Of a stretch of DNA of 64,000 bases, positions 1 through 64,000 are shown piece by piece (the stretch's first letter is position 1; the number at the start of each line of letters is the position of its first letter). The stretch spans positions 46,784 to 110,783 of the forward strand of contig JAQVIY010000001.1 of the NCBI GenBank assembly GCA_028695415.1, in the 5' to 3' direction. A model generated the notes under the pieces. That model was not told where the DNA came from, searched no databases, and saw only the letters and a list, made by a program, of their open reading frames with translations. The stretch is from Minisyncoccota bacterium (GTDB lineage Bacteria > Patescibacteriota > Minisyncoccia > Phycocordibacterales > Phycocordibacteraceae). Made by a program: the position numbers and the translations under genes.

Positions 1-1513
1 AGATTTTCTCCAAAGTAATCTTTTTTACTGCTCCTTGATATGCCTCAAGTTCGTCAATATTCAGAAAATATACTTTCAACTTCTTTATTCCTGGGCAGCC
101 ACCGACTTCCAGGAGATCTAACTCCGTTTCTATAATCTCCTTATAAAGATTGGAGGAGACCATAGGAACATCCAAGAAAACAATCACCGGGATCAATTTC
201 TTCCAGCGAAAAATCTTAAGCTCATCATGATCAGGAATGTCTTGTATGCGCTGATACATTTGCTTTATGCTCCCTACCATTTTGGCAACTTCCTTCTTAA
301 GAAGTTCTTTCTCTCCCGTTCGTTTAGCCAGTAATGGGAACTGATAGGCTTTTACCTCAAACAAATATACCTTCCATCGACCTGAACGCACCCAGAAATC
401 AATAAACTTAGCTTCGGCCTTTCCTTTCTTGTAATGAATCTCTCCGAAAACATTCTCTTCACCATAAATACCCTTCAGAATTAATCCGACGTAGCTTTCG
501 AAAACACTGCCAAAATAATCTCGAAAATCGCGATGAGTGCCTTTTGCAAAGAAATACTCATGGAACCACCAATATAGGCCTGCAAAGCCTTTCTTTAGAG
601 CGAATATAATATTAGGAACTACATACGGATCTTCGGAGGGAATATTCGTCTTTATAATTGGATAAATTTGAAGGGGGTTGAATCGAGTCTTGGTGTTCTC
701 AGGCAGTAGGCCTTCATTCATCCGTTTATCTTCTTCTTTGAAGAGGTTGTAATCGGCAGACAGCATATCGAGAAATTTCGATACCTTCTCATCAGTCAGG
801 ACTGATTTTAGAGAAGGAATCGCAGCCTGGGTTAAAGACTCTTTCCTAAAAGTTCCTGTCTTTTGTGCGCAAGCAAATACCGCCATAACCAAAAAGAAAT
901 ACTCAGAAATAGTTAAGCCGACTTCTCGTTCGAAGATTGTTGAGAGGTTCTCAAACTTAACAGGCTGAATTTCATTAATTATCTTGGTGAAAATAACAAT
1001 GTTCCTTGATATGGCTAGCGCTGGATTAAATTGAAGCTCAAGCTGCTCGCTATGCATTCGAACCATTAAGGATGGGAAATCTTTTCGATCAAAAGGCTTG
1101 GAGGGGTCTCTGATCAATTCAGGCATAACAAGGCTATTGCTGTATATATTGCAAAGGGTCAATATGTTTTGCCGATCAGTGATCTGCTTCTTGTATTTAT
1201 AGTCGTTGGCCCTTGAGACCAAGAGAATATTTGCAAGATACGCAAGTGCAAACTGCGTAATAAAAACTCCGTAGGTTGGATCTCTATAGCCTCCTTTCCC
1301 GATTTTGTCCGGACTTTTTGAGTTGAATATCGCACTAGAGACGCGGCCAAGAGCTACTAGACCATTACGGAGATCGTATTTTCCCAAAACCTCAAGAAGC
1401 TCTTCTTCAGAGACTCTCTTTTCATCACTACGAGCGAGATTGCTTATATCTGCATTAGCCCACAAGACCTTTGAAGATTGAGATGCCGTGTCGTGTATTT
1501 CGGGTGAGGGCAT
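1..1513 (-). CDS. Hypothetical protein, 5'-partial at the window edge (>=504 aa). AT-rich. C-terminal region carries a possible PD-(D/E)xK-like motif (IDFWV...LFEVKAY)
   Basis: Manual translation of the reverse strand from ATG at 1513 gives an uninterrupted frame to position 1. Absent from the ORF track because it runs off the edge. Confidence 0.5.
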   Translation of the reverse strand, partial: MPSPEIHDTASQSSKVLWANADISNLARSDEKRVSEEELLEVLGKYDLRNGLVALGRVSSAIFNSKSPDKIGKGGYRDPTYGVFITQFALAYLANILLVSRANDYKYKKQITDRQNILTLCNIYSNSLVMPELIRDPSKPFDRKDFPSLMVRMHSEQLELQFNPALAISRNIVIFTKIINEIQPVKFENLSTIFEREVGLTISEYFFLVMAVFACAQKTGTFRKESLTQAAIPSLKSVLTDEKVSKFLDMLSADYNLFKEEDKRMNEGLLPENTKTRFNPLQIYPIIKTNIPSEDPYVVPNIIFALKKGFAGLYWWFHEYFFAKGTHRDFRDYFGSVFESYVGLILKGIYGEENVFGEIHYKKGKAEAKFIDFWVRSGRWKVYLFEVKAYQFPLLAKRTGEKELLKKEVAKMVGSIKQMYQRIQDIPDHDELKIFRWKKLIPVIVFLDVPMVSSNLYKEIIETELDLLEVGGCPGIKKLKVYFLNIDELEAYQGAVKKITLEKI

Positions 1514-1563
1514 AGGTCCAAAAGTCTGGCAGCAGTTTTGTTATGATAATCGTAAATTAAGTT

Positions 1564-1872
1564 ATGAAAAGACCCTCCCCAAGGCAGATGCGATATGCGT
1601 ACGGTCTTATGAATTTCCATAGATCTAAGCGACAAGTTGCCCTGGATGCGGGGTTCGCGGAGAGCACCGCCAGAGTGCCGAAATTAATCGAAAACAAGGC
1701 TGGTTTTAAGCTCGCAATGGCTCAATTGGCCGGTGAGACAGAGAATGTGTCCATGAAGCTCATGTTTGAATTGCAGGCACGTGATCTGGGGGAGATGAGC
1801 AATGACGATCTCCTACATTCTCTTGAGGTAATGTCCCGCGTTCACGAGAGATTTACCTCTAAATCCATCTAA
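1564..1872 (+). CDS. Phage terminase small subunit-like HTH protein (Terminase_2-like N-terminus)
   Basis: N-terminus PSPRQMRYAYGLM...ALDAGFAESTARV..LIENKA matches the TerS pattern LTPKQ..F...Y....A..AGYS..TA. Confidence 0.4.
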   Translation: MKRPSPRQMRYAYGLMNFHRSKRQVALDAGFAESTARVPKLIENKAGFKLAMAQLAGETENVSMKLMFELQARDLGEMSNDDLLHSLEVMSRVHERFTSKSI

Positions 1873-2104
1873 GCTCAAAACGTGGTACAGTTTTTAGGTG
1901 CTCCCAGTTGAATAAGAAGACCTAACCCGCCAGCTGTGGCTGTCGGTATGGTCGAAAGTCCTTGGAAGATAGAAAACCCATCATGTGGGCCTGTCTTCCA
2001 AGGCCATAGCGGGAAACCGTTATGGGAGGCGCAAGCCTCCACCCACGTGGTGGGTTTTTTGTATACCTACCACCCCATTAATTCTTCAAAATTATCTTAC
2101 ATAT

Positions 2105-2308
2105 ATGGAGGCACAAAAACCTGTGAGTCGATTGAGTTGGGGGCAATACTTATTTGTTGGCGTGGCTATGCTAATCGTTGGTTTTTCGATAACTAATACT
2201 TACGCCGATACTTCCGTCATGTGGAACGTAGGGGCAGGAGTACAGCTCGTAGGATGGGGTTTCTTTATAACAGGCGTAGTGCGCGGGGTAAAAGGAAGAA
2301 CAAAATGA
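2105..2308 (+). CDS. Small 2-TM membrane protein
   Basis: Internal ATG of ORF 1985..2308; two hydrophobic helices. Confidence 0.3.
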   Translation: MEAQKPVSRLSWGQYLFVGVAMLIVGFSITNTYADTSVMWNVGAGVQLVGWGFFITGVVRGVKGRTK

Positions 2309-2796
2309 ATATAAATAAACATTCGTTGTTGGGAGTAGTGATGATAATACCCATCGCACTTATCGTCGCTCTGCACCCAATTCCAGCAAAAGCTTCACTA
2401 CTTTTTCCTGGTTTTAGCTTTCCTTGCCCGGCTGAGATTGGTTGTACAAAAGAACAAACACAGGCACGTGTGCAACTACAGAAACAAGCGGCATACGACG
2501 CGGGATGCCAGAGTTACATAGATAGTCATGGTGGTCACGGCACCTCTGTGTCTGCAAGCGACGGCAGCGAGTGCAAGACGACATGCAGCACCGGATACCA
2601 TCTGAATGCAGTAAACGCGTGCGCTCCAAACACAACAGTTGCTCCGGCTACTTCAAATCAATCGGTATCGCAGAGCGGAAAATATGCCTCCGGGCTTACG
2701 ACACAGCAGATAAATGCCATCGTCGTGCTACTGCAAGCGTTTGGGGCGAGTCAGACGGTCATTGTTCAAGTCGAGGCCGCTTTGCGAGGAAAATAG
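2305..2796 (+). CDS. Secreted Cys-rich hypothetical protein (signal peptide)
   Basis: MNINKHSLLGVVMIIPIALIVALHPIPAKA signal-like N-terminus; AT-rich island. Confidence 0.35.
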   Translation: MNINKHSLLGVVMIIPIALIVALHPIPAKASLLFPGFSFPCPAEIGCTKEQTQARVQLQKQAAYDAGCQSYIDSHGGHGTSVSASDGSECKTTCSTGYHLNAVNACAPNTTVAPATSNQSVSQSGKYASGLTTQQINAIVVLLQAFGASQTVIVQVEAALRGK

Positions 2797-2800
2797 GAAC

Positions 2801-3046
2801 ATGCTCTATTTTCTGCTAATTGTGATCGCTGTTGGTGTGCTTCTCATTTCTCCTGCTGGAAAAAAGATTCTGAAGTGGGCGGCAATAATCGCAGTTATAG
2901 CAGCGGCCCTAAGTGCTGCCGTATTAGGGATCATGTTGATTTCTGAAAAATACGGAGGAACTTGGGGCATACTCGCAGGACTTGCTTTGCTGGGGCTAGT
3001 GCTCAGGATGTTTGGGTTCGGACAGGATGATAAATCCACTGGTTAG
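2801..3046 (+). CDS. Small membrane protein (2-3 TM)
   Basis: MLYFLLIVIAVGVLLI... hydrophobic; internal ATG of ORF 2714..3046. Confidence 0.3.
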   Translation: MLYFLLIVIAVGVLLISPAGKKILKWAAIIAVIAAALSAAVLGIMLISEKYGGTWGILAGLALLGLVLRMFGFGQDDKSTG

Positions 3047-3359
3047 ATTTGCATACCAGAAACGGACACGGTAAACTGACTGGAGTTCATTGAATGTCTC
3101 CCTATCAAATATAGCGGTAATCCGCCACCCAATCTGACAGCCGTGCGACTCTTCGCATAACGAATATAACAGCCACGCGACTTTTCTCTTCGCGAAACTA
3201 TCAAACAAGCAGACAGTCTATGAACGCCTTATTCACAAGGTGTTTTCTTGTATTTATTGCGAGAAGCGCTGTTAGTAATGCTTGTTTCTTGCAGTAGCTC
3301 TGGGTGAAGCAAAATCCGCCACCTGGAGCTACTAGAGGGCACGCGGATAAAAAAATCAC

Positions 3360-5363
3360 ATGGCAAATCATGAGAATTCTCTCGTGGCCAAATTTGGGCA
3401 CGAAAAGCGATGGGTTAATTGGAAGTACGAAGAGCGAGACGGGAAAATTACCAAGGTGCCGTATGCGGTTAACGGCAAAAGGGCTTCTAGCGTTGACTCT
3501 TCCACGTGGAGCACTTATGCCGAAGTTTCCAGGATAAGTAGCAACGTAGGGATTATCTTCACCGAGGATCAACGCCTCCTTGGGATCGATATAGACCACG
3601 TTGTTGAAGATGGTGTGGTGAGCGACGATATTCAGCGCTTTATAGACGCTGCGGAAACATATACGGAAATCTCGCCCAGCGGCACAGGCCTGCACCTGTT
3701 CTTGGCGGTAACAGAGCCTCTCTCACTGACAAAGCACAAGAAAGCGCCCTACGAGCTGTATACCTCAAAACGGTTCTTCACGGTCACTAGGAACGAGTTC
3801 ACGGACTCGCCTGTGCGGACTGTTACGCCTGAAGAGGCTCTGAGGCTTCTCGCAATCATTGGTTATCCGTGGAACAAAGATGAGCCGGAAGCGCCAGCGG
3901 CGGTGCTTGGCGGCGGTGTCAGGCCACCTGCGTTGCCGCCCATGGCCGACGAGGAGCTTCTTGAGAAGATGTTTGCCTCGAAGAATGGGCACACGATAAG
4001 AGCTCTCTACCGAGGCGATATATCGAGCTACGAAAACGACGATTCTCGTGCTGACATGGCACTCTGCGCCCATCTCGCCTATTGGACGCACAATGACGGG
4101 GCTCAGATGGAACGTATATGGCTTGCCTCAGGGCTTGGACAAAGAGAAAAGACTCAGGGCCGGAAGGATTACCGTGAGCGAACGATTGCAGCCGCGATAG
4201 AGGGTAATGCCCAAGCGCGGTCTGAGAAGAACGTGCCTCAAAAGAGCCATGGGGCACAATCGGTTGGCGCGCAAGCGATAACCATCCGTATGTCGGATGT
4301 GCAGCCTAAGCCTATTGAATGGCTGTGGTTCGGACGTATAGCTCTCGGCAAGCTCACGATCATTGCCGGAGATCCGGGGCTCGGTAAGAGCCTTACTACT
4401 ATCGACATGGCGGCAAGGGTGTCGAAGGGCTGTGCATGGCCACTCGAAGGCTCTCTAGCGCCCCTGGGTAACGTGGTATTCCTCTCTGCTGAAGACGATC
4501 CGGGAGACACAATCAGGCCTCGTCTTGACGCTGCGGGTGCGGATTGTTCGCGCGTGCATGTAATTCAGGCGATCAGGGACGCGAATGAGGAAGGCAGACC
4601 GATGGAGCGAATGTTCTCGTTCAGAAAAGATATTACCGTCCTCGAAGATCTGTTGCGTACGCTCTCGGACTGCCGTCTTCTCGTGATTGACCCTGTGTCG
4701 GCATATTTGGATGGAACGAAAAGTCACGAGAACGCAGAGGTGCGACAAGTCCTGGCTCCGCTTGCTAAGCTGGCGGCGGATTTCGGTGTCGCGGTTGTCG
4801 TGGTGCAGCACCTCAACAAAAACAGCGGAGATAACGCCATGTACCGCTCAATGGGCTCTATCGGCTTTGTTGCTGCTGCCAGAGCCGCCTATATCGTTAC
4901 CAAGGACAAGGATAACCAGGAGCGTAGGCTGGTGATGCCGATCAAAAATAATCTCGCGAAAGATACGCTCGGTCTGGCCTACTCGGTCGTCGAGGCCTCA
5001 AACAGAGCTCCTATGCTCGTGTGGGAGTCTGAGGCAGTAACAATTACGGCCGACGAAGCATTGGGCCGCTCAGACTCCGATGAAGAAAAGACAAAAATTG
5101 AATGGGCGATACAGGTGCTGGAGGTTGTGCTCGCGGACGGCCCGGTTGCGGCGACAGAAGTTAATCGTGAAGCAAGACAGGCTGGCATATCCCAAAGCAC
5201 GCTGCACCGCGCGAAGGACAAGCTAGGCGTAAAACCGAAGAAAGCCAGTTTCAAGGATGGGTGGGTATGGTCGTTGCCCAACCGCGAAGGTGTTCAGATA
5301 AGCGAAGATGCCACACCTAAAGAGGTGGGTATCTTGGGGATGGATGAACACCTTGGTGAATAG
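3360..5363 (+). CDS. Fused DNA primase/polymerase (Prim-Pol N-terminus, PriCT-like middle) plus RecA-like/AAA_25 RepA-type helicase, C-terminal wHTH. Typical of phage/plasmid/satellite replicons
   Basis: DxD motif GIDIDH; P-loop GDPGLGKS; VVFLSAEDD; LVIDPVSAYL; VVVVQHLNK. Confidence 0.8.
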   Translation: MANHENSLVAKFGHEKRWVNWKYEERDGKITKVPYAVNGKRASSVDSSTWSTYAEVSRISSNVGIIFTEDQRLLGIDIDHVVEDGVVSDDIQRFIDAAETYTEISPSGTGLHLFLAVTEPLSLTKHKKAPYELYTSKRFFTVTRNEFTDSPVRTVTPEEALRLLAIIGYPWNKDEPEAPAAVLGGGVRPPALPPMADEELLEKMFASKNGHTIRALYRGDISSYENDDSRADMALCAHLAYWTHNDGAQMERIWLASGLGQREKTQGRKDYRERTIAAAIEGNAQARSEKNVPQKSHGAQSVGAQAITIRMSDVQPKPIEWLWFGRIALGKLTIIAGDPGLGKSLTTIDMAARVSKGCAWPLEGSLAPLGNVVFLSAEDDPGDTIRPRLDAAGADCSRVHVIQAIRDANEEGRPMERMFSFRKDITVLEDLLRTLSDCRLLVIDPVSAYLDGTKSHENAEVRQVLAPLAKLAADFGVAVVVVQHLNKNSGDNAMYRSMGSIGFVAAARAAYIVTKDKDNQERRLVMPIKNNLAKDTLGLAYSVVEASNRAPMLVWESEAVTITADEALGRSDSDEEKTKIEWAIQVLEVVLADGPVAATEVNREARQAGISQSTLHRAKDKLGVKPKKASFKDGWVWSLPNREGVQISEDATPKEVGILGMDEHLGE

Positions 5364-5374
5364 GAGGAATTCAC

Positions 5375-5560
5375 TTGGGCATGATCGATCTGGTCGAATT
5401 CAAGCAGTTACTGAGCCCCGAGGTGCGTGCTTTGCCTGAAAAGGAGATTGAGCGTATCCGTGAGCTTCAGTACGGCTTTGCTAACGCCATATTTGAGATG
5501 TGGCTTAGGGATCGTCACACCTCGTCCATCGAAGAAAATGAGAACAACACTAAAAGCTGA
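5375..5560 (+). CDS. Small hypothetical protein
   Basis: 61-aa ORF between primase and recombinase. Confidence 0.25.
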   Translation: MGMIDLVEFKQLLSPEVRALPEKEIERIRELQYGFANAIFEMWLRDRHTSSIEENENNTKS

Positions 5561-5703
5561 TATACTACGTAGGTACACAACTTCATACCGAGAGCTTTTT
5601 TATTGCCTGATTAAAATAATCGGGCACGGAAAGGGGCTAAGGTTGTTCAGCGTCTCTCGGGATGTTGTGTACACCAACCTTAGTCCCTTTTTGTATTCCA
5701 CTT

Positions 5704-7566
5704 ATGAAGTCTGCTGAAAAAATAAATGTCATCGGGCACTGCCGAGTGAGCTCTTCAAAACAAGCGCAAGAAGGCGAAAGCCTTAGCGTGCAAGAAGGAA
5801 TCGTTCGTGCGCACGCCGAGCGGAATAATTGGAACATGGTGAAGGTGTGGCACGAGAGCTACTCGGGCCGAAAAGAAACTCGGCCAGTATTTAACGAAAT
5901 TCTTACTTACCTCGATTCTCATCCGAGGCAGATTGAATACTATGTCTTTCGTACCATTGATCGCTTCACGCGCGGTGGTACGGGGATGTATGACCAAATG
6001 AGGAAGGAGCTCTTGAAGCGTGGTGTGGCAATGGTTGATACGAGCGGAATGATTCAGAAATCAAAAAATACTCTTGAGGATTTAGATTTTGAATATTCAT
6101 GGAGCCGTCATTCTCCGAGCGAGATCACGGAAGTTGTGGTAGCGACCACTTCAAAACAAGAAGTAACCAATATTGAGACTCGTATGATTGGGCAAGAGAT
6201 CCGATTAACGCAACAGGGGTACAAGGTTCGACACGCGCAAGACGGCTTCTTGAATACCAAGATTTACGATACCGACGGCAAGAAGCGCACGGTGATGATT
6301 GAGGACCCTATCCGCGCCAAGTATCTTCAGGCAATGTTCGAACTTCGTGCAGAAGGTCAGTTGAGTGATTCAGAGATCGTGAGTCGGGTAAATGCAATGG
6401 GATACCGCAGTCGAGCGCACAAGAAATGGGACAAGAGCCACACGAGAATCCTTGGCGCGGGCGGTGGAAAACTGCTTACGGTGAAGCATTTGCAGGAAAT
6501 CATCCAGCGCCCCATTTACGCAGGTTTAATTTGCGAGAAATGGACGAAGCATAAGCCGGTGAAGGCAAAGTTTGACGGCCTAGTGTCCGTGAACATTTTC
6601 AACAAGGCAAATAGAGGAAAGGTCTTCATAGAAGAAAAAGATGATGGGTCTTATGGAATTCTGTACGACCACTATCCCGATCGTGTCGTCGTGAAGAGAA
6701 TGCGAGACAACCCGCTATTCCCGTATAAGTCGGTGGTGATGTGCCCAGAATGCGGGAAGCCGTTCATGGGAAGTCGCTCACGAAGCAAGAGCGGCAATCC
6801 CGTGCCGTATTACCATTGTTCGCGCAAACACAAGTGGATTGGGTTCAATAAGTCTGCGTTTGAGAAGACAATCGAAGATTATGCGAACCGGCTTTATTTC
6901 TTGCCGGACGAGACAACGAGCATGAAGGCCTCGCTGAAGCACCTGTATAACGAGCGTAAGTCAGAAATCGCTCGTGAGACGGTATCTATGGAGGAAAATG
7001 TCGCTGAGCTAAAGATCCAAAAGAAAGAGGCTTTAGAGGCGTTTAAGGCAGCCACAAGTGAGGTAGTGCGCCGCGAGCTCGAAAGAGATATTGAGCAGCT
7101 TGAGACTCGCATCAACGGATCCGGCGCGGAGCACGCAAGTCTCAAGATTACGGAGTCAGATATCGATGCTTTCATGGAGTACGCAAAAGGCATAATGGAA
7201 CACCCAGCAAAAGCGCTATTGAATACAGTAAATGCGCGCCATCAGGAGTCTCTTTACTCTGTGGTATTCGACGAACTGCCATCTATTACGGAGATGGCTA
7301 ATGGAACACCTAAATTGTCTTGGATTTTCAGGCTTTCTGAGGAATCTCAGACACCTAAATCTGTGTTGGCGGGCCCACTAGGAATCGAACCTAGGCTGTC
7401 GGTTTTGGAGACCGATGTACTACCATTATACGATGGACCCTTCGCACTCACGTACGATACCAGACGCTGGGATGGTTTACCACGAGCGATTTATCCCAAA
7501 CGCAGTCGAGGGGAGTCGAGTGGGGAAAGCCGTCCCAGGCAGGGCGATGCGCGGTATGATAGAGAT
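5704..7566 (+). CDS. Large serine recombinase (resolvase N-domain, recombinase domain, zinc ribbon, coiled coil). No in-frame stop: the frame reads antisense through tRNA-Trp and into the next gene
   Basis: Catalytic motif INVIGHCRVSSSKQ; zinc ribbon CPECGKPF...YYHCSRKHKW. ORF track shows a continuous frame 5662..8466. Confidence 0.8.
7367..7440 (-). tRNA. tRNA-Trp (anticodon CCA), CCA encoded
   Basis: Minus strand GGGTCCA TC GTAT AATGGTA GTAC A TCGGT CTCCAAA ACCGA CAGC CTAGG TTCGATT CCTAG TGGGCCC G CCA. Cloverleaf folds, G73. Confidence 0.85.
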
Positions 7567-8466
7567 ATGCGTTCTCGCACTTCACTCTTCGCGCTTCTGC
7601 TTGTGGCGGGTTTGTTTATAGTACCCGCTATTGCCTCTGCACAAAGCGTACCGTTTTTCGGCCCCATCATCCCCCAGGAAGCTAATCAGGGGCTGTGCCC
7701 GGCGAGTTGGGGTATGGTCATCATCGTCATCAATCGGATTATCGCGTTCATGATCACGCTCGCTATTGTCTTCGTCGCGCCTTTAATGATTGCCTATTCC
7801 GGATTCCTCTTCGTCGTGAATCCTGTAAACGCGAGCGGGAAAGAGAAGGCGAAAGAAATTTTACGGAACACCGTTATCGGCATCGTCATTGCACTCTCGG
7901 GCTGGATGATCGTCGATGCGCTTATGGCGGTGCTCTATAACCCAGGCAATGCTGGCGGGACATGGATGACTATTATCAGGGGAAATACTGCCGATGTGTG
8001 CCTCCCGCAGAAAGGAGCGTTACCTAGCGGTACATTGAATCAAACCGGCACGGTAACGAATGTAGGAGTAAGTCCCGGCGCTGCTACGGGAAGATATACG
8101 TTTGATCCGGGCATAGCCGTACAGACGAAAGACGAATCAGGCCCGCTCTCGAGCTTGCTCTCCTGTATGGCGGGGAAATTACCGGCAGGTGTTGGTAGGA
8201 TTTCCTCGATTTCTGATAGCCTTATAACAAGCGGTCAGAAGACTTTTGCGCAGTGTGCAACGGGTGGCTGTCAGCATCAGGCAAACTCGTGTCATTATGG
8301 AGGCAAGACCTGCATTGGCAGCTCGTATGCCGTTGATTTCGGTGATGATGAAAACATCACAATACTCACGGCCGCTGCAAAGGCTTGCGGTGCTCAAACC
8401 CTCAATGAAGGGACGCATCTGCACGCGAGCGTCGGTGCCGTGAGCGGTTGCGGTTGCGGTCTCTAA
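7567..8466 (+). CDS. Secreted/membrane protein: Sec signal peptide, two TM helices, Cys/His-rich C-terminal domain
   Basis: MRSRTSLFALLLVAGLFIVPAIASA signal peptide. In frame with the upstream recombinase ORF. Confidence 0.5.
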   Translation: MRSRTSLFALLLVAGLFIVPAIASAQSVPFFGPIIPQEANQGLCPASWGMVIIVINRIIAFMITLAIVFVAPLMIAYSGFLFVVNPVNASGKEKAKEILRNTVIGIVIALSGWMIVDALMAVLYNPGNAGGTWMTIIRGNTADVCLPQKGALPSGTLNQTGTVTNVGVSPGAATGRYTFDPGIAVQTKDESGPLSSLLSCMAGKLPAGVGRISSISDSLITSGQKTFAQCATGGCQHQANSCHYGGKTCIGSSYAVDFGDDENITILTAAAKACGAQTLNEGTHLHASVGAVSGCGCGL

Positions 8467-8467
8467 A

Positions 8468-9322
8468 TTAGGACATAGGGTGTCCTAATTTGCGCAGCCA
8501 AGCTTTCTGGCGGCGGGCGTATTGCCAGAGCTTCGCCGAAAGTTTGGGTAACAGTTCAGCCTTCAGTCGCGCCGCGTCCTCCGTAGCTTTAGCGGAGGAG
8601 GACAGATATTCACCGACAATCTTGTATTCGAGCCCGAGCTCGTCAAGACGTGCGTCGCTGGTTTCTTCTCGTACCCGGCGCACTTCGTCAATAAGCCCGC
8701 GCTCAAAGGCGTTTGCGAGACGCGTATCTATTTTCTTTCGTAATTCTTCTCTTGGCGGGTCAATTACTATCCATTCCACCTCATATTTCCCGAGGTTCGA
8801 CCTCGGGGGAACTGCTCCTTGTGCAATGATGATTTCGAGTGCCCGGATGAGCCTCCGTCTGTTCTTCGGGTCAAGTTCGGCGGCGCGGCGGGGATCACGT
8901 TCCTCAATCTGTGCATACAGTTCCTCGTTCGTACATTTCTCCAACTCTTCGCGCAGCGCGGGGTTCGCGTCAGTATTTGCGGGGAGTCCGTGCAGGAGCG
9001 CATCAAAGTAGAAATGAGTGCCGCCAACGAGTATCGGCAGCTTACCTCGTGCGGTTATCTCGTCGATAAGGTGCGTTGCGTCTTGTACAAAGTCTCCTGC
9101 AGAATAATTCTCATTCGCATCGCGAATGTCTATAAGGTGATGGGGCACGCCGCACATCTCCTCAGCCGTGATCTTCTCCGTGCCGATATCGAGCCCGCGA
9201 TACACCTGGCGAGAGTCGACGGAGATAATCTCGCCGTCGCGAGCAAGCGCCTCTTCGATCGCCCGGGAGGATTTACCCGAGGCGGTCGGGCCTATGATGC
9301 ATAGAATGTGGGTACCGGTCAT
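8468..9322 (-). CDS. miaA: tRNA dimethylallyltransferase
   Basis: GPTASGKS P-loop; VDSRQVYRGLDIGTEK. Confidence 0.9.
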   Translation of the reverse strand: MTGTHILCIIGPTASGKSSRAIEEALARDGEIISVDSRQVYRGLDIGTEKITAEEMCGVPHHLIDIRDANENYSAGDFVQDATHLIDEITARGKLPILVGGTHFYFDALLHGLPANTDANPALREELEKCTNEELYAQIEERDPRRAAELDPKNRRRLIRALEIIIAQGAVPPRSNLGKYEVEWIVIDPPREELRKKIDTRLANAFERGLIDEVRRVREETSDARLDELGLEYKIVGEYLSSSAKATEDAARLKAELLPKLSAKLWQYARRQKAWLRKLGHPMS

Positions 9323-9479
9323 GCTAAGGACTATACGTCCTATGCCCAGTAGGACAAAATGGCATCGTGCTCCCGCGATACATTTTTATTGCCCTCGGAA
9401 CCCTTTGTGTGTAAAATTGCTGCATGAGAATCATTATCCACTGGCACAGGAAAGCTATGCCATTTAGTCCTCACTGGGT

Positions 9480-10139
9480 ATGAAAGAGACCAAGAGCAAC
9501 TATTGCGAGTATTGCGGCGAGTTCCACGACTTCGTCCACGACCATACGTCGCTCGTGAAGGTGGGCGAGTCAGTGCCGGACTTCGAGTTTGAGGCCTACC
9601 ACAACGACAAGACAGTAACGATGAGTCTCTCGCGCCTGCGCGGTAAGTGGGTCGTACTTGTCTTTTATCCCGCCGACTTCACCTTCATCTGTCCGACTGA
9701 GCTCGAAGAGCTTGCGGCGCTGTACCCGAACTTTCAGAAGCTCGGTGCCGAGATAATCTCGATCTCGACCGACACGGTCTTCACGCATAAGGCGTGGCGC
9801 GACGTCTCGCCGAATATCAAGAAGATAGGATACCCGATGGCGGCCGACCCGTCGGGCAAGATGGCAGACGCGTTCGGTGTACTCATTGAAGGCAATGGGC
9901 CGGAGCTCACGCCAGACGAGGGGCTCGCGCTTCGCGGCACCTTTATCATCGACCCAACCGGCACACTCCGTTCAATGGAGATCAATGATAACTCTATAGG
10001 ACGCAAGGGAGCTGAGACGCTGCGCAAGCTCCAGGCGGCGCAATTTGTGGATACCCATAAAGGTGTGGTGTGCCCGGCCTCGTGGGAGCCGGGAGACGAT
10101 ACGCTCGAGCCAGGCATGGACCTCGTCGGGAAGCTGTAG
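9480..10139 (+). CDS. Peroxiredoxin (AhpC/TSA 2-Cys family) with short Cys/His-rich N-terminal extension
   Basis: FTFICPTE peroxidatic Cys motif; resolving Cys VCPA near C-terminus. Confidence 0.8.
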   Translation: MKETKSNYCEYCGEFHDFVHDHTSLVKVGESVPDFEFEAYHNDKTVTMSLSRLRGKWVVLVFYPADFTFICPTELEELAALYPNFQKLGAEIISISTDTVFTHKAWRDVSPNIKKIGYPMAADPSGKMADAFGVLIEGNGPELTPDEGLALRGTFIIDPTGTLRSMEINDNSIGRKGAETLRKLQAAQFVDTHKGVVCPASWEPGDDTLEPGMDLVGKL

Positions 10140-10386
10140 GCCCTGCTTCGCCAAGGCTACGCAGGGCTACTTCGCTGTGTGTGCACTTCGTAGCTCCATT
10201 TCTGAATGGAGCGAAGTAGTGCCGGGAGAGGCTTGGTCACGCTTTACTAATTCGCTTCGCTCATAAGTATGCGCGACCCCGCCTCGCGACGCTCGGGGAC
10301 TCGCGTATCGCTCCGGCTTTCAAGTCTCTCACGCACGGTGCGCAGGCACCGTGCTTCCCGGCACAGCTTTCGCTTCGCTCAATCTG

Positions 10387-10467
10387 TGCCGGGAGAGAGA
10401 CTTGAACTCTCATGTCTTTCGACGAGGGGTTTTGAATCCCTTGCGTATACCATTTCGCCATCCCGGC
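10387..10467 (-). tRNA. tRNA-Leu (anticodon CAA), type II with long variable arm
   Basis: Minus strand GCCGGGA TG GCG AAATGGTATA CGC A AGGGA TTCAAAA CCCCT CGTCGAAAGACAT GAGAG TTCAAGT CTCTC TCCCGGC A. Confidence 0.75.
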
Positions 10468-10500
10468 AGCGCCCTTCGAAGCTTTACGCGAAGTAGGGCA

Positions 10501-11523
10501 ATGAATTCTAGAGTACCATATGCTAAAATTGTTTTACATATGAATGATGACGCGGCGTATATCCCGACAAAATATGATTCGATCTTCTGGATTGATGTCG
10601 ATCGTATCATCCCGAATCCGTACCAGCCGCGCAAGGTCTTTACCGAAGAGGGGTTGAAGTCGCTCGCAGACAGCATCCGCCAGTACGGCGTGCTCCAGCC
10701 GCTCGTGGTCTCGCGCACCGAAGTCGAGAAGCCGGACGGCGGGCTCGAAAGCCTCTATGAGCTCGTCGCGGGTGAGCGGCGCTTGCGCGCGAGCAGGCTC
10801 GCGGGATTGAAACAAGTGCCGGTCGTTATCCGTCAGGGCGACAACAATCTCACCAAGCTCGAGCTCGCCATCATCGAGAACCTCCAGCGCGAAGACCTGA
10901 ACGCGGTTGACCGCGCGAAGGCGCTCCAGCGGCTCATCGATGAGTTCGGCATCTCACACGCCGAGACTGCCGCGAAGATAGGCAAGAGCCGCGAATATGT
11001 CTCGAACTCTATCCGCCTCCTCTCGCTCCCTGAATATATTCAGGAGGCCATTATCTCGAAAGAAATAAACGAGGGGCACGCCCGCCCCTTGCTCACGCTC
11101 AACAGCCGCCCCGAAGAGCGCGACACGCTCTTCAAGGAGATAACGCTCAAGAAGCTCTCCGTGCGCGCCGCCGAGCGCATCGCGCGCTCCATCGCGCAGG
11201 AGCGCGTGCGTTCGCGTCATCGCAAGTCGCCTGAAATGGTTGAGATAGAGAAATCGCTTACCGAAAGTCTCGGCACGCGCGTCATTATTGAGACGAATGC
11301 CGAGGGCGGCCGTCTCCTTATTGATTTCTTTTCTCCAGACGATCTTCAGCAGCTGGTTGACGCTCTCGCCGCAGAACAACAGGCAGTCGAGATGGCGCCA
11401 AAGGAGGAGGATGCGTATCCGCTATTTCCCAATACCACCCAAGTGTCCGATGATCCGATCGCGCCCGCGGCGCCCGAAGAGACCGAAGACGAGCTCTACT
11501 CGGTCTCCAATTTCAGCGTGTAG
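10501..11523 (+). CDS. parB: Chromosome partitioning protein ParB/Spo0J
   Basis: ParB N-domain GERRLRA with HTH. Start placed after tRNA-Leu; the track ORF start at 10351 overlaps the tRNA. Confidence 0.8.
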   Translation: MNSRVPYAKIVLHMNDDAAYIPTKYDSIFWIDVDRIIPNPYQPRKVFTEEGLKSLADSIRQYGVLQPLVVSRTEVEKPDGGLESLYELVAGERRLRASRLAGLKQVPVVIRQGDNNLTKLELAIIENLQREDLNAVDRAKALQRLIDEFGISHAETAAKIGKSREYVSNSIRLLSLPEYIQEAIISKEINEGHARPLLTLNSRPEERDTLFKEITLKKLSVRAAERIARSIAQERVRSRHRKSPEMVEIEKSLTESLGTRVIIETNAEGGRLLIDFFSPDDLQQLVDALAAEQQAVEMAPKEEDAYPLFPNTTQVSDDPIAPAAPEETEDELYSVSNFSV

Positions 11524-13132
11524 CTTTCTTCTTTGTCGCTCGATGTGCGCGCCGGACGCGCCCGGGCTTTGATGGTTCGGTCATGCCGAGCGCGCTGCGG
11601 ATATTTCGGCGCGCGAGCGAGGTGCGTACGAACTCAAGCCACTTCGCCGAAGGTTTGGCGGAGTCGCGACGTTGTATCTCCACGATGTCTCCGTTGCCGA
11701 GCTTGGTCTCGAAGGAGACCAGCTTGCCATTGACTTTGGCACCCTGAGCGTGATCGCCGAGATCGCTGTGTATCGCATAAGCGAAGTCTATCGGCGTTGA
11801 ATCTGCAGGGAGATCGATAACGTCGCCCTCCGGAGTAAAGACGAATACGCGGTGTGAGAAGAAATCCTCCTTGAGCCCTTCGACGAATTCTTCAGAACCC
11901 ATGATGTCAGTATGCGCCTCGGCGAGTTCGGCGAGCCAGGGGGGGACGACGTGGTTCGTATCACTCCCCTCGGTCTCTTTTTTCGATATCTTCATAAGCG
12001 AGGGAACGAGCGAGCGCACCCACGAGAACGAGAGCGATGAGAAACGGCTTTTTTGTTCGGCCTTCTCCAGTTTAGAGACATCCTTACCCAATTGCTTGTA
12101 GGTCATATGTGAGGCGATACCGAACTGCGCGCTCCGGTGCATCTCTTCGGTGCGAATCTGTATTTCGACAATACCTGCCTCGGGGGTGACGACGGTCGTG
12201 TGGAGCGACTGATAACCGTTCGGCTTCGGAAAGGCGATGTAATCTTTGAACTCGCCCGGCAACGGGCGATAGAGCGCGTGTACGATACCGAGCGTCGTAT
12301 AGCAGTCCTCAACCGACGGCACGACGAACCGCAGTGCAGCGATATCGTGAATGAGGTTGATGTCGTCATTTTTCCGCTTCAGTTTCTGATGCAGACTCCA
12401 GAGCCCTTTCATGCGGATATCAGAGCTGAATTTTGACAACCCTTTCTTCGCGAGCTCTTTCTTGATCTCTTTTTGCACCTTCAAGAGCCCGTCTTCGGTC
12501 TCGCGCGTTTTCAATTTGCGTACCTCGGCAGCATGCGTCGCGGCGTCAGGGTCGACGAAAGGGAAGGCAAGATCTTCGAGGGTACTCTTCATCTTACCCA
12601 TGCCGAGACGATCGGCGATCGGAGCATAGATTTCTAGAGTCTCGAGCGCGATGCGCCGGCGCTTGTGCTCAGGCACGTGTTCCAAGGTTTGCATATTATG
12701 CTTGCGGTCGGCGAGCTTCACGATGAGCACGCGGATATCGCTCGCCGTCGCGACGAGGAGCCGGCGGAGCGACTCGGCATGACGCTCTGCGCCGCGATAC
12801 TTATGCGTACCGAGCTTCGTCACGCCGTCGATGATGAAAAGAAGTTCTTTCCCGAATTCTTTTTCTATTTCTTCGCGTGATGCCTTGCCGTCTTCAACGA
12901 CATCGTGCAGGAGTCCGGCGGCGATGGTGGTAGCGTCCATTCCGTATTCGGCAAGCGTCTTTGCGGTCGCGGCGGGGTGGACGAAGTAGGGTTCGCCCGA
13001 GAAACGAGATTGACCCTCGTGCGCCTTCTTAGAGAGTTCATAGGCTTTCTCAACGAAGGCGATATCGGTAGGCGAGGCACCCCGCATCAGAGCCGTAATC
13101 TCCTTGAGCGTCGTCATCGTCATTGCCGACAC
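11513..13132 (-). CDS. rel: Bifunctional (p)ppGpp synthetase/hydrolase (RelA/SpoT family)
   Basis: HD domain HDVVED; RelA_SpoT synthetase region; TGS-like C-terminus. Confidence 0.85.
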   Translation of the reverse strand: MSAMTMTTLKEITALMRGASPTDIAFVEKAYELSKKAHEGQSRFSGEPYFVHPAATAKTLAEYGMDATTIAAGLLHDVVEDGKASREEIEKEFGKELLFIIDGVTKLGTHKYRGAERHAESLRRLLVATASDIRVLIVKLADRKHNMQTLEHVPEHKRRRIALETLEIYAPIADRLGMGKMKSTLEDLAFPFVDPDAATHAAEVRKLKTRETEDGLLKVQKEIKKELAKKGLSKFSSDIRMKGLWSLHQKLKRKNDDINLIHDIAALRFVVPSVEDCYTTLGIVHALYRPLPGEFKDYIAFPKPNGYQSLHTTVVTPEAGIVEIQIRTEEMHRSAQFGIASHMTYKQLGKDVSKLEKAEQKSRFSSLSFSWVRSLVPSLMKISKKETEGSDTNHVVPPWLAELAEAHTDIMGSEEFVEGLKEDFFSHRVFVFTPEGDVIDLPADSTPIDFAYAIHSDLGDHAQGAKVNGKLVSFETKLGNGDIVEIQRRDSAKPSAKWLEFVRTSLARRNIRSALGMTEPSKPGRVRRAHRATKKKATR

Positions 13133-13147
13133 TATACACCGGCAAAT

Positions 13148-15544
13148 CTATTTCAGGTATTCAGCAGCTTCAGCGGGAGAGAGGGTGTCAGGTTTGATGG
13201 TGTCGGGGAGATAGATACGGCGAAGACCCTTCTTCAAGAAGAGACCTTGCTTTGATTTATAGAGTGTCATCGTCTTACCCGTCTTGGGGTGTTTGCCGAT
13301 TTCGCGCACGATCTCGACGCCTTTGGGCGGCTGCTTGGGAGTGGCGAGAAGTGCGAGCGCTGTATCGAGCGTGACGGTGTAGGGGTCGCCGATGGCGGGC
13401 TTCAGCGAGCGGAACTCGCCGTCCGAGCCGACATAGGGGCCGAACTTGCCGGTCGAGGCGAATACCGGCTTACCGGTAGAAGGATGCATCCCGAGCTCGC
13501 GCGGAAGCGAGAGATACTTGAGCGCGTCAGCGAGCGTGACCTGTGCGAGGTCGGTACCGGCGGGGATGCTCGCGCGCCGCGCGGCGGTCTTCGGTCGGCC
13601 TTTTTTACCCTTCGTAGCCTTTGGCGAAGAGGGGGCCGGTTCTTCACTCTCGGGTAGCGCCATCTCCACATACGGTCCGAATCTGCCGGTCTTTATATAA
13701 ATAGGCGCGCCTGTTTTCGGATCATGTCCGATAGGTTCGTCGCCCTTGAGCTCGTGACCCTCTTCGGTGCGCGCGCCGAGACAGTCGGGGTATTTCTTGC
13801 AACTCATAAATACACCGCCGCGGCCGAGCTTCATTTCCATAGCGCTGCCGCAGAGCGGGCAGGGGAACTCTTTCGGTGCATCGCCAAGCGCGGTTGCCTT
13901 TGGCAATTTGTCTTTTGTTTGTATCGCCTTCTCAAACGGTCCGTAAAAGGCAGATAGGGTCTCGGTATAGCCGCGCTCGCCGCGCGCTATCTCGTCGAGC
14001 TCATTCTCCATCTCAGCGGTAAATGTGTCGCTCACGTATTCGGGGAAATTTTCTTCGAGCCAGCCCGAGACGACCATACCAGTCGCGGTCGGCTTCAAGG
14101 CGCGAGCGAGCTTCTCGACGTAGCCGCGATCTTGGATTGTCTTCATTATCGACGCGTAGGTAGAGGGGCGACCGATGCCTCGTTTCTCTAGTTCTTTTAT
14201 CAATCCGGCTTCGGTGTAGCGGTTGGGCGGCTCGGTCTGCTTTTCTTCGCTGCCTATCGAGAGAAGCGCGAGCGGGTCGCCCTCGGCGAGATGCGGGAGC
14301 TCTACATCTTCGCCGCGCGCTTTCGTATCGAGCGCGAGCCAACCGGGGAAGAGGACGCGCGATCCGTTCGCGGTAAAGAGAGGTATCTCGGCGTCCGCTT
14401 GCGCAGAGATGGTAACGCGCAACACCTGCGCGCTTGACATCATTGAGGCGAGAGCGCGGGTGCGGATAAGCGCGTAGAGCGCGGTCTCGTCGGGCGTTGC
14501 GCCCGCATGCGCGTGCGACGCGTCGGTGGGGCGGATAGCCTCGTGCGCCTCCTGAGCGTTCTTGCTCGAAGTCTTATACGCGCGCACCCGCAGATACTCT
14601 TTCCCGAATTCTTTTTCAACGACGCTCGCCATCTTCGCGACAGCTTCTTTCGCGAGATTCACCGAGTCGGTGCGCATATAGGTGATGTGCCCTGCCTCAT
14701 AGAGCTTCTGTGCGGCACGCATCGTGCGCGAGGGCGCGAAGCCGAGGCGTGTCGACGCCGCCTGTTGGAGCGTGGAGGTAGTGAAGGGCGGGCGCGGATT
14801 GCGCTCTTCTGATTTCTCACTCACCTCCGCGACTTTCCACGAAGCGCTCCTGCCGGCGTTCACTATCCGATCTGCTTCTTCGTGCGTGCTTGGTTTCTCG
14901 ACGCAGGTGGTATTCAAAGTAATCGAACCTTTTGATTTAGTTTTGAAATCGGCATTCAAGACGAAATAGGTCTCGGGTACGAATGCCTTTATCTCTCGTT
15001 CGCGTTCGGCGAGAATACGGAGCGCGGGCGACTGTACGCGACCGGCCGAGAGTCCATAGCGCACCTTCTTCCATATGAGCCCCGAGAGGTCGTACCCCAC
15101 GATGCGATCGAGCACGCGCCGCGCTTCTTGCGCGCGTCGCAAATGCTCATCAATAGCGCGCGGGTGCGCGAGTGCCTCTTCGATGGCTGCCTTGGTGATC
15201 TCGTGGAAGACGACCCGCTGCGGCTTCTTCAACCCTGCGACCTCCTTGATATGCCAAGCGATTGCCTCGCCCTCGCGGTCGGGGTCGGTTGCGAGATATA
15301 TCTCGTCGGCCTTGGCGGCGGCGCGCTCTATCTTCTCAATCACTTCGCGTTTCTCGGCGGGCACCACATAACGCGGCACGAAGCCGCCTTCGATGTCGAC
15401 GGCGTCTTTATTGCTCTTTGGCAAGTCGCGTATATGACCGACCGAAGCAAGGACGGTGTAGTCCTTGCCTAAGTAGTTGCCGATAGTGCGCGCCTTGGTC
15501 GGCGACTCGACGATAAGTAATCGGGTACCCATTCGTTCACTCAT
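13148..15544 (-). CDS. topA: DNA topoisomerase I
   Basis: TOPRIM N-terminus LLIVESPTKARTI; C-terminal zinc ribbons. Confidence 0.9.
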   Translation of the reverse strand: MSERMGTRLLIVESPTKARTIGNYLGKDYTVLASVGHIRDLPKSNKDAVDIEGGFVPRYVVPAEKREVIEKIERAAAKADEIYLATDPDREGEAIAWHIKEVAGLKKPQRVVFHEITKAAIEEALAHPRAIDEHLRRAQEARRVLDRIVGYDLSGLIWKKVRYGLSAGRVQSPALRILAEREREIKAFVPETYFVLNADFKTKSKGSITLNTTCVEKPSTHEEADRIVNAGRSASWKVAEVSEKSEERNPRPPFTTSTLQQAASTRLGFAPSRTMRAAQKLYEAGHITYMRTDSVNLAKEAVAKMASVVEKEFGKEYLRVRAYKTSSKNAQEAHEAIRPTDASHAHAGATPDETALYALIRTRALASMMSSAQVLRVTISAQADAEIPLFTANGSRVLFPGWLALDTKARGEDVELPHLAEGDPLALLSIGSEEKQTEPPNRYTEAGLIKELEKRGIGRPSTYASIMKTIQDRGYVEKLARALKPTATGMVVSGWLEENFPEYVSDTFTAEMENELDEIARGERGYTETLSAFYGPFEKAIQTKDKLPKATALGDAPKEFPCPLCGSAMEMKLGRGGVFMSCKKYPDCLGARTEEGHELKGDEPIGHDPKTGAPIYIKTGRFGPYVEMALPESEEPAPSSPKATKGKKGRPKTAARRASIPAGTDLAQVTLADALKYLSLPRELGMHPSTGKPVFASTGKFGPYVGSDGEFRSLKPAIGDPYTVTLDTALALLATPKQPPKGVEIVREIGKHPKTGKTMTLYKSKQGLFLKKGLRRIYLPDTIKPDTLSPAEAAEYLK

Positions 15545-15601
15545 AACGCGTATACCTATATATGGTCAAGTCCGGTATCTGCGCCAAGTCAGACGCTGCT
15601 A

Positions 15602-15630
15602 TTGACATATGCAATATTATTGTTTATAGT
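15602..15630 (+). promoter_or_regulatory. Sigma70-like promoter (TTGACA - 17 nt - TATAGT) for the 15677 gene
   Basis: Consensus -35 and near-consensus -10 with 17-nt spacer; AGGAGG RBS at 15667. Confidence 0.5.
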
Positions 15631-15676
15631 CGTACATAGTAAGGCAGTTCCCTGAAACCAGTTCCTAGGAGGAAAC

Positions 15677-16366
15677 ATGAAAAAGATTGTAGTTTTGATG
15701 GCGCTTCTGTGTGCCATAGCATCGGCCGCGTTTGCGGCTGATACGGTTCCGGTAATGAAGGGACAATTCGGCTTATTCGTAGCGGAAGAGGCCTCGGTTG
15801 CTACCGGATTCAGTGTCGAGAAGGCACTGGCCTCAGTTCTGACGAGCGCACAGCTTGATCGGTTCGTCCTCTATGGCGAGAAGGTCCTCCCGCTCGACAA
15901 AACGACGACGTTCATCGGCTGGGATTCCTCGTATACGCACCGCGTGTACGAAGACAAGGCGACGTGGTATGCGGTGCTTGATGGTGCGGTCATCCGCTCT
16001 GTCGAGGAGACGACAACGGAGACGAGGGTGGAGTTCAACCACTTCTTTATCGCGGCCGCGCTGTATGTGGTCGTGTTATGGGCGATGTATTGGTTGCCGC
16101 GCGGGCGCAAGGATACCGCACTCTTCCTCGTTGGCCTCGCCACCGTCGCCGCTGGCGTTGCCGCTGGCGTTGCCGCCTCCGTCATCACCGCCGCCGCCGT
16201 CGCCGTCGCCACCACCACCGCCGCCGTCGCCATCATCGCCGTCGCCACCACCACCGTCGTCGTCGCCGCTGTCGTCGCCGCCGTCGATTGGGCGCGTGTT
16301 CGTAGCGCCGCGATTGCCGGAACAGTGGCAATGGCGGTCGAGGCACTCGTCATGTTCTACAACTGA
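15677..16366 (+). CDS. Secreted/membrane low-complexity protein; Ala/Val/Thr-rich tail encoded by GCC/GTC trinucleotide repeats
   Basis: Signal peptide MKKIVVLMALLCAIASAAFA; simple repeats 16140..16300. Confidence 0.5.
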   Translation: MKKIVVLMALLCAIASAAFAADTVPVMKGQFGLFVAEEASVATGFSVEKALASVLTSAQLDRFVLYGEKVLPLDKTTTFIGWDSSYTHRVYEDKATWYAVLDGAVIRSVEETTTETRVEFNHFFIAAALYVVVLWAMYWLPRGRKDTALFLVGLATVAAGVAAGVAASVITAAAVAVATTTAAVAIIAVATTTVVVAAVVAAVDWARVRSAAIAGTVAMAVEALVMFYN

Positions 16367-16390
16367 GCCACCCAATAAGGCTCAATAACG

Positions 16391-16418
16391 CCCGCAGCGC
16401 AAGCTGCGGGGTTTTTTT
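16391..16418. terminator. Rho-independent terminator shared by convergent genes
   Basis: cccgcagcgcaagctgcggg followed by a T run. Confidence 0.6.
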
Positions 16419-16429
16419 ATGCGTCAGAC

Positions 16430-17215
16430 TCATGAGATCTCGACGCGGATCGGATGGTGGTCGGAGCCGACGCGATCGGGGAGAACCCCCGCTTTTTTAA
16501 TGAAGAAAGAATGCGATACGAGAATATGATCGAGCTGGGACTGCGAGAGCGGATGCGTGATGCCGCCGTAGAGCGGATTCACCAACTCGTATTCGACAAA
16601 ACGTTTTTCAATAGCGGTGCGTTCGCGGCGATAAAGCAGTGCGTCGCGGAGCGTACCACCGAAGAGCCAATTTAGGGGCGTGATGTGCGGTTTCTCGAGA
16701 ATGTTGAAGTCGCCGCAGACTATTGCCGGTCGCCCCGAAGGGCCCCTTTCGGGGCGTTCTATCATCGCGCGTTCGAACTCTCGCAAGCGCCATGCGGGCT
16801 GGGTGCGGGTGAGGTGGAGGTTGAATACGCGTACCGTGCTTTGAGTATCGGGGAGACAAATATCGGCATAGAGCCCGCCGCGATTGCGCGCCTCAGAGAA
16901 ATGAAAAGGGAACATAAGGCGATTGAAGATTCGCCCGCGGAACGAGAGCGCGTTATCTGGAAAAGGTATCGCGCCCTGCCGCTCGATCGGATAGCGAGAA
17001 AGTATGACGAGATAATCTCGCACGACGCCGCTCCTAAATACGCGGTCGAGGCTTGTGCCTGAGGTAAGGTGATACGGGAGTGTCTGAAGCCGCGCGAGAA
17101 AAGCCTCGGGCACTTCTTGGAGACAGAAGATATCGAAATCAGCACGCGAAATAAATTCGAACGCCCGATCAAGCTCACGATTGCGGAAAAGAAGATTCCA
17201 CGAGTAAATCGTCAT
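16430..17215 (-). CDS. Endonuclease/exonuclease/phosphatase (EEP) family protein
   Basis: CGDFNILE and SDHHPIRVEI motifs. Confidence 0.75.
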   Translation of the reverse strand: MTIYSWNLLFRNRELDRAFEFISRADFDIFCLQEVPEAFLARLQTLPYHLTSGTSLDRVFRSGVVRDYLVILSRYPIERQGAIPFPDNALSFRGRIFNRLMFPFHFSEARNRGGLYADICLPDTQSTVRVFNLHLTRTQPAWRLREFERAMIERPERGPSGRPAIVCGDFNILEKPHITPLNWLFGGTLRDALLYRRERTAIEKRFVEYELVNPLYGGITHPLSQSQLDHILVSHSFFIKKAGVLPDRVGSDHHPIRVEIS

Positions 17216-18070
17216 ACTCTATGCCACGCCCCAAACTCTTCTTTTGCGAGGCCGCGCAGCTCGAGGGCGACGAGTGCGGTGAGTGCCTCGCCTGCGGGTA
17301 TACCTGCCGCGCGGAGTATCTCGTCGCGCGTTTTCGGCTCGTCAAGCATACCCCAGATAACGCGCTCGGCGTCCTCGAGGTCGCTCGGCGCCACGTCGCT
17401 TACCGCGCCTTCGCGTGGCGGTATCCCGAGCGCCTCGAGGATATGCAAGGGCTCGGTGACGAGCGCTGCGCCGAGGCGGATGAAGAGGTGCGGGCCAAAC
17501 GCGTGCGGGTCGCCGATACGGTGCGGGATACAGAGCAGGTCGCGATTATATTCGGAAGCGAGCCGCGCGGTGATAAGCGTACCCGACTTATTCCCGGCTT
17601 CGATAACAAGCACCGCATCAGCGAGCCCGACCATAAGGCGATTGCGCGCGGGGAAGTAGTGCGCGCGCGAGGCTTCGTCCGGCGGATATTCAGAAAGCAT
17701 TCCGCCACCCTTCTCTAGTATCTCTTTCGCGAAGCCGCGATTACTCCGTGGGTAGAGGACATCGTCGCCGAGACCTGATCCCGGAAGAACGAGCGTGTGG
17801 AGTCCGGCGGCGAGCGCCGCTTTATGCGCGCAGGTATCAACGCCGAGCGCGAGACCGCTCACTATCGAAATAGGGTAGCCGGCGAGTCCGGCGATAAGCT
17901 TTTCGCACGCCTCCTGTCCGTAGCGCGTCATCGCGCGGCTACCGACGACCGTAAGGAGCTTATGTCCCTTGGGCGGGAGCGCGCCGCGCAACCAGAGCTG
18001 TTTTGGTTGTTGCGGTATCTCACGAAGTTGTGCAGGCCACTCTTCTCGCTCGAGTTCGCGGATTTCCATG
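17212..18070 (-). CDS. dprA: DNA processing protein DprA (Smf)
   Basis: Rossmann core VVGSRAMTRYG...IVSGLALGVD...FPARNRLMVGL...GSLITARLA. Start at internal ATG 18070 (MEIRELE). Confidence 0.8.
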
Positions 18071-18119
18071 GTTTGTAGTATAACGTGCTTTAGTAACTGA
18101 TCCCTGAAAGGAGGATGGT

Positions 18120-18638
18120 ATGAAAGAGGGCGATCCGTTCTTATTGAAGATCGACCGAACTCGGTCATTTGATCCTGTGCGGTTTTACGGAAAGGGGTGG
18201 ACGATTTGGCGCCACTCACCTTTTGGTCATGATGGTCTCAAAGGTGATGAAGACGAAGAAAAGAGCTCACTCGTTCTTAAGGGAATAAACTTCGTACAAA
18301 TCAGCTTCGAGACGTGTCTCAAGAAAGGGGAGACGGTCATCACTGGCGACGAGAAGATTATCAGGCACGCTCGAGCCGGACACACACAATTCGACGCGCG
18401 CATCGCAGAATGTCTTCTCGACGAAGAGGGGTGGGTGACACTTGAAGCAGTGTATGCAGGGTGGGGTATGGACAGCTTCGAATTCACCGGTACGAGGTTG
18501 CGAAGCTTGGCTGGCCGCCGGGCAGTCGTATGTCTCAATCGCGATATCGATCCTTGTGGCCGTGTACGTTGGAGGCCAACCTACGAATGGATCAGTCTCG
18601 TCGTCTACGGTCGGCACCCATCGATCATCCTAGCCTAG
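18120..18638 (+). CDS. Hypothetical protein
   Basis: 172-aa ORF with RBS ggaggatggtATG; terminator hairpin 18655..18693 downstream. Confidence 0.45.
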   Translation: MKEGDPFLLKIDRTRSFDPVRFYGKGWTIWRHSPFGHDGLKGDEDEEKSSLVLKGINFVQISFETCLKKGETVITGDEKIIRHARAGHTQFDARIAECLLDEEGWVTLEAVYAGWGMDSFEFTGTRLRSLAGRRAVVCLNRDIDPCGRVRWRPTYEWISLVVYGRHPSIILA

Positions 18639-18654
18639 CTCTGCGTCGTTGATA

Positions 18655-18693
18655 CCCGCGAAATGCCCGTGCGTTTCGCGGGGTTTCGTTTTT
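18655..18693 (+). terminator. Rho-independent terminator
   Basis: cccgcgaaa/tttcgcggg stem plus T run. Confidence 0.55.
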
Positions 18694-18853
18694 CATCGCG
18701 TATGAACTATCCAAAACTTGTCTCTATAGGTGCAACTCGTGGATACCAAAACAGGGAGCGCGATTTGACTTTGTAACTATGATTGTGTAATGTAACTGCG
18801 GACTTGAGACTCGCACATGGGGTGCGAGCAGAAGGTTCTCTGAGGAGGTTGAC

Positions 18854-19540
18854 ATGGCAAAGAATGCATTTGACCCGGCTGTGCGCGTCGCGGCCAGTAT
18901 CGGCAATGCTACCCGGGTGCTCGCCGATCGGGTAAGAGCACTCGGTGGCGACTACACCGAAGCGATGGTGCAGATTGGCACTGGCGAACGGCGTTATGAA
19001 AGCGACGTCCAAGCGCTCGCGGCAATTTACGCGCGCATTTCTGTCGGACTTGTCATACCCGAAGGCGGCCGCGTCTTCATCATTCGCGATGTCGTGGTGG
19101 ATGAGTCGGCCGCGTGGGATGAGGCTATCAAGGTCGGCTTCCCGAATACGCCTGACAGTTACAACGTCTGGGAGATCGGCGAACACTATCCGCCGATACC
19201 GGATGCGAAGCCGAGAAAGCGGGATCTCATCCTCCTGAATTTTGGAGGGGTTATCTCTGATATCGCTCTGGCGCTTGCATGGGGGAAGCGGAACAACTTG
19301 CCGCCGGCGAGCCCGCGCGAGGTATTTGCGCTTGGCTCGCACGCACCAGAACTGAACAAGCGGCTCGACCAGAACGAAATGCGCGTCGTCTCGCCAATCG
19401 AGTGTACGTTCTTCGGCCTTCGGTATGTGCCGGACGGTTGGTGGAGTGGCGCCGCGCGCGAGGCCGATCTCGTTTGGGTCGACGGCGGGTTCGATGATCA
19501 CCTTTGGTTTGGCTTTTCTCGCGAGTCCTTGAGGTCTTAG
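18854..19540 (+). CDS. Hypothetical protein
   Basis: 228-aa ORF with RBS gaggagg; putative promoter TTGACT-17-TAATGT at 18765..18793. Confidence 0.5.
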   Translation: MAKNAFDPAVRVAASIGNATRVLADRVRALGGDYTEAMVQIGTGERRYESDVQALAAIYARISVGLVIPEGGRVFIIRDVVVDESAAWDEAIKVGFPNTPDSYNVWEIGEHYPPIPDAKPRKRDLILLNFGGVISDIALALAWGKRNNLPPASPREVFALGSHAPELNKRLDQNEMRVVSPIECTFFGLRYVPDGWWSGAAREADLVWVDGGFDDHLWFGFSRESLRS

Positions 19541-19556
19541 ACTCTTCAGTGTTGGC

Positions 19557-19592
19557 GGTGCCGCATCCTTCGGGATGCGGCGTTTTGTTTTG
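19557..19592 (+). terminator. Rho-independent terminator
   Basis: ccgcatcc ttcg ggatgcgg followed by tttt(g)tttt. Confidence 0.6.
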
Positions 19593-19621
19593 TGATGGGG
19601 GAGGGTTATACTGTCGGGAAC

Positions 19622-20914
19622 ATGCTCGATATACATTTTATCCGCGAAAACGCCGATATTATAAAAGCCGGTGCTGCGAAAAAGCGCATCGCCGTTGATA
19701 TTGATGCGCTTATCAAAGTAGACGACGAGCGCAAGCTGATTCGCCAGGGGCTCGACGCGAAGAAAGCGGAGCAGAATCGCCGGAGCAACGAGATACAGCG
19801 TGCGACAGGTGAGGAACGCGAGAAACTTCTCGAAGCAATGCGTCATCTGAAAGACGGCATGACCGAAGAAGAGGAACGGTTGAAGGAGGTGATGACGGAA
19901 TGGCAACGGCTCATGCTCTCGGTGCCGAACATCCCCGATATGTCGGTGCCCGACGGCGAGAGCGACGCCGATAATGTCGAGGTGAAGGTGTGGCCTGTCC
20001 CGAGCGGAGCCGAGGGGGGCGAGCCGACGACATTTGATTTCACCCCAAAGGATCATATCGAGCTGATGACCGCGCTCGATATGGTCGACCTCGAACGGGG
20101 CACGAAGGTCGCAGGATTCCGCGGGTACTTCCTCAAGGGTGATGGTGTACTCCTCACGAACGCCATCTGGCAGCTCGCGCTCAAACATTTCTCGGAAAAA
20201 GGGATGACCCCGATGATCGTGCCGAGCCTCGTGCGTCGCGAGCCGTTTATGGGCACGGGCTATCTGCCGCAGGGTGAAGAGGACCTCTATAAGACGCAGG
20301 ATGGTGAGTATCTCGCCGGTACCGCTGAAGTCGCGACGATGGGCTACTATATGAATGAGACACTCGAGGCAGGCGCATTCCCGGTGAAATTTCTCTCGTT
20401 CTCGCCCTGCTTTCGTCGCGAGGCGGGCGCGCACGGCAAGGACGTGCGCGGGCTTATCCGCGTGCACGAGTTCTTCAAGTGGGAGCAGGTCGTGCTCTGC
20501 GAAGCGTCGCACGATGAGTCAGTGCGCATGCACGAATGGCTCAACAGAAACACCGAAGAATTCATCGAACTCTTGAAAATTCCGTATCACACGGTTGCAA
20601 ACTGCGGCGGCGATCTCGGGCTCGGGCAAGTAAAGAAATATGACATCGAGCTCTGGGTCCCCGGAGAGAAGAAGTACCGCGAGATAAGCTCCGCATCCTA
20701 CTTCCACGATTTCCAGACGCGCCGATTGAACATCCGCTATCGCGATGCAGAAGGGAATATGCGCTTCCCGCATTCGCTCAACTCGACCGCGATACCGACG
20801 CCGCGCATCCTCGTATCTATCGTTGAGAATTATCAGCAGGCAGACGGTTCGATAAAGGTGCCCGAAGCTTTGGTGCCGTATGTGGGGAAAAGCGTCATCA
20901 AGCGAGCGGGGTAG
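19622..20914 (+). CDS. serS: Seryl-tRNA synthetase
   Basis: N-terminal coiled coil; class II motifs FRRE, GLGQ; MLDIHFIREN start. Confidence 0.9.
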   Translation: MLDIHFIRENADIIKAGAAKKRIAVDIDALIKVDDERKLIRQGLDAKKAEQNRRSNEIQRATGEEREKLLEAMRHLKDGMTEEEERLKEVMTEWQRLMLSVPNIPDMSVPDGESDADNVEVKVWPVPSGAEGGEPTTFDFTPKDHIELMTALDMVDLERGTKVAGFRGYFLKGDGVLLTNAIWQLALKHFSEKGMTPMIVPSLVRREPFMGTGYLPQGEEDLYKTQDGEYLAGTAEVATMGYYMNETLEAGAFPVKFLSFSPCFRREAGAHGKDVRGLIRVHEFFKWEQVVLCEASHDESVRMHEWLNRNTEEFIELLKIPYHTVANCGGDLGLGQVKKYDIELWVPGEKKYREISSASYFHDFQTRRLNIRYRDAEGNMRFPHSLNSTAIPTPRILVSIVENYQQADGSIKVPEALVPYVGKSVIKRAG

Positions 20915-21707
20915 CGAGCGGCTCGCCGAGCGGCGGCGGCTGCGCCGCCGCCGTCTCGCTATCGCATCATTCATTTTCCTCCTCTTCCTGCTTGCGGCAG
21001 TCCTCTACGGCCTCTGGCAGAGCTCGGTGCGTATCAGCGAAGTGACGGTATATGGCGCCGACCAATCGTTCGCCGCATATGCGAAGGATGCAATGCAGGG
21101 AAGCTACTTTGGCATCATTCCCCGTGATTCAACTTTTCTCTTTTCCGAATCTGACATACGAAGCAGCATTCTCGCGGGGCATCCTGATATCGCCGCGGTC
21201 TCGATATTTCGGAAAGGGTTTACCGGGCTTTCTTTGAAAATAGATTATCGCGTTCCCATAGCGCGATGGTGCGGCCTTGCCCCTACGCCTGACGTTGCGG
21301 AGTATTGCTATATCTTTGATGCAAACGGCACCATCTTCTCCGTTGCTACGACGACGACAGAGACCCTCAATACATTCTCGTTATATGCGCCGCTTGAAGG
21401 AAGTGGGCTCGAGCCGCTCCATGCGAGCATCGCGCACGCGGGAGAGCTCCCCTCACTGTTTGATTTCGCGCGGCAGCTTGATACCTTTGGCTCGCCGGTC
21501 TCTCACGTCGTACTTCGTGATGACGAAGTGGATGACATTCTCGAGAGCGGGACACGCATCACCTATGTGCTCGGACACGAGCAGAGTGCCTTTGCCGCGC
21601 TCGTCTCAGCTCGAGACACGTTGAATCTTACAAATGCCTCTATCGAATATGTAGATCTGCGTTTTGACGGGAAGGTGTATGTAAAGCGGAAGGAGCAGAC
21701 CGAGTGA
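20880..21707 (+). CDS. ftsQ: Cell division protein FtsQ/DivIB-like (TM helix plus POTRA)
   Basis: Arg-rich N-terminus, single TM, POTRA-like region. Confidence 0.5.
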   Translation: MWGKASSSERGSERLAERRRLRRRRLAIASFIFLLFLLAAVLYGLWQSSVRISEVTVYGADQSFAAYAKDAMQGSYFGIIPRDSTFLFSESDIRSSILAGHPDIAAVSIFRKGFTGLSLKIDYRVPIARWCGLAPTPDVAEYCYIFDANGTIFSVATTTTETLNTFSLYAPLEGSGLEPLHASIAHAGELPSLFDFARQLDTFGSPVSHVVLRDDEVDDILESGTRITYVLGHEQSAFAALVSARDTLNLTNASIEYVDLRFDGKVYVKRKEQTE

Positions 21708-21711
21708 TATA

Positions 21712-22842
21712 ATGGACATTATGAAGTCGTTTTGGCAAGGCTTACCTAAGCCGTTTTTCGCGATGGCACCGATGAAGGATGTCACAGACGCGGCGTTTCG
21801 CGCGCTCGTCGCTCGACGAGGCGCGCCAGATGTGTACTGGACAGAGTTCGTTTCTGCTGATGGCCTCTACCACACACGCGAGATACAGAAGATGAAAGAC
21901 GAGGACCCTACGTCGCTCGGAAGCTATGAAGGGCACAGGAATCCGCTCATGCGCGATCTCGTGTATGGAGCCGATCAGCACCCCATTGTCGCACCACAAG
22001 GGCACTTCCATTTTCCTAACCCTGGGTACAGGGAAGGAAAATTGGTCGCACCACAAGGGCACTTCCATTTTCCTAGCCCTGGGTACAGGGAAGGAAAATT
22101 GGTCGCACAGATATTCTCGGACAAGCCGGAGATGATAGCGTATGCGGCGAAGCTCGTCGCCGAACTCGGTTTCGACGGCGTCGATATAAATATGGGCTGC
22201 CCTGACCGCTCGGTCGAGAAGCAGGGTGCCGGTGCCGCGCTTATCAAGAGTCCTGAAAAGGCGCGTGCGATTATTCGCGCCGCAAAAGCAGCGAGCAATC
22301 TACCGGTCTCGGTGAAGACGCGGGTAGGGTACAACAAAGAGACACTCGACGAGTGGCTTCCGGCGCTTCTTGAAGAAGCGCCGGCGGCTATCACGCTTCA
22401 TTTGCGCACGCGCAAGGAGCTCTCGCTCGTATCGGCTCATTGGGAGCTTATGAAGAGGGCGGTGGAGCTGCGCGATCAGATCGCGCCCGAGGTGCTCCTC
22501 ATCGGCAATGGCGACGTGACGAGCGTTGCGGAAGGGAAGCGGCTCGCAAAAGAGACGAGATGCGACGGCATTATGATTGGCCGCGGTATGTTCGGCAACC
22601 CGTGGGTTTTCGCGGGCCGCACGTCGGACGATACGCCGCTCGCAGAGAAGCTCGCGGCTCTGATTGAGCTCGCGCACGGCTTTGAGAATCTCTCTCCGCC
22701 AAAGAATTTCGCGATATTGAAAAAACACATCAAGGCGTTCGTGACCGGCTTTGATGGCGCGGCGCACTTCCGCGCGAAGCTGATGGAGGCGGAGAATGTC
22801 ACCGAGCTCGAGCAAATACTGAAAACATCTAGCTACGTATAA
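21712..22842 (+). CDS. dus: tRNA-dihydrouridine synthase (Dus family) containing an in-frame 2x20-aa tandem duplication
   Basis: APMKDVTDAAFR; DINMGCP; duplicated APQGHFHFP(N/S)PGYREGKLV inserted in the HPI..QIFSDKPE loop. Confidence 0.85.
   Translation: MDIMKSFWQGLPKPFFAMAPMKDVTDAAFRALVARRGAPDVYWTEFVSADGLYHTREIQKMKDEDPTSLGSYEGHRNPLMRDLVYGADQHPIVAPQGHFHFPNPGYREGKLVAPQGHFHFPSPGYREGKLVAQIFSDKPEMIAYAAKLVAELGFDGVDINMGCPDRSVEKQGAGAALIKSPEKARAIIRAAKAASNLPVSVKTRVGYNKETLDEWLPALLEEAPAAITLHLRTRKELSLVSAHWELMKRAVELRDQIAPEVLLIGNGDVTSVAEGKRLAKETRCDGIMIGRGMFGNPWVFAGRTSDDTPLAEKLAALIELAHGFENLSPPKNFAILKKHIKAFVTGFDGAAHFRAKLMEAENVTELEQILKTSSYV
21989..22108 (+). repeat. Tandem 60-bp duplication (2 copies, 1 mismatch) inside dus
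   Basis: gcaccacaagggcacttccattttccta(a/g)ccctgggtacagggaaggaaaattggtc repeated twice. Confidence 0.8.
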
Positions 22843-22876
22843 AAAAGCAACCGCCCGAGTACAACCGGGCGGTTTT
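22609..22876 (+). repeat. Direct repeat copy 1: dus 3' end plus terminator (~268 bp), about 90% identical to 23555..23822
   Basis: Visible alignment of both copies, including the ccgcccg..ccgggcggtttt terminator hairpin. Confidence 0.8.
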
Positions 22877-22887
22877 CAAGAAGCGGC

Positions 22888-23451
22888 TTAGCGGATGAGA
22901 ATGATCGCGGTTATCACGACATTCAGCAGTCCGGCACCGACGGCGACAAAGATATTCGCGAAATCACGTTTCTCTGCGCCGAGCACCACGAAGAGGCAAG
23001 AGACGATTGTCAGAAGCCACAGCCAGAGCGTGCCCGGCTGGGGCTCGGACCAGTAGTCCTTCATAAGCGGCACGAACGAGATCCACATCGCCGTCATGTA
23101 GGCCCACTGCGCCCGAAGTGCATCGAGCGTAATCCAGAGTACGATTGCAACGACCACCAGGGCGGTGGACGAATATTCCGTCCATCTCCAGACTGATGGT
23201 TGGTCGCTTGTGGCGACGACGACGAAGATCAGGAATGCAGCCATCGCCCATCCGATCTGCAGGTACGGCTTTTTGTTGCCACCGCGCCATGCGAGAACGA
23301 GCCCCAGCAGGTCAAGGACAAACACCATCATCCACGTCGCGACATTTTGCTTGACGTTCGTCGTGTACAGCATCCACGCATAGTACGTGGGAATCGCGAA
23401 GCCCATGAGGCCGCCGATCAGTATTGCTTGGGACTTTAGAACTCGTTCCAC
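22888..23451 (-). CDS. Integral membrane protein (about 6 TM), GTG start. Cargo of the dus 3'-end insertion
   Basis: Hydrophobic profile; RBS gaggag 6 nt upstream; promoter TTGACA-17-TACGAT within the palindrome at 23520..23535. Confidence 0.5.
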   Translation of the reverse strand: MERVLKSQAILIGGLMGFAIPTYYAWMLYTTNVKQNVATWMMVFVLDLLGLVLAWRGGNKKPYLQIGWAMAAFLIFVVVATSDQPSVWRWTEYSSTALVVVAIVLWITLDALRAQWAYMTAMWISFVPLMKDYWSEPQPGTLWLWLLTIVSCLFVVLGAEKRDFANIFVAVGAGLLNVVITAIILIR

Positions 23452-23554
23452 GAGTGTCTCCTCAAGAGGTTGAAAGGACAGAGCTACCTACTAGCTTGCG
23501 GTGAATCGTACACCATATGACTTGACATGTCAAGTTCCTGTCTACCGCCTGCTA

Positions 23555-23822
23555 TTCGCGGGTCGTACGAGCGAAGACACGCAGCTCGCAGAGAAGCTCG
23601 CGGCTCTGATTGAGCTCGCGCACGGCTTTGAGAATCTCTCTCCGCCAAAGAATTTCGCGATATTGAAAAAACACATCAAGGCGTTCGTGACCGGCTTCGA
23701 CGGCGCAGCGCACTTGCGCGCGAAGTTGATGGAGGCCGAGAACGCGAGCGAGCTTGAGCAGGCGCTTAAAGTTTCCGGTCATATATAAAAAACGACCGCC
23801 CGTTTAGAACCGGGCGGTTTTA
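23555..23822 (+). pseudogene. Duplicated dus 3' fragment (pseudo-ORF 23501..23788) plus duplicated terminator; direct repeat copy 2
   Basis: Translation FAGRTSEDTQLAEKLAALIELAHGFENLSPPKNFAILKKHIKAFVTGFDGAAHLRAKLMEAEN matches the Dus C-terminus. Confidence 0.75.
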
Positions 23823-23841
23823 GATTACTGACTAACGACGG

Positions 23842-24276
23842 TCAGCCGGCGAGGAGAAAGACCGAAAGGATTGTGGTCCCCAGTCCCACCCACTGCTTGG
23901 CGGAAAGAGTCTCTCCGCTCACTAGATAGTTGAACAAGGGCGAGACGACCACCATCATGATGATGACCGTCATGATGAACTGTCCAGTCGGCACCTGCGG
24001 GTCGGCAGCCTTCATCGAATAGTAGTAGACGGCTGCTCCATTGATTGCACCCGCGGCAAGCAGGATCAAACAGGCATACAGGGTTGGTATGGGTTGGACC
24101 CGTATCGAGGTGTACGCGAACGCGATGCCTCCGATCGCTGAGCCAATGATGACGATGGTGTTGACCCATGCCCCGGTCGCTTGGGAGTATTTCCCGACAA
24201 TCGGCCACATGACAAATGCGGTGCCGATACCGAGCGCCCACAGAATGTGGGACAGATTGAGAGCTGGTGTGTTCAT
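23842..24276 (-). CDS. EamA/DMT-like small membrane transporter (4 TM)
   Basis: Four hydrophobic helices, 144 aa. Confidence 0.5.
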   Translation of the reverse strand: MNTPALNLSHILWALGIGTAFVMWPIVGKYSQATGAWVNTIVIIGSAIGGIAFAYTSIRVQPIPTLYACLILLAAGAINGAAVYYYSMKAADPQVPTGQFIMTVIIMMVVVSPLFNYLVSGETLSAKQWVGLGTTILSVFLLAG

Positions 24277-24405
24277 GTGAACCTCCGTGGTGTCGAAGAA
24301 TCGAAGAAAGAATCTGGCGTACAGAATTACACATTAGTTTTGATTTGTCAAATCCTTCGTTTTCACTCGCTATCCGCGATCGCTTGCACCTTGTATACTT
24401 CCCGT

Positions 24406-25434
24406 ATGGCGCACCAGTCTCTCTATCGGACGTATCGTCCAGCAACCTTCGCAGAGGTCGTGGGGCAGGAGCAGGTGACGAAGCCGCTTGAAGAAGCGGT
24501 GAGGTCGAAGAACATCGGACATGCCTACCTCTTCTCGGGCAGCCGCGGGTTGGGGAAGACTTCTGTCGCGCGCATCTTCGCAGACGCGATCGGCTGTACC
24601 GGGAACGATCTCTACGAGATAGACGCGGCGAGTAACAACAGTGTCGAGGATATTCGCACGCTTACCGAGGGCGTCTACACGCTTCCGTTCAACTCGCCTT
24701 ATAAGGTCTACATTCTCGACGAGGTGCATATGCTCTCGAAGGGCGCGTGGAACGCGTTCTTGAAGACGCTTGAGGAACCGCCGGCACACGCGGTGTTCAT
24801 CTTGGCGACGACTGAACTCGAGAAAGTGCCGGAGACGGTGCAGTCGCGTTGCCAAGTTTTTGAATTCAAGAAGCCGACGCGAGCCGTGCTCGCTAGAATG
24901 GTCGCGGCAGTGGCAAAGAAGGAAGGATACACACTCGCGCCCGACGCCGCCGAGCTTATTGCGCTCCTTGCTGACGGTTCATATCGCGACGCGCTCTCGG
25001 TGTTGCAAAAGGTCATCGCAGGTACGACCGATAAAAAACTAGAACGGAAGGAGGTAGAAGCGACAACTGGCGCACCGAAGCGCGAGTTGGTGCATGCGCT
25101 TATAAGCGCGCTCGCCAAGGGCGAGCGCGGGGGCGCACTCACCGCGATAGAGAAGGCGGCAAAGGCAGATGTCGATATGCGACTCTTCTTGGAGCTCGTT
25201 CTTGAAGCGCTCCGCGCAACACTTCTCATCCGTTACGCACCAGACCTCCGTACCTCGCTTACCGAAGAGCTCGGCGCAGACGAATTCGCCGCGCTCGAGG
25301 CATTCGCGAAAGAGAAGGGCATTACGCATGCGACCATGCTCGCATTCCTTACCGCCGCCGATCGTATCCGCTACGCACCGATTCCTGCGCTGCCACTCGA
25401 ATTAGCGGTTTTGGAGTTGTTCCCCGAAGCATAA
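24406..25434 (+). CDS. dnaX: DNA polymerase III subunit gamma/tau (short form)
   Basis: YRPATFAEVVGQE; P-loop GSRGLGKTS; DEVHML; SRCQ. Confidence 0.85.
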   Translation: MAHQSLYRTYRPATFAEVVGQEQVTKPLEEAVRSKNIGHAYLFSGSRGLGKTSVARIFADAIGCTGNDLYEIDAASNNSVEDIRTLTEGVYTLPFNSPYKVYILDEVHMLSKGAWNAFLKTLEEPPAHAVFILATTELEKVPETVQSRCQVFEFKKPTRAVLARMVAAVAKKEGYTLAPDAAELIALLADGSYRDALSVLQKVIAGTTDKKLERKEVEATTGAPKRELVHALISALAKGERGGALTAIEKAAKADVDMRLFLELVLEALRATLLIRYAPDLRTSLTEELGADEFAALEAFAKEKGITHATMLAFLTAADRIRYAPIPALPLELAVLELFPEA

Positions 25435-25547
25435 GTTACCCAGACCTATTCCCTGGCAACATAACACCATGAGAATATGCACACGCATCAAATTTAGAAG
25501 AGGTGTTGCACTGCTATACTGTACGTGGTAGTAATCAATTAACATTT

Positions 25548-25811
25548 ATGTCTGCTGAAGATACCCAAAAAGCCATACGTTCTGCATATGAGTACCTTGT
25601 AGGCGCCCTTGTGGCGACTGGCGTTAAGCCTGAGAACACGTCAAACTTTAGAGTCGAGGAGGCTGAAATGAACGATAAGGGGAACTTTAGAATAACTTTG
25701 AGCTATGAGGTGGTTGGGCAATTTGCCTTTGAAAGAGAGAAGGAATTGAAGGATTTTGAGATACAGCCAGACGGTAAGGTGCTTTGGATGAAAATCCGTC
25801 CTAAGGCATAG
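25548..25811 (+). CDS. Small hypothetical protein (possible partner/antitoxin of the downstream PIN protein)
   Basis: AT-rich islet; 4-nt gap to the next gene. Confidence 0.35.
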   Translation: MSAEDTQKAIRSAYEYLVGALVATGVKPENTSNFRVEEAEMNDKGNFRITLSYEVVGQFAFEREKELKDFEIQPDGKVLWMKIRPKA

Positions 25812-25814
25812 TTT

Positions 25815-26342
25815 GTGTATTCGTATCGCGAGATACAGGACTTTTGTCGTAAATATACAGGCAAAAGACCGTTAATTATAGACGCGAACCTACTGGTCTT
25901 ATTTATAGTAGGGAGCTGTGATCCGGACTATATCATCCATTGTAATAAAACAAGAACCTATTCAAAAGAAGACTTTGAACTGCTTTTGAAAATAATAAAG
26001 TGCTTCAAGCCTGAAATCGTTGTAACCCCACACGTTCTTGCCGAAGTATCAAACCTGTACAAAGGAATGCCTGGGCACAAACACGACCTTTATTTCCGCA
26101 GGTTTATAGAAAGACTTCGGGGGTACCAAGAGGAGCATATAAGTCTACAAAGCATCATCGATTTTGACCTTAAGGTTGTCGTCCGTCTCGGAATACCCGA
26201 TGTGGCAGTAGTAGAGGCTGGTCGTTTACAAAATGCCGTGATAATAAGCGCTGATTTTGGATTAGTAGACTTCGCTTTAAGAAAAGGCATTCCTGCAATT
26301 CACTTTACGAGTGTTAGACTAGGAGGAGCACTCCCAAACTAA
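25815..26342 (+). CDS. PIN-domain protein (VapC-like ribonuclease fold)
   Basis: Four acidic PIN positions: LIIDANLL, HVLAEVSNL, GIPDVAVVE, IISADFGL. Confidence 0.55.
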   Translation: MYSYREIQDFCRKYTGKRPLIIDANLLVLFIVGSCDPDYIIHCNKTRTYSKEDFELLLKIIKCFKPEIVVTPHVLAEVSNLYKGMPGHKHDLYFRRFIERLRGYQEEHISLQSIIDFDLKVVVRLGIPDVAVVEAGRLQNAVIISADFGLVDFALRKGIPAIHFTSVRLGGALPN

Positions 26343-26449
26343 AAATGAACAAAGCCGACTTCCTCTCTTCGCTCGAGAGGTGAAGGTCGGATCAAGCACG
26401 ACTCTCAACAGGAGAATCAACGGATGGGTTTGTGGTATTGTTGCCGCAT

Positions 26450-26522
26450 TGGGGGGTGGTGTAACTGGTAACACGTCTGCCTTTGGAGCAGAAGACTCTA
26501 GGATCGTTCCCTAGCCCCCCAG
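26450..26522 (+). tRNA. tRNA-Gln (anticodon UUG), U1:A72, G73
   Basis: TGGGGGG TG GTGT AACTGGTA ACAC G TCTGC CTTTGGA GCAGA AGACT CTAGG ATCGTTC CCTAG CCCCCCA G. T-loop atypical. Confidence 0.6.
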
Positions 26523-26623
26523 CAACTGAGCGAGAGCGAAGGCGTACTGAGGCGAGCACGCCGAAGTACAGAGCGAAGTGCATGTCGAAGGGTCAACTTC
26601 CGCCATAGGAGGCGATAAGTGGA

Positions 26624-27346
26624 TTAAGGTTCCGAAAGGACACAGCCTGAATAGGTAGTAGCGGAACCTTCAGTGATGAAGGCGGTGTCGCCCTTGTTCC
26701 AGAAGACGAATGATTCGTCGGGGGTGGCGTAGCGCGCGCCGGAGCCTGAGAGGGCGCGCGGGACAGAGAGCGCGCGGCCGTCGCTGAGTTTCAAATCCAC
26801 CTGGCGATCGTCGCCGATGTAGAAAGTGGCGGTGACGCTCTTGTTATTCTCACAGGCGAAGGTCGCAACCTTGGGGATGATCTGCGAGAAGAGCGAGAGG
26901 GTTACATTGCAGGGACACTCGGAGGGAGCATTCTTTGGTACGACGGTGTAGTCGATTTTGAAGCGCGTGAGAATAATCGAGTTGCCCTTGCGGTATCCTG
27001 TTTGCCCGCCAACGTGACCGCCTGCGGCAAGCTCGTTCGCCACCTGCCAACCGAGCCCTTTCAATTTCTGATCGTAATATTGCTCGAAGGGCGTGAAGAT
27101 GTTCCCCGGGTCCATCGTGGTGCCGATCGTGTCGGACGTGATGCTCACACCGGCATAGGTCGTCGTGCCGATGACGAAGCTTTCGGGCGCGGACGCGCCC
27201 CAGGCGATCTGGTCGTAGAGCGGATACAGGTCTTGCGCTATCCTTGGCGATTGCGGTGCGAGTGCCGGGCGCGCCCCGGGAAGCATGTACCAAATACCGG
27301 CCGCGATTGCGATAGCGACGAACGCGAAGATGGTGGTGTTTTTCAT
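26624..27346 (-). CDS. Secreted protein with C-terminal MliC-like (lysozyme inhibitor) domain
   Basis: N-terminal signal anchor; C-terminus FACE...SDGRALSVPRALSGSGARYATPDESFVFWNKGD resembles the MliC signature. Confidence 0.45.
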   Translation of the reverse strand: MKNTTIFAFVAIAIAAGIWYMLPGARPALAPQSPRIAQDLYPLYDQIAWGASAPESFVIGTTTYAGVSITSDTIGTTMDPGNIFTPFEQYYDQKLKGLGWQVANELAAGGHVGGQTGYRKGNSIILTRFKIDYTVVPKNAPSECPCNVTLSLFSQIIPKVATFACENNKSVTATFYIGDDRQVDLKLSDGRALSVPRALSGSGARYATPDESFVFWNKGDTAFITEGSATTYSGCVLSEP

Positions 27347-27550
27347 ACAGACTAAGTGTACCGCCTATTGTGGAGGCAAAGATGGGCCGGAGTATACTGA
27401 AGGGGATGAAATGGGGAGTACTGATCTTCGTGATTTTGGCCGCTTTCAGCGGTTGGTATTGGCGGGCAAGACAGACGCCATCGGTTGGAGTCCTCGACGG
27501 GGGGTCAGTTTGAGATAGGCTTGGCGCCCGAGGAGTATTAGAATGAACAT

Positions 27551-27841
27551 ATGGATCAACTAGAACAATTGAGAAAAGAGGTTGAAGCTATTCGCACACG
27601 AAACTCGCGGGTCGAGGCTGATAAGGCTTGGGAGGTTAGCGCATTTCGCAAGATTCTTATCTTGCTCACTACGTACGTACTCGCTTCGCTCACGATGTAT
27701 GCAATGGGAGTACCAAATTTTTACCTCAGTTCGCTAATCCCGGCGTTGGGATTTTTCCTCTCAACACTGACATTTCCGGCGGTGAAGAAATGGTGGATTC
27801 GAAGATTCCTAATGAACCCAGGAGTGAGTGACGATATATGA
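27551..27841 (+). CDS. Small membrane protein (2 TM)
   Basis: 96-aa ORF, two hydrophobic helices. Confidence 0.4.
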   Translation: MDQLEQLRKEVEAIRTRNSRVEADKAWEVSAFRKILILLTTYVLASLTMYAMGVPNFYLSSLIPALGFFLSTLTFPAVKKWWIRRFLMNPGVSDDI

Positions 27842-28290
27842 ACGAAATAACGCTTCACAAACAATGGGTCGTTAAGGCCCCTCTGGAGGATGTGTTCAGG
27901 GTAATGACCGACTTCGAGAAATTTCCGGAGCATTTCCCCAAGGTCGCCGAAGCGATACGAGTCAACAAGCGAGAAGGGAACTATCTGGAGATGAAAGCGA
28001 CCGTGCGCTCCTTCGGCAGGAGCTTCCGGGTGAAGATGAATACTCGCATTCTCCCGGGCAAAGGATTCATCTCGGACAACGACAGTTATCAGTTCGGGAC
28101 TTCGGGACACGAGGAGCTCCTGCTCTCTCCGCACGCTGAAGGGACGCTCGTTGACTACACTTACCGCGTCACCATTCATAAGAAGTGGCTACGCATAATC
28201 GCTGTGCCGCTCCTGCGCTGGTATTCGATGAAATACTGGGAAGTGGCAGTCATTGACGAGCTCAAAAAGCTTCTCGAAGGGAAAGGGTAA
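27838..28290 (+). CDS. SRPBCC (START/Bet v1-like) family protein
   Basis: 150-aa ORF, 4-nt overlap with the upstream gene. Confidence 0.5.
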   Translation: MNEITLHKQWVVKAPLEDVFRVMTDFEKFPEHFPKVAEAIRVNKREGNYLEMKATVRSFGRSFRVKMNTRILPGKGFISDNDSYQFGTSGHEELLLSPHAEGTLVDYTYRVTIHKKWLRIIAVPLLRWYSMKYWEVAVIDELKKLLEGKG

Positions 28291-28314
28291 GTTCCAAGGG
28301 TGTAAAATGATGGA

Positions 28315-28716
28315 ATGAAGACGTCTGAACAGTATCGCTCATATCGGAAGCCGTCGTGGGCTCCCCCGGCGCGGCTCTTTGGCCCGGTGTGGATACTCCT
28401 GTACGCAATCATCGCCGTATCGTTCGGCTATGTGGGCTACCTGTGGTTCCATGCCGTCGTTCCCACTCTGGTCGCCCTCCCGTTTGCCCTCAACCTAATC
28501 TTCAATCTCCTCTTCACCACCTTCCAATTCAAGTGGCGCAACTTCATCCTCGCGGCACTCGACATGGTCCTCGTCTGGCTCACGCTCGCGTGGGCGCTGT
28601 GGGTCATACTGCCGTTCGCTCCTTGGGTGGCGTACAGTAATCTGCCGTATCTCGCATGGGTGACCTTCGCGACGGTGCTCCAGCTCACGGTCACCGCGAT
28701 GAACCGAACATGCTAG
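28315..28716 (+). CDS. tspO: TspO/MBR family protein, short (lacks the usual first TM)
   Basis: YRSYRKPSWAPP...FGPVWILLY signature. Confidence 0.6.
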   Translation: MKTSEQYRSYRKPSWAPPARLFGPVWILLYAIIAVSFGYVGYLWFHAVVPTLVALPFALNLIFNLLFTTFQFKWRNFILAALDMVLVWLTLAWALWVILPFAPWVAYSNLPYLAWVTFATVLQLTVTAMNRTC

Positions 28717-28958
28717 TGGACGTGCGGACGAGGGCAGAATACGAGGCAGGACATCTCGCAGACGCGAAGAATGTGCCGGTGGAAGACATCATGGCAGGGA
28801 ATCTGGGCGTGCTTACGGGCGTGCCGCAGGACACGCCCCTACGGCTCTACTGCCGCTCCGGCGCACGAGCGAATTATGCGCGCCAGTTCCTCCAATCGGT
28901 CGGATTTTCAGACGTGGTGAATCTCGGTAGCCTAGAGGACGCGGCAGCTACAGTCTGA
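28710..28958 (+). CDS. Single-domain rhodanese-like protein, N-terminally short; overlaps tspO stop by 7 nt
   Basis: LVDVRTRAEYEAGHLADAKNVP...LYCRSGARA active-site Cys loop. Confidence 0.6.
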   Translation: MLVDVRTRAEYEAGHLADAKNVPVEDIMAGNLGVLTGVPQDTPLRLYCRSGARANYARQFLQSVGFSDVVNLGSLEDAAATV

Positions 28959-28959
28959 C

Positions 28960-28995
28960 TTGACATAGGCAATTCTGTGGTGTATTATACACCAC
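28960..28995 (+). promoter_or_regulatory. Sigma70-like promoter TTGACA-17-TATTAT with an 8-bp inverted repeat (GTGGTGTA tta TACACCAC) overlapping the -10: candidate operator
   Basis: Perfect arms at 28977..28984 and 28988..28995. Confidence 0.45.
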
Positions 28996-29020
28996 AATCA
29001 TCTAGCAAGGGGGGACAGTC

Positions 29021-29728
29021 ATGCTACGGATCTTTCTGTATGCAGTAAGCGCTCTCCTCGTTTGCGCAGGGGTGAGTGTTGTTTTTCTAAACTACGGGAC
29101 GAGCGCGTACGATCTCCTCATACTTCCGCTACTCATACTGGCGCGGAGGATGATGGTTCGGGTGCTCGCAGTCATCGCCGAAGCGTTTGTGCGGTGGGGT
29201 TGGAACCGAACGCTCGCGTTCCTATTCTTCGTCACACTACCGCGCTTGTGGCGGCGCTCTCTTACCAGAGGGGCTACTCGCCTTGAAGCGTACCTGAAAG
29301 CACGATGGCTGGTGTGCAAGTCGCACTGGTCGGACTGGCCCAAGTACGCGCAGCGCGTGATCGCCGCCATGGTGTTTCTCTTCTTGTGTCTTGCGGTAGT
29401 GCACGCGGAGGAGATCACGGTCGTCATAGCCTTGGCGTTTGTGAGGATACCCTTGCTCTCGCCGGCCATGAAGTGGGTGCGGGTCGCCACGGTGCGACTC
29501 ATCGCACGCGTCGGAGTGGTCGTCAGTCTCGGTCTCTTCCTCAAGAGGCTCTCCGGGACGGGCTTCATCGCCAACGCGCAAGCGCTCTACCAAGAGTGGA
29601 TGCGTCGCGAGAGATTATGGCGACTAGGGTTCACCCGAAAGGTCTTTAAGCAAAAGAAGAACCTCAGGCGAGAGACAACAAGACTTTCTCGCCGATTCAA
29701 GAAGGACGGCGGACTACCGCCTCCGTGA
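29021..29728 (+). CDS. Hypothetical membrane protein
   Basis: 235-aa ORF with RBS aagggggg; terminator 29729..29763. Confidence 0.5.
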   Translation: MLRIFLYAVSALLVCAGVSVVFLNYGTSAYDLLILPLLILARRMMVRVLAVIAEAFVRWGWNRTLAFLFFVTLPRLWRRSLTRGATRLEAYLKARWLVCKSHWSDWPKYAQRVIAAMVFLFLCLAVVHAEEITVVIALAFVRIPLLSPAMKWVRVATVRLIARVGVVVSLGLFLKRLSGTGFIANAQALYQEWMRRERLWRLGFTRKVFKQKKNLRRETTRLSRRFKKDGGLPPP

Positions 29729-29763
29729 CAGGATACGCGAGCTGCGTATCCTGTTTTGTTTTT
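29729..29763 (+). terminator. Rho-independent terminator
   Basis: caggatacgcg agc tgcgtatcctg followed by ttttgttttt. Confidence 0.6.
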
Positions 29764-29818
29764 ACCGGGCTCCCAAGCGGAGAAACCAAATAGTGGGCCC
29801 ATATGTTTACATACGTAT

Positions 29819-30127
29819 ATGACCAAACATCCATTCGTGAATGCACTCGCCGCGACGACCTATATCACGGCGCTCGTAACGGCGGTGAATTACATTCCGA
29901 AAGGGAATATCCCTGAGAACAGCTTTATCGGCCCCATTTTCTTCCTCTCACTCTTCGTCTTTTCTGCCGCCGTGATGGGGTATCTCTTCGTCTATCAGCC
30001 GCTCCGCCTCTTTTTCGAGAATAAACAGCAAGAAGCGGTACGGTTCTTCCTCCTCACCGTTGCCTCTTTCGCGGGGATTACGCTCGCCATAGTTGCGCTT
30101 TGGCTCTCCTTAAGTACGCTACTCTAG
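29819..30127 (+). CDS. Small membrane protein
   Basis: MTKHPFVNALAATTYITALV... three hydrophobic helices. Confidence 0.4.
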   Translation: MTKHPFVNALAATTYITALVTAVNYIPKGNIPENSFIGPIFFLSLFVFSAAVMGYLFVYQPLRLFFENKQQEAVRFFLLTVASFAGITLAIVALWLSLSTLL

Positions 30128-30129
30128 TA

Positions 30130-30372
30130 ATGCCGTATTTCGTCTACCTGCTCGAGTGTGGCGACGGTTCTCTTTACACAGGCGTCACGACGGATGTCGC
30201 ACGCCGTTTTGAAGAGCACCAGAAGGGTATCGGGAGCCGCTTCACGCGGGCGAGAGGCGCGAAGCGTATCGTGTATACGGAAGAACATCCGAGCCGCAGC
30301 GCGGCGCAGAAGCGCGAAGTGGAGACAAAGCGCTTGCCGCGCGGGAGAAAATTAGATTTGATTACGAAATGA
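30130..30372 (+). CDS. GIY-YIG nuclease family protein (UPF0213-like)
   Basis: YFVYLLECGDGSLYTGVTTDVARRFEEH. Confidence 0.65.
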   Translation: MPYFVYLLECGDGSLYTGVTTDVARRFEEHQKGIGSRFTRARGAKRIVYTEEHPSRSAAQKREVETKRLPRGRKLDLITK

Positions 30373-31076
30373 TACGAACCGAGCAGGAGGTAGAAAAGAA
30401 ATTGAAAAGCCTCGGCACCGCCGAGAAGGCACGCGCTTCAGCACGGTTCTTCAAGACTGGTAGAGGTCAGTACGGGTACGGCGATGTGTTCGTAGGCGTG
30501 ACGGTCCCTGAACAGAGGAAAGTCGCAAAGGCGTATCAGGATCTACCGTTTCAAGAGGTGACGAAATTGCTCGAGAACAAGATCCACGAGTGTCGTCTCA
30601 CCGCACTCCTCATACTCGGTGAGCAATATAAGCGGGGCGACATGCGTACTCGCACGGAGATCGCGAAGTTCTACCTCGCTCACACTAGATACATTAATAA
30701 TTGGGACTTGGTAGATGTTTCTGCCCCGCACATACTCGGCGACTATCTGCTCACGAGAGACCGAGGCATCCTCTATACTCTCGCGAAATCGAGAAACCTG
30801 TGGGAACGCCGCATCGCTATAATCGCTACACTCGCGTTTATCGTGAAGGGTGAGAGCAAGGACTCCTTTACTATCGTCGAGCTCCTGCTCGACGATACTC
30901 ACGACCTCATTCATAAGGCGATGGGTTGGATGCTCCGCGAGGCGGGGAAGCGCTGCTCCCGTGCAGAACTCGTCGCATTCATCGACAAGCATAGTTCGCA
31001 CATGCCCCGCATGACGCTTCGCTACGCGATAGAGCACTTCTCGCCTGCGGAACGTAAGGAATTCTTATCGCGGTAG
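30369..31076 (+). CDS. DNA alkylation repair enzyme (AlkC/AlkD-like HEAT-repeat glycosylase)
   Basis: 235-aa ORF with AlkD-like helical repeats; WDLVD motif. Confidence 0.55.
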   Translation: MIRTEQEVEKKLKSLGTAEKARASARFFKTGRGQYGYGDVFVGVTVPEQRKVAKAYQDLPFQEVTKLLENKIHECRLTALLILGEQYKRGDMRTRTEIAKFYLAHTRYINNWDLVDVSAPHILGDYLLTRDRGILYTLAKSRNLWERRIAIIATLAFIVKGESKDSFTIVELLLDDTHDLIHKAMGWMLREAGKRCSRAELVAFIDKHSSHMPRMTLRYAIEHFSPAERKEFLSR

Positions 31077-31161
31077 ATTTGACGAGAATGTATTTTGCTG
31101 TTAGTCTATAAGACAGAGCTGTGCGGCATTGGGCCGTATGGCATTTTGTGGAGTCATTCCG

Positions 31162-31692
31162 ATGATTGTTTCTGAAGCAGTAAGAAAAGTTATGAAAGCC
31201 TTCTTCCTGAAGGCGATGCGCGAAGCGAGTTGGACGGCAGGGCATACGGGCACCCGTGTTCCCGGTACGCACAATCTTTTTCGAATCGAATTTCGGGAAG
31301 ACGAGCTTCTGTTCGTGGAGGAATACGTACTTTCCGAGATGCGAAACGAGGAACTTTCCGGATTCCAGGTAAACATATCCGGCACGATCACGCTCCTCCG
31401 GGGAAAGAAGGAAATCTGGATGATGACGCACAGTGGCTTTTATCAGAAGTTCGACATCTCCTTCCTGCAACGAGCGCGGATGTCTGCGTATACCCTGGGT
31501 GACGAGGGTCGATTCCTCGGCGGGCACGGATTGCCGCACTACGGCGAAGAGGATTACCCGAACGTCTACGAGAACAAAGCGTTCGGCACATTCGCGCAGT
31601 TCGCCGGACACGAGAAGATCATCCCCATCGGCGACCGGGCGCATACCTTTCACGGACGAAACAATTACTCGGGAGGATTCATGTCACGATAG
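31162..31692 (+). CDS. Hypothetical protein
   Basis: Third-position GC bias supports the + strand frame over the overlapping antisense ORF 30979..31653. Confidence 0.35.
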   Translation: MIVSEAVRKVMKAFFLKAMREASWTAGHTGTRVPGTHNLFRIEFREDELLFVEEYVLSEMRNEELSGFQVNISGTITLLRGKKEIWMMTHSGFYQKFDISFLQRARMSAYTLGDEGRFLGGHGLPHYGEEDYPNVYENKAFGTFAQFAGHEKIIPIGDRAHTFHGRNNYSGGFMSR

Positions 31693-31782
31693 CATCGCTA
31701 GCACATAGCGATGCCGAACATCAGAACACCGGCAGATTGCCGGTGTTTCTTTTTCTATGTCTTTGGTAAGATACACATACCT

Positions 31783-32904
31783 ATGATTGCCAAAAGACAC
31801 ACAGCAGTTGCAGGCGCCGCTGCGCTGATGACTGTCGGCGTCTTGAGCTTCTCGCAGCTCGCTGTTACGGAATATCGTTCAGAGGCATACGGCGCGCCCG
31901 AGCGATTCATCCCGCTTCCTGAACTCAATAAAGACGATTACAACACGCGAATGCTTGCGCTCGCTCATATAACGATTGCGACGAGCTCGCCGCAGATTGC
32001 GGGAGCGGATTCCGCACTTGCGTCATCAACGTCTCGTGTCCTCCCAATCTCGACTGCTTCGACCTCGGTACAGATGCCGGGCAGCCTTTGGCCCGTGAGC
32101 ACGGTGTATCCAAACGCGATGGCGCTGCTGCCGTTCAAGCGCATCGTCGCCTATTATGGCAATTTCTATTCAAAGAATATGGGCGTGCTCGGCGAATACC
32201 CCGAAGACACTCTGCTCGCGATGCTCGCGAGCACTACCGCAAGGTGGGCGGCAGCTGACCATTCGACGCCAGTCGTGCCGGCCATCCAATACATCGCGAC
32301 GGTGGCGCAAGCTTCTGCGGGCAAGGAGGGGAAGTATATCCTCCGTATGCCCGATAGTCAGATAGACCACGCACTCGAGCTCGCGGATAAGGCGCACGGT
32401 ATCGTGTTTCTCGACGTACAGGTTGCACTTTCGACGCTTCAGTATGAACTTCCGCATTTAGAGAAATATCTGAAGATGCCGCAGGTGCATCTCGCTATCG
32501 ACCCCGAGTTCTCAATGAAGTCGGGTAACCGCCCCGGAACCGTTATCGGTACCTTTGACGCGAGCGATATCAACTATGCCGCGGAGTATCTCGCGGCGCT
32601 TGTACGCGATAATCATCTCCCGCCGAAAATGCTCGTCGTGCACCGCTTCACACAGAATATGGTGACGAACTATAAGAGGATCCGTCCTCTGCCGGAGGTG
32701 CAGATAGTGATGGATATGGACGGCTGGGGTTCGCAGGCGAAGAAGAAGGGTACCTACAACAACATCGTCGCCGACGAGCCAGTGCAGTTCACCGGCATCA
32801 AGCTTTTCTACAAGAACGATTTGAAACCGCCCTCTACCGGGCTCCTCACGATACGCGAGGTTCTCGATCTCACCCCCGCGCCGATCTATATTCAGTATCA
32901 ATAG
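31783..32904 (+). CDS. Secreted hypothetical protein (signal anchor; possibly a TIM-barrel hydrolase-like protein)
   Basis: MIAKRHTAVAGAAALMTVGVLSF N-terminus. Confidence 0.45.
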   Translation: MIAKRHTAVAGAAALMTVGVLSFSQLAVTEYRSEAYGAPERFIPLPELNKDDYNTRMLALAHITIATSSPQIAGADSALASSTSRVLPISTASTSVQMPGSLWPVSTVYPNAMALLPFKRIVAYYGNFYSKNMGVLGEYPEDTLLAMLASTTARWAAADHSTPVVPAIQYIATVAQASAGKEGKYILRMPDSQIDHALELADKAHGIVFLDVQVALSTLQYELPHLEKYLKMPQVHLAIDPEFSMKSGNRPGTVIGTFDASDINYAAEYLAALVRDNHLPPKMLVVHRFTQNMVTNYKRIRPLPEVQIVMDMDGWGSQAKKKGTYNNIVADEPVQFTGIKLFYKNDLKPPSTGLLTIREVLDLTPAPIYIQYQ

Positions 32905-32912
32905 AACAACAA

Positions 32913-32935
32913 GCGGCCGCGCGGAGCGCGGCCGG
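32913..32935. terminator. Bidirectional terminator hairpin between convergent genes
   Basis: cggccgcgc gga gcgcggccg. Confidence 0.45.
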
Positions 32936-32943
32936 TTCTCGTA

Positions 32944-33246
32944 TCATTTTTCTCCTTTGAGAATTATCTTTGCATCAAACCCGCCGCGTTCGGCACGTTT
33001 GATGCGTTGCAGTTCTCGGACGTTCGCGTATTCAGGAAGGGCTAGGAGCGCATCAATAACTTCAAGAACATCGGCAAGCTCTTCGGGCGCCCCTGCTTCA
33101 TTGAACTCGCCAGCCTCTTCAGCGAGCTTTTTCACGAGTTCCATACGGTATTCTTCCCCCGAGGCCGTTCGTTGTTCGTAGGGAACGCCTTTCTTGTCGA
33201 GAATCTCCGGTATCTTGTCCCGGACCAGTTTGCGGTAGCTTTCCAT
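32944..33246 (-). CDS. MazG-like nucleotide pyrophosphohydrolase (small, all-alpha NTP-PPase)
   Basis: 100 aa; EExGE-type acidic motifs AEEAGEF...EELADVLEV. Confidence 0.5.
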   Translation of the reverse strand: MESYRKLVRDKIPEILDKKGVPYEQRTASGEEYRMELVKKLAEEAGEFNEAGAPEELADVLEVIDALLALPEYANVRELQRIKRAERGGFDAKIILKGEK

Positions 33247-33279
33247 ATGTGTGTGCAGCGTATGGTATCATCTCCCCAT

Positions 33280-34002
33280 ATGGATACAAACAACAACAAA
33301 TTCTTACCAGTCGCCGTTGTGCTCGCGGGGCTCCTTATCGCGGGAGCGGTACTTTGGAACGGTTCGCATCCGTCATCGGGAACACAGCAGGCGGCGGGTA
33401 CGCCGCCGACGCCGAAAGTCGATATCAAGAACGTGCGAACCGACGGTGACCCGTACCTTGGTAAGGCTGATGCACCGGTTGTCATCGCGTTCTGGAGTGA
33501 TTTCCAGTGTCCGTACTGCAAGGCAGTCGAGACCGGTGGTGTCCCGCAGATACCGCTCACGCCCGCAATACCAGACCTCATCAAGAATTATGTTGATACC
33601 GGTAAGGTGAAGCTCGTCTTTATGGATTTCGTCTTCCTCGGTCAGGATTCGATAACGGCTGCTCTCTACAGCCGTTCGGTATGGAGCCTCTATCCGGACA
33701 AGTATTTCGCATGGCGCACGATGATGTATGAGGCACAAGATGAGGAGGGTGATCAGGGCTTCGGCAATGCCGCTTCCATCGACAAGCTTGATGCGACTAT
33801 TGCCGGTATTGATGCAGCTAAGGTTGCCGCCGATGTAAAGGCGAATACGGCGAAATATCAAGCGGCTATTGATGCCGACAAAGTCGAGGCAGGGAAGGTG
33901 AGCGTGAACGCGACTCCCTCGTTTGTCATAGGTCAGCAACTTATCCCCGGTGCCGTTCCCTACGAGACGCTCAAAAAGGCTGTTGATGCGGTCTTGAAAT
34001 AG
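33280..34002 (+). CDS. DsbA-family thiol:disulfide oxidoreductase
   Basis: Signal anchor plus CPYC active site. Confidence 0.7.
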   Translation: MDTNNNKFLPVAVVLAGLLIAGAVLWNGSHPSSGTQQAAGTPPTPKVDIKNVRTDGDPYLGKADAPVVIAFWSDFQCPYCKAVETGGVPQIPLTPAIPDLIKNYVDTGKVKLVFMDFVFLGQDSITAALYSRSVWSLYPDKYFAWRTMMYEAQDEEGDQGFGNAASIDKLDATIAGIDAAKVAADVKANTAKYQAAIDADKVEAGKVSVNATPSFVIGQQLIPGAVPYETLKKAVDAVLK

Positions 34003-34004
34003 CC

Positions 34005-34715
34005 ATGAATATCGTCGTCATCGCGCTCGCGGCTTCGGCCGCAACCTTTGTCGGCGGGTTTTTCGCGCTTCGGTTCCGCGATCGTCTTCATCTCATTCTC
34101 GGATTTTCGGCGGGCGCGGTTGCAGGTGTCGCATTCTTTGATCTTCTTCCTGAAGCGTTTGAGCTTGGCTCTCGGTATTATGATGCCTCAAGCATCGCGC
34201 TTTTCGTCGCGCTTGGGTTCTTCGGCTATCTCATACTCGATCGGCTCATTCTTCTCCATTCGCACGCGGAGGATGAGCACAGTATGCCTCGAGGATTTTT
34301 TGGCGCGCTAACGCTCTCAGCTCATAGTTTCTTCGACGGTATGGCGATCGGCATCGGCTTCCAGGCATCGCCTTTTGTTGGCCTTATCGTCGCAGCCGCG
34401 GTACTCACGCATGACTTCTCTGACGGCATCAACACCGTCAATCTCATATTGAAAAACGGCGGTGATCACCGCCGCGCCTTCAGGTGGCTCTTCGTTGATG
34501 CGCTTACCCCGATGCTCGGCGCTGCTTCGACGCTTCTCTTCACCATTTCCGAATCGGTTCTCGGACTGGTGCTCGCCGTCTTCGTCGGCACCTTCCTCTA
34601 TCTCTCGGCGAGTGATCTTATCCCCGAGAGCCATCATCGCCACCCGCGTGCGCTTACGACCGTGATGACTCTCCTTGGCGCCGGCCTCATCTATCTCGTT
34701 GTCCACCTGATATAA
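34005..34715 (+). CDS. zupT: ZIP family zinc transporter (ZupT-like)
   Basis: HSFFDGMAIG and HDFSDGI motifs, about 8 TM. Confidence 0.75.
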   Translation: MNIVVIALAASAATFVGGFFALRFRDRLHLILGFSAGAVAGVAFFDLLPEAFELGSRYYDASSIALFVALGFFGYLILDRLILLHSHAEDEHSMPRGFFGALTLSAHSFFDGMAIGIGFQASPFVGLIVAAAVLTHDFSDGINTVNLILKNGGDHRRAFRWLFVDALTPMLGAASTLLFTISESVLGLVLAVFVGTFLYLSASDLIPESHHRHPRALTTVMTLLGAGLIYLVVHLI

Positions 34716-34724
34716 TTCCTCCCT

Positions 34725-35060
34725 ATGAAATTATTTTCCCACTGGCTTATTTCAGCGCTCGCGATAGGCATTGCCGCATACCTTGTTCCCGGAGTTACGG
34801 TAACTATTCCGGGCGCCCTTATCGCCGCGGTCGTCCTCGGTGCGCTCAATCTCTTCATCCGGCCCATATTGGTCGTTTTGACCTTTCCGATAACGGTCAT
34901 TACACTCGGGCTCTTCTCGCTCGTTATCAATGCCGTACTCGTGATGCTCGCGTCACTGGTCGTGCCGGGTTTCTCGATTGCCGGCTTTTGGACCGCACTC
35001 GTCTTCGCTCTCGCGCTTTCTGTTGTCAGTTGGGTGTTCGGTATCTGGAAAAACGCCTAG
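34725..35060 (+). CDS. Phage-holin-family-4-like / DUF360 (YvlD-like) membrane protein
   Basis: 111 aa, 4 TM, typical YvlD-like composition. Confidence 0.5.
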   Translation: MKLFSHWLISALAIGIAAYLVPGVTVTIPGALIAAVVLGALNLFIRPILVVLTFPITVITLGLFSLVINAVLVMLASLVVPGFSIAGFWTALVFALALSVVSWVFGIWKNA

Positions 35061-35682
35061 ACAGCCCTTTTACCGCGGAGGATGTTGATGAAAATAGGGA
35101 GAAACGAGATCACAATGATGACGAGCGAGAAGGGAAGGATGTAGCTCTCGCTGTTTGGAATAATCGAGCCGAGCGAGTAGCCGATCGCTACCATTCCTGC
35201 GCCCCAAAGCGCTCCGCCAAGCATATTGTAAGAAAGGAATGTTTGGTAGGACATTGAACCGACGCCAGCGAGGATCGGGGCGATGGTACGTACGATAGGC
35301 ACGAAACGCGCGAGAACGACTGCCCGTCCGCCGTACAGCTTATAAAAACGTTCAGTACGTTTCAGATACTCCTGCTTGAAGAAGAAGGAGTCTTTCTTTT
35401 TGAAGAAATTGGTGCCAACGTTTGCGCCGAACCAATATCCGACCGAATCGCCGATAATAGCTGCAATGATGACGAAGAAGACCAGCGGGCCGATAGAAAG
35501 AAACCCTGCGGCAGAAAGGAGGCCTGCGGCGAAAAGGAGAGAATCGCCGGGAAGGAAGATGCCGAAGAGAAGTCCGCTCTCAGCGAATATGATGAACGCG
35601 ATACCGAGATAGCTGCCGGTCTTCACCATCTCAATCGGATCGAGATTCACACACGCAGAAAGGAATGAAAGCATACTCACCA
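35057..35682 (-). CDS. DedA family membrane protein
   Basis: SNARE-associated motif GLLFGIFLPGDSLLFAAG; start at internal ATG 35682. Confidence 0.7.
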
Positions 35683-35733
35683 TTCTAGCAGAAGAAACAT
35701 AATGAGAGGCGTTGATATCGTATACTGTATGCA

Positions 35734-38493
35734 ATGGAACAGGCGCCGAAATTATCTTCACCCGAAGAGGAGCTGGCATACTTACGCGAGCGCATCGCGC
35801 ATAAGGAGGCAGAGCTCGCGAGCGCGGGGGCGGAGAGTGATCAGGTGCAGATAATCTCTGAGACGATACACGAGCATCACGCGGCGCAATCTTCGATTCT
35901 CGCACCCGAGTATCGTGTGAGCGCGGCAACGAAGGAGAGCGAAGCGGAGGCGATACTCGCCGAGATGAAGCTCGGCGGCGGTGCGGGAGCTATCGACAAC
36001 CTGCGCAGGACGATGGAGGAGCGGGGAGTCAAGAACGCTCTCCATATCCTGGAGAAGATGAACGATCCGCATCTCGCGGACGACTTCCATCGCTATCTCG
36101 TGCGCTATATCGCTGCGGGGATATCCGCACCCGGGCTCGAAGAGCGGGCACCGCGCTTCAAGGCGCTCCGCATGACGCTCTACGAGATAGCGCTCCCAGA
36201 GCCGAAGCATGCCGAGCCTGGCGGGCGCTCGAAGACGCTCAAGGAGCTTATCTCCAGCATGGAGCAGTTCTACGCCGGACTTCTTTCAGTGGATACCGCG
36301 ACGGAGGATGAGGCGCGCTACTTCGCGCTCGAACTCGCCGTGCCCGCCGATAGCCCCGAACTGCAGTTTTACGCAGCGGTGCCTACCAGCAAGAGAAATC
36401 TCTTTGAGAAACAGCTCCTCGCGATATTCCCCGACGCGCATCTCGTGCCTCAGCCATACGATTACAATATCTTCGTGCGCGGCGGGACATCGCTTATCTC
36501 GACGGCGAGCTTTGGCGAGAATGCGGTGCTCCCCCTTTCTGATTACACTGAATTCGATCACGATCCGATCAACGCTATCGTGAGCGCATTCGCTAAGATA
36601 GAGCAGACAGGCGAGGGAGCCGCACTTCAAATCATCGTCGAACCGCGCGGTGACCGGCATATAAAGCACTATCGGAAAATCCTCCAGGCATTGCGAAAGG
36701 GCGAAAAGCGACAAACCGCTTTTTCTACTCCCGAGACGACGCTCGGAGAATTCGGGCGTGATTTGAGTAATGTGCTTTTTTCGAATAAACCCAAAGATGC
36801 CGAAAAGGCGAAGGAGGCACAGATGCGACAGGCAGAGGCGAATACAACGAGCATCGAGCAGGTCGAGAAGAAGATTGCGACACCTATCGTCGGTGCGACG
36901 ATACGGCTCGTCGTTTCTTCGGGTAACGAACGCACCGCCGACCAGGTGCTCGGCGATCTCGAAGCGGCTTTCAATCAGTTCGGCAATACGCAGGGTAATC
37001 AGTTGCGCTTCACGCGCGCCGCAGGGCGGCATGCGCGCGAGGCGCTCGACGATTTCTCCTTTCGCTTACCGGATGCCTCGGCGCTCCCGTTGTCGCTTCG
37101 CGAGCTCACGACTATCTACCACTTCCCGCCGTCGGGTGTTGAGTCGCCCCACTTGAAGCAGGCACGCTTCACTCACGCGCCAGCCCCGCTCTCGCTCCCG
37201 CAGGCAGGCACCCTGCTCGGTGTGAATACGTATCGCGGGCAAACGACCAACATACATCTCTCACCCGAAGACCGCCTCCGTCATCTCTATATCATCGGTC
37301 AGACCGGCACTGGTAAGACAGGGCTTATGAAGTCGATGATTATACAGGACATCAAGAATGGCGACGGGTGCTGCTTTATCGACCCGCACGGCTCTGACAT
37401 CCTCGACATTCTCGCGGCGGTGCCGCCCGAACGATATAAAGACGTCATCTATTTCGATCCGGCCGATCTCTCGCGCCCCTTCGCGCTCAATTTCCTCGAA
37501 TACGATATGTCGCGACCCGAACAGAAGACATTCATCGTGAACGAGCTCCTGATGATATTCAAACGTTTGTATGGCGATGTGCCGGAGAGCATGGGCCCTG
37601 CGTTCGAGCAGTACTTCCGTAATGCGACGCTCTTGGTGATGGAAGATCCTGCGAGCGGCTCCACTATCCTCGATATTGCGCGCGTGCTCTCTAATAGCGA
37701 GTTCCGTCGACAGAAGCTCGCGAAAAGCATGAACCCCATCGTCAATCAATTCTGGCAGGAGATAGCGACCAAGGCGGGCGGGGAAGCATCGCTCGAGAAT
37801 ATTGTTCCCTACATTACGAACAAGTTCGACGACTTCACTGCAAACGATTTCATCCGTCCGATAGTGGGACAGCAGGAATCATCGTTCAAGTTCCGCGAAG
37901 TGATGGATACCAAGAAGATTCTTCTCATCAATCTCTCGAAGGGGCGCTTGGGCGAGAAGAATGCGAACCTGCTCGGGCTTATCGTGGTTGGCAAGCTCTT
38001 CATGGCGGCGCTCTCGCGCGCGGACTCTCCCCGAGCCGCGCACCCGCCGTTCTACCTTTATATAGATGAGTTCCAGAATGTGACCACCGATTCTATCCCC
38101 GGCATCCTCTCAGAGGCGCGTAAGTATAAGCTTGCGCTCACGGTTGCGCACCAATTCCTCAATCAGATAGATGAGAAGACGCGTGCGGCAGTCTTCGGAA
38201 ACGTGGGTAACATGACAGTCTTCCGCGTGGGCGAAGAGGACGCGGAATTCTTCGCGAAGCAGTTCGCGCCGGTCTTCGAGACGCTCGATTTCGTCAATAT
38301 CGAGAACCGGAATGCGTATGTGAAGATACTCTCAGGCGGCGTACCGCAAAAGCCGTTCGATATCATGACGCCGGACTTGCCGGTTCTCAATCACGAACAG
38401 ACCGACGACCTCGTCCACCTCTCATCCCTCACCTATGGCCGCGATCGTGCTACAATTGAGAGTGTGATACGCGAGCGCTATCTCTCGCGCTAA
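35734..38493 (+). CDS. Large P-loop ATPase of the FtsK/HerA/TraD-VirD4 superfamily (T4SS coupling-protein-like) with long N-terminal extension
   Basis: Walker A IIGQTGTGKTG followed by CCFIDPHGS; Walker B-like YLYIDEFQNV. Confidence 0.5.
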   Translation: MEQAPKLSSPEEELAYLRERIAHKEAELASAGAESDQVQIISETIHEHHAAQSSILAPEYRVSAATKESEAEAILAEMKLGGGAGAIDNLRRTMEERGVKNALHILEKMNDPHLADDFHRYLVRYIAAGISAPGLEERAPRFKALRMTLYEIALPEPKHAEPGGRSKTLKELISSMEQFYAGLLSVDTATEDEARYFALELAVPADSPELQFYAAVPTSKRNLFEKQLLAIFPDAHLVPQPYDYNIFVRGGTSLISTASFGENAVLPLSDYTEFDHDPINAIVSAFAKIEQTGEGAALQIIVEPRGDRHIKHYRKILQALRKGEKRQTAFSTPETTLGEFGRDLSNVLFSNKPKDAEKAKEAQMRQAEANTTSIEQVEKKIATPIVGATIRLVVSSGNERTADQVLGDLEAAFNQFGNTQGNQLRFTRAAGRHAREALDDFSFRLPDASALPLSLRELTTIYHFPPSGVESPHLKQARFTHAPAPLSLPQAGTLLGVNTYRGQTTNIHLSPEDRLRHLYIIGQTGTGKTGLMKSMIIQDIKNGDGCCFIDPHGSDILDILAAVPPERYKDVIYFDPADLSRPFALNFLEYDMSRPEQKTFIVNELLMIFKRLYGDVPESMGPAFEQYFRNATLLVMEDPASGSTILDIARVLSNSEFRRQKLAKSMNPIVNQFWQEIATKAGGEASLENIVPYITNKFDDFTANDFIRPIVGQQESSFKFREVMDTKKILLINLSKGRLGEKNANLLGLIVVGKLFMAALSRADSPRAAHPPFYLYIDEFQNVTTDSIPGILSEARKYKLALTVAHQFLNQIDEKTRAAVFGNVGNMTVFRVGEEDAEFFAKQFAPVFETLDFVNIENRNAYVKILSGGVPQKPFDIMTPDLPVLNHEQTDDLVHLSSLTYGRDRATIESVIRERYLSR

Positions 38494-38501
38494 CGCTTTT
38501 T

Positions 38502-38846
38502 ATGAACAATCCCTTCGAACGCTTCCCGAAACCTCCGCACGAGGAGGTTCCTTTTGATCCTCATTCGGTGCCGAGCATGGTTACAATAGAAGAGCAGAGA
38601 CAAGGAGCGGAGATACGAAGACTTCTCGCTAAAGGTGGCATAATCCCTCAGGAATCAGTGCCAGAGACAGGAGGAGTGAATATCAATAGTTTCCGCGCAC
38701 CGCAATATTCAGGAGGGAAGGGGGAAACGCAACATGCAGGCGAGAAAATGCAGAAAGATATGGATATGCTCGTGTCCCCTCAGGAAGGTACTCCCGCAGA
38801 ATTGCGTAAGAAATTGAGGAATCTTGTCGAGAGACTCTCCTCATAG
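38502..38846 (+). CDS. Small hypothetical protein
   Basis: 114-aa ORF directly after the ATPase. Confidence 0.35.
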   Translation: MNNPFERFPKPPHEEVPFDPHSVPSMVTIEEQRQGAEIRRLLAKGGIIPQESVPETGGVNINSFRAPQYSGGKGETQHAGEKMQKDMDMLVSPQEGTPAELRKKLRNLVERLSS

Positions 38847-38893
38847 ATAGAGTGTGTTACTATAATGCGTATATCGAGTATAATAATTCGCGT

Positions 38894-39376
38894 ATGAAAC
38901 CAACCCAGACTGGAATCGCCGTAGCTCTCGCGCTCGTCGCCGTCGCTGTGTTCTTCATCTTCCCCGGCCTGTCGCCGTTTAGCCAGCCGGGAGAAGTTAC
39001 TACTCAACCTACCACCACTATGTCCACTGAAAACGTTGATCAGCTTCAAATAACCGATGAGGCAGTGGGGACGGGAGCAGAAGCTGTCGCGGGCGATAGT
39101 GTCACGGTCAATTATGTTGGCTCGCTCACCGACGGCACCGTCTTCGACGCTTCGGCGAATCACGGCACCTCCGGCTTCACCTTCAATCTCGGGGCGGGGC
39201 AGGTTATCAAGGGCTGGGATCAAGGCATCGTCGGTATGAAGGAGGGCGGCAAGAGGAAGCTCGTCATACCCGCCGCGCTCGCCTACGGTTCTCAGGCGGT
39301 CGGAAACGTTATTCCCGCGAATTCTACGCTCGTGTTTGAAGTCGAACTCCTCAAGGTTCAAAAGGCCGGCCAGTAA
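38894..39376 (+). CDS. FKBP-type peptidyl-prolyl cis-trans isomerase with N-terminal membrane anchor
   Basis: VNYVGSLTDGTVFDAS...GAGQVIKGWDQGIVGMKEGGKRKLVIP. Confidence 0.8.
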   Translation: MKPTQTGIAVALALVAVAVFFIFPGLSPFSQPGEVTTQPTTTMSTENVDQLQITDEAVGTGAEAVAGDSVTVNYVGSLTDGTVFDASANHGTSGFTFNLGAGQVIKGWDQGIVGMKEGGKRKLVIPAALAYGSQAVGNVIPANSTLVFEVELLKVQKAGQ

Positions 39377-39392
39377 GGCTCGAGGTGCTTGA

Positions 39393-39441
39393 GAACCGCG
39401 CAGTGCCTCAGGGCACTGCGCGGTTCTCATATTTTTGCTAG
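39393..39441 (+). terminator. Rho-independent terminator (15-bp stem)
   Basis: gaaccgcgcagtgcc tcag ggcactgcgcggttc then tcatattttt. Confidence 0.65.
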
Positions 39442-39451
39442 GGTGGTAGTA

Positions 39452-40759
39452 ATGAGCGCTCTGCAATTCAAAATAGAGAACCGCGCGCCCCAGAGCGGCG
39501 CGCGAACGGGCACCCTCACAACGCCGCACGGTGTTATTCATACCCCTGCGTTCACGCCGGTGGGTACTAAAGCAGATGTAAAAGGAATCTTACCCAATCA
39601 ACTGACGGCACTCGGCGCTGAGGTCGTGCTCGCCAACACGTATCATCTCTACCTCCAACCGGGCGAGAAGATTGTCGAACAATCAGGAGGATTGGCGAAG
39701 TTCATGAATTGGGTAGAACTGGGCCCCCACTCCGCCGAGGCTTCGCGGGGCAAGCCGACGATTACCGATTCCGGCGGCTTTCAGGTGTTCTCCTTGGGCG
39801 CCGCCTTCGGCAAGACTATTTCTAAATTTACGAAGGGTGAAGTGACGGAAAAAGAGGATCAGCCCCGACGCTCGTCAGACGAGGTCGGGGCCCCGACCGG
39901 AGCGTCGGGGCTCGCATATTACGATACGGACGTCGCGAGTCAGCACGGCCAACTCGCGGTGATAGACGATGAAGGAGTTACTTTCACCTCGCACCTCGAT
40001 GGTTCGCTTCACCGTTTTACTCCCGAGCGTTCGGTCGAGATACAGCACGCACTCGGCGCAGATATCTTCTTCGCATTCGACGAGTGTACTTCGCCCGTCG
40101 AACCGTACGAGTATCAGAAGGAGGCAATGGAGCGCACGCATAAGTGGGCAGAGCGCAGTCTCAAAGCGCATCGGCAGAATATCGAGGCGAGCAAGAAGCA
40201 GGCCCTCTTCGGCATCGTGCAGGGCGGGCGGCACGAAGACCTACGCAGAGTGTCCGCGCGCGAGATCGCTTCGATGGGCTTCGACGGAATCGGCATCGGC
40301 GGCTCATTTAGTAAAGAAGATATGCGGAGCGTGCTTTCTGCTGCGGTGAGCGAATTACCCGAAGAGCTCCCGCGCCACTTCCTCGGTATCGGCGAGCCGG
40401 GTGATATCCTCGAGGGTATCGCGAACGGTATGGACACCTTCGACTGCGTCGCGCCGACACGCATCGGCCGACATGGCTCTATCTATACTCGGCAAGGCAT
40501 TATTCACTTGACGGGAGAGAAGTATAAGGACGATTTCGGTCCGCTTGATCCTGAATATGCTGCGCCGGGAACTGAGGGATTCACCCGTGCCTATGTCGCG
40601 CACCTTATTCGCGCTAAAGAGATGCTCGGCTCGATGATTTGCTCGATGCACAATATGGGCTTTATCCTCAATCTCGTCGCGGGCGCACGCGAAGCGATCC
40701 TCGTCGGTCGTTTTGACGAGTATCGTGCAGATTTTGTGCATAATTATTATCAAAAGTAG
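39452..40759 (+). CDS. tgt: Queuine tRNA-ribosyltransferase
   Basis: DSGGFQ motif; zinc-binding C-terminal region; TIM-barrel Tgt family. Confidence 0.8.
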   Translation: MSALQFKIENRAPQSGARTGTLTTPHGVIHTPAFTPVGTKADVKGILPNQLTALGAEVVLANTYHLYLQPGEKIVEQSGGLAKFMNWVELGPHSAEASRGKPTITDSGGFQVFSLGAAFGKTISKFTKGEVTEKEDQPRRSSDEVGAPTGASGLAYYDTDVASQHGQLAVIDDEGVTFTSHLDGSLHRFTPERSVEIQHALGADIFFAFDECTSPVEPYEYQKEAMERTHKWAERSLKAHRQNIEASKKQALFGIVQGGRHEDLRRVSAREIASMGFDGIGIGGSFSKEDMRSVLSAAVSELPEELPRHFLGIGEPGDILEGIANGMDTFDCVAPTRIGRHGSIYTRQGIIHLTGEKYKDDFGPLDPEYAAPGTEGFTRAYVAHLIRAKEMLGSMICSMHNMGFILNLVAGAREAILVGRFDEYRADFVHNYYQK

Positions 40760-40797
40760 AACGGGGCAGGTCGTGTGACCTGCCCCGCGGTGCGCTC

Positions 40798-40992
40798 TTA
40801 CTTGGCGAAGAACATAGTGGTAACGCCAATTGTGAACATGATGCTACCCAACATGCTGGTTTTGAAGCCAGACGGCTTGCGCCAGATATCTGTCGCCGCG
40901 CAGAACAGCACCTCGATGACGATTGCCACAACGAAACCGAGAAGCACTTGCCACGTAAGTAACAGTTGCAAAAACAGTCTGAACTTTTCCAT
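40798..40992 (-). CDS. Small 2-TM membrane protein
   Basis: MEKFRLFLQLLLTWQVLLGFVVAIV...; terminator hairpin 40764..40787. Confidence 0.3.
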   Translation of the reverse strand: MEKFRLFLQLLLTWQVLLGFVVAIVIEVLFCAATDIWRKPSGFKTSMLGSIMFTIGVTTMFFAK

Positions 40993-41062
40993 TTGAATTC
41001 TCCCAGAGAAGTGAAGGCGTTCCAAAATCAAAGTACGCTTTTTGTGATATACTGTCAACCCT

Positions 41063-43114
41063 GTGACTAACTTCAAACCTCATTTTCCATACCAGCCGGC
41101 GGGCGACCAGCCCGAGGCTATCAAGACTCTTGAGAAAGGGCTCTTGAAGGGTATGCGTCATCAAACACTCTTTGGCGCGACGGGTACGGGTAAGACGTTT
41201 ACTGTTGCAAATGTCATCGCGAAGCTCGATAAGCCGACTCTTGTCCTTGCACATAACAAGACGCTTGCCGCGCAGCTCGCGCAAGAATATCGTTCATTCT
41301 TCCCCGAGAACGCGGTGCACTATTTCGTCTCCTATTACGACTACTATCAGCCCGAAGCATATATCGCGCACTCCGATACGTATATAGAGAAAGAAGCGAT
41401 GATCAACGCCGAGATAGATCGCTTGCGTCACGCGGCGACTCAAGCATTACTCACGCGCAAAGATGTCATTATTGTCGCGTCAGTGTCCGCAATCTACGGG
41501 CTCGGTTCGCCTGAAGAGTATGAGAAAGTGCACGTAAAGATACAGAAACAGGAGACCGTCGAAGGAGGCAGGGGTGGATTGATACGGAAGCTCGTCGGTA
41601 TTTACTTTGAACGTACGAATGCAGATCTTAATCCCGGACAGTTGCGCGCCATCGGCAACTCGCTTGAGTTCATGCCGGTAAATGAGCGTGTGATGTATCG
41701 CGTCGCGTTTGATGGCGATACGGTGGCACGCATTGATCAGCTTGACCCGGTCTCGCGCGCAAAAGTTGCGGAACTTGAGTCGGTCTTCGTCTTCCCGGCG
41801 AAGCACTTCGTGACAAATGAAGACGAGCGCGCCCGCGCCATCGAGGACATCAAGCTTGAACTCGACGAACAGCTCGCGAAGTTCAAACGCGAAGAGAAGC
41901 CCTTGGAAGCTGAGCGTCTGAAACGCCGCACGCTTCACGACCTCGCTCTTATCCGCGAGCTCGGGTATACGACGGGTATCGAGAATTACTCGCGGCATTT
42001 CGATGGGCGCAAAGCAGGAGAACCCCCCTTCACGCTCCTGAGTTATTTCAAACGTTGTGACAAGGATTTCCTCACCGTGATAGACGAGTCGCATGTGACG
42101 GTATCGCAGCTCGGCGGGATGTATGCGGGCGACAAATCGCGCAAGGATACACTCATCGAGTACGGCTTCCGGCTCCCCTCGGCGCGTGATAATCGTCCGC
42201 TCACGTTTGAAGAGTTTGAAGGGCGTACTGGACAGGTGCTCTACACGAGCGCTACGCCGGGGCCGTATGAAAAAGCACACTCTGAACAGATTGTTGAACA
42301 GGTTATCCGCCCGACTGGTCTCCTCGATCCTGAACTTACCGTGCGTGGTGTGATCGAGACGAAAGAGTATAAGGGTCAGATAGCAGACTTTATTGAAGAA
42401 GCGGGAAAGGTCATACAGAATGGCGGCAGAGCGCTCGCGACGACGCTCACCAAACAGATGGCAGAAGATCTTGCATCGTTCCTGCGCGAGAAGGGTATCA
42501 AGGCGGAATATCTCCACTCTGACGTGAAGACGATAGACCGTATTGATATTCTCACGAAATTCCGCAAAGGCGAGTTCGACATTCTCGTCGGCGTAAATCT
42601 CCTTCGTGAGGGGCTCGATCTTCCCGAAGTCGAGCTCGTGGGTATCCTCGACGCCGACAAAGAGGGCTTCCTCCGCAGCGAGACTTCACTTATCCAGACA
42701 ATCGGTCGTGCGGCGCGCAATGTGCTCGGGCGCGTCATTCTCTATGCCGATGTGATGACGGGCTCACTCGAACGCGCGATAGGGGAGACGAATCGCCGTC
42801 GCGAAAAGCAGATTGCTTATAACCAAGAGCATGGCATTACCCCGACAACCATAAAGAAAGAAATACACGATATCGCTGCGTCGATGCGTACCGAGCATCA
42901 AAAGACGGTGGACGACCTGCTCGCGCTCGACACAATTGCCTACAAAGATGACCCGAAAGCGTTCATCACGCAGAAGCGACTTGAGATGGCCGAAGCCGTA
43001 GAGAGTCTGGACTTCGAGACCGCCGCCCTCATCCGCGATGAGATCTATAAGCTCGAAGGCACCGGTCCCAAGGCAAAAAAGCCCCGCACCCGCAAGCCGT
43101 TGTCAGGAGGTTGA
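41063..43114 (+). CDS. uvrB: Excinuclease ABC subunit B
   Basis: GATGTGKT P-loop, DESH box, C-terminal UVR domain. Confidence 0.9.
   Translation: MTNFKPHFPYQPAGDQPEAIKTLEKGLLKGMRHQTLFGATGTGKTFTVANVIAKLDKPTLVLAHNKTLAAQLAQEYRSFFPENAVHYFVSYYDYYQPEAYIAHSDTYIEKEAMINAEIDRLRHAATQALLTRKDVIIVASVSAIYGLGSPEEYEKVHVKIQKQETVEGGRGGLIRKLVGIYFERTNADLNPGQLRAIGNSLEFMPVNERVMYRVAFDGDTVARIDQLDPVSRAKVAELESVFVFPAKHFVTNEDERARAIEDIKLELDEQLAKFKREEKPLEAERLKRRTLHDLALIRELGYTTGIENYSRHFDGRKAGEPPFTLLSYFKRCDKDFLTVIDESHVTVSQLGGMYAGDKSRKDTLIEYGFRLPSARDNRPLTFEEFEGRTGQVLYTSATPGPYEKAHSEQIVEQVIRPTGLLDPELTVRGVIETKEYKGQIADFIEEAGKVIQNGGRALATTLTKQMAEDLASFLREKGIKAEYLHSDVKTIDRIDILTKFRKGEFDILVGVNLLREGLDLPEVELVGILDADKEGFLRSETSLIQTIGRAARNVLGRVILYADVMTGSLERAIGETNRRREKQIAYNQEHGITPTTIKKEIHDIAASMRTEHQKTVDDLLALDTIAYKDDPKAFITQKRLEMAEAVESLDFETAALIRDEIYKLEGTGPKAKKPRTRKPLSGG
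43058..43098 (+). repeat. Direct repeat copy 1 (uvrB 3' end, 41 bp); matches 43895..43935 at 38/41
   Basis: ggcaccggtcccaaggcaaaaaagccccgcacccgcaagcc vs ggcaccggtcccaaggcaaagaagccccgcactcggaagcc. Confidence 0.8.
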
Positions 43115-43202
43115 ATCTAGAAGAATAGGGGAGTAGAGTGCGCCTAGATGTGCATGAGGATCCGTCCTCACACGTCCTTTTCAACTGACAGAGGAGCTGA
43201 CA

Positions 43203-43856
43203 ATGGATACGTCCGACAGCATGGCTTTGTGGCACGGAGACTTGAATTACCTATTGGCGGGGCACCAGGTGCCTCTCAACTGTTTGTCGTCAGAAGAATG
43301 GCTCGTGGTTATACACAAAGCTCTCGATAGGGTGGCATTGAAATATCTGCCGCACATTCGAGACCTGACGAAGACGCTCTCCACGATACAACAGTGGGGG
43401 TTGTACAACATCGACTCCAGTCCGGAACTCAAGATAGTCGCTTGGAAGGCCGGCAAGAAACATTGGGGGATAGAGAAAGACGTGCGTCTTATTCCCGTTG
43501 GTGCTGTCACAGTACCTCCGCCACCACCAAGGAAAAATGCGTACAGAGGGAAAGACACAACACAACCAGATGTGCACCTGTTCCTTAGTACCAAGCAACA
43601 ATGGATCAAGATGGAACGGATTCTCGTCGACAAGATTTGGGACCAACACGAGGAGCTTTGTTTTTGCGGCCTAAACGAGGATGAACTGATCGAGGTAGTT
43701 GGTGACCAGCGTATCTTCTGGCCGCAAATGCTCTACCACCTGAAGACGCTCGCGGAGCTGAGCATGCGTCAGAAGGAAGAGCATATCGAGCAGCTGGGAC
43801 ATACGATCAGGAGGTTGGATGAAATAACCAGCCGTGTTGGACCAAAGTTCCCATAG
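43203..43856 (+). CDS. Hypothetical protein (cargo of the uvrB 3'-end insertion; lower GC)
   Basis: 217-aa ORF with RBS gaggag; terminator hairpin 43862..43892. Confidence 0.5.
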   Translation: MDTSDSMALWHGDLNYLLAGHQVPLNCLSSEEWLVVIHKALDRVALKYLPHIRDLTKTLSTIQQWGLYNIDSSPELKIVAWKAGKKHWGIEKDVRLIPVGAVTVPPPPPRKNAYRGKDTTQPDVHLFLSTKQQWIKMERILVDKIWDQHEELCFCGLNEDELIEVVGDQRIFWPQMLYHLKTLAELSMRQKEEHIEQLGHTIRRLDEITSRVGPKFP

Positions 43857-43894
43857 CACCAAGCCCGGAGCAATCCGGGCTACTTTATTTATAA

Positions 43895-43935
43895 GGCACC
43901 GGTCCCAAGGCAAAGAAGCCCCGCACTCGGAAGCC
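43895..43935 (+). repeat. Direct repeat copy 2 (remnant uvrB 3' end)
   Basis: See copy 1. Confidence 0.8.
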
Positions 43936-43955
43936 CTTTCGGGAAGTTAGTTGAA

Positions 43956-43965
43956 GTGGTATAAT
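43956..43965 (+). promoter_or_regulatory. Extended -10 element GTGGTATAAT upstream of uvrA
   Basis: TGn plus consensus TATAAT, 37 nt upstream of the uvrA ATG. Confidence 0.45.
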
Positions 43966-44002
43966 CACATCGTACCTGCCCCTCCACGGGTAGGATTCCT
44001 GC

Positions 44003-46687
44003 ATGAAAAAACAAAGCGCGAAGGAAGAACACAAGCACAAGCACGGGAGCGACTGGCTCCGCGTGAAGGGTGCGCGCACCCATAACCTGAAGAATATCGA
44101 CGTCGATATGCCGCGCGGGGCGATGACGGTGATCACTGGTCTCTCCGGCTCGGGCAAGTCTTCGCTCGCTTTTGATACTATCTTCGCCGAAGGTCAACGG
44201 CGGTATGTGGAGTCGCTTTCCGCGTACGCGCGCCAGTTCCTCAATCAGATGGCGAAGCCGGATGTGGACGAGATACGCGGACTCTCGCCGGCCATCTCTA
44301 TAGACCAGAAGAGCCGCTCTAACAATCCGCGCTCGACGGTAGCGACCGTCACCGAAATTTATGATTATCTGCGCGTGCTCTATGCACGCGCCGGTCAGCC
44401 GTACTGTATTCATCATGATGTACCTATCGTGCGACTCTCAAAAGAGGAAATGATCAAAATGGTGTTCAATCGCGTAGAGAAAAAGAGAAGCGGGATGGGC
44501 CTGCCGAGCACCAATTCCGATTCGGTGCTTGGTGTCGCGGTAGATAAGACTGCAGTTATTGTCTACGCGCCGGTCGTCGTCGGTCGTAAAGGCGAGTACT
44601 ACCAGCTTCTCTACGACCTCCTTAGTAAGGGCTATGAGAAAGTAGTTGTTGATGGCAAGCTGCACTCGCTCCGCGAGAAGATTGTCATGGAACGCAACAA
44701 GGTGCACAGCATAGACGCGCTCGTGGACTCCATCTACGTCTCGGAATTTGCGCGCTCCACCGCCGCGGCGCGCGAGCGCCTCTCGGAGGCTCTCGAGCTC
44801 GCACTCAAACAGGCCGACGGCCTCGTGAAGATCGCGCACGCCGACGGCTCCGTCGAGACGCTTTCGTCGAAGTTCATCTGCCCCGAGGACGGCGCTTCGT
44901 TTCCCGAGGTCGAACCTCGGTTATTCTCGTTCAACTCGCCGTATGGCGCGTGTCCGACCTGTCACGGGCTCGGCACTGAATCGCTCTTCTCTGAAGAGGC
45001 GTGTCCGGTCTGTGAGGGGAAGCGTCTGCGGCCCGAAGCGCTGCGGGTGTACCTGAAGAGCGGCCCTACTTCGCATAAAGCTACGAAGGGCGCAGAAGGA
45101 AGCAGCCCACTCGGCAAGAGCATTGTAGATTTCACCAACATGTCGATTCGCGAAGCGAAGGACTTTGTCGATTCTATCGAGCTCTCTGAGATGAAGTTCG
45201 ATATTGCCGCGCCGATCCTGAAAGAGATTGAGAGCCGACTCTCCTTTATGTTGAATGTCGGCCTCGATTATCTCACGCTGAACCGTTCGGCCGCCACTCT
45301 CTCTGGTGGCGAGGCACAGCGCATCAGGCTCGCGTCCCAACTCGGGAGCGGGCTCACGGGAGCGCTCTACGTGCTCGACGAACCGACGATCGGACTCCAT
45401 CAGCGCGACAACGACCGTCTTATCAAGACCTTGCTCACGCTCAAAGAGCTCGGCAACACGATCGTCGTCGTCGAGCACGACGAGGAGACGATGTACGCAT
45501 CAGACTATATTGTTGATATCGGTCCCGGCGCGGGCATTCATGGCGGCACGGTTGTCGTGCAGGGCTGGCTCGATGATCTCCTCACTGCCAAAGAGAATAA
45601 GAGCGGCTCACAGACGCTCGCGTATGTACGGGGCGAGAAGGAGATTGCCGTGCCCGAGGAGCGTCGTACGAGCGAGAAGGGCTCGCTGAAGGTGCGCGGC
45701 GCGACGCTCCACAATCTCGTCAATCAAAATGTCGATGTTCCTTTGGGTAAGCTTGTTTGTATCACGGGCGTTTCTGGGAGCGGGAAGTCCACCTTTCTCT
45801 ACGACATTTTGCACCGCAATATCGCGGCGCGTTTCGCGCGTCGCGAAGCGAAACTCGAGCACGTCGCAAGCATGACTGGCACCGAATACCTCGGGCGCGC
45901 CATCCTTATTGACCAGTCGCCAATAGGCCGCACACCGCGAAGTAATCCGGCGACGTACACCGGTGCTTTCACTCATATTCGCGATCTCTTCGCCGCTACC
46001 GGCGAGGCGCGGGCGCGCGGCTGGAAGCCGGGCCGCTTCTCTTTCAATGTTCCCGGCGGACGCTGTGAAGCGTGTCAGGGTAATGGCTCCATCGCAGTTG
46101 AGATGCACTTCCTCCCGACGGTGTACGTCACGTGCGATGTGTGCGAAGGCAAGCGCTTTATGAAAGAGACGCTCGAGGTGACCTATCGCGGCAAGACTAT
46201 CTATGAGGTGCTCCAGATGACTATTGAAGAAGCGGAAAAGTTTTTTGGCGATATTCCCGCGATCTATGAGCGCCTCGCTTCGCTCAACTCCACCGGCCTG
46301 CAGTACCTCACGCTCGGGCAGAGCGCGACGACACTCTCGGGCGGTGAAGCTCAGCGCGTGAAGATCGCGAGCGAGCTCTACCGCTCAATGCCGATGAAGA
46401 CCATATATCTGCTCGATGAACCGACGGTCGGCCTCCACTACGAAGATGTGCAGAAGCTCATCGAGATACTGCAAGAGCTCGTTGCGCGCGGCAACACGGT
46501 TGTCGTCATCGAGCACAACCTCGATGTCATCAAAAGCGCCGACTACCTGATCGACTTTGGCCCTGAAGGCGGCGCGGGCGGCGGTAAGGTGGTGGCGAAG
46601 GGTACACCCGAAGAAGTCGCTGCGACCGACGGCTCGCACACCGGCCATTACCTTGCGAAGCATCTCCACAAGCGCCGCAAGAAATAA
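44003..46687 (+). CDS. uvrA: Excinuclease ABC subunit A
   Basis: Two ABC modules ([18 protein letters not shown]), zinc fingers, LSGGEAQR signature x2. Confidence 0.9.
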
Positions 46688-46688
46688 C

Positions 46689-47354
46689 ATGAGTCAGTCA
46701 CAGACATTCGCAGTCATATTCGATATGGATGGAGTACTCGTGGATTCGACGATGGAGATTCGAATTGCGTTCAAGAAGACTTTCGAGACGCTTGGCTTCA
46801 AACTTGACCCGATGAGTAATCCAAAATACAGCGGCCGCTCACTTGCAGATCAAGTTTCCTTATGGAAGGAGGACTACGGCATCGACGCTGGGGATCCAAA
46901 CGTTTTTTCGCGAAAGGCTTTTGCCTTTGAGAAGGAAATGATTGCCACGAAATCTGCCGACCTCGAATTGCGGCGGCTACTCATTGAACTGAAAGACAAG
47001 GGTGTCCCCATGGGAGTCGGGACTTCTTCGAAGGGTTATCGGGCGGAAGAGATTTTGACGATGCTCGGTATCAGAGATTTCTTCGCCGCGCTTGTTACCG
47101 CTGATGACGTGACAGAACATAAACCTAATCCGCACGTGTTCTTAGAAGTTGCGAGACATCTCAAGACCCCGCCTGAGAAATGCGTAGTTATAGAAGATGC
47201 GGCGACTGGCGTCGAGGCCGCTCGGAATGGCTGTATGAAATCTATAGGTTTCTTGACCGAGTGGAACAGCGAAGAGGAACTCAGTCGAGCGGACGGGGTC
47301 ATACGCGGTTTCGCTGAACTGTCTTATGACGGGCTCGCAAGTATGTTGGCGTAG
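46689..47354 (+). CDS. HAD-IA family hydrolase (beta-phosphoglucomutase-like)
   Basis: FDMDGVLVDS motif I; GVGTSS; start ATG 46689 just after uvrA stop. Confidence 0.7.
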   Translation: MSQSQTFAVIFDMDGVLVDSTMEIRIAFKKTFETLGFKLDPMSNPKYSGRSLADQVSLWKEDYGIDAGDPNVFSRKAFAFEKEMIATKSADLELRRLLIELKDKGVPMGVGTSSKGYRAEEILTMLGIRDFFAALVTADDVTEHKPNPHVFLEVARHLKTPPEKCVVIEDAATGVEAARNGCMKSIGFLTEWNSEEELSRADGVIRGFAELSYDGLASMLA

Positions 47355-47448
47355 TAAGGATTACCCTTGTTACTAAAAAGAATCGCCGCCTGCGGATGCA
47401 GGCGGCGTGACGCAGGAAGGGTAACCCTTGCTGCCACAAAAGGCGGGT

Positions 47449-47886
47449 TTAGTCTGGTCGGACTGAGTCGCCACCCTTCGCGACGTATGTCACCTTGTGG
47501 AACGGATAGGGCATGCCCTGGACAGTGTCAGTGGAGTTGAGTTCTATCCAGCATGGTGCCTCGAGGGTGTGTCCCGCGCCCACGCCGCTCATCATAATCT
47601 TAACCTCCACCTCTACTCTCTTGATATCGTCGCGGCATTTGACGGAACCGAGGACGACAACTTCGCGGGTGAACTCGCCTGTGAAGTCGCCGTTTGGGTA
47701 GGTCTTGTGCCCAACGTCGCGAGTGTAAGTCTCCCGTTCGGTCACCCACTGGACGGCGGATAACTCGAAAGTTTCTCGAATTAGTTGGTCGGCCAGGTAT
47801 TTCGCCCAGAGCACCGAGTTCGTTTCTTTCCGTGCCAACTTGTATCCGAACCCCTGTTTTATAGGGAAATGAACTGATTTCATCAT
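47449..47886 (-). CDS. Hypothetical protein
   Basis: 145-aa ORF from internal ATG with RBS gaggag. Confidence 0.4.
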   Translation of the reverse strand: MMKSVHFPIKQGFGYKLARKETNSVLWAKYLADQLIRETFELSAVQWVTERETYTRDVGHKTYPNGDFTGEFTREVVVLGSVKCRDDIKRVEVEVKIMMSGVGAGHTLEAPCWIELNSTDTVQGMPYPFHKVTYVAKGGDSVRPD

Positions 47887-48015
47887 GAACTCCTCAAGGA
47901 AGTTTGCGGCGGACATCCGCAGCAACCGATGCAAGATCGGCGATGTAATATTCACATATTATGCTAGAAATGTCAAATTCGTCGTAATGGTTTAGCACCT
48001 TTTGCCGCCAAGTGA

Positions 48016-48789
48016 CTACTTGAAGAACACTGCGTACGCGAACGAGAAGATAACGGCGATCATGATGCCGATGACAAGGGCATCGGATACTTTCTTCGGG
48101 AGTTTGAACAAAGCCTTCTTTCCCAACCATGTGGCGAGGACCATCACAGGAAAGAAATAGAGAAGCGGTGTAATGTCTGGTAGGGCGAGCTGTCCCGTGT
48201 TCAATCGCACGATTGTTGCGACTAGGAAGTTTGCACCGCCGATGACTGCCGTCGTTCCATGCACCTCAGCGATTTTCAAATCTTGTGCGTAGAGATACTG
48301 GTTTCGCAAGTCGCTTCCCGCAAGTCCGGTGCCCTGCAAGAACCCTGAAAACAGGCCGACGAAGTGATCGAGGTATCGATGTGACCACTTTGCCTTCGGG
48401 ATGATTTGCAGTTTTTTAAGGAGGAAATATATCGAGAAGAGGAGGATGGTAACGAGTAGCCAGCGCACCGGAATTATCACCAAGGCGAGAGCTCCGAAAA
48501 ATGCTGCAATGACAGATGGGAGCAGCAAGGTCTTAATCTCTTGCCACTGAATGTTCTCCCAAAAGAAGAATATGCGCGGTGGGGCGGTGAGGAAGAAGTA
48601 AAAAGTTGCGATGCCAATCGCGCGATGCGGGTCGACCAGCATCGCCAAGAGTGGAGTTATCGTCGCAGAGCCAGAGAAGGGGACGACGATGTTCACTAGA
48701 GTACTCAGGCCCAGTAGGCCGTATATCAAGAACACCTGAAGGGATAGCATTGCCGAGATTATAACGTGCTGTAGTGTATTTGTATGCAA
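48016..48789 (-). CDS. TSUP family (TauE/SafE, DUF81) membrane transporter
   Basis: 257 aa, about 8 TM with internal duplication typical of TauE/SafE. Confidence 0.6.
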   Translation of the reverse strand: MHTNTLQHVIISAMLSLQVFLIYGLLGLSTLVNIVVPFSGSATITPLLAMLVDPHRAIGIATFYFFLTAPPRIFFFWENIQWQEIKTLLLPSVIAAFFGALALVIIPVRWLLVTILLFSIYFLLKKLQIIPKAKWSHRYLDHFVGLFSGFLQGTGLAGSDLRNQYLYAQDLKIAEVHGTTAVIGGANFLVATIVRLNTGQLALPDITPLLYFFPVMVLATWLGKKALFKLPKKVSDALVIGIMIAVIFSFAYAVFFK

Positions 48790-50046
48790 CGGAGCGAACT
48801 AGCTAATTTCAGTCTACCGGACACGCCGGGGGTGTACCTCTTCAAGCAGGGCAGAAAAGTTTTGTACGTAGGGAAGGCGACGTCGCTCCGCGACCGAGTA
48901 AGGAGCTACTTCGACGACGACCTGATTGCGACGCGCGGGCCGCGCATCGTGGATATGGTGACCAAGGCCGATAGAGTCGTGTACGAGCCGACGCCGACGG
49001 TGCTCGAGGCACTCGTGCGTGAAGCGGCGCTCATCAAGAAGTATCAGCCCAAGGCGAATGTGGAAGGGAAGGATGACAAGACATTTTTGTACGCAGTTAT
49101 CACCGATGAGGAGATCCCGCGCGTGCTTGCAGTACGTGGTAAGGATATTGATTTCAAGACGAAACACACGAACGATGGGCAAGTGCTGAAGGTGTTCTAT
49201 GGCCCGTTTCCTTCGGGCACGCAATTGCGCGAAGCGCTTCGGATTATTCGCCGCATCTTTCCGTTTTTCGATACACCAAAGCCTGTTGAGGTGAAGAATA
49301 AAAGCCAGTCGGCGAAGATAGAATTCAATCGGCAGATAGGGCAATATCCTCGTTCATTCGAGCTGAAAGAATATCGCCGCACAATACGAAACGTTGCACT
49401 TCTCCTCTCTGGACGCGGTAAAGAATTGCGCCGCACCCTCGAGCGCGACATGAAGCGCGCAGCGAAGGAAGAGCGCTTCGAAGACGCGGCCTCCGCGCGT
49501 CGTGCGCTCTTCGCGCTTGACCACTTGCAGGACGTCTCGCTCATCAAGGACGATGCTCGATATTCGAATCTCAAGACGGTCGGCAAAGATTCGAATATGC
49601 GAATCGAGGGATATGACACGGCGCATTTATCGGGGACCAGCGCGATAGGAGTGATGACAGTCGTCGAAGACGGCGCACTGGTAAAGAAAGAGTATCGGAC
49701 ATTCAGGATTCGCGGCGTACAAAAGAACGACGACATCGCGTCACTCAAAGAAATCCTTTCGCGTCGCCTTAATCACCCAGAATGGCCGTTGCCGGATGTT
49801 GTTGTGGTAGACGGCGGCAGGGTGCAGAAAAAAGCGGCAGAAAGCGTACTCGCCGAAGCCGGAGTGAAGATACCTGTTGTGGCGGTCGTAAAAGACGAGC
49901 GGCATCGCCCGCGCGAAGTTATTGGCGCTCGCGCGGCAGGTGTCGCCGAGGCGGACGCGGTGCTCGCAAATGCCGAAGCGCACCGCTTCTCGCTCGCTCG
50001 TCATCGCGCGGCTCGTTCGACCGCGCTTCGCGGTAGCCTGAAATAA
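48784..50046 (+). CDS. uvrC: Excinuclease ABC subunit C, short form (GIY-YIG, UvrB-binding region, RNaseH-like endonuclease domain; no C-terminal HhH)
   Basis: PGVYLFKQGRKVLYVGKATSLRDRVRSYF; EGYDTAHLSGTSAIGVMTVV. Confidence 0.8.
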   Translation: MQRSELANFSLPDTPGVYLFKQGRKVLYVGKATSLRDRVRSYFDDDLIATRGPRIVDMVTKADRVVYEPTPTVLEALVREAALIKKYQPKANVEGKDDKTFLYAVITDEEIPRVLAVRGKDIDFKTKHTNDGQVLKVFYGPFPSGTQLREALRIIRRIFPFFDTPKPVEVKNKSQSAKIEFNRQIGQYPRSFELKEYRRTIRNVALLLSGRGKELRRTLERDMKRAAKEERFEDAASARRALFALDHLQDVSLIKDDARYSNLKTVGKDSNMRIEGYDTAHLSGTSAIGVMTVVEDGALVKKEYRTFRIRGVQKNDDIASLKEILSRRLNHPEWPLPDVVVVDGGRVQKKAAESVLAEAGVKIPVVAVVKDERHRPREVIGARAAGVAEADAVLANAEAHRFSLARHRAARSTALRGSLK

Positions 50047-50098
50047 GCCAATTCAACTCCGTTTTCAATCTGCCGCTTCAGCGCGGTATACTATTTGC

Positions 50099-51061
50099 AT
50101 GCAAACCATCGTCGGAGTGTTGCGGGGCGGGCCGTCGCGTGAGCACGAGGTCTCGCTCAAGACCGGTGCCGCTATCCTCGCGAATCTCCCCGAAGAACAG
50201 TTCGGTACGCGCGATATTTACATAGATCGACAGGGAATCTGGCATGATCGCGGCCGCCCGACTTCTCCTGAACGCATCTTGCGTCAAGTGGATGTCGTCT
50301 TGAACGGTCTTCACGGCGAATATGGCGAAGATGGGGAAGTGCAGAAGCTTCTTGAGCGATTCGGCGTCCCCTATACTGGCGCGGATTCGTTTGGCTCGTA
50401 TCTCGCGATGCATAAGGCAATGGCAAAAGTTCATGCACAAAAAGAGGGACTTCTCACGCCGGAATCCTGCTACATTGAGCGGGCTGAAGATGTCGTTGAA
50501 GCGGCACGGGATATCATCCGCTCGTTCCATCAACCGGTAGTGGTGAAGCCTGTGGGGTGGGGTTCCTCGGTTGGGGTATCGATCGTCGGCGGACACGCAC
50601 CAGTGCTCGCCGCTATCGAAAAGCTTTTTGCCGATGGGGCAGCAGGCGTGCTCGTCGAAGAGTACATCCGCGGCAAGGAAGCGACTGTCGGTGTCGTAGA
50701 GGGGCTGCGCGGTGAGGAGCTGTATGTGCTCCCGATTATTGAAATAGTCCCACCCGCAGACAGTTTCTTTTCATACGATGCAAAATATTCCGGCGAGACG
50801 CGTGAGATTTGCCCGGGTAATTTTTCACGCGTTGCTACTGAAGATTTACAACGAGCCGCAAAGATGATGCACCGTGCTTTAGGACTCCGCCATTATTCAC
50901 GAAGCGATTTCATCGTCACCCCAAGAGGGATCTATTACCTCGAAACGAATACGCTCCCGGGGCTTACGAAAGAATCGCTCTTGCCGAAGTCGCTTGCGGC
51001 GGTCGGAGTCTCCTTCCGCGATTTCCTCACCCATCTGGTCAATCTCGCTCTCAAGCGGTAA
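50099..51061 (+). CDS. ddl: D-alanine--D-alanine ligase
   Basis: ATP-grasp; GxHGxxGEDG motif LHGEYGEDGEVQ. Confidence 0.85.
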   Translation: MQTIVGVLRGGPSREHEVSLKTGAAILANLPEEQFGTRDIYIDRQGIWHDRGRPTSPERILRQVDVVLNGLHGEYGEDGEVQKLLERFGVPYTGADSFGSYLAMHKAMAKVHAQKEGLLTPESCYIERAEDVVEAARDIIRSFHQPVVVKPVGWGSSVGVSIVGGHAPVLAAIEKLFADGAAGVLVEEYIRGKEATVGVVEGLRGEELYVLPIIEIVPPADSFFSYDAKYSGETREICPGNFSRVATEDLQRAAKMMHRALGLRHYSRSDFIVTPRGIYYLETNTLPGLTKESLLPKSLAAVGVSFRDFLTHLVNLALKR

Positions 51062-51283
51062 GATAACCTCGCTGTAGTGGCGGGAAAGTACGCGCGGTGT
51101 GAAGCCGGCCTGATCAGCTGGTGCGCCCTCAGTGACTAACGGATAGGGAAGGGAAGTTTCTCTATCAACATTCTGTCCCGCAGATAATGCATGCGTATCA
51201 CACGAGACAGAGTGGATCCGAGTTTGCAAGGCCTGGCGAAGGCGAAAAGCTACGACATAGGGTCAGCTACAGCAAAAGAAGTG

Positions 51284-51321
51284 CCGCAGTGGAGACGCCC
51301 CTCCCTGCGGTTTTATTTTTT
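51284..51321 (+). terminator. Rho-independent terminator after ddl
   Basis: ccgcag..ctgcgg stem plus ttttatttttt. Confidence 0.55.
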
Positions 51322-51347
51322 GAAAGAGGTGATAGAATGAGACATAT

Positions 51348-51420
51348 GGGCCGTTAGCTCAGTTGGTAGAGCACCTCATTTGCAATGAGGGGGTCGCAGG
51401 TTCGAATCCTGTACGGTCCA
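51348..51420 (+). tRNA. tRNA-Ala (anticodon UGC), G3:U70
   Basis: GGGCCGT TA GCTC AGTTGGTA GAGC A CCTCA TTTGCAA TGAGG GGGTC GCAGG TTCGAAT CCTGT ACGGTCC A. Confidence 0.85.
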
Positions 51421-51620
51421 CAAAACAAAGGAGCCGGATGCGGAAGCATTCGGCGACTATTGTTTTGTAGGGCCGTACAGGATTCGAAGAGACGGAGCGG
51501 GCACCTGTCCAGCAGGACAGGTCGCGAGTCGCGGACACGACCAAAGTCGAGCGACGGCGAGATTTTGAGTCGCGGAAGAAAAGCGTAATCGCGGTCCTGT
51601 ACGGTCCACAAAAACAAGAA
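51421..51620 (+). repeat. tRNA-Ala trailer insert (174 nt) ending in a direct repeat of the tRNA 3' end (tcctgtacggtccacaaaa at 51595..51613), plus an internal inverted copy at 51463..51492
   Basis: Direct 19-nt repeat of 51405..51423; inverted near-copy ttgttttgtagggccgtacaggattcgaag. Confidence 0.7.
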
Positions 51621-51705
51621 GCGGAGCGCCTATGTTTTTGTAGGATGCCGAAGTGCAAGTAACTTTGGCGCCACAAAATCCGGACAACTATGGCATACTG
51701 CATAT

Positions 51706-52182
51706 ATGCCGCAGAAGAAAACCCTTATCGAGAAAATGACGACGGGAGTGGGGTCGGTGCCTTCGCTTGTCGTGCACACCCTGGTATTTATAGGGTTCTT
51801 TGTCGCCGCGTGGTCGGGAACTATCGGCTGGGACACGATGCTGCTCGCGCTCACGACTATCGTCTCGCTTGAGGCGATTTATCTCGCAATATTCATCCAG
51901 ATGTCGGTAAACAGGCACGCTGCAGAGCTTGCCGAGGTGAGTGAGGACGTCGAGGATATTCAGGAAGATGTTGACGAGATCCAAAAGGATGTCGATGAGA
52001 TTCAGAAAGACGTCGATGAGATTCAGGAAGATGTGGAAGATATCCAAGAGGATGTCGAGGAGATTAGCGATGAGGACGAGACCGATGATGAGCACGATAA
52101 AAAACAGACCGCTGCGCTTGAACAGCTCACGCAGGATATCCATCGCGTGCTCGCCGATCTTGAGCAGTTGAAGAGAAAGTAA
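51706..52182 (+). CDS. DUF1003 family membrane protein with acidic C-terminal heptad repeats
   Basis: WDTMLLALTTIVSLEAIYLAIFIQMSVNRHAA resembles the DUF1003 core; six 21-bp tandem repeats at 51943..52066. Confidence 0.6.
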   Translation: MPQKKTLIEKMTTGVGSVPSLVVHTLVFIGFFVAAWSGTIGWDTMLLALTTIVSLEAIYLAIFIQMSVNRHAAELAEVSEDVEDIQEDVDEIQKDVDEIQKDVDEIQEDVEDIQEDVEEISDEDETDDEHDKKQTAALEQLTQDIHRVLADLEQLKRK

Positions 52183-52224
52183 ATCTGGGAATCCAAGAGG
52201 ATATCTGGTATGGTTAGGTGTATC

Positions 52225-52298
52225 GCGCTCCTAGCTCAGCTGGTTAGAGCGTTCGCCTCACACGCGAAAGGTCAGGGGTTCGAGTCCCTTGGAGCGCA
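52225..52298 (+). tRNA. tRNA-Val (anticodon CAC)
   Basis: GCGCTCC TA GCTC AGCTGGTTA GAGC G TTCGC CTCACAC GCGAA AGGTC AGGGG TTCGAGT CCCTT GGAGCGC A. Confidence 0.85.
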
Positions 52299-52426
52299 CA
52301 AGAAGACTGGGAAACCGGGCTTCTTGATGCACTAGGGGACTCGAAGGCCGGAGGCTAACGAGCCGAGGCGGGGTCGCGCAGATTTCCAGCAGGAAATCAT
52401 GTGTGACCGAGTCCCTTGGAGCGCAC
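52299..52426 (+). repeat. tRNA-Val trailer insert (108 nt) ending in a perfect 19-nt direct repeat of the tRNA 3' end (cgagtcccttggagcgcac at 52408..52426 = 52281..52299)
   Basis: Contains conserved motif cgaaggccggaggctaacgagccgaggcggggtcgcgcag. Confidence 0.75.
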
Positions 52427-52443
52427 TGGGAGGTGTTCTGTGT

Positions 52444-52514
52444 CGGGCCGGAGTATGCCGGTAGTACGCACGCTTCGGGTGCGTGTAGACCGGGTTCAAT
52501 TCCCGGCGGCCCGA
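52444..52514 (+). tRNA. tRNA-Pro (anticodon CGG), C1:G72
   Basis: CGGGCCG GA GTAT GCCGGTA GTAC G CACGC TTCGGGT GCGTG TAGA CCGGG TTCAATT CCCGG CGGCCCG A. Confidence 0.75.
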
Positions 52515-53257
52515 CAAAGAACATCTCCGAATAATACAGAGAGTTTGTTTTCTGGATAAATATCGTTTGGATAAATCTCAACGAGTCTATAACCAAGCTT
52601 TTTGGCAAGCGAACGCTTTCTTTTGATATTCTTGTCGTAAACTTCTTGTACTCCAGCGAGTCCGAAAAACTCGACTAGGATATCGAAATGTATCTTGAAA
52701 TCAGCCGTCAGTCTCGTATCCCCATATGGATAATTTCGTTCGTGTAGAATACAGTTGCTCGTAAACCAATCGTCGATAATCTTTTCGGTGAACGAATCGC
52801 AATCATGTCCGTCTGTGGCTGTGAATTTTTTCGCAAACAGAACAGGATTCGTCTCAAAGCCCGCTTGTTTGATGGCGTTATTCCAGCTTCCGAAGTTTGC
52901 AGCAAAAGCATCCCACTGATTGAACTCACGCTTGAGTGGAATGCGTCCGTTTAGTACATAAAAATCTCGGATCTTCTTGAGAAGGTCTTCACTCGAGTAC
53001 TTCTTTCGATAGGGTGCAAGACGTTCTCCGACAATCTTTTTTTCTGTTGCGCTCATCCGATGGTAATTCCTTCGATTCTCAATCGCCTGTTTTTGCAGAA
53101 GAGAAATCTGAACATCTTTGGTCCACTGATGTGCGATGCTTATGCTTACGCTTAGTTGCTTTGCTATTTCGCGATGCGTCAATCCTTCAGAACGGAGGAA
53201 GCGCGCGTTCTCTTTAGTCGAGGCAGAATGGCGGACTCCGTTTCTTGCTTTCAGCAT
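52496..53257 (-). CDS. HTH-domain protein with C-terminal Vsr/DUF559-like PD-(D/E)xK endonuclease domain; homing-endonuclease-like selfish gene in an AT-rich insert between tRNA genes
   Basis: N-terminal LTHREIAKQLSVSISIAHQW (HTH). C-terminal TADFKIHFDILVEFFGLAGVQEVYDKNIKRKRSLAKKLGYRLVEI matches the DUF559 pattern D..h.IE.DG...H....D..R...L...G..V.R. Low GC. 3' end overlaps tRNA-Pro. Confidence 0.55.
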   Translation of the reverse strand: MLKARNGVRHSASTKENARFLRSEGLTHREIAKQLSVSISIAHQWTKDVQISLLQKQAIENRRNYHRMSATEKKIVGERLAPYRKKYSSEDLLKKIRDFYVLNGRIPLKREFNQWDAFAANFGSWNNAIKQAGFETNPVLFAKKFTATDGHDCDSFTEKIIDDWFTSNCILHERNYPYGDTRLTADFKIHFDILVEFFGLAGVQEVYDKNIKRKRSLAKKLGYRLVEIYPNDIYPENKLSVLFGDVLCRAAGN

Positions 53258-53283
53258 ACTTAAATTATAACGTGGTATCCTGC

Positions 53284-53357
53284 GTCATATAATCGGGCTA
53301 TCGTATAATGGTAGTACGCATGGCTGGGGGTCATGCAGCCTGGGTTCGATTCCCAGT
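53284..53357 (+). tRNA. tRNA-Pro (anticodon GGG), CCA encoded
   Basis: CGGGCTA TC GTAT AATGGTA GTAC G CATGG CTGGGGG TCATG CAGC CTGGG TTCGATT CCCAG TAGCCCG A CCA. Confidence 0.85.
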
Positions 53358-53542
53358 AGCCCGACCAAAAACGTTCGACGTTTTTTCGGGCTACAGCAAG
53401 CGTAGCTTGCGACGGGAATCGAAAGCCGGAGCGATGTTCGGCTAGCAAGCCGAACCGCGAGGCGGGGCCGAGAAAATCCGTGAGTGACGACGAACGGATT
53501 ATTCGTGGCCGAAACCGTATTCGGGGTTCCCAGTAGCCCGAC
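53358..53542 (+). repeat. tRNA-Pro trailer insert (169 nt) ending in a 16-nt direct repeat of the tRNA 3' end (ttcccagtagcccgac at 53527..53542 = 53340..53355)
   Basis: Contains conserved motif cgaaagccggagcgat...cgcgaggcggggccg. Confidence 0.75.
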
Positions 53543-53660
53543 AAATAAGCTTCGTGTTAGAATCGTCCATGCAGTAATTTGTATCGGGCCTGTACGACAG
53601 CGTACATACCCTTCGTTCGGAGCAAGAGAATATGCAGACACATTCTCTTGTCCTCACTTC

Positions 53661-53733
53661 GGGCCTGTAGCTCACTTGGTAGAGCGCGTCATTCGCATTG
53701 ACGAGGTAGGGGGTTCGATTCCCCCCAGGTCCA
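53661..53733 (+). tRNA. tRNA-Ala (anticodon CGC), G3:U70
   Basis: GGGCCTG TA GCTC ACTTGGTA GAGC G CGTCA TTCGCAT TGACG AGGTA GGGGG TTCGATT CCCCC CAGGTCC A. Confidence 0.85.
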
Positions 53734-53805
53734 CAAAATAACTAGAGTACTCACGACTATATTTTGTGAGAGTCCTGAAGGTATTCCTGAAGGGGTCCAT
53801 AAAAA

Positions 53806-53838
53806 CAGCACCCGCCGGAAGGCGGGTGCTGTTTTTTG
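53806..53838 (+). terminator. Rho-independent terminator closing the tRNA cluster
   Basis: cagcacccgcc ggaa ggcgggtgctg followed by tttttt. Confidence 0.65.
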
Positions 53839-53847
53839 CACGATTAG

Positions 53848-54096
53848 TTAGGAGACGTGCGGGCCGATGAGCTTTGCCATCTCGAACATCGTCACTTCGC
53901 CTTTGCCGAAGATAGCCTTCAGCTTGTCATCTGCGAGGATGTTGCGCTTGTTCGCCGGGTTTTGAAGATCGTGCTTCTTGATATAGACCCAGAGCTGCTT
54001 CACCACTTCGGTGCGAGGCATAGGGCCCTTGCCCACGACCGCTTCAAGGTCTGCGGAGAGGGTAAGAGGTTTCGATAATGCTGCATTTATTGCCAT
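53848..54096 (-). CDS. SWIB/MDM2 domain protein
   Basis: 82 aa; motif VVKQLWVYIKKHDLQNPANKRNILADDKLKAIFG typical of bacterial SWIB. Confidence 0.7.
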   Translation of the reverse strand: MAINAALSKPLTLSADLEAVVGKGPMPRTEVVKQLWVYIKKHDLQNPANKRNILADDKLKAIFGKGEVTMFEMAKLIGPHVS

Positions 54097-54125
54097 AGTG
54101 AATATGATTGTATTAATACTGTCTC

Positions 54126-54596
54126 TTGACCCCCAAAGTATACCACAGGTGGTATACTGGCGGTATGATCTACGAAGACAGCGGGGATATAGAGACAGGA
54201 ATGAATGTACCGCGACACCGCGAGATTCCTCATTATCATGGCGATGCGGTACGGGTACTCTTCGTCGCGAGCGCGGTTTTGCTTATCGTCGCAAAGTCGG
54301 TCGGTGCCGAGTTGCCGCTCTCGACCTTCGGCACCGTTACTGCCGCAGTGATACTGGTAGTCGCGGCAGGTATAACGAATCCGCTCCAATTCTGGATACA
54401 TTGGGCGAACGCGTTATTCGCTATCTACGGTACGGTGCTCTTTGGTACGACCGCTGTTGAGCACTATCGCTCGGGGACGAACGCCTTCGACACCTCGTTC
54501 CTGTTTATTGAGGCGCTCGCGCTTCTTGCACTCCTCGCGCTCTACTTCACCACCCGCACTATTCGCGGGGTGCATCAACGCCCGAGCTATTCTTAA
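54126..54596 (+). CDS. Hypothetical membrane protein
   Basis: 4 TM; true start may be an internal ATG. Confidence 0.4.
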   Translation: MTPKVYHRWYTGGMIYEDSGDIETGMNVPRHREIPHYHGDAVRVLFVASAVLLIVAKSVGAELPLSTFGTVTAAVILVVAAGITNPLQFWIHWANALFAIYGTVLFGTTAVEHYRSGTNAFDTSFLFIEALALLALLALYFTTRTIRGVHQRPSYS

Positions 54597-54602
54597 ATAA
54601 AT

Positions 54603-54836
54603 ATGTCGGTACAAAGCTTTCTACTCAACCAATATGCTAAGTGGAAGTTGAAAGACGTCCCCGAGGCGCAGCGTGAACAGATGATGGCGCTCGTTACTAA
54701 GAACCCGGAGCTCTTCAAGAAAATAGGTGAGGAGATAGAACGCCGCAAGAAAGGAGGCGAGAGCGAGATGAAGGCGGCGATGGAGGTGATGAAAAAATAT
54801 CGCGTCGAGCTCGCGGCGCTGATGCAACAGAAATAA
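54603..54836 (+). CDS. Small hypothetical protein (helical, Lys/Glu-rich)
   Basis: 77-aa ORF tightly packed between neighbours. Confidence 0.35.
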   Translation: MSVQSFLLNQYAKWKLKDVPEAQREQMMALVTKNPELFKKIGEEIERRKKGGESEMKAAMEVMKKYRVELAALMQQK

Positions 54837-54837
54837 C

Positions 54838-55338
54838 ATGCCGGTACTCGTCCCTTTCCTCTTCTTTTGTCAGGCGCTCGGCGCTTCTGTCGGTGTGCTT
54901 ACCGCAGTTTGGAGTGAGGTCGCGTATGTCCGCGCTATGCGCGATGGCAAGGTAGATCACGCTGAGCGTATTCACCTGAACGCGCTCGCGAAAGGGCTCC
55001 GCTTCGGTATGACGCTTGTCCTGCTTGCTTCGCTTGGGCTTGTGGTCACCGCATATCTGCTCGGGGGAGCGGCACAGCCGGCATTTTCTGCGAGCTATTG
55101 GATCACCATCGCGCTCTCGCTCCTCATTATCGGTACTACCTGGGCACTCTCGCGCGGGCGCATCACTTTCGCGCTCGGATCAGCTACCGTCTTCACCGCA
55201 TGGTGGTTCCTCGCATACCTCACCATTGGTTGGCTTCCATCCCTCTCATTCGGTTCTGCGGTCGCGCTTCTCGTGTTCGCGACCGCCACCTTCTACGCAT
55301 TCCTTCAGTACGGCCGATTCATCGTCTTGCGTAAGTAG
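54838..55338 (+). CDS. Hypothetical membrane protein (5 TM)
   Basis: 166-aa hydrophobic ORF. Confidence 0.45.
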   Translation: MPVLVPFLFFCQALGASVGVLTAVWSEVAYVRAMRDGKVDHAERIHLNALAKGLRFGMTLVLLASLGLVVTAYLLGGAAQPAFSASYWITIALSLLIIGTTWALSRGRITFALGSATVFTAWWFLAYLTIGWLPSLSFGSAVALLVFATATFYAFLQYGRFIVLRK

Positions 55339-55361
55339 CTTTTTCGTTTTAGAATGTTTTT

Positions 55362-56459
55362 ATGCTGAAAATCGGTATTGTCGGTTTGCCGAACGTGGGG
55401 AAGTCCACGCTTTTTAATGCACTCACGAAAGCGAGCGTTCCGGCGGAGAATTATCCGTTTTGCACCATCGACCCGTCGGTCGGGGTGGTCGGCGTGCCCG
55501 ATATGCGTCTCGACAAGCTCGCCGACTTCTCAAAGAGCGAGAAGGTGGTCCCGGCGGCGATAGAGTTCGTTGATATTGCGGGACTCGTGAAGGGCGCGGC
55601 CGAGGGCGAAGGACTCGGGAACCAGTTCCTCGCGAATATCCGCGAGACTGACGCGATACTTGAGCTGGTGCGTTTTTTCGACGACCCGAACATTACCCAT
55701 GTCTCCGAAGAGGTGGAGCCGTACAAGGACATCGAGATTATCAATCTCGAACTCGCTCTCGCCGACGCCGAGCAGGTCAGGAAGCGCCGCGATAAGCTCG
55801 TGCGCGATATCAAAACGGGCAACAAAGATGCGGCCGCCGAGGACGCTGCGCTCGAGAAACTCTCTAAAGGCTTCTCGGAAGGTAAGCTCGCGATAAACGC
55901 CGGGCTCACTGACGACGAAAAGAAGCTCGTCTCGACGCTGAATCTCCTCACGATGAAGCCCATCCTCTATGCGTTCAACAAGAAGAGCGGCGGGCGTAAT
56001 TTGGACGAGCTCGCTGACGGTCGTGCAGATCGCGCGTATGAGCTCATTAGGATGCTCGGCGGACGGCACATCTTCCTTGATGCCGTGACGGAGCGCGAGC
56101 TCAATGACGTTGTCGACGCCGATCGCGACGGATTCCGCCAAGAGCTCGGCGTTTCTGAAGACGGTCTGGCCGAGCTTATCCGCGGCGCGTATGAGACGCT
56201 CGGGCTCATCTCTTTCTTCACCACCGGCACCGATGAGACGCGCGCGTGGACGGTCTCCTCAGGGAGTACCGCGCCGATAGCGGGTGCCGCTATTCATAAT
56301 GATTTCTTGAATAAGTTTATCCGCGCCGAGGTGATTGATTGGCAGAAGCTCCTTGAACTCGGCTCCTACGCCGCCGCCCGCGAGAAGGGCATGGTGCGCG
56401 TCGAAGGCAAGGAATATGTCGTCTCTGACGGCGACGTGATGGTCTTCCTCCACGGGTGA
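55362..56459 (+). CDS. ychF: Ribosome-binding ATPase YchF (Obg-family GTPase)
   Basis: G1 GLPNVGKST; TGS-like C-terminus ...DGDVMVFLHG. Confidence 0.9.
   Translation: MLKIGIVGLPNVGKSTLFNALTKASVPAENYPFCTIDPSVGVVGVPDMRLDKLADFSKSEKVVPAAIEFVDIAGLVKGAAEGEGLGNQFLANIRETDAILELVRFFDDPNITHVSEEVEPYKDIEIINLELALADAEQVRKRRDKLVRDIKTGNKDAAAEDAALEKLSKGFSEGKLAINAGLTDDEKKLVSTLNLLTMKPILYAFNKKSGGRNLDELADGRADRAYELIRMLGGRHIFLDAVTERELNDVVDADRDGFRQELGVSEDGLAELIRGAYETLGLISFFTTGTDETRAWTVSSGSTAPIAGAAIHNDFLNKFIRAEVIDWQKLLELGSYAAAREKGMVRVEGKEYVVSDGDVMVFLHG
56427..56459 (+). repeat. Direct repeat copy 1 (ychF 3' end, 33 bp); matches 57163..57195 at 27/33
   Basis: gacggcgacgtgatggtcttcctccacgggtga vs gccggcgatgtgatgatcttcctccacggctag. 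Both copies end in a stop codon. Confidence 0.7.
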
Positions 56460-56491
56460 TACAAATCGCGGCGTAGCGTATACTGGAGGTA

Positions 56492-56839
56492 ATGGAAACG
56501 AAAATCGTCACCGACAGCATCACCCGCGACGAGCTGCGTACGCTCGCGCATGAGCAATATGGAGACATCATCAAAGCCGTTGTCGATACAGCGCAAGGCG
56601 TCATGGGCATCGGCGGTGAGCTGCACGTCGATATCCAGTCGCTACTCATTGAGAAAGCCGGGTCGCAGGGCGACACGACGTGGGGCATCAACCTCTATCT
56701 CGATCAGACGGGAGATGATTTCATCGAATTCGATTCGATGGTGAACCTGAAGCCCTTGATTGGGAATCGGACGCGTAATGTCGAAAGTGAGGAGGCGCGT
56801 GCCAAGATACGCGAGATCGTCGCGCGACTCGTCCGCTAA
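56492..56839 (+). CDS. Hypothetical protein (cargo 1 of the ychF 3'-end insertion)
   Basis: 115-aa ORF with RBS ggaggtaatggaaacg. Confidence 0.45.
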   Translation: METKIVTDSITRDELRTLAHEQYGDIIKAVVDTAQGVMGIGGELHVDIQSLLIEKAGSQGDTTWGINLYLDQTGDDFIEFDSMVNLKPLIGNRTRNVESEEARAKIREIVARLVR

Positions 56840-56844
56840 TAATT

Positions 56845-57159
56845 ATGGCCGTCTCTCGTGAGCGATGGTTCACCCTCTCACTCGCCGATCAGCTCGGCAA
56901 TGTGGGGAGCGAGGTTGGCCGCGCGCTCGCGTGGCAGGGGAAGAACACAGATCGTTTTTGGGGAGCGGCCGGACGGGCGCTTGAGCTTCTCGATCTCACA
57001 CGCGAGGATGCGCGATGGCGGAGTCGGCGTGCCGAGCTCGACCGCGCGCGCGAGTCAGTCGCCGATGCAATCCTCGGCGGAAGCGAATATGGAAGTCAGC
57101 TCGCCGACCTGGAGCGGTATTTCATACAGTTCGCTCTCTACTCCCGCCGGACCAACTAG
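56845..57159 (+). CDS. Hypothetical protein (cargo 2 of the ychF 3'-end insertion)
   Basis: 104-aa ORF; Arg-rich, no His. Confidence 0.4.
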   Translation: MAVSRERWFTLSLADQLGNVGSEVGRALAWQGKNTDRFWGAAGRALELLDLTREDARWRSRRAELDRARESVADAILGGSEYGSQLADLERYFIQFALYSRRTN

Positions 57160-57162
57160 GCT

Positions 57163-57195
57163 GCCGGCGATGTGATGATCTTCCTCCACGGCTAG
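57163..57195 (+). repeat. Direct repeat copy 2 (remnant ychF 3' end)
   Basis: Translates ...AGDVMIFLHG* in one frame. Confidence 0.7.
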
Positions 57196-57215
57196 CACGA
57201 CGACCGCAGCTGCGC

Positions 57216-57225
57216 GTGGTATAAT
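57216..57225 (+). promoter_or_regulatory. Extended -10 GTGGTATAAT flanked by GCGCG/CGCGC inverted repeats; the ATG of the next gene lies 8 nt downstream (leaderless-type arrangement)
   Basis: gcgcgtggtataatgcgcgcctATG. Confidence 0.4.
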
Positions 57226-57233
57226 GCGCGCCT

Positions 57234-58190
57234 ATGGACAAACCGAAAACAACACCGAAAGATTTCTTTATGTGGGCAGGGGCGGTGGTTGCGTTCTATT
57301 GGAGCGTCATCGCCTATATTTTCCTCGTGTTCAATTACATAGACTTCGTGTTCCCGAATGTTCTTACCTATTATCCGAGCGACCCGTACCAGAGCGGCAT
57401 CAGCTACCAGATGGCATCTATCATCGTCCTCCTCCCGCTGTACCTTCTCCTAATGAAACTTATTCGAAGAGATATCGCACGCGACCTGTCGCGTAGCGAG
57501 ATATGGGTGCGTCGCTGGGCGCTTATTTTGACCCTCTTCGTCGCGGGTGCGGCGATAGCGGGCGACCTTATCACCCTCCTCACCACCTTCTTGAGCGGCG
57601 AGGCGCTCACGGTAGCGTTCTTGCTCAAGACGCTCACTATCTTCCTCATCGCGGGCGGCGTGTTTCTGCACTTCATCAGCGATCTGCGGGGCTACTGGAC
57701 AACGTATCCTGCCCGCAAGCGCGCGGTCAGTATCGGCGTTGCGCTGCTTGCCGCAGTGACTATCATCTCGGGTTTCTTTATTGTCGGCACGCCGGCAGAG
57801 GCACGTCTCGCGCGCTTCGACACGCAGAAAGTGAATGATCTGCAGAATATCCAGTACCAGATTATCAATTACTACCAGGCGAAACAGAAATTGCCGGGAG
57901 CCATAACCGATCTCGAGAACACGCTCTCCTACGGCTCTCTACCTATTGACCCGCAGTCGGGTGACGCGTATGGATACCAACCGGGCGAGGGGCTCTCGTT
58001 CAAGCTTTGCGCGACATTCAACACGGCGAGCCGAATGAATTATGCGCAAACGTCGGCGACAGTGCCCGTCGGCATCAGGGAAAAGGGACAGGACAATTGG
58101 CAGCATGGCGCAGGACAGGTCTGTTTTGATCGTGTTGTTGACCCCGCCTTCTATCCGCCGCTCACTAAAGTGGCACAGCCTGTTCTATAG
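57234..58190 (+). CDS. Hypothetical membrane protein (4 TM N-terminus, extracytoplasmic C-terminal domain)
   Basis: 318-aa ORF. Confidence 0.5.
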   Translation: MDKPKTTPKDFFMWAGAVVAFYWSVIAYIFLVFNYIDFVFPNVLTYYPSDPYQSGISYQMASIIVLLPLYLLLMKLIRRDIARDLSRSEIWVRRWALILTLFVAGAAIAGDLITLLTTFLSGEALTVAFLLKTLTIFLIAGGVFLHFISDLRGYWTTYPARKRAVSIGVALLAAVTIISGFFIVGTPAEARLARFDTQKVNDLQNIQYQIINYYQAKQKLPGAITDLENTLSYGSLPIDPQSGDAYGYQPGEGLSFKLCATFNTASRMNYAQTSATVPVGIREKGQDNWQHGAGQVCFDRVVDPAFYPPLTKVAQPVL

Positions 58191-58223
58191 CCCGAGGACC
58201 GTCAGAACCAGTATTGGGAAATT

Positions 58224-61064
58224 ATGTCATACGACCATCGCGAGGTAGAGAAGAAGGCTCAGGAAAAGTGGTCGGAGCTTGGCTTGTATCAGACCGACCT
58301 CTCCGACACTTCGAAAGAGCCGTTCTATCTCCTCGTTGAGTTCCCGTATCCTTCGGGCGACCTTCATATCGGCCATTGGTACGCATTTGCGGTGACCGAT
58401 ATCTACGCGCGCATGCTCCGGGCGCGGGGAAAGAATGTGCTTTTCCCGATAGGGTTCGACGCGTTCGGCTTGCCTGCCGAAAATGCCGCGATAAAGAACG
58501 GGGTCAACCCGAAAGAATGGACGTATGCGAATATCGAGCGCATGCGTAAACAACTTCGGAGCATGGGGCCGTCATTTGATTGGAGCAAAGAGGTCGTTGC
58601 GTGCGACCCGAGCTACTACCAGTGGACGCAATGGCTTTTCACAAAGCTCTTCGAACACGGGCTCGCCGAGCATCGCGAGGCGGCGGTGAAGTGGTGTCCT
58701 AAGGACCAGACCGTGCTCGCTAATGAGCAGGTCGTCGACGGCTGTTGCGAGCGATGCGGCACCGCAGTCGAAGAAAAGCGTCTCACGCAGTGGTTCCTCA
58801 GAATCACTCAGTACGCCGACCGGCTCCTCAAAGGCCTTGATGCGCTCCCGTGGCGCGAAGAGATAAAGGATGCGCAGCGCGCGTGGATAGGGAAGTCAGA
58901 GGGAGCCAAACTTCAATTTCCAATTTCCAATTTCCAATTCTCAATTGAGGTGTTCACGACGCGACCCGATACGATATATGGCGCGACCTATGTCGTGCTC
59001 GCGCCCGAACATTCATTGATACAAAATAAAGAATTAGGAATTAGAAATTATGAAGAGGTTCAAGAATATATAAAGAAAACCTCAAAAAAGACAGAGCGCG
59101 AACGAAGCGAGAATAAAGAGAAGACCGGCGTGAAGCTCGAGGGTGTGAGCGCGATAAACCCGGCCACCAAAGAAGAGATACCGGTCTACATTGCCGACTA
59201 CGTGCTTAGTTCTTATGGCACGGGTGCGGTAATGGCCGTCCCCGCCCACGACGAACGCGATATGGAGTTCGCGAAGAAATTTGGTCTGCCGGTGCGGCAG
59301 GTCATCAGTCCGGTGCTTACTCAGACGACCGGCTCAGCGACATTCCACGAAAACGAACCGGCTGAGGAAAGTTTCGGCATCATCGCGCTCGTGAAGCATT
59401 GGTCGGAAGACAAATACATCGGACTCCGGTGGCCGAACGCTGGATGGGGAACGCTCCTCACGGGTGGCATCGATGATGGCCTCTCACCTAAAGAAACGGT
59501 CTTGAAGGAGATACGCGAGGAGACGGGCTATACAGACGCGCGTATCGTGCGGCAGCTCGGGGTCATTCATAGCCGATATTTTCATGAACCGAAGAAGCTG
59601 AACCGTTTCGGACATGCGCCCGCATTTCTCGTGGAGCTTGCAAGCGACGCGTCCGTACCGGTAAGCGACGCAGAGAAAGAGAAGCACGAAGTGCAGTGGC
59701 ATACCCGGGAAGAGTTGCGGAGTTTCCTGACCGCGAATTCGCACCTTGTTGCACTCGACTTGTACGAGGAGCGTGCGTATACGGGCGACGGCATTCTCGC
59801 CAACTCCGGTGAGTTTGACGGGAAGGGAAATCGCGAAGCGATGTGGGACATCGTCGCGGCTGTGGGCGGCGAGCGGACGACCCAATATCGCTTGCGCGAT
59901 TGGCTCGTCTCGCGCCAGCGCTATTGGGGCTGCCCGATACCTATCGTGTATGACCCCGAAGGCAAACCGCACACTATTCCCGCTGAACATTTGCCGTGGC
60001 TTCTGCCGACCGATGCTGATTTCACTCCAACAGGGAAATCGCCCCTCGCCTCGTCAAACGAGCTTCGCGAGCGCGTAGTAAAGCTTTTTGGCGAGGGCTG
60101 GACGCCCGAGTACGACACCCTCGATACCTTCGTGGATTCTTCGTGGTATTTCTTGCGCTATCTCGATCCGAAGGATTCGCACAACTTCTCTGACGCATCG
60201 CTTATGAAGAAGTGGCTGCCAATCAATCGTTACTCGGGCGGCAGTGAGCACACAACCATGCACGTGCTCTACGCGCGATTCTTTATGAAGGCGCTGTACG
60301 ATCTTGCGCTCGTGCCGGTAGAGGAGCCATTCACTGAACGCTTCAATCGCGGACTCATTATGGGGCCCGACGGAGCCAAGATGAGCAAGTCGAAGGGGAA
60401 TGTCGTGAACCCCGACGAATTCGTCGAGAAGTATGGCGCTGACGCCGTGCGTCTCTATCTCGCCTTTATCGGCCCCTACAACGAGCCGGGGAGCTATCCG
60501 TGGAATCTCGAGGGGGTGGCCTCGATGCGCAAGTTCTTGGACCGCGTCGAGCGTCTCGTTGAGAAACATGCGGCGGTTCAATCATCAGAAAGCGTGGCGG
60601 GCGAACCGTTATTGCGAGCGCTCGCAAAGGCAAGTCTCAAAGCAGCGGAGGACGGCGATCGGTTCAAGTTCAACACCGGCATCGCGGCGCTTATGGCGCT
60701 TATGAACGAGCTTGAATCTACCGCTAGTATCCCGGCAACGATTCTTCAGCAGTTCGTCGTTATACTCGCGCCGTTCGCACCGCATCTCGCGGAACATCTC
60801 TGGGCTCGACTCGACGGGGAGGGTAGCGTGCACGAGCAGGCATGGCCGCTCTTTGATGACAGCGTGCTCGCATCAAATACCACAGAGATTATCGTGCAGG
60901 TCAACGGTAAGCGACGCGGTTCGATTATGCTCGCCGTATCAGGTACTGAAAAAGAGGCAGTGAATGCAGCAAAAGCCGTTCCGGCAGTAGTCGCGGCACT
61001 CTGCGGGAAAGAGCCGAAACGGGTGATATATGTCGCAGGTAAGATACTGAACTTTGTGGTATAG
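58224..61064 (+). CDS. leuS: Leucyl-tRNA synthetase carrying a ~160-aa Nudix-fold insertion between the editing (CP1) domain and the KMSKS region
   Basis: HIGH motif as HIGH(W); KMSKS; editing domain. Insert AGWGTLLTGGIDDGLSPKETVLKEIREETGY resembles a Nudix box. Confidence 0.9.
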   Translation: MSYDHREVEKKAQEKWSELGLYQTDLSDTSKEPFYLLVEFPYPSGDLHIGHWYAFAVTDIYARMLRARGKNVLFPIGFDAFGLPAENAAIKNGVNPKEWTYANIERMRKQLRSMGPSFDWSKEVVACDPSYYQWTQWLFTKLFEHGLAEHREAAVKWCPKDQTVLANEQVVDGCCERCGTAVEEKRLTQWFLRITQYADRLLKGLDALPWREEIKDAQRAWIGKSEGAKLQFPISNFQFSIEVFTTRPDTIYGATYVVLAPEHSLIQNKELGIRNYEEVQEYIKKTSKKTERERSENKEKTGVKLEGVSAINPATKEEIPVYIADYVLSSYGTGAVMAVPAHDERDMEFAKKFGLPVRQVISPVLTQTTGSATFHENEPAEESFGIIALVKHWSEDKYIGLRWPNAGWGTLLTGGIDDGLSPKETVLKEIREETGYTDARIVRQLGVIHSRYFHEPKKLNRFGHAPAFLVELASDASVPVSDAEKEKHEVQWHTREELRSFLTANSHLVALDLYEERAYTGDGILANSGEFDGKGNREAMWDIVAAVGGERTTQYRLRDWLVSRQRYWGCPIPIVYDPEGKPHTIPAEHLPWLLPTDADFTPTGKSPLASSNELRERVVKLFGEGWTPEYDTLDTFVDSSWYFLRYLDPKDSHNFSDASLMKKWLPINRYSGGSEHTTMHVLYARFFMKALYDLALVPVEEPFTERFNRGLIMGPDGAKMSKSKGNVVNPDEFVEKYGADAVRLYLAFIGPYNEPGSYPWNLEGVASMRKFLDRVERLVEKHAAVQSSESVAGEPLLRALAKASLKAAEDGDRFKFNTGIAALMALMNELESTASIPATILQQFVVILAPFAPHLAEHLWARLDGEGSVHEQAWPLFDDSVLASNTTEIIVQVNGKRRGSIMLAVSGTEKEAVNAAKAVPAVVAALCGKEPKRVIYVAGKILNFVV

Positions 61065-61084
61065 TCCGAAAGTATCAGGGAGGG

Positions 61085-61113
61085 TTGACTCTTTATAAGG
61101 TATTTGCTATAAA
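61085..61113 (+). promoter_or_regulatory. Sigma70-like promoter TTGACT-17-TATAAA; the ATG of the next gene is 10 nt downstream (near-leaderless)
   Basis: ttgact ctttataaggtatttgc tataaa ttagaccacATG. Confidence 0.4.
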
Positions 61114-61122
61114 TTAGACCAC

Positions 61123-62202
61123 ATGAAAAAGGCAGTCTCGGCCGCAAAGAAAGGAAAGGCGAAATCCGCTTCAGTCGCCTCGTTTTCCTTTGACAGCGCG
61201 ACGCTCGCGAAGCGCCTCCTTGCCGCCGCTCCGGAGCGTGCCCGCGAGGTACTGACCCGCCGTTTCGGCCTCGGCACCGCCACCGAGCGCGAGACGCTCG
61301 AAGCTATCGGAGATCGCTCAAGCATCACCCGCGAGCGCGTGCGCCAGATCGAGGCCGCTGGGCTCGACGCTATCCGCGCGAGCAAGGCGTTCAAAGAGGC
61401 GACCTCGTCGTTTGAAGAGATCGCAAAATATATCCACTCGCTCGGTGCCATCGTGCCGGAGGAGACATTGCTCTCCGCACTCGGTAAGGACGAGAAGAGC
61501 CGCAACCGTTTCCGCTTCTTCCTTATGGTCAATGCTGCATTCTTCCGCGAACGCGAGACGAACGACTTCCTCGCGCGCTGGCATGTCGATCATACGACCG
61601 CGAAGCATATTCATACGGCGCTCTCGCGTCTTTACTCATCGCTTTCTGACAACGATGTCGTTACCGAAGCCGAACTGCTCGACCGATTCCTCGATGAGCT
61701 CAAAGAGGTCAACGATGCGTACAAAAACGAAGAGGTGCTGAAGCGTTGGCTCTCGCTCTCTAAGCATATCGGCAGCAACCCGCTCGCGCAGTGGGGTCGC
61801 ACGAGCGCTCCGGCAATACGCATCAAGGGCGTTCGCGATTACGCGTATCTCGCCGTGAAGCGTCACGGTGAACCGATGCACTTCTCTGATGTGGCGAAGA
61901 CTATCGGCACGCTTTTCTCTAAGAAGGCGCATGTTGCGACGACGCACAACGAGCTCATCAAGGATCCGCGCTTCGTGCTCGTCGGCCGCGGCCTCTACGC
62001 GCTTACCGAATGGGGCTACAAGCCGGGCGTTGTGCGCGACGTTATCCGCGAGACGCTCGCCGATAAGGGCCCCCTGAAGAAGGAAGAGATCATCAAGCAG
62101 GTAAAGAGCGCCCGCTTCGTCAAAGACAACACTATTCTCGTAAATTTGAACGACTCGCGCTACTTCAAGCGCCTCAAGGACGGTCGATACGCGACGGTCT
62201 AA
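61123..62202 (+). CDS. Sigma-70 region-4-like HTH domain protein (putative transcription regulator) with C-terminal winged-helix-like region
   Basis: VLTRRFGLGTATERETLEAIGDRSSITRERVRQIEAAGL resembles sigma70 r4. Confidence 0.5.
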   Translation: MKKAVSAAKKGKAKSASVASFSFDSATLAKRLLAAAPERAREVLTRRFGLGTATERETLEAIGDRSSITRERVRQIEAAGLDAIRASKAFKEATSSFEEIAKYIHSLGAIVPEETLLSALGKDEKSRNRFRFFLMVNAAFFRERETNDFLARWHVDHTTAKHIHTALSRLYSSLSDNDVVTEAELLDRFLDELKEVNDAYKNEEVLKRWLSLSKHIGSNPLAQWGRTSAPAIRIKGVRDYAYLAVKRHGEPMHFSDVAKTIGTLFSKKAHVATTHNELIKDPRFVLVGRGLYALTEWGYKPGVVRDVIRETLADKGPLKKEEIIKQVKSARFVKDNTILVNLNDSRYFKRLKDGRYATV

Positions 62203-62261
62203 TGCACAGGAAACGAATGGCGCCGTGAGGCGTCGCTTGTTTTCTTGATATACTGGAGCAC

Positions 62262-63632
62262 ATGATACCGTTTTTCGAAACGATCGTCGGCTGGCGGGAT
62301 TTCCTCAAAGACAAATACGGTATCCGACTTGAGCCGCGACCTCTTTTCATCTTGGGGCTCGTGCTGCTCTTTATGTCGTACGTCTTTATGCCGAGCGTCG
62401 TATCGCTCGCGCTCTCCCTAGCGCTTTTTCTCGCTCCGGTATGGCTACCGTTTTTACTCATTGGAGGGGCGGTAAAAGTCTGGCTCATCTGGCGCCGCGG
62501 AGAGTTCATCGCTTCACAGAAATATATCCTGCTCGAGATACGGCCGCCGCGCAATCTGGTAAAGACTCCGCTCGCGATGGAAGCATTCCTCTCGACCCTC
62601 CATCTCGGTCCTGGAGAGGGAACGTGGTATGTCCGGTGGATAAAGGGCGCTGTTCGCCCGTGGTGGTCGCTCGAGATCGCGTCGCTTGAAGGTCAAGTGC
62701 ATTTTTACATCTGGACGAAAGCCGGATTCCGCCGGATGATAGAAACACAACTCTATGCGCAGTATCCGGGAATACAGGTAGTCGAAGCACTCGACTATAC
62801 GCGCCTCATCTCGGCGACAACCGAAGACTACGGCATCTGGGGATGTGATTTCAAACATACGGCGAAGAAGCAGGATGCGTTGCCGATAAAGACGTATGTC
62901 GAATACGGACTCGATAAGGCGCAGAAAGAGCCTGAGCAGGTCGACCCGCTTGCGAACCTGATCGAGTTTATGGGCTCGGTTGGGAAGGGAGAGTATCTTT
63001 GGTTGCAGATGGTCTTCCGTATGCACAAGGGTGAGAAATACGATAAGTTGAATGCGGCTGGCAAAGCATACACCTGGGTCGACGAAGCGAAAGAGCTCGT
63101 CGACAAGATACGAAAGGAGACGCGCGAACCGTATAAGGATCCGGTAAGCGGCAAAGAGATACCTGGATTCCCCAATCCGACCAAAGGTCAGATAGAGAAG
63201 ATCGCAGCGATAGAACGCAATGTCTCGAAACAGGGTTTTGATGTCGGGATGCGCTGCATCTATCTCGCGCGCGAAGGTTATTTCAATCCGGTCGTCATCT
63301 CGCAGATGAATGCGCTTTTCAACCCGTTCAATTCAGCCGGATGGAACGGTATTGGCGCGAGCGACTGGATGCGGCACTTCGACGATTACCCCTGGGAGAT
63401 CGGTGCCGAGAAACTCAAGAATACGTATCGTCGCCTTCTCGTCGAAGCGTTCCGCCGGCGACAGTTCTTCTTTGAACCGTTCGGTTTCGGTATTTCACCG
63501 AAGGATACGATGGTGATGAGCACTGAAGAGCTCGCAACTGTGTTCCATATCCCGTCGCGTGCGGTCGAGACGCCGGGGCTCGGGCGTATCCAGTCGGCGA
63601 CGGGCGAGGCACCCCCTAATCTTCCGGTCTGA
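62262..63632 (+). CDS. Hypothetical membrane-anchored protein (2 N-terminal TM, large soluble domain)
   Basis: 456-aa ORF. Confidence 0.5.
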   Translation: MIPFFETIVGWRDFLKDKYGIRLEPRPLFILGLVLLFMSYVFMPSVVSLALSLALFLAPVWLPFLLIGGAVKVWLIWRRGEFIASQKYILLEIRPPRNLVKTPLAMEAFLSTLHLGPGEGTWYVRWIKGAVRPWWSLEIASLEGQVHFYIWTKAGFRRMIETQLYAQYPGIQVVEALDYTRLISATTEDYGIWGCDFKHTAKKQDALPIKTYVEYGLDKAQKEPEQVDPLANLIEFMGSVGKGEYLWLQMVFRMHKGEKYDKLNAAGKAYTWVDEAKELVDKIRKETREPYKDPVSGKEIPGFPNPTKGQIEKIAAIERNVSKQGFDVGMRCIYLAREGYFNPVVISQMNALFNPFNSAGWNGIGASDWMRHFDDYPWEIGAEKLKNTYRRLLVEAFRRRQFFFEPFGFGISPKDTMVMSTEELATVFHIPSRAVETPGLGRIQSATGEAPPNLPV

Positions 63633-64000
63633 TGCACGTAGATATTCCGAAACATACCGGAGCGATACCGCGTACTTTTCGCGGGTGTTTCGAACGTTCG
63701 TGGCAGCGGTGGGTGCTGGCGTTTGTGCTTGGTCTCAGTGTGGCGATCGGATACGGCATCGCGTTCTCACCGCCTGCGGATTTTCCCGTCGGGAGTATTG
63801 TGAGCATCGCACCCGGCGCATCCGCGCCGAGCGTTGCGACACAGCTCGCAACAGCGCATATCATCAAGCATCCGCGTGTCCTGCGTGCTCTCTTACGCGT
63901 TGCAGGGGCGAGCGATCGTCTGCAAGCGGGCGCGTATCTCTTCAGCACTCCAACCGACGTATTCGTCGTTGCGTATCGCCTTGTCACGGGCGATTACGGC
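63632..64000 (+). CDS. mltG: Endolytic murein transglycosylase MltG (YceG-like), 3'-partial at the window edge
   Basis: ATG overlaps the upstream stop (TGATG). N-terminal TM then ...GSIVSIAPGASAPSVATQLATAHIIKHPRVLRALLRVAGASDRLQAGAYLF typical of the YceG N-terminus. Not in the ORF track because it runs off the edge. Confidence 0.6.
   Translation, partial: MHVDIPKHTGAIPRTFRGCFERSWQRWVLAFVLGLSVAIGYGIAFSPPADFPVGSIVSIAPGASAPSVATQLATAHIIKHPRVLRALLRVAGASDRLQAGAYLFSTPTDVFVVAYRLVTGDYG

Follow-up and report, generated by a model that had tools for sequence, protein, structure and literature searches.

The integration target of SSV1 is a tRNA gene, and Int of myxophage Mx8 is the tyrosine recombinase of a complete phage. 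Attachment sites within a gene have been described as exclusive to archaeal tyrosine recombinases (PMC8371274). The tycheposons of Prochlorococcus include a PICI-like subset; tyrosine recombinases were found in 910 of 937 tycheposons and cryptic elements and large serine recombinases in the rest (10.1101/2020.12.28.424599). For serine integrases, the ZD motif is known to lie 5 bp nearer the centre in attB than in attP (Rutherford 2013, PMC3783163).

Here we describe a mobile island that occupies the end of a tRNA-Trp gene of a Kaiserbacteria-like (CPR) genome, within a DNA stretch of 64,000 nt (hereafter the window). Its integrase is a large serine recombinase, and the 3' end of the int gene harbours the attP site. 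The island is probably an integrated member of a large and previously undescribed Patescibacteria family, whose small integrative elements replicate themselves ('integrative episomes').

Extent and distribution of the island

The island has a length of ~10.1 kb and comprises positions 1-7374 of the window (Table 1) together with ~2.7 kb to the left of it. A first-pass annotation of this DNA had recognized an integrative island beside tRNA-Trp with its left end outside the window. All of this was borne out, whereas the right boundary, placed at 7566, actually lies at the attR core. The left ~2.7 kb beyond the window edge, read on the window's Logan contig (L001), carry xseB, xseA and a GIY-YIG gene. 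These three genes possibly stem from an older, separate insertion and would then not belong to the integrase element.

Table 1 Features of the island and its integration site in window coordinates
Feature	Position	Strand	Basis
GapS1-like protein, N-terminal 504 of 601 aa; cargo	1..1513	-	Translation; C-terminus left of window; full gene L001 6349-8154
102-aa HTH protein, small-terminase-like predicted fold	1564..1872	+	Fold search
Three small membrane/secreted ORFs: 67 aa (2105-2308), 163 aa (2305-2796), 81 aa (2801-3046)	2105..3046	+	ORF list, gene calls
Replication protein: N-terminal primase-polymerase part containing an NrS-1-type helix-bundle domain, joined to an AAA_25 (RecA/DnaB-like) helicase	3360..5363	+	Pfam, PHROGs
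59-aa two-helix protein, directly upstream of int	5381..5560	+	tblastn
Large serine integrase, conserved part 554 aa	5704..7366	+	Pfam, PHROGs
Site 1, motif ATGGAACAC, in MEH codons of int MEHP motif	7195..7203	+	Codon usage
Site 2, motif ATGGAACAC, 106 nt beyond site 1 and in another reading frame, NGT codons of NGTPK	7301..7309	+	Codon usage
tRNA-Trp (CCA), integration target, stays intact	7367..7440	-	ARAGORN; alignment with empty sites
attR common core GCGGGC, crossover region; island right end	7369..7374	.	Four-way att comparison
tRNA T-loop, ATCGAACCT on plus strand; proposed zinc-ribbon-domain motif of B' half-site	7384-7392	+ strand letters	att comparison

The synteny ahpC-miaA-tRNA-Trp is common to 80 species loci, of which one contains the integrase and ~78 lack the island; the island genes are thus no conserved syntenic core. 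In an empty locus (L008), LMWPc/HIT follows 38 nt after the tRNA and precedes ClpB, and in L001 the same LMWPc/HIT and ClpB are 10.2 kb away from the tRNA. Decayed islands devoid of int are present at this tRNA-Trp site in other genomes, and the Rep type differs between islands occupying the same site. The GC content is 40.6% at 1-1513, 47% at 1514-3359, 54% in the helicase gene and 48% in the integrase gene, compared to 55% in the rest of the window, the host GC being higher than that of the island. The drop from 58% to about 40% initially reported for 1..3300 holds for 1-1513, but neither for 1514-3359 nor for the background value.

No virion, lysis, structural or large-terminase genes were detected on the island (Pfam, PHROGs, PADLOC, NCBIfam, gene calls), in line with the first reading of integrase and primase-helicase unaccompanied by such genes. 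Matches to AlpA, XRE, Stl/Str-type or other regulator families were obtained for none of its ORFs (Pfam, PADLOC, NCBIfam). XRE-type HTH genes were found in other members of the family. Neither an excision junction nor an empty site was seen in the source population, and we infer the activity of this copy only from its intact ORFs.

The integrase and its attachment sites

The assignment as a large serine recombinase was corroborated by matches to Resolvase (4.5e-11), Recombinase (1.4e-5) and, just under the cut-off, Zn_ribbon_recom (7.9e-5) in Pfam, as well as to the integrase family phrog_95 (1.3e-38). The N-terminal resolvase catalytic domain possesses the catalytic serine in a conserved RVSS motif with invariant V15 and S16, and the Cys/His residues of the Zn ribbon are also invariant. 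There are 768 homologues. Similarity to solved structures was detectable for the NTD alone (PDB profile match to the TP901-1 integrase NTD, 1.3e-9). Pfam and an AF2 model (RD 182-303, ZD 307-394, long helices 400-474) agree on the domain order NTD, alphaE, recombinase domain and zinc ribbon with coiled coil; an additional helical domain and a tethered tail helix are predicted at the C-terminal end. The integrase family had no match in 50,697 phage genomes and gave one distant match in IMG/VR. A distant relative of the integrase is located in a genuine phage contig.

In the integrated state the int ORF (5662-8466) has no stop codon and runs antisense through the tRNA to 8466, yielding 934 aa. 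The missing stop codon had escaped the first-pass annotation. Since the crossover falls within the ORF, integration alters the encoded protein: ~27 residues are exchanged. The native C-terminal tail contains a conserved amphipathic helix, WNTIExxILxWK, predicted as helical with a pLDDT of ~85 and preceded by a disordered linker. An orphan integrase tail ending in AGLRSLGWNTLEATILRWKGIFGVHGAIL and a stop codon is encoded precisely where the left junction was predicted (L001 3926-4018), and likewise in L002. Among the 120 closest homologues, many C-termini are antisense-tRNA peptides and many are native tails. In a census of the family, int read antisense into a tRNA in 43 of 88 loci, involving six isotypes (Trp, Glu, Lys, Arg, Val and His), and 22 loci had native tails.

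When attL and attR were set against the attP of L090, a circular relative, and against attB from empty sites, the 6-bp common core GCGGGC emerged. It corresponds to the extreme 3' terminus of tRNA-Trp, namely the final 4 nt of the acceptor stem followed by the discriminator base and the initial C of CCA. The CCA end of the tRNA (7367-7369, minus strand) comes from the element or falls in the shared core, and the core-adjacent G may stem from either partner. A long direct repeat was not found at the island ends. The second copy of the tRNA-Trp 3' end that the first-pass annotation had proposed to look for is limited to the 6-bp core, which is what one would expect of a serine integrase. The predicted attP reads CAGACACCTAAATCTGTGTTGGCGGGCTTACGAAGCCTGGGATGGAACACTCTCGAAGCG and the predicted attB CCTCCTTATTTTATGCGGGCCCACTAGGAATCGAACCTAGG. 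The motif starts 15 nt after the core in attP and 10 nt after it in attB, so that TGGAAC of attP lies 5 bp further out than the T-loop TCGAAC of attB. On the P'/B' side only, this geometry is consistent with the 5-bp rule (PMC3783163). Reading of the P half-site of attP revealed no inverted copy of the motif, unlike in canonical attP sites of serine integrases.

Two direct copies of the motif, sites 1 and 2, are situated 174 and 68 nt upstream of the core within int. The biased codon usage at both sites shows that these intragenic motifs are under DNA-level selection. At site 1, Glu is encoded by GAA in 58/60 sequences (background 59%) and His by CAC in 56/60 (background 42%); at site 2, Gly is encoded by GGA in 54/55 (background 28%) and Thr by ACA in 50/60 (background 27%). 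The spacing of 106 nt is kept in 56/60, and the TG/TC variants of the two sites co-vary (57 concordant, 3 not).

Replication, cargo and circular relatives

The backbone of the family consists of a replication protein (here Prim-Pol/AAA_25), the 59-aa protein and the large serine integrase; the remainder is variable cargo. The first-pass description of a fused primase-polymerase/helicase was substantiated by Pfam (AAA_25, 1.6e-33; NrS-1 pol HBD, PF22763, 5e-14) and by PHROGs of primases or primase/helicases (phrog_1829, 2.4e-61; phrog_13901, ~1e-60). The small ORF noted between helicase and integrase is indeed present and encodes the 59-aa protein. By tblastn, at least 35 loci, circular relatives included, have it immediately before int; it has no family match. 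It is a candidate integrase partner or directionality factor.

The cargo of this copy comprises the GapS1-like protein, xseAB (exonuclease VII), GIY-YIG, the membrane ORFs and an HTH protein with a TerS-like fold. The large protein at the left edge is AT-rich as initially described; the annotation needed correction in strand and in its extent beyond the window. The 601-aa protein matches NF047931 (GapS1) of NCBIfam with an E-value of 1.4e-21 and 76.9 bits, below the curated cut-off of 320, over profile positions 72-427 of 455, and has no match in PADLOC. GAPS1 is a PD-(D/E)xK defence protein (10.1101/2023.03.28.534373), and we regard the GapS1-like protein as a putative PD-(D/E)xK antiphage protein, which agrees with the anti-phage cargo suspected at first. 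The three small ORFs were likewise recovered; their hydrophobic segments were read straight from the translations, and none of them has a family match.

Dozens of loci, as well as complete circles, show the same compact architecture of 5-16 kb without structural genes. A circular extrachromosomal form was seen in relatives only (15,965 bp and ~4,975 bp). The native-tail integrase P0016 is encoded on an exact repeat unit of 15,965 bp with 0 mismatches in 5,811 nt, and an independent contig of 15,983 bp has a terminal overlap of 18 nt. The larger circle carries Toprim primase, ParA, Fur and ZnuABC, i.e. plasmid-like cargo; the smaller one is L132, likewise a relative with the native tail. The native-tail integrases P0050 and P0037 reside on contigs of several hundred kb, so a native tail is not always a sign of an episome.

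Discussion

Recombination takes place inside the 6-bp core and keeps tRNA-Trp intact. Integration strips the native tail helix from the integrase, and the displaced coding sequence stays behind, orphaned, at the opposite end of the island. In the proposed mechanism, the zinc-ribbon domain would read the universal tRNA T-loop in attB and, 5 bp further out, its TGGAAC mimic in attP. Such reading would account for the ability of family members to retarget among tRNAs for Trp, Glu, Lys, Arg, Val and His. The excised element would replicate as a circle. Directionality or expression may be modulated by the tail swap, by sites 1 and 2 (TGGAAC(A)C) and by the 59-aa protein. We tentatively extend this to a CPR-wide class of integrative episomes, some of them possibly satellites, in which a divergent serine integrase with T-loop-reading zinc ribbon, the intragenic attP, the loss of the tail helix, the two TGGAAC(A)C sites and the 59-aa partner could together form an integration-state switch of directionality or expression; the odds are against this broader proposal. 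If true, it would be an integration-state-dependent switch so far unreported for serine integrases.

The first-pass annotation had classified the island as a PICI or satellite, a label which is not established. A PICI-like phage satellite would excise, replicate by its Pri-Rep, have its DNA packaged into helper-phage capsids by the TerS-like protein and carry the GapS1-like gene as antiphage cargo. This reading overlaps with that of an integrative episome and differs solely in the transfer route. An integrase and primase-helicase on ~10 kb (within the 5-20 kb range) without structural genes, defence cargo typical of satellites and the phage-contig relative of the integrase argue in its favour. 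The 102-aa ORF, for which a TerS-like nature had been claimed, qualifies at the level of predicted fold only: small terminases rank first in three libraries, with every fold E-value >0.05, and a profile match to the SF6 small terminase is weak (E 0.96). It has no match in Pfam, PHROGs, PADLOC or NCBIfam and hence no membership in a terminase sequence family. In a search with a 276-member profile, none of the best 120 matches listed bore a Pfam domain and no sequence bridge to terminases appeared among them; nothing was found in phage genomes by tblastn. The protein belongs to a CPR-specific ~103-aa family that recurs in other CPR islands carrying a serine recombinase and Rep, and a similar HTH ORF is present on the ~5-kb circle L132. 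Terminase and capsid domains were absent from the neighbours of ~103-aa family genes in five Pfam-annotated contexts, many neighbours having no match at all. The lack of a large terminase beside the gene is expected for a satellite TerS and leaves the satellite reading compatible. The protein is a putative, unproven TerS-like packaging factor or regulator. Against the satellite reading, tblastn recovered the TerS-like gene in L001 and L174 only among the family loci searched, which places it outside the backbone. Furthermore, neither an AlpA/Stl-like regulator nor a capsid-remodelling gene nor cos/pac evidence was found on the island, int is located at the tRNA end and transcribed outward in a gene order unlike that of PICIs, circular relatives exist, one of them plasmid-like with ParA and metal-uptake genes, IMG/VR holds next to no members of the family and phage genomes none, and no helper phage is known. 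We therefore consider packaging as a phage satellite rather unlikely.

A decayed prophage, with integrase and replication genes left behind by a temperate phage after loss of its structural genes, is very improbable. Temperate phages commonly carry serine integrases and Prim-Pol helicases, the best PHROG matches are phage families, and the int-less islands at this site testify to decay; but every backbone ORF here is intact, the 5-16 kb architecture is shared with dozens of loci and complete circles, and capsid or portal families are missing from the 25 most frequent in the neighbour census. Immobile, conserved chromosomal genes adjacent to the tRNA by chance, as the lack of a long direct repeat could suggest, were rejected as next to impossible in view of their absence from ~78/80 syntenic loci, a GC content below that of the host, the orphan tail at the far junction and the circular relatives.

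As a probable integrative episome, the island resembles PICIs, SaPIs and other phage satellites in being small and tRNA-adjacent and in lacking virion genes; it also shares with them an integrase next to a primase/helicase replicon, antiphage-type cargo and, possibly, a TerS-like protein. It differs by its serine recombinase integrase, by the fact that regulators of the AlpA, Stl or Str type were not found, nor genes for capsid size or, apart from the TerS-like candidate, for redirected packaging, by a TerS likeness that is confined to the fold and to a gene outside the family backbone, and by a plasmid-like relative with ParA. With the Prochlorococcus tycheposons it shares tRNA integration, a streamlined host genome, modularity, a site-specific integrase, a primase/helicase and variable cargo including defence (10.1101/2020.12.28.424599); tycheposons, however, duplicate a tRNA fragment, whereas a serine recombinase, a 6-bp core, an attP inside int and another host phylum are found here.

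Myxophage Mx8 is a bacterial precedent for an attP in the integrase coding sequence, where integration creates a new int 3' end and a changed protein (PMC6070905). The present enzyme, by comparison, belongs to a small episome and is a large serine recombinase in which no more than ~27 residues are swapped; the arrangement extends through the family over many tRNA targets. The 'suicidal' archaeal integrases of the SSV1/pTN3 type, carried by viruses or integrative plasmids, also recombine within their own gene; they are tyrosine recombinases, reported to be exclusive to Archaea, whose gene is split and whose enzyme is destroyed (PMC8371274), whereas the integrase of this island retains complete catalytic and DNA-binding domains and swaps its C-terminal tail alone. 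Canonical large serine integrases (LI/A118, phiC31, Bxb1, TP901-1) have the domain order, the short common core and the 5-bp shift of the ZD motif in common with this family (PMC3783163). In contrast to them, the integrase described here has the 3' end of a tRNA as its target and not a protein-coding gene, is predicted to have an extra C-terminal helical domain with a tethered tail helix, and has its motif on the P'/B' half-sites only, plus two extra direct copies upstream of the core.

The tRNA-Trp island and its boundaries

The 34.8-kb Logan contig L001, found by exact-protein look-up, is identical to window positions 1-15363 and reaches 6.6 kb further left. Leftward from the window edge it contains the rest of the 601-aa ORF, xseB (weak TIGR01280 match), xseA (TIGR00237, 6.9e-87) and genes for a GIY-YIG protein, LMWPc/HIT and ClpB. 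One genome per species was scanned with miaA, which yielded 80 loci, labelled Candidatus Kaiserbacteria, Paceibacterota/Parcubacteria or Saccharibacteria where named. The order ahpC-miaA-tRNA-Trp is common to most of them, and an integrase lies beside the tRNA in only one (L037, the same element as in locus L006). At locus L008, which is empty, 38 nt separate the tRNA from LMWPc/HIT, with ClpB next in line; this indicates that approximately 10.2 kb were inserted between tRNA-Trp and LMWPc/HIT in the genome of the window. The presence/absence polymorphism of the satellite-like island proposed in the first-pass annotation was confirmed by the single occupied locus among 80 and the empty L008; the polymorphic insertion stands, but the real island is larger than was reported.

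The GC content by segment was 40.6% (1-1513), 47.2% (1514-3359), 54.2% (3360-5363) and 47.7% (5364-7366), with 55.2% in the remainder of the window. The genes xseAB have a GC content of 45-47% and were not found near the tRNA-Trp site in any other locus. They were treated as island cargo; it is possible that they represent an older, separate insertion. A left boundary between xseB and the 601-aa ORF was ruled out by the synteny of the empty sites (tRNA-Trp, LMWPc/HIT, ClpB) and by an orphan integrase tail in L001 (see table). Long direct repeats were also rejected as attachment sites: the sole candidate (D5; 24 nt, 71%) had a score reached by 162 of 300 shuffles, and its right copy overlaps the host motif aACGATAnCAGA, which is also conserved upstream of tRNA-Trp in empty sites.

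Coordinates of the island, its attachment-site elements and the domains of a native-tail integrase of the family (window positions unless a contig or residues are named)
Feature	Position	Evidence or remark
Island	L001 3926-14015; window -2715 to 7374	
AT-rich protein ORF (601 aa)	1513 to beyond the left window edge, minus strand	ORF listing
102-aa ORF	1564-1872	ORF listing
Three small hydrophobic ORFs	2105-3046	ORF listing
667-aa primase-polymerase/AAA_25 helicase	3360-5363	AAA_25 1.6e-33; NrS-1 HBD 5e-14; phrog_1829 2.4e-61 (Pfam, PHROGs)
59-aa ORF	5381-5560	ORF listing
16-nt inverted repeat across integrase start region, with promoter-like site upstream	5630-5645 / 5675-5690 and 5538-5566	94% complementary
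Large serine recombinase, long ORF	start 5662/5704	Resolvase 4.5e-11; Recombinase 1.4e-5; Zn_ribbon_recom 7.9e-5; phrog_95 1.3e-38
Motif copy, site 1	7195-7203	M-E-H codons of MEHP
Motif copy, site 2	7301-7309	N-G-T codons of NGTPK
Motif copy in tail	L001 3957-3965	WNT
tRNA-Trp(CCA)	7367-7440, minus strand	tRNA scan
Orphan native tail	L001 3926-4018	coding fragment, 117 nt from LMWPc/HIT gene
Terminator-like hairpin	L001 3880-3931 (attL); L002 about 2340-2390; empty sites L010, L020	
Integrase N-terminal domain (NTD)	residues 1-135	AF2 model
Integrase alphaE helix	residues 138-170	AF2 model
Integrase recombinase domain	residues 182-303	AF2 model
Integrase zinc ribbon	residues 307-394	AF2 model
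Integrase coiled coil	residues 400-474	AF2 model
Integrase extra helical domain	residues 483-531	AF2 model
Integrase disordered linker	residues 543-562	AF2 model, pLDDT about 42; overlaps variable P arm
Integrase tail helix	residues 568-582	AF2 model, pLDDT about 85

An attachment site within the integrase gene

Among 8,000 candidates scored, 768 homologues of the integrase were found at E<=1e-5; few have source names, and these are mostly labelled Patescibacteria. Their C-termini fall into two classes, antisense-tRNA peptides (e.g. LAGPxGIEPxxSVLETDVLPL) versus a conserved native tail, LVRLxxLxWNTIExTIxxWK. The integrase gene runs antisense into a tRNA (Trp, Glu-CTC/TTC, Lys-TTT/CTT, Arg-GCG/TCT, Val or His) in 43 of 88 family loci and has a native tail in 22, the remaining 23 being cut by contig ends or unclear. 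A native tail without its integrase, ...AGLRSLGWNTLEATILRWKGIFGVHGAIL followed by a stop, is encoded at the far end of the island and sits exactly at the required left junction. The island of L002, whose integrase is 84% identical, has the same arrangement.

In a four-way comparison, GCGGGC was the single block common to all attachment sites. It lies between the integrase 3' end and the tRNA in attR, between the host terminator hairpin and the tail in attL, between integrase and tail in attP of a circular relative, and between terminator and tRNA in attB of empty sites. Joining the island ends restores an integrase ending in ...SQTPKSVLAGLRSLGWNTLEATILRWKGIF... The core comprises the four bases that close the acceptor stem, the discriminator base and the C that opens CCA; as it covers the tRNA's own 3' bases, the tRNA stays intact. 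Each attP is a mimic of the targeted tRNA in its acceptor stem and CCA end. In L001, L002 and L005, the encoded CCA comes from the element side, and most empty sites have no encoded CCA.

The integrated integrase ORF (5662-8466, 934 aa) contains no stop codon before it has crossed the complete tRNA in antisense and continued in frame into the adjoining gene, which starts at 7567 and encodes a secreted protein with a sub-threshold T4SS_pilin match (E 0.016, 15.7 bits against a cut-off of 26.6). In a public gene-caller annotation this ORF appears as one 920-aa protein. An alternative genetic code is unnecessary to explain it, since the homologues likewise read through the tRNA and reach stops at variable distances beyond it. 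The possibility that the native tail is an antisense RNA gene was rejected as well: ARAGORN found no tRNA there, and the third-codon positions, read from the sequences, differ between elements, so that the constraint acts on the protein. This does not hold for the TGGAAC motif, where the constraint is at the DNA level. According to the domain layout in the AF2 model of a native-tail member, integration strips a tethered helix, and all catalytic and DNA-binding domains are kept; the variable sequence that replaces the tail argues that the C-terminus is not under selection in the integrated state.

The terminator-like hairpin (stems of 12-23 bp) includes the 3' acceptor end of tRNA-Trp and the core. 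Upon integration this host hairpin is displaced to attL and the tRNA gene is left without it, and transcription of tRNA-Trp may consequently run antisense into the integrase gene. At the other end of that gene, a TG-extended promoter-like site was observed upstream of the inverted repeat in the start region, which could be an operator or attenuator for the integrase. Near the Rep gene, a search for iterons or an origin yielded just weak short repeats. A native-tail integrase followed by a second orphan tail about 1 kb downstream was observed in L088 (11645 and 12616; also in L089), near the end of a 343-kb contig unlike CPR DNA.

Motif spacing and additional motif copies

In attP the 9-mer ATGGAACAC, encoding W-N-T of the tail, begins 15 nt past the core, and in attB the antisense T-loop of the tRNA, ATCGAACCT, begins 10 nt past it. 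The offset of 5 nt was also present in the Glu, Lys and Arg classes; in our own count from the G of GTPK, the motif falls on I28-E29 in the tRNA class and on W30-N31 in native tails. In attB of serine integrases, the motif bound by the zinc-ribbon domain is 5 bp nearer to the centre than it is in attP (PMC3783163), and the family matches this rule of the canonical enzymes. The offset suggests that the zinc-ribbon domain may read the universal tRNA T-loop, which would account for easy retargeting among tRNAs. No inverted copy of the motif was seen in the P and B arms, which is unusual.

The 9-mer occurs twice more inside the integrase gene in direct orientation (sites 1 and 2). The three direct (A/T)T(G/C)GAACAC copies lie in three different reading frames, each underlying a conserved protein motif, and TGGAACAC is present 4 times in L001, where chance alone would give 0.41 copies. 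Codon usage at the motif was compared with the background of the same genes in 60 non-redundant family members. Glu is encoded by GAA in 58/60 (background 59%), His by CAC in 56/60 (42%), Gly by GGA in 54/55 (28%) and Thr by ACA in 50/60 (27%). The spacing of sites 1 and 2 is 106 nt in 56/60 members, and their TG and TC variants co-vary (53 TG/TG, 4 TC/TC, 3 mixed). The codon bias at both sites reflects selection on the DNA and not on the protein alone; they are putative accessory binding sites for the integrase or the 59-aa protein.

Backbone, cargo and circular relatives

Islands at the same Kaiserbacteria site all have a Rep gene, a 57-59-aa ORF and the integrase. They differ in Rep type (NrS-1-type, Prim-Pol/AAA_25 or Toprim) and in cargo, which comprises TnsA-like/DUF2779, GmrSD with a SymE toxin, or unknown proteins. 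A census of 107 neighbouring proteins included ResIII/DEAD helicases, SMC_N/AAA_15/AAA_21 ATPases, GmrSD, a methylase, RHS repeats and glycosyltransferases, the first-listed cluster (10 loci) being an XRE-type HTH protein. In nine 'empty' Kaiserbacteria genomes (L018, L021, L023, L040, L056, L059, L061, L064 and L070), mini-islands of 0.6-2.9 kb without an integrase (0.5-2.8 kb beyond tRNA-Trp) extend from tRNA-Trp to one or two orphan tails; their small cargo ORFs resemble an AbiEi/AbiEii pair, NUDIX and a P-loop kinase, judged from the sequences alone. These mini-islands are derivatives, at the same hot spot, that have decayed or are non-autonomous. The site has thus been visited repeatedly, and islands decay in place.

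The native-tail integrase P0016 is encoded on a 32,174-bp contig with an exact period of 15,965 bp (0 mismatches over 5,811 nt). This element also makes up an independent contig of 15,983 bp whose ends overlap by 18 nt; together, repeat and overlap indicate a circle of 15,965 bp (L090 1-21776; L091, whole contig). This circle carries a Toprim primase, a 57-aa ORF and the integrase, a module shared with the Kaiserbacteria islands, as well as Fur, ParA (CbiA), ZnuABC, YibE/F, DUF4238 and an XRE HTH gene, and is a plasmid-like element with metal-uptake cargo. A second native-tail integrase is located on a 5,018-bp contig (L132) with a 43-nt terminal overlap, roughly 4,975 bp when circular. Besides a 71-aa protein of the 59-aa family and membrane ORFs, it encodes a 129-aa HTH protein with the AG(F/Y)xxxTAxxPK motif of the TerS-like family; a recognisable replication gene was not found on the whole contig. 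Some native-tail integrases occur on contigs of several hundred kb, so a native tail alone is no proof of an episome.

Satellite or integrative episome

The first-pass annotation had read the 102-aa ORF as terminase small subunit-like (TerS) and the AT-rich gene as possible antiphage cargo. The former resemblance holds at the level of the fold, but not of family membership. No match was obtained in Pfam, PHROGs, PADLOC, NCBIfam, PDB sequences or 50,697 phage genomes, and a link to terminases was rejected after phmmer and hmmsearch against PDB, tblastn against phages and a profile search of 5.8 billion proteins gave nothing significant. The profile matched 276 proteins at E<=0.01, of which the best 120 are proteins of approximately 103 aa, from CPR bacteria where named, and lack any Pfam domain. 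In the AF2 model (pLDDT 82) two long helices come after an HTH. Foldseek placed small terminases among its top nine PDB matches (SF6 DNA-binding domain, NV1, PaP3), the SF6 domain with a probability of 0.93 and an E-value of 0.3, and most named matches in BFVD are annotated as 'terminase small subunit' (best E 0.06). The antiphage assignment is supported by an NCBIfam GapS1 match of the 601-aa protein (1.4e-21), which lies below the curated cut-off and makes it a candidate GapS1 protein. GAPS1 is an antiphage protein of the PD-(D/E)xK type, and its trigger is a capsid protein of phage (10.1101/2023.03.28.534373).

The 102-aa family recurs in other CPR islands with a serine recombinase, usually together with an AAA_25 Rep and defence-like cargo, and no terminase or capsid Pfam domain was detected among its neighbours there. 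Among the loci compared, tblastn found the gene itself only in L001 and L174. Members of the ~103-aa family were observed in islands of L174, L175, L177 and L179, which carry different serine recombinases (L174, L177, L179) or genes of the defence type. The L174 recombinase lacks the tail of the present family. In L174 and L179, small ORFs, a Rep gene and the integrase follow downstream of the family member. The L179 island, too, is inserted beside miaA, and an HTH_17 excisionase-like gene precedes its integrase.

No capsid or portal family was present among the 25 most frequent neighbour families of the integrases. Two of the 107 neighbours have a match (E 1e-20) to phrog_2666, whose annotation is large terminase subunit. 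The integrase had no match to deposited phage and plasmid records at 1e-10, and IMG/VR contained one distant relative, which belongs to a real phage that also encodes an endolysin and has a tail gene. We consider a satellite lifestyle possible, though not the likelier reading, for the sub-lineage of this island. With its ParA and metabolic genes, the plasmid-like relative favours 'integrative episome' as the description of the family in general.

Comparison with known systems

Mobile elements of Patescibacteria/CPR have scarcely been described so far, and CPR plasmids are termed 'rarely studied' in a survey of 2025 (PMC12023590). Deposited phages gave no match to the integrase or the 102-aa protein, and the integrase matched no deposited plasmid. 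The integrase, the Rep protein and the TerS-like fold provide first concrete candidates for asking whether CPR bacteria host phage satellites. As the att sites can be predicted from sequence for several tRNA targets, the integrases may offer ready-made site-specific integration tools for hosts that are very hard to manipulate genetically.

Nothing in the searched literature describes a family of serine integrases whose attP lies within their own gene, T-loop targeting or such a CPR element family. The integrase of phage Mx8 is a tyrosine recombinase. Its att site is likewise intragenic (PMC6070905), as is that of the archaeal SSV-type 'suicidal' tyrosine integrases (PMC8371274). The present family extends 'attP inside int' from tyrosine recombinases (Mx8, SSV1) to serine integrases and suggests recognition of the tRNA T-loop by the zinc-ribbon domain. 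Its nearest ecological analogue are the tycheposons (10.1101/2020.12.28.424599). The family described here is large, occurs both integrated and circular, and brings defence and metabolic cargo to tRNA hot spots in hosts with very small genomes.

What the first reader, a model, noticed from the sequence alone, without database searches (positions are those of the whole stretch)
1..1513. Large AT-rich cargo protein with a PD-(D/E)xK-like motif: candidate defence or restriction-like gene
A 504+ aa ORF, absent from the ORF track because it runs off the window edge, sits in the lowest-GC part of the window. Near its C-terminus the spacing ...EAKFIDFWVRSGRWKVYLFEVKAY... (D-x13-E-V-K) fits the restriction-endonuclease-fold catalytic core. 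It is the outermost visible gene of the island.
Basis: inference. Interest (0 to 1): 0.55.

Follow-up and report, generated by a model that had tools for sequence, protein, structure and literature searches.

The report
Distant GAPS1-like defence nuclease on mini-island
The gene at the window's left edge encodes a distant relative of GAPS1, a known single-protein anti-phage nuclease, and it rides as variable cargo on a small mobile element in an ultra-small (CPR) bacterium, so it is a believable but unsurprising defence gene.

Summary
The ORF is real. It lies on the minus strand, starts at the ATG at 1513 and runs off the left edge. The window holds 504 of 601 aa, and the missing part is the C-terminus, not the N-terminus. 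The full protein is a hypothetical protein of a Candidatus Pacebacteria MAG. Gene GC is 0.41 against a background of 0.55.

However, D372/E386/K388 are conserved in 54-55 of 55 homologues. A confident AlphaFold model places them on strands 2 and 3 of an alpha-beta-beta-beta-alpha-beta core, and almost all of its top structural matches are PD-(D/E)xK nucleases.

The protein matches NCBIfam "antiphage GapS1" at E 1e-21 but scores far below the family cut-off. The motif lines up with the catalytic D313/K328 of Vibrio GAPS1.

There is no methyltransferase or other conserved partner. Close relatives occur in only 11 of 185,579 species genomes, often in defence islands or beside large serine recombinases.

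In this window the gene is the end cargo of a ~7.7 kb element made of primase-helicase, serine recombinase and LOOT RNA, inserted at tRNA-Trp. The closest related element lacks the gene.

Verdict: a new, distant member of a known kind. Defence function is inferred, not shown.

The parts
1..1513 (-). GapS1-like gene: codons 1-504 of a 601-aa protein (P0001). The last 97 codons lie beyond the left edge of the window.
   Evidence: Translation. There is a 100% match to P0001, a hypothetical protein (PHV99_00270) of a Ca. Pacebacteria MAG. NCBIfam GapS1 match: E 1.4e-21, 76.9 bits, residues 132-499.
539..1471 (-). N-terminal, mostly alpha-helical region (residues ~15-325). It is the presumed sensor/regulatory domain.
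   Evidence: AF2 secondary structure with pLDDT mostly above 90. No Pfam domain. It is conserved about as well as the nuclease part. The sensor role is inferred from GAPS1.
14..538 (-). PD-(D/E)xK nuclease domain (residues ~326-500).
350..400 (-).
   Evidence: D372 is present in 55/55 family members and 57/57 superfamily members. E386 is in 54/55 and 53/57, and K388 in 54/55 and 51/57. The motif parallels Vibrio GAPS1 D313-x12-D326-A-K328, rebuilt from the published mutagenesis primers. D313A and K328A abolish defence in GAPS1.
1543..1570 (-). Promoter-like site 30 nt upstream of the start codon (TTTTCA-16-TATCAT).
   Evidence: Consensus scan. This is weak evidence, because the region has fewer such sites than its shuffles.
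1588..1872 (+). Divergent 94-aa ORF with no known domain. It is the first gene of the element's plus-strand block.
   Evidence: Called gene. No Pfam match.
1919..2040 (+). LOOT RNA (Rfam RF03000), ending in a hairpin followed by a T-run. It is a component of the same mobile element.
   Evidence: 87.9 bits against a gathering score of 46.4, E 5e-16. Terminator-like hairpin at 2038-2054. LOOT also occurs in related serine-recombinase elements L016, L019/L026, L022 and L023/L024.
2105..3046 (+). Three small ORFs (67, 163 and 81 aa) with no known domain, between LOOT and the replication gene.
3360..5363 (+). Element replication protein: NrS-1-polymerase helix-bundle domain plus an AAA_25/DnaB-like ATPase (667 aa).
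   Evidence: Pfam AAA_25 at E 1.6e-33 and NrS1-1_pol-like_HBD at E 5e-14. It is 64% identical over its C-terminal half to its counterpart in L023/L024.
5704..7366 (+). Large serine recombinase (about 550 aa). The called 920-aa ORF reads on through the antisense tRNA into a host gene.
   Evidence: Pfam Resolvase, Recombinase and Zn_ribbon_recom within aa 9-382. Translation. Homologues of 535-562 aa lie next to the GapS1-like gene in 6 of 16 loci.
7367..7440 (-). tRNA-Trp(cca), the probable integration site and right border of the element.
   Evidence: ARAGORN and Rfam, 65.3 bits. The same tRNA/recombinase overlap is seen in L019, L022, L007 and L024. L024 has the same tRNA / pilin-like / miaA flank.

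Best explanation
The gene encodes a single-protein, GAPS1-like anti-phage nuclease. The proposed mechanism is as follows. A ~325-residue helical N-terminal region keeps a C-terminal PD-(D/E)xK nuclease (D372, E386, K388) inactive. A phage product then switches it on; in GAPS1 that product is the major capsid protein. The nuclease cuts nucleic acid and stops growth of the infected cell, so the phage cannot complete its cycle.

The gene is variable cargo at the far end of a ~7.7 kb integrative element. The element comprises a 94-aa ORF, LOOT RNA, small ORFs, a primase-helicase and a large serine recombinase. It is inserted at the 3' end of tRNA-Trp in a Candidatus Pacebacteria (CPR) genome.

Shown here: homology to the GapS1 profile, the nuclease fold, conservation of the catalytic triad, the absence of a partner gene, the patchy distribution, and the mobile-element and defence-island contexts.

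Inferred: anti-phage activity, the trigger, the substrate, and dormancy as the outcome.
For: NCBIfam NF047931 'antiphage GapS1' is the only significant family hit. It scores E 1.4e-21 over residues 132-499, covering profile positions 72-427 of 455. The same model is hit by 53 of 55 close homologues and by 50 of 57 distant ones.

D372, E386 and K388 are conserved. They match in pattern and spacing the GAPS1 segment GKVV-D313-FLHQRNGTSIFI-D326-A-K328, rebuilt from the paper's primers. GAPS1 D313A and K328A lose defence. GAPS1 is a single protein triggered by the T7 capsid protein Gp10 and causes dormancy.

The only recurring neighbour across 16 loci is a serine recombinase. Homologues lie beside GmrSD, an AlwI-type restriction enzyme, methyltransferases and a UvrD helicase (L009), and near Fic and AbiEi/AbiEii (L007).

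Only 11 of 185,579 species genomes carry a close relative. Gene GC is 0.408 against 0.552. The closest related element has an 81% identical recombinase and sits at the same tRNA-Trp / pilin-like / miaA site, yet it lacks the gene and carries other cargo, including a KAP NTPase.
Against: The GapS1 score of 76.9 bits is far below NCBI's curated cut-off of 320. None of the 110 relatives tested came close; the best reached E 7e-31. The protein is therefore a distant cousin rather than a curated family member, and function may have drifted.

I could not obtain a full-length bona fide GAPS1 sequence, so no direct alignment or profile-profile comparison was made. The PADLOC 2023 models give only a 13-bit Shedu hit.

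Nothing here tests activity. No phage of this host is known. The N-terminal region is not more variable than the nuclease domain, so it shows no sign of the arms-race variability some sensors have.

Ten of 16 loci show no mobile or defence context within the stretch examined (for example).
Confidence: 0.62

Rival explanations
1. It is a solitary nucleic-acid-sensing restriction enzyme, Type IV-like or otherwise modification-dependent. The helical N-terminal region would read DNA directly, and the PD-(D/E)xK domain would cut foreign DNA without any protein trigger.
For: It has the same fold as FokI, N.BspD6I, HindIII, McrC and AspBHI. It is a solitary gene without a methyltransferase, as expected for Type IV enzymes. 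One homologue sits among restriction-modification genes and GmrSD.
Confidence: 0.15
2. It serves the mobile element rather than the host. It could be an addiction or exclusion nuclease, or a processing nuclease used in the element's own replication or transfer. The neighbouring LOOT RNA might be its regulator.
For: A large serine recombinase lies within 5 kb in 6 of 16 loci. LOOT RNA lies 0.4-3.6 kb from the gene in 4 of those loci.
Against: Ten of 16 loci have no recombinase and 12 have no LOOT. The closest related element (81% identical recombinase, same site, with LOOT) does without the gene, so it is not a backbone function. The position and orientation of the gene relative to LOOT are not conserved.
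Confidence: 0.1
3. It is a housekeeping DNA repair or recombination nuclease of the host. It sits next to xseB and xseA, which encode exonuclease VII.
For: Adjacency to xseB and xseA. Many repair nucleases have the PD-(D/E)xK fold.
Against: Close relatives are found in only 11 of 185,579 species genomes, scattered over Patescibacteria, Zixibacteria and Dadabacteria. Gene GC is 14 points below the genome background. The gene is convergent with xseB, not in its operon. No xseB or xseA match was found in any other locus examined, so that neighbourhood is not conserved.
Confidence: 0.03

Closest known systems
[quoted passage not shown]
   Same: Both are single-gene systems of roughly 450-550 aa. 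Both have a helical N-terminal part followed by a PD-(D/E)xK domain in the C-terminal half. The profile match is significant over about 360 residues (E 1e-21). The catalytic segments share pattern and spacing: hydrophobic-hydrophobic-D-F-hydrophobic, a hairpin, four hydrophobic residues, then (D/E)-x-K. Both are carried as cargo on mobile islands.
   Different: The score is 77 bits against the curated cut-off of 320, and identity is around 20%. This protein has E386 where GAPS1 has D326, and the hairpin is one residue longer (x13 against x12). The host is a CPR bacterium rather than Gammaproteobacteria. The carrier is a serine-recombinase element at a tRNA gene rather than a GMT island. Activity, trigger and outcome are untested.
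Upx (PDB 9wuf; PMC13099982, PMC13601566)
   Different: Upx is twice as long (1,272 aa by the paper's domain numbering; the PDB chain has 1,212 residues) and has an extra N-terminal nuclease and a middle domain. There is no detectable sequence similarity: the family profile found nothing relevant in PDB sequences. Upx senses the terminase or gp16.
Shedu SduA (DUF4263)
   Different: The hit is only 13 bits over 57 residues. The N-terminal domain and the oligomeric architecture differ. This is similarity at fold level only.
Type IIS and nicking restriction endonucleases (FokI, N.BspD6I) and CARF nucleases (Can2, Card1)
   Different: There is no recognition domain, CARF domain or methyltransferase partner, and identity is 9-14%.

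Membership tests
GapS1 / GAPS1 (NCBIfam NF047931) | Whole-protein score at or above the curated cut-off (320 bits) | tested here: not met
   76.9 bits, E 1.4e-21. The best of 110 relatives reaches E 7e-31, still well below the cut-off. Two plasmid homologues score 69 and 94 bits.
GapS1 / GAPS1 (NCBIfam NF047931) | Significant homology to the family profile over most of its length | tested here: met
   Residues 132-499 align to profile positions 72-427 of 455. 53 of 55 close homologues and 50 of 57 distant ones hit the same model and essentially nothing else.
GapS1 / GAPS1 (Mahata et al.) | PD-(D/E)xK active site in the C-terminal half, equivalent to D313/K328, whose mutation abolishes defence | tested here: met
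   D372/E386/K388 are conserved and lie on the second and third strands of the predicted core. The GAPS1 segment rebuilt from the mutagenesis primers has a parallel pattern. No full-length alignment was made, and catalysis itself was not tested.
GapS1 / GAPS1 (Mahata et al.) | Acts as a single protein, with no conserved partner gene | tested here: met
   All-against-all comparison of neighbours within 5 kb in 16 loci found only a serine recombinase recurring, in 6 of 16.
GapS1 / GAPS1 (Mahata et al.) | Protects against phage, is triggered by a capsid protein, and causes dormancy | not testable with these tools
   This needs expression and phage challenge. It is known only for the Vibrio and E. 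coli proteins.
PD-(D/E)xK nuclease superfamily | Alpha-beta-beta-beta-alpha-beta core, with an acidic residue at the start of strand 2 and (D/E)xK in strand 3 | tested here: met
Type II restriction-modification system | Cognate DNA methyltransferase encoded next to the nuclease | tested here: not met
   The neighbours are xseB/xseA on one side and domain-less small ORFs, a primase-helicase and a recombinase on the other. No methyltransferase recurs across loci.
Shedu (SduA, DUF4263) | Significant match to the DUF4263/SduA profile | tested here: not met
   PADLOC SduA gives E 0.0094 and 13.2 bits over 57 residues only. Pfam finds no DUF4263.
Upx | Protein of ~1,200-1,270 aa with N-terminal nuclease, middle domain and C-terminal nuclease, plus sequence homology to Upx | tested here: not met

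The most novel reading that the evidence does not exclude
The gene and the LOOT RNA could be functionally linked parts of a previously undescribed class of CPR mini-islands. These are ~8 kb elements that replicate with an NrS-1-like primase-helicase and insert at the 3' ends of tRNA genes through a large serine recombinase whose reading frame crosses the attachment site. In this reading, LOOT RNA would control expression of the adjacent cargo, or directly restrain the GapS1-like nuclease in the manner of an RNA antitoxin. That would give the orphan LOOT motif a function and give CPR bacteria a portable abortive-infection module.
Probability: 0.07. Interest if true: 0.6.

Novelty: new member of a known kind. 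Interest (0 to 1): 0.33.

Why it matters
It extends the GAPS1-type sensor-nuclease family well beyond the Proteobacteria and Firmicutes in which it was defined. The profile found a broad, unannotated superfamily of ~500-aa proteins: 2,291 representative clusters at E up to 0.001. It also documents one clade in ultra-small CPR/Patescibacteria genomes, which, to my knowledge, are thought to carry few defence systems.

The carrier element is informative in itself. It shows how such genomes can acquire defence genes as swappable cargo. It also places the orphan LOOT RNA motif on a defined class of mobile elements.

None of this overturns current understanding. It is an annotation gain and a lead for experiments.

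Tried and rejected
(1) Pfam, PHROGs and PADLOC gave only sub-threshold hits: DUF4143 at E 0.099, SduA at E 0.0094, and PHROGs hits at E 0.029 or weaker.

(2) A sequence search of PDB chains with the family profile found nothing relevant.

(3) Two profile searches of the 5.8-billion-protein index (alignments A1 and A2) returned no new members and no protein named GapS1. I therefore could not obtain a full-length bona fide GAPS1.

(4) tblastn against plasmids found only 'hypothetical' distant homologues, themselves below the GapS1 cut-off. tblastn against phages found nothing.

(5) A 102-nt stretch of the Vibrio GAPS1 gene rebuilt from the primers had no match in the plasmid collection.

(6) The paper's Dataset S4 lists only accessions that are outside the collections available here.

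(7) The afdb50 fold library was unavailable.

(8) I looked for a direct repeat of the tRNA-Trp region at the other end of the element. There is none of 11 nt or more. This is expected for serine recombinases, so the left border is set only by gene content.

(9) A six-member recombinase alignment was too divergent for the locus search. A two-member alignment worked.

(10) The LOOT motif is not described in the main text of the discovery paper, and its supplements are not held.

Rejected readings:
- Housekeeping repair nuclease, because of the distribution and the GC content.
- Classical restriction-modification endonuclease, because there is no methyltransferase.
- Membership of Shedu or Upx, because the similarity is at fold level only.

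Full report
**The observation**

A minus-strand reading frame starts at the ATG at window 1513-1511, nine codons after an in-frame stop. It stays open to base 1, giving 504 codons. The ORF lister omits it because it runs off the edge.

The protein index holds an identical, complete protein, P0001. It is 601 aa and annotated as a hypothetical protein of a Candidatus Pacebacteria MAG.

The quoted peptide is present: D372 is encoded at 398-400, E386 at 356-358 and K388 at 350-352. The gene has GC 0.408, against 0.552 for the window beyond 9 kb.

As a bare string the motif is not significant. The 504 residues contain three D-x(10-20)-[DE]-x-K pairs, and shuffles give 3.2 +/- 2.0.

**What makes the motif real**

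I aligned 55 homologues of 31-59% identity and about 530-600 aa, none with a Pfam domain. D372 is invariant, and E386 and K388 are each present in 54 of 55.

A second alignment holds 57 far more distant relatives, 19-30% identical. These came from an exhaustive profile search of 1.84 billion representatives, which found 2,291 clusters at E up to 0.001. In that alignment D372 is again invariant, E386 is in 53 of 57 and K388 in 51 of 57. A further glutamate, E490, is invariant in both sets.

AlphaFold2 with the family alignment gives a confident model (mean pLDDT 88.6, pTM 0.87). It has:
- a mostly helical region up to about residue 325;
- then helix 327-350, strands 360-363/366-369, 373-377 and 381-391, helix 402-424 and strand 439-448.

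This is the alpha-beta-beta-beta-alpha-beta restriction-endonuclease core. The aspartate lies at the start of one strand and E-x-K inside the next.

**What family it is**

The only significant family match is NCBIfam NF047931, 'antiphage GapS1 family protein'. It scores E 1.4e-21 and 76.9 bits, with residues 132-499 aligned to profile positions 72-427 of 455. The same model is hit by 53 of 55 close homologues and 50 of 57 distant ones. All are far below the curated cut-off of 320 bits, as are two plasmid-borne relatives from Pseudomonas and Nostoc.

GAPS1 was described by Mahata et al. (bioRxiv 10.1101/2023.03.28.534373). It is a single-protein system from a Vibrio GMT island with a PD-(D/E)xK domain toward the C-terminus. 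D313A and K328A abolish protection. Escape mutants map to the T7 capsid protein Gp10. Co-expression of Gp10 causes dormancy rather than death. E. coli homologues only 24-29% identical also protect.

I could not fetch a full GAPS1 sequence. The paper's site-directed-mutagenesis primers, however, overlap and translate in a single frame to DNKIQGKVV[A]FLHQRNGTSIFIDA[A]GVEPNQKI. The two engineered alanines are exactly 15 residues apart, as required for positions 313 and 328.

The wild-type GAPS1 segment is therefore GKVV-D313-FLHQRNGTSIFI-D326-A-K328. The present protein reads AKFI-D372-FWVRSGRWKVYLF-E386-V-K388. The pattern is the same, with a hairpin one residue longer and Glu in place of Asp.

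**Structural neighbour**

Upx, a 1,272-aa single-protein defence nuclease (PMC13099982, PMC13601566), aligns over 347 residues. That is more than the nuclease core, which suggests a shared helical scaffold. There is no sequence similarity and the architecture differs. I treat Upx as an analogue, not as the family.

**Context in this genome**

The contig beyond the window (L001) shows xseB convergent with the gene, with the two stop codons 40 bp apart. The xseB assignment rests on Pfam Exonuc_VII_S at E 2.7e-4. Beyond it come xseA, ClpB, IF-2 and other housekeeping genes.

On the other side lie, in order:
- a divergent 94-aa ORF;
- a full-length LOOT RNA at 1919-2040 (87.9 bits) ending in a hairpin and T-run;
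- three small ORFs without domains;
- a 667-aa protein with an NrS-1-polymerase helix-bundle domain and an AAA_25/DnaB-like ATPase;
- a 59-aa ORF;
- a large serine recombinase.

The called 920-aa 'recombinase' is a run-on of three features. The recombinase ends at about residue 550. Residues ~555-579 are the antisense translation of an intact tRNA-Trp at 7367-7440. From about residue 640 a signal peptide and membrane helices begin a separate pilin-like host protein, which ends at 8466. miaA, ahpC, parB and relA follow.

The element therefore runs from just past the GapS1-like stop codon to the 3' end of tRNA-Trp, about 7.7 kb. No direct repeat marks the ends, as expected for a serine recombinase, so the left border is inferred from gene content only.

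**Is it cargo, and is it defence?**

A pattern scan of one genome per species found close relatives in only 11 of 185,579 genomes. The count is a lower bound. The hosts are Minisyncoccia, Paceibacterota, Falkowbacteria (two), Saccharibacteria, an unnamed Patescibacteria bacterium, Zixibacteria, Dadabacteria and three unclassified bacterial MAGs.

Across 16 non-redundant loci, the only gene family that recurs within 5 kb is a large serine recombinase, in 6 loci. No methyltransferase, immunity gene or other partner recurs.

One homologue lies between a LexA-fused Dam-type methyltransferase (plus an AlwI-type enzyme, another methyltransferase, a UvrD helicase and GmrSD) and an HNH-like gene. Another lies near Fic and AbiEi/AbiEii, between two tRNA-flanked integrase modules. 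Others stand alone.

The closest relatives of this element come from Hainich groundwater (L023 and L024). They have an 81% identical recombinase, a 64% identical helicase and the same 59-aa ORF. L024 also extends into the same tRNA / pilin-like / miaA flank. They carry LOOT but no GapS1-like gene. In its place are a DUF805 membrane protein, a TPR protein, an EGF-like protein and a KAP-family NTPase.

The gene is therefore exchangeable cargo, not element backbone and not a host housekeeping gene. No homologue was found in 50,697 phage records.

**Mechanism, with its status**

Shown:
- a conserved PD-(D/E)xK catalytic core;
- sequence homology to a validated anti-phage family;
- single-gene organisation;
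- mobile and defence-island contexts.

Inferred by analogy with GAPS1, and more loosely with Upx:
- the helical N-terminal ~325 residues sense a phage protein and release the nuclease;
- the nuclease damages nucleic acid and arrests the infected cell.

The trigger and the substrate are unknown even for GAPS1. The N-terminal region here is no more variable than the nuclease domain, so there is no arms-race signature to lean on.

I put 0.62 on this reading. The rivals are a directly DNA-sensing solitary restriction-type enzyme (0.15), an element-serving nuclease (0.10) and housekeeping repair (0.03).

**Novelty and score**

This is a new, distant member of a known kind. It fails the curated GapS1 threshold, so it should not be annotated 'GapS1 family protein'. 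'GapS1-like PD-(D/E)xK nuclease, putative anti-phage' is justified.

Interest is modest (0.33). The result is an annotation gain for a large unannotated superfamily and a documented defence-type cargo in CPR genomes.

The more unexpected material is peripheral to the finding. One item is the recurring link between LOOT RNA and these serine-recombinase elements. The other is recombinase reading frames that run antisense across their tRNA target.

Noticed in passing
window 1919-2040 (+); also L016 10077-10195, L019 8679-8801 (= L026 8784-8906), L022 8522-8645, L023/L024 7223-7347: Full-length LOOT RNA (Rfam RF03000, 76-88 bits against a gathering score of 46) sits inside every well-sampled member of this serine-recombinase element family. 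It always ends in a hairpin plus T-run and is followed by an operon on the same strand. It is absent from the 10 GapS1-like loci that lack such a recombinase. To my knowledge LOOT has no assigned function or host, so this places it on a defined class of CPR mobile elements.
   Followed up: partly
window 5704-8466 (+) and 7367-7440 (-): The called 920-aa 'recombinase' is a run-on ORF. It consists of the serine recombinase (about 550 aa), the antisense of an intact tRNA-Trp, and a separate signal-peptide/multi-TM pilin-like host protein starting near window 7624. This is probably an annotation artefact in the deposited MAG.
   Followed up: partly
L019 5868-5940/5902-7590; L022 3658-3732/3644-5302; L007 12368-12445/12341-13981; L024 11667-11737/9914-11767; window 7367-7440: In five independent loci the 3' end of the large serine recombinase ORF overlaps, antisense, the 3' part or the whole of a tRNA gene (Glu, Asn, His, Trp, Trp). 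The attachment site therefore seems to lie inside the recombinase gene's own 3' end. As far as I know, tRNA genes are unusual targets for serine integrases.
   Followed up: partly
window 3360-5363 (+): The element's replication protein combines an NrS-1-polymerase helix-bundle domain (E 5e-14) with an AAA_25/DnaB-like ATPase (E 1.6e-33). The N-terminal ~230 residues, where a primase-polymerase would be expected, have no Pfam match.
   Followed up: no
L001 11640-11806 (beyond the window's left edge; P0001 residues 546-601): The last ~55 residues of this protein have pLDDT below 50 and align with no homologue; most relatives end near residue 545. The final ~29 residues may be read-through toward the element/host junction, 40 bp before the xseB stop codon.
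   Followed up: partly
L009 8001-9761 (P0063 and relatives P0064-P0068): A subclade of the family carries an N-terminal SEC-C/SWIM-type Cys motif (CPCGSGKKYKKCC, PF02810) fused to the GapS1-like body. The L009 copy sits in a dense defence island with GmrSD, an AlwI-type enzyme, two methyltransferases and a UvrD helicase.
   Followed up: no
L024 3-7097: The closest related element, at the same tRNA-Trp site, carries different cargo instead of the GapS1-like gene: a KAP-family P-loop NTPase (E 9e-33), a TPR protein, an EGF-like repeat protein and a DUF805 membrane protein. This suggests a swappable cargo slot.
   Followed up: partly
L004/L012 13268-17662 and L002 136-1569: Two loci carry copper/heavy-metal genes (HMBD, DUF305, YHS, a cation efflux protein, a CsoR-type repressor) within a few kb of the GapS1-like gene. 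This suggests larger composite islands in some CPR genomes.
   Followed up: no
window 10386-10467 (-): tRNA-Leu(caa) lies just upstream of parB. The listed 390-aa ORF at 10351-11523 overlaps it; the real parB gene starts near 10540.
   Followed up: no

What the first reader, a model, noticed from the sequence alone, without database searches (positions are those of the whole stretch)
5704..8466. Serine recombinase ORF has no stop codon: it reads antisense through tRNA-Trp and in-frame into a signal-peptide protein
Frame 5662..8466 is open for 934 codons. The recombinase domains end near 7300, then the frame crosses the entire antisense tRNA-Trp (7367..7440) and continues into a gene that starts with a textbook Sec signal peptide (MRSRTSLFALLLVAGLFIVPAIASA at 7567). 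Either the recombinase C-terminus is encoded by att/tRNA sequence, as seen when crossover sites lie inside int genes, and merely reads through until 8466, or a stop was lost. A genuine 934-aa fusion would be bizarre.
Basis: seen in the sequence. Interest (0 to 1): 0.55.

Follow-up and report, generated by a model that had tools for sequence, protein, structure and literature searches.

The report
Recombinase gene split by its own attachment site
The 934-codon frame is the scar of a 10-kb mobile element that inserted at the end of a tRNA-Trp gene using a serine recombinase whose crossover site lies inside its own gene, so the gene lost its natural end and stop codon and now reads by accident into the neighbouring host gene.

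Summary
Frame 5662..8466 is open for 934 codons. It crosses tRNA-Trp (7367..7440, minus strand) in antisense and enters a signal-peptide gene in frame.

It is not a fusion gene, and I found no sign of a sequencing error. The large serine recombinase (LSR, 5704..7374) belongs to a large family whose attP lies inside the 3' end of the recombinase gene. Integration at the 3' end of a tRNA gene cuts off a conserved 29-40 aa C-terminal helix (WNxIExxIxxW) and joins the ORF to antisense tRNA.

- The missing tail and its stop codon sit at the other end of the element, 2.7 kb before the window start. Rejoining the two ends gives a 586-aa protein, within the homologs' range.
- Five other loci also have both ends. 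A close relative with the intact tail sits on a circular 15,965-bp episome.
- Antisense tRNA-Glu or tRNA-Lys supplies a stop after 8-20 codons. Antisense tRNA-Trp supplies none. Here the 126-nt spacer also has no stop, and the pilin-like host gene happens to be in frame.

The closest precedents are DsiB of Dehalococcoides ssrA islands, Mx8 IntP/IntX and SSV1. A widespread tRNA-targeting LSR family is poorly documented, so interest is moderate.

The parts
1..7374 (+). Right-hand 7.4 kb of a ~10.07-kb integrative element. Its left end (attL) lies about 2.7 kb before the window start, at L001 3937-3942.
   Evidence: GC is 39-50% over 1..3500 against 52-60% in host DNA. attL with the native-tail remnant was found on Logan contig L001, where window position = L001 position - 6641.
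3360..5363 (+). Primase-polymerase/helicase (667 aa), the replication gene of the element.
   Evidence: Pfam AAA_25 1.6e-33 and NrS1-1_pol-like_HBD 5e-14. PHROG DNA primase 2.4e-61.
5375..5560 (+). Small ORF (61 aa) directly upstream of the recombinase. Its position and sequence are conserved across the family. Candidate accessory factor (RDF or regulator).
   Evidence: Alignment A4 with the equivalent ORFs of L030, L032, L035 and L036 shows invariant L, R, A, A, W, L, R columns. No Pfam or PHROG hit.
5704..7374 (+). Large serine recombinase, element-encoded part (557 codons). It holds the catalytic, recombinase and zinc-ribbon/coiled-coil domains and a linker ending in ..KSVLAG.
   Evidence: Pfam hits. 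884 homologs of 560-610 aa. Invariant RVS, C-x2-C and HC columns. The AF2 model of homolog P0016 matches full-length serine integrase-att complexes 9dxf/9y66/9dxh at E~1e-15.
7340..7400 (.). attR: P arm (recombinase codons ..ESQTPKSVL), crossover core GCGGGC (7369..7374) and B' arm (antisense acceptor and T arm of tRNA-Trp, containing GGAATCGAAC).
   Evidence: Comparison of attL and attR and reconstruction of attP and attB. The reconstructed attP closely resembles the real attP of episome L031. Family-wide 5-bp shift of the distal motif.
7367..7440 (-). tRNA-Trp(CCA), intact. Its last bases, the encoded CCA and its 3' trailer are now supplied by the element.
   Evidence: ARAGORN. The core covers the last four acceptor-stem bases, the discriminator G and the next base.
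7375..7566 (+). Accidental read-through: antisense tRNA-Trp plus the 126-nt host spacer, with no stop in the recombinase frame.
   Evidence: Stop map by frame and shuffle test, P=0.16. L003 has a TAG where the window has TAC.
7567..8466 (+). Independent host gene: a 299-aa secreted/membrane T4SS-pilin-like protein with its own ATG and signal peptide.
   Evidence: P0121 is 100% identical over 299 aa and is annotated separately at NCBI. 668 homologs, mostly 290-340 aa at ~99% coverage, many with PF18895. The ortholog in L003 starts at the same MRSRTSLF.

Best explanation
A ~10-kb integrative, self-replicating element (primase-helicase, small ORFs, large serine recombinase) is inserted at the extreme 3' end of the host's tRNA-Trp gene. 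The element's attP lies inside the 3' end of its own recombinase gene, in a disordered linker just before a conserved C-terminal helix. Recombination with attB has its crossover at the discriminator and last acceptor-stem bases of the tRNA. It splits the gene in two. The first 557 codons stay next to the regenerated tRNA (attR). The last 29 codons and the stop codon end up ~10 kb away at attL. In the integrated state the ORF therefore continues into antisense tRNA. Antisense tRNA-Trp has no stop in that frame, the 126-nt host spacer has none either, and the next host gene (a pilin-like protein) is in the same frame, so the ORF runs to 8466. Shown: both junctions, the displaced tail, the same architecture in five further loci with both ends, and a circular episome carrying the intact gene. 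Inferred: that the right arm of each site is read by the zinc-ribbon domain (ATCGAAC of the T loop in attB, ATGGAAC = Trp-Asn codons in attP, 5 bp further out); that the element can still excise; and that any 920-aa product would be a by-product without function.
For: 1. Homologs are 560-610 aa. Of the 120 best, 57 carry a native tail L-x-x-L-x-x-x-WNxIExxIxxW and about 58 carry antisense-tRNA-like tails that begin at the same codon.
2. In 14 of 28 genome loci a minus-strand tRNA (Trp, Glu or Lys) starts 7-9 nt into the 8-codon window used to line up the junction, that is, within 1-3 nt of the conserved Leu codon.
3. The native-tail remnant YAG|LRSLGWNTLEATILRWKGIFGVHGAILVA* lies at L001 3937-4032 on the same strand (tblastn E 1.7e-7). 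attL and attR share GCGGGC, and the rejoined ORF is 586 aa.
4. Five more loci (L005, L009, L014, L016, L018) have a tail remnant 4.8-7.5 kb upstream. Their attL/attR identity blocks are 3-9 bp and overlap at the discriminator and last two acceptor bases.
5. Native-tail homolog P0016 sits on a circular 15,965-bp episome. One contig is perfectly periodic and a contig from another sample has an 18-nt terminal overlap. Its attP, TTGGCGGGC-ctac..agcctggaatggaac, matches the reconstructed attP of the window.
6. The proximal 12 nt of the right arms align best at shift 0 (0.50). The distal nt 14-27 align best at shift +5 (0.49, against 0.14-0.36 at other shifts). This is the attP/attB zinc-ribbon-motif offset described by Rutherford et al. 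2013 (PMC3783163).
7. W568, N569 and W578 are invariant in 41 native-tail homologs. In the AF2 model the tail helix has pLDDT ~90 and follows a linker with pLDDT <50.
8. The downstream gene is a stand-alone 299-aa gene. Syntenic L003 has a stop between the two ORFs.
9. The window and a second assembly are identical.
Against: The left end of the element is outside the window and was read from another assembly of what appears to be the same genome. The element interior contains XseA/XseB-like genes, which are usually chromosomal, so a composite or older structure cannot be excluded. Many native-tail homologs lie on long chromosomal contigs with no tRNA within 10 kb, which the simple 'native tail = episome' rule does not explain. 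No excised circle or empty site of this particular element was observed. Recombinase activity, the exact crossover dinucleotide and the protein-DNA contacts are not tested.
Confidence: 0.9

Rival explanations
1. Sequencing or assembly error: a frameshift or lost stop between about 7300 and 7566 artificially joins two genes.
For: Metagenome-assembled sequence. In the syntenic relative L003 a TAG closes the frame 15 nt past the tRNA, where the window has TAC.
Against: The window is identical to a second assembly over 15,363 nt. The recombinase stays collinear with homologs, in one frame, up to the junction codon. The tRNA is intact. The natural stop was found where the model predicts, at attL. 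All tRNA-Trp-associated relatives also read through the whole tRNA.
Confidence: 0.03
2. A genuine, selected 920/934-aa fusion protein: recombinase joined to a secreted pilin-like domain.
For: The frame is open and one gene caller predicted a 920-aa product.
Against: Homologs of the recombinase end at many different places a few codons past the junction. The pilin-like gene is a separate 299-aa gene in hundreds of genomes and at NCBI for this very sequence. A signal peptide 620 residues into a cytoplasmic DNA enzyme cannot work as such (established knowledge of Sec targeting). The linker is antisense tRNA plus spacer and is not conserved. The L003 ortholog has a stop.
Confidence: 0.02
3. A decayed, immobile remnant: the recombinase is a pseudogene truncated by an old integration and the element can no longer move.
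For: The natural C-terminal helix is missing from the gene. No circular form or empty site of this element was seen. The element interior includes housekeeping-like XseAB genes.
Against: All 557 codons are intact with every family-invariant residue. The 29-codon tail remnant at attL is still an open frame with W, N, E and W conserved and its own stop. Both att cores are identical. About half of the family is found in exactly this state, which indicates it is the normal integrated state rather than decay.
Confidence: 0.05

Closest known systems
DsiB, the ssrA-specific large serine recombinase of Dehalococcoides genomic islands (McMurdie et al. 2011, PMC3146451)
   Same: A large serine recombinase at the edge of an integrative element. 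The 3' end of its gene always overlaps the att site and runs antisense into a small-RNA gene, and its stop codon lies outside the island. The authors already proposed that the gene may be complete only on the circular form. That module also contains a ~700-aa primase-like protein.
   Different: DsiB targets tmRNA (ssrA), not tRNAs. It is paired with a second small serine recombinase, DsiA, and no second resolvase-domain gene is present here. No conserved native tail or episomal form was shown for DsiB. The sequence relationship to DsiB was not tested because no DsiB sequence was available to me.
Mx8 IntP/IntX and SSV1-type integrases (tyrosine recombinases whose genes extend across attP; cited in Hudson et al. 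2015, PMC4383910)
   Same: attP lies inside the integrase gene and the target is a tRNA gene. Integration changes the C-terminus (Mx8) or splits the gene (SSV1).
   Different: These are tyrosine recombinases, which use long identity segments and a different chemistry. Here the enzyme is a serine recombinase, the attL/attR identity is only 3-9 bp, and only a terminal helix is exchanged.
Canonical phage large serine integrases (A118/LI, Bxb1, phiC31, SPbeta; Rutherford et al. 2013, PMC3783163)
   Same: The same domain order and fold. Short att sites, with the distal (zinc-ribbon) motif 5 bp further from the centre in attP than in attB.
   Different: Their attP sites are intergenic and their targets are protein-coding or intergenic DNA. 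Hudson 2015 states that only tyrosine integrases were known to target tDNAs. Mageeney 2020 (PMC7192596) found 14 of 297 predicted cases and called them unreported.
Integration-dependent immunity of mycobacteriophages (Broussard et al. 2013; recalled from memory, not checked here)
   Same: attP lies inside the 3' end of a phage gene and integration into a tRNA gene swaps that protein's C-terminus, which makes the protein report the integrated state.
   Different: There the split gene is the repressor and the integrase is a tyrosine recombinase. A regulatory role for the tail swap is only a hypothesis here.

Membership tests
Large serine recombinase (serine integrase) | N-terminal resolvase-type catalytic domain with the nucleophile serine motif | tested here: met
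   PF00239 E=4.5e-11, 43.5 bits against cut-off 23.3. HCRVSSSKQ motif with R14/V15 in at least 90% of sequences and S16 invariant. Profile hit to the TP901-1 integrase catalytic domain, 9.4e-10.
Large serine recombinase (serine integrase) | Recombinase domain followed by a zinc-ribbon domain with an inserted coiled coil | tested here: met
   PF07508 at 25.7 bits (cut-off 21.1). PF13408 at 23.4 bits, just below its cut-off of 25.3. Invariant C347, C350, H371, C372. The AF2 model has long helices at 402-474. Foldseek matches full-length integrase-att complexes at E~1e-15 over ~570 columns.
Large serine recombinase (serine integrase) | Short att sites with minimal attP/attB identity around a central dinucleotide | tested here: met
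   attL/attR identity blocks of 3-9 bp in six loci, sharing a common 3-nt position. No long direct repeat in the window.
Large serine recombinase (serine integrase) | Distal (ZD) motif about 5 bp further from the centre in attP than in attB | tested here: met
   Over 17 B' arms and 10 P' arms, distal identity peaks at shift +5 (0.49) and proximal identity at shift 0 (0.50). The reference model is in PMC3783163. Only right arms were tested.
Large serine recombinase (serine integrase) | Catalyses attP x attB recombination; excision needs an RDF | not testable with these tools
The conserved 61-aa ORF upstream is only a candidate accessory factor.
Integrases whose gene spans attP (Mx8 IntP / SSV1 type) | att core lies inside the integrase ORF, so integration alters or splits the protein | tested here: met
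   The core GCGGGC lies at codons 556-557 of a 586-codon gene, with the tail remnant at attL. Five more loci show the same.
Integrases whose gene spans attP (Mx8 IntP / SSV1 type) | Tyrosine recombinase catalytic fold | tested here: not met
   No Phage_integrase hit; the domains are Resolvase and Recombinase. It works like these integrases but is not a member.
DsiB-type ssrA island integration module | 3' end of the LSR gene overlaps att and runs antisense into the target RNA gene | tested here: met
   against the description in PMC3146451.
DsiB-type ssrA island integration module | Target is ssrA (tmRNA) | tested here: not met
   The targets are tRNA-Trp here and tRNA-Glu, tRNA-Lys or tRNA-Trp in relatives. 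ARAGORN found no tmRNA.
DsiB-type ssrA island integration module | Adjacent second small serine recombinase (DsiA) | tested here: not met
   No second Resolvase-domain gene among the called genes of the element.
DsiB-type ssrA island integration module | Sequence orthology to DsiB | not tested

The most novel reading that the evidence does not exclude
The tail exchange is a built-in state switch. The conserved C-terminal helix (WNxIExxIxxW) would be present only on the episomal enzyme and lost on integration, so the episomal and integrated recombinases would differ in activity, stability or directionality. In addition, the Trp-Asn codons of that helix would double as the zinc-ribbon binding motif of attP, mimicking the tRNA T loop. 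That mimicry would let this family move between different tRNA targets.
Probability: 0.3. Interest if true: 0.7.

Novelty: new variant of a known kind. Interest (0 to 1): 0.45.

Why it matters
For annotation: ORFs of this family that run into tRNA genes are not errors, pseudogenes or fusions. They mark attR exactly, and the displaced tail marks attL, so element boundaries can be read to the base.

For biology: serine integrases were long said not to use tRNA genes (PMC4383910, PMC7192596). This is a family of at least about 200 clusters at 50% identity. It is spread over Patescibacteria, Proteobacteria, Verrucomicrobiota and others, and it targets the 3' ends of tRNA-Trp, tRNA-Glu and tRNA-Lys. 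Both episomal and integrated forms are visible.

For engineering: the family provides many natural attP/attB pairs whose attB arm is the near-universal T-loop and acceptor sequence. It also offers a natural test of whether a C-terminal helix modulates directionality.

The 934-codon ORF itself is an accident of no known consequence.

Tried and rejected
- A repeat search in window 1..12000 found no att-type direct repeat. This fits a serine recombinase and an attL that lies outside the window.
- tblastn of native tails against the window found nothing beyond the recombinase itself, because the remnant is 2.7 kb before the window start. It was found only after fetching the Logan contig.
- The promoter/terminator scan of 7200..7700 was uninformative: no promoter-like site, and one terminator-like hairpin inside the signal-peptide codons.
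- A PDB sequence search with the single protein gave no hit. The profile hit only catalytic domains. The fold search was needed for the full-length match.
- An IMG/VR scan for the attP pattern gave no hit.
- The metagenome scan for the reconstructed attB junction returned six unoccupied tRNA-Trp genes with similar A/T-rich trailers. L043 has partly syntenic neighbours. None is the true empty site of this strain.
- I looked for tandem arrays to explain native-tail copies on long chromosomal contigs. No tRNA or second LSR lies within 10 kb, so this is unresolved.
- My first two regular expressions for the native tail were out of register. The corrected count is 57 of 120.
Full report
**1. The observation**

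The window has one ORF from 5662 to 8466 on the + strand, 934 codons. ARAGORN places tRNA-Trp(CCA) at 7367..7440 on the minus strand, inside that frame. The first third of the protein carries the Resolvase, Recombinase and zinc-ribbon domains of a large serine recombinase, LSR. From 7567 the frame reads MRSRTSLFALLLVAGLFIVPAIASA. The real start of the recombinase is probably ATG 5704: homologs align from there, and the gene caller on another assembly called 920 aa from it. A Logan contig (L001; window position = L001 position - 6641) is identical to the window over 15,363 nt.

**2. Where homologs end**

A protein search returned 884 relatives, and the best 120 are 480-690 aa, mostly 560-610. 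Their C-termini fall into two classes that diverge at the same codon, the Leu of ..S-x-L-[AV]-[GRT]. Fifty-seven continue with a conserved tail, L-x-x-L-x-x-x-W-N-x-I-E-x-x-I-x-x-W-K. About 58 continue with peptides such as PxGIEPxxSVLETDVLPL or RPRGLEPRTVSLRGSCSTN, which are translations of antisense tRNA. In the window the codons TTG GCG GGC CCA (L A G P, from 7366) are the reverse complement of the tRNA-Trp 3' end, TGGGCC-CGC-CAA.

**3. Family-wide check on DNA**

Of 28 loci from species-representative genomes, 14 have a minus-strand tRNA at the end of the recombinase gene. They are tRNA-Trp (2 loci), tRNA-Glu UUC or CUC (9) and tRNA-Lys (3). The tRNA 3' end lies 7-9 nt into the 8-codon window used to line up the junction, that is, within 1-3 nt of the conserved Leu codon.

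- Two more loci are cut by the contig end.
- Two more have tRNA-like sequence that ARAGORN does not call.
- Six have the native tail and no tRNA.

In the tRNA state the ORF ends 8-12 codons into tRNA-Glu, 20 codons into tRNA-Lys, and beyond the tRNA for tRNA-Trp. Antisense tRNA-Trp has no stop in that frame, and L003 and L017 stop 15 nt past it. Where the ORF ends is therefore set by the host sequence, not by the recombinase gene.

**4. The missing end of the gene**

tblastn with native tails found nothing in the window. On L001 it found one place, 3916..4011 on the same strand (E down to 1.7e-7, hit by every query). That sequence reads tat GCGGGC tta cga agc ctg gga tgg aac ..., which translates to Y A G L R S L G W N T L E A T I L R W K G I F G V H G A I L V A stop.

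attL (..ccttattttat GCGGGC ttacgaagcc..) and attR (..atctgtgttg GCGGGC ccactaggaatcgaacc.., window 7369..7374) share a 6-bp core. Joining the left half of attR to the right half of attL gives a 586-aa recombinase with the family tail. Joining the other halves gives a tRNA-Trp followed by an A/T-rich trailer.

The element therefore spans L001 ~3943..14015, about 10.07 kb, and its left end lies 2.7 kb before the window start. Host genes (ClpB, an LMWPc/HIT protein) lie to its left. A scan of metagenome contigs for the reconstructed attB junction found six unoccupied tRNA-Trp genes with similar trailers. One of them (L043) has ClpB, MiaA, tRNA-Leu and ParB nearby, as in the window, but none is the exact empty site.

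**5. Replication in other loci, and the episomal form**

Five other tRNA-state loci carry a native-tail remnant upstream on the same strand: L005 (Lys, element ~6.9 kb), L009 (Glu, 5.1 kb), L014 (Lys, 7.5 kb), L016 (Glu, 7.0 kb) and L018 (Glu, 4.8 kb). Their attL/attR identity blocks are only 3-9 bp. All blocks overlap at three positions, which on the tRNA strand are the discriminator base and the last two acceptor-stem bases. The tRNA body stays host-encoded, and the element replaces only the 3' trailer. In the window it also supplies an encoded CCA.

The native-tail homolog P0016 (59% identical) lies on a JGI contig that is perfectly periodic, with period 15,965 bp and 100% identity over 5,811 nt. 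It also lies on a 15,983-bp Logan contig from another sample with an 18-nt terminal overlap. This is a circular episome carrying ParA, a primase and zinc-uptake genes. Its attP region, cctgtc TTGGCGGGC ctactcagcctggaatggaacacc, closely matches the attP reconstructed for the window, ctgtg TTGGCGGGC ttacgaagcctgggatggaacact.

**6. Anatomy of the sites**

I anchored the right arms of 17 tRNA-state (B') and 10 native-state (P') sequences on the junction codon. The first 12 nt are most alike at shift 0 (mean identity 0.50). Nucleotides 14-27 are most alike at shift +5 (0.49, against 0.14-0.36 at other shifts). In the window, GGAATCGAAC (antisense T loop) sits 7-16 nt after the core in attB, and GGGATGGAAC (codons G-W-N) sits 12-21 nt after it in attP.

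This is the arrangement shown for serine integrases by Rutherford et al. 2013, in which the zinc-ribbon motif is 5 bp closer to the centre in attB than in attP (PMC3783163). I infer that the invariant Trp-Asn codons of the tail double as the distal attP motif. I also infer that the near-universal T-loop sequence explains how relatives use different tRNAs. The left arms of attP and attB in this locus share AGACACCT, 12 and 11 nt from the core respectively. I did not test left arms across the family.

**7. The protein**

W568, N569 and W578 are invariant and E572 is nearly invariant in 41 native-tail homologs that are 44-79% identical to P0016. W578 lies about 55 nt from the crossover, beyond a normal half-site, so part of this conservation acts on the protein.

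An AlphaFold model of P0016 (mean pLDDT 81.9) has a low-confidence linker at 548-558, where the junction falls. It then has a confident helix at 568-582. The model matches full-length serine integrase-att complexes (9dxf, 9y66, 9dxh; E~1e-15). All catalytic and DNA-binding domains lie before the junction, so the integrated form may well be active, but this is not known.

**8. Why the frame runs on here**

The recombinase frame has no stop in antisense tRNA-Trp or in the 126-nt spacer 7441..7566. A stop-free spacer has probability 0.16 by shuffling, and ATG 7567 is in the same frame.

The downstream gene is independent. P0121 is 100% identical over exactly 299 aa and is annotated on its own at NCBI (Candidatus Pacebacteria MAG). 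There are 668 homologs, mostly 290-340 aa at ~99% coverage, many with the T4SS pilin domain PF18895.

In the syntenic relative L003 an element of the same family sits at tRNA-Trp, and the two ORFs are also in the same frame, but a TAG separates them. The window has TAC at that place, plus an extra ~80 nt of spacer. The 934-codon ORF is therefore a by-product.

**9. Rivals**

- An assembly error is unlikely, given the identical second assembly, the collinearity with homologs and the recovery of the natural stop at attL.
- A selected fusion is contradicted by the variable ends of homologs and by the independent downstream gene.
- A dead remnant is possible but not favoured, because the gene, both cores and the 29-codon remnant are all intact.

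**10. Comparison with what is known**

McMurdie et al. [quoted passage not shown] Its stop lies only outside the island, and the authors suggested it may be complete only on the circle (PMC3146451). That is the closest precedent. It differs in target (tmRNA), in having a partner recombinase DsiA, and in lacking a demonstrated native tail.

Mx8 and SSV integrases extend across attP but are tyrosine recombinases (PMC4383910). Hudson et al. 2015 state that only tyrosine integrases were known to target tDNAs. Mageeney et al. 2020 found 14 of 297 serine-integrase islands at t(m)RNA genes and called this previously unreported and in need of proof. Twenty-seven of 937 Prochlorococcus elements (tycheposons and related cryptic elements) use a large serine recombinase.

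I found no paper describing this family, its conserved tail or its tRNA 3'-end sites, but the library is incomplete. A 77-aa query from the family-specific C-terminal module finds 194 cluster representatives at E<=1e-3.

**11. Open points**

- Native-tail copies also occur on long chromosomal contigs with island-like neighbours and no tRNA within 10 kb. Tandem arrays or a second integration system could explain this, but I could not test either.
- The element interior carries XseA/XseB-like genes.
- Whether the tail swap changes activity is unknown.

**12. Verdict**

The long ORF is an accident, and what lies beneath it is a new variant of a known kind.

Noticed in passing
L001 4136-6308 (off window, inside the element, before window position 1): The element carries a GIY-YIG protein and XseA/XseB-like exonuclease VII genes (Pfam 1.8e-57 for XseA). 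These are usually chromosomal housekeeping genes. They could be cargo or a sign of a composite structure.
   Followed up: partly
window 5375..5560 (+): A 61-aa ORF directly upstream of the recombinase. Its position and sequence are conserved in distant family members (LLG..LS..E..IR....ADA.F..WLR.R). It has no Pfam or PHROG hit and is a candidate directionality factor or regulator.
   Followed up: partly
L030 1-21776 and L031 1-15983: A 15,965-bp circular episome seen in two samples. It carries ParA, a Toprim primase, FUR, ZnuA and ABC zinc-uptake genes, and a native-tail recombinase. It looks like a plasmid-like element of Patescibacteria with metal-uptake cargo.
   Followed up: partly
L021 7627-7704 and 10814-10886: Here the recombinase runs into a degenerate tRNA-like remnant that ARAGORN does not call, and an intact tRNA-Trp lies 3.1 kb further on. 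This may be the trace of successive insertions or of decay.
   Followed up: no
L034/L035 10001-11785; L036 10001-11758: Native-tail recombinases lie on 0.2-1.2 Mb chromosomal contigs (Rhizomicrobium and others). Their neighbours are ParB, TrwB-like, HTH and Ros/MucR genes and a tyrosine-integrase fragment, with no tRNA within 10 kb. The simple episome/integrated rule does not explain these copies.
   Followed up: partly
L017 (DATJQC010000013.1): A 5.5-kb contig binned as a Nanoarchaeia archaeon carries the same recombinase fused to a tRNA-Trp. This could be a mis-binned Patescibacteria contig or a family member in DPANN archaea.
   Followed up: no
window 1..1513 (-) = L001 6349-8154: A 601-aa protein at 40% GC, the lowest GC in the element, has no Pfam or PHROG hit.
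   Followed up: no
window 7545..7566: The sequence GGTATGATAG just upstream of ATG 7567 is conserved with L003. It contains a TATGAT box about 7 nt before the start codon, which suggests a promoter close to the start and a very short or absent leader for the pilin-like gene.
   Followed up: no
window 7366..7374 versus reconstructed attB: After integration the tRNA-Trp is followed by an element-encoded CCA (GCCCGC-CAA). The reconstructed pre-integration gene has GCCCGC-ATAAAA, without an encoded CCA. In L003 the element supplies CTAA instead.
   Followed up: partly
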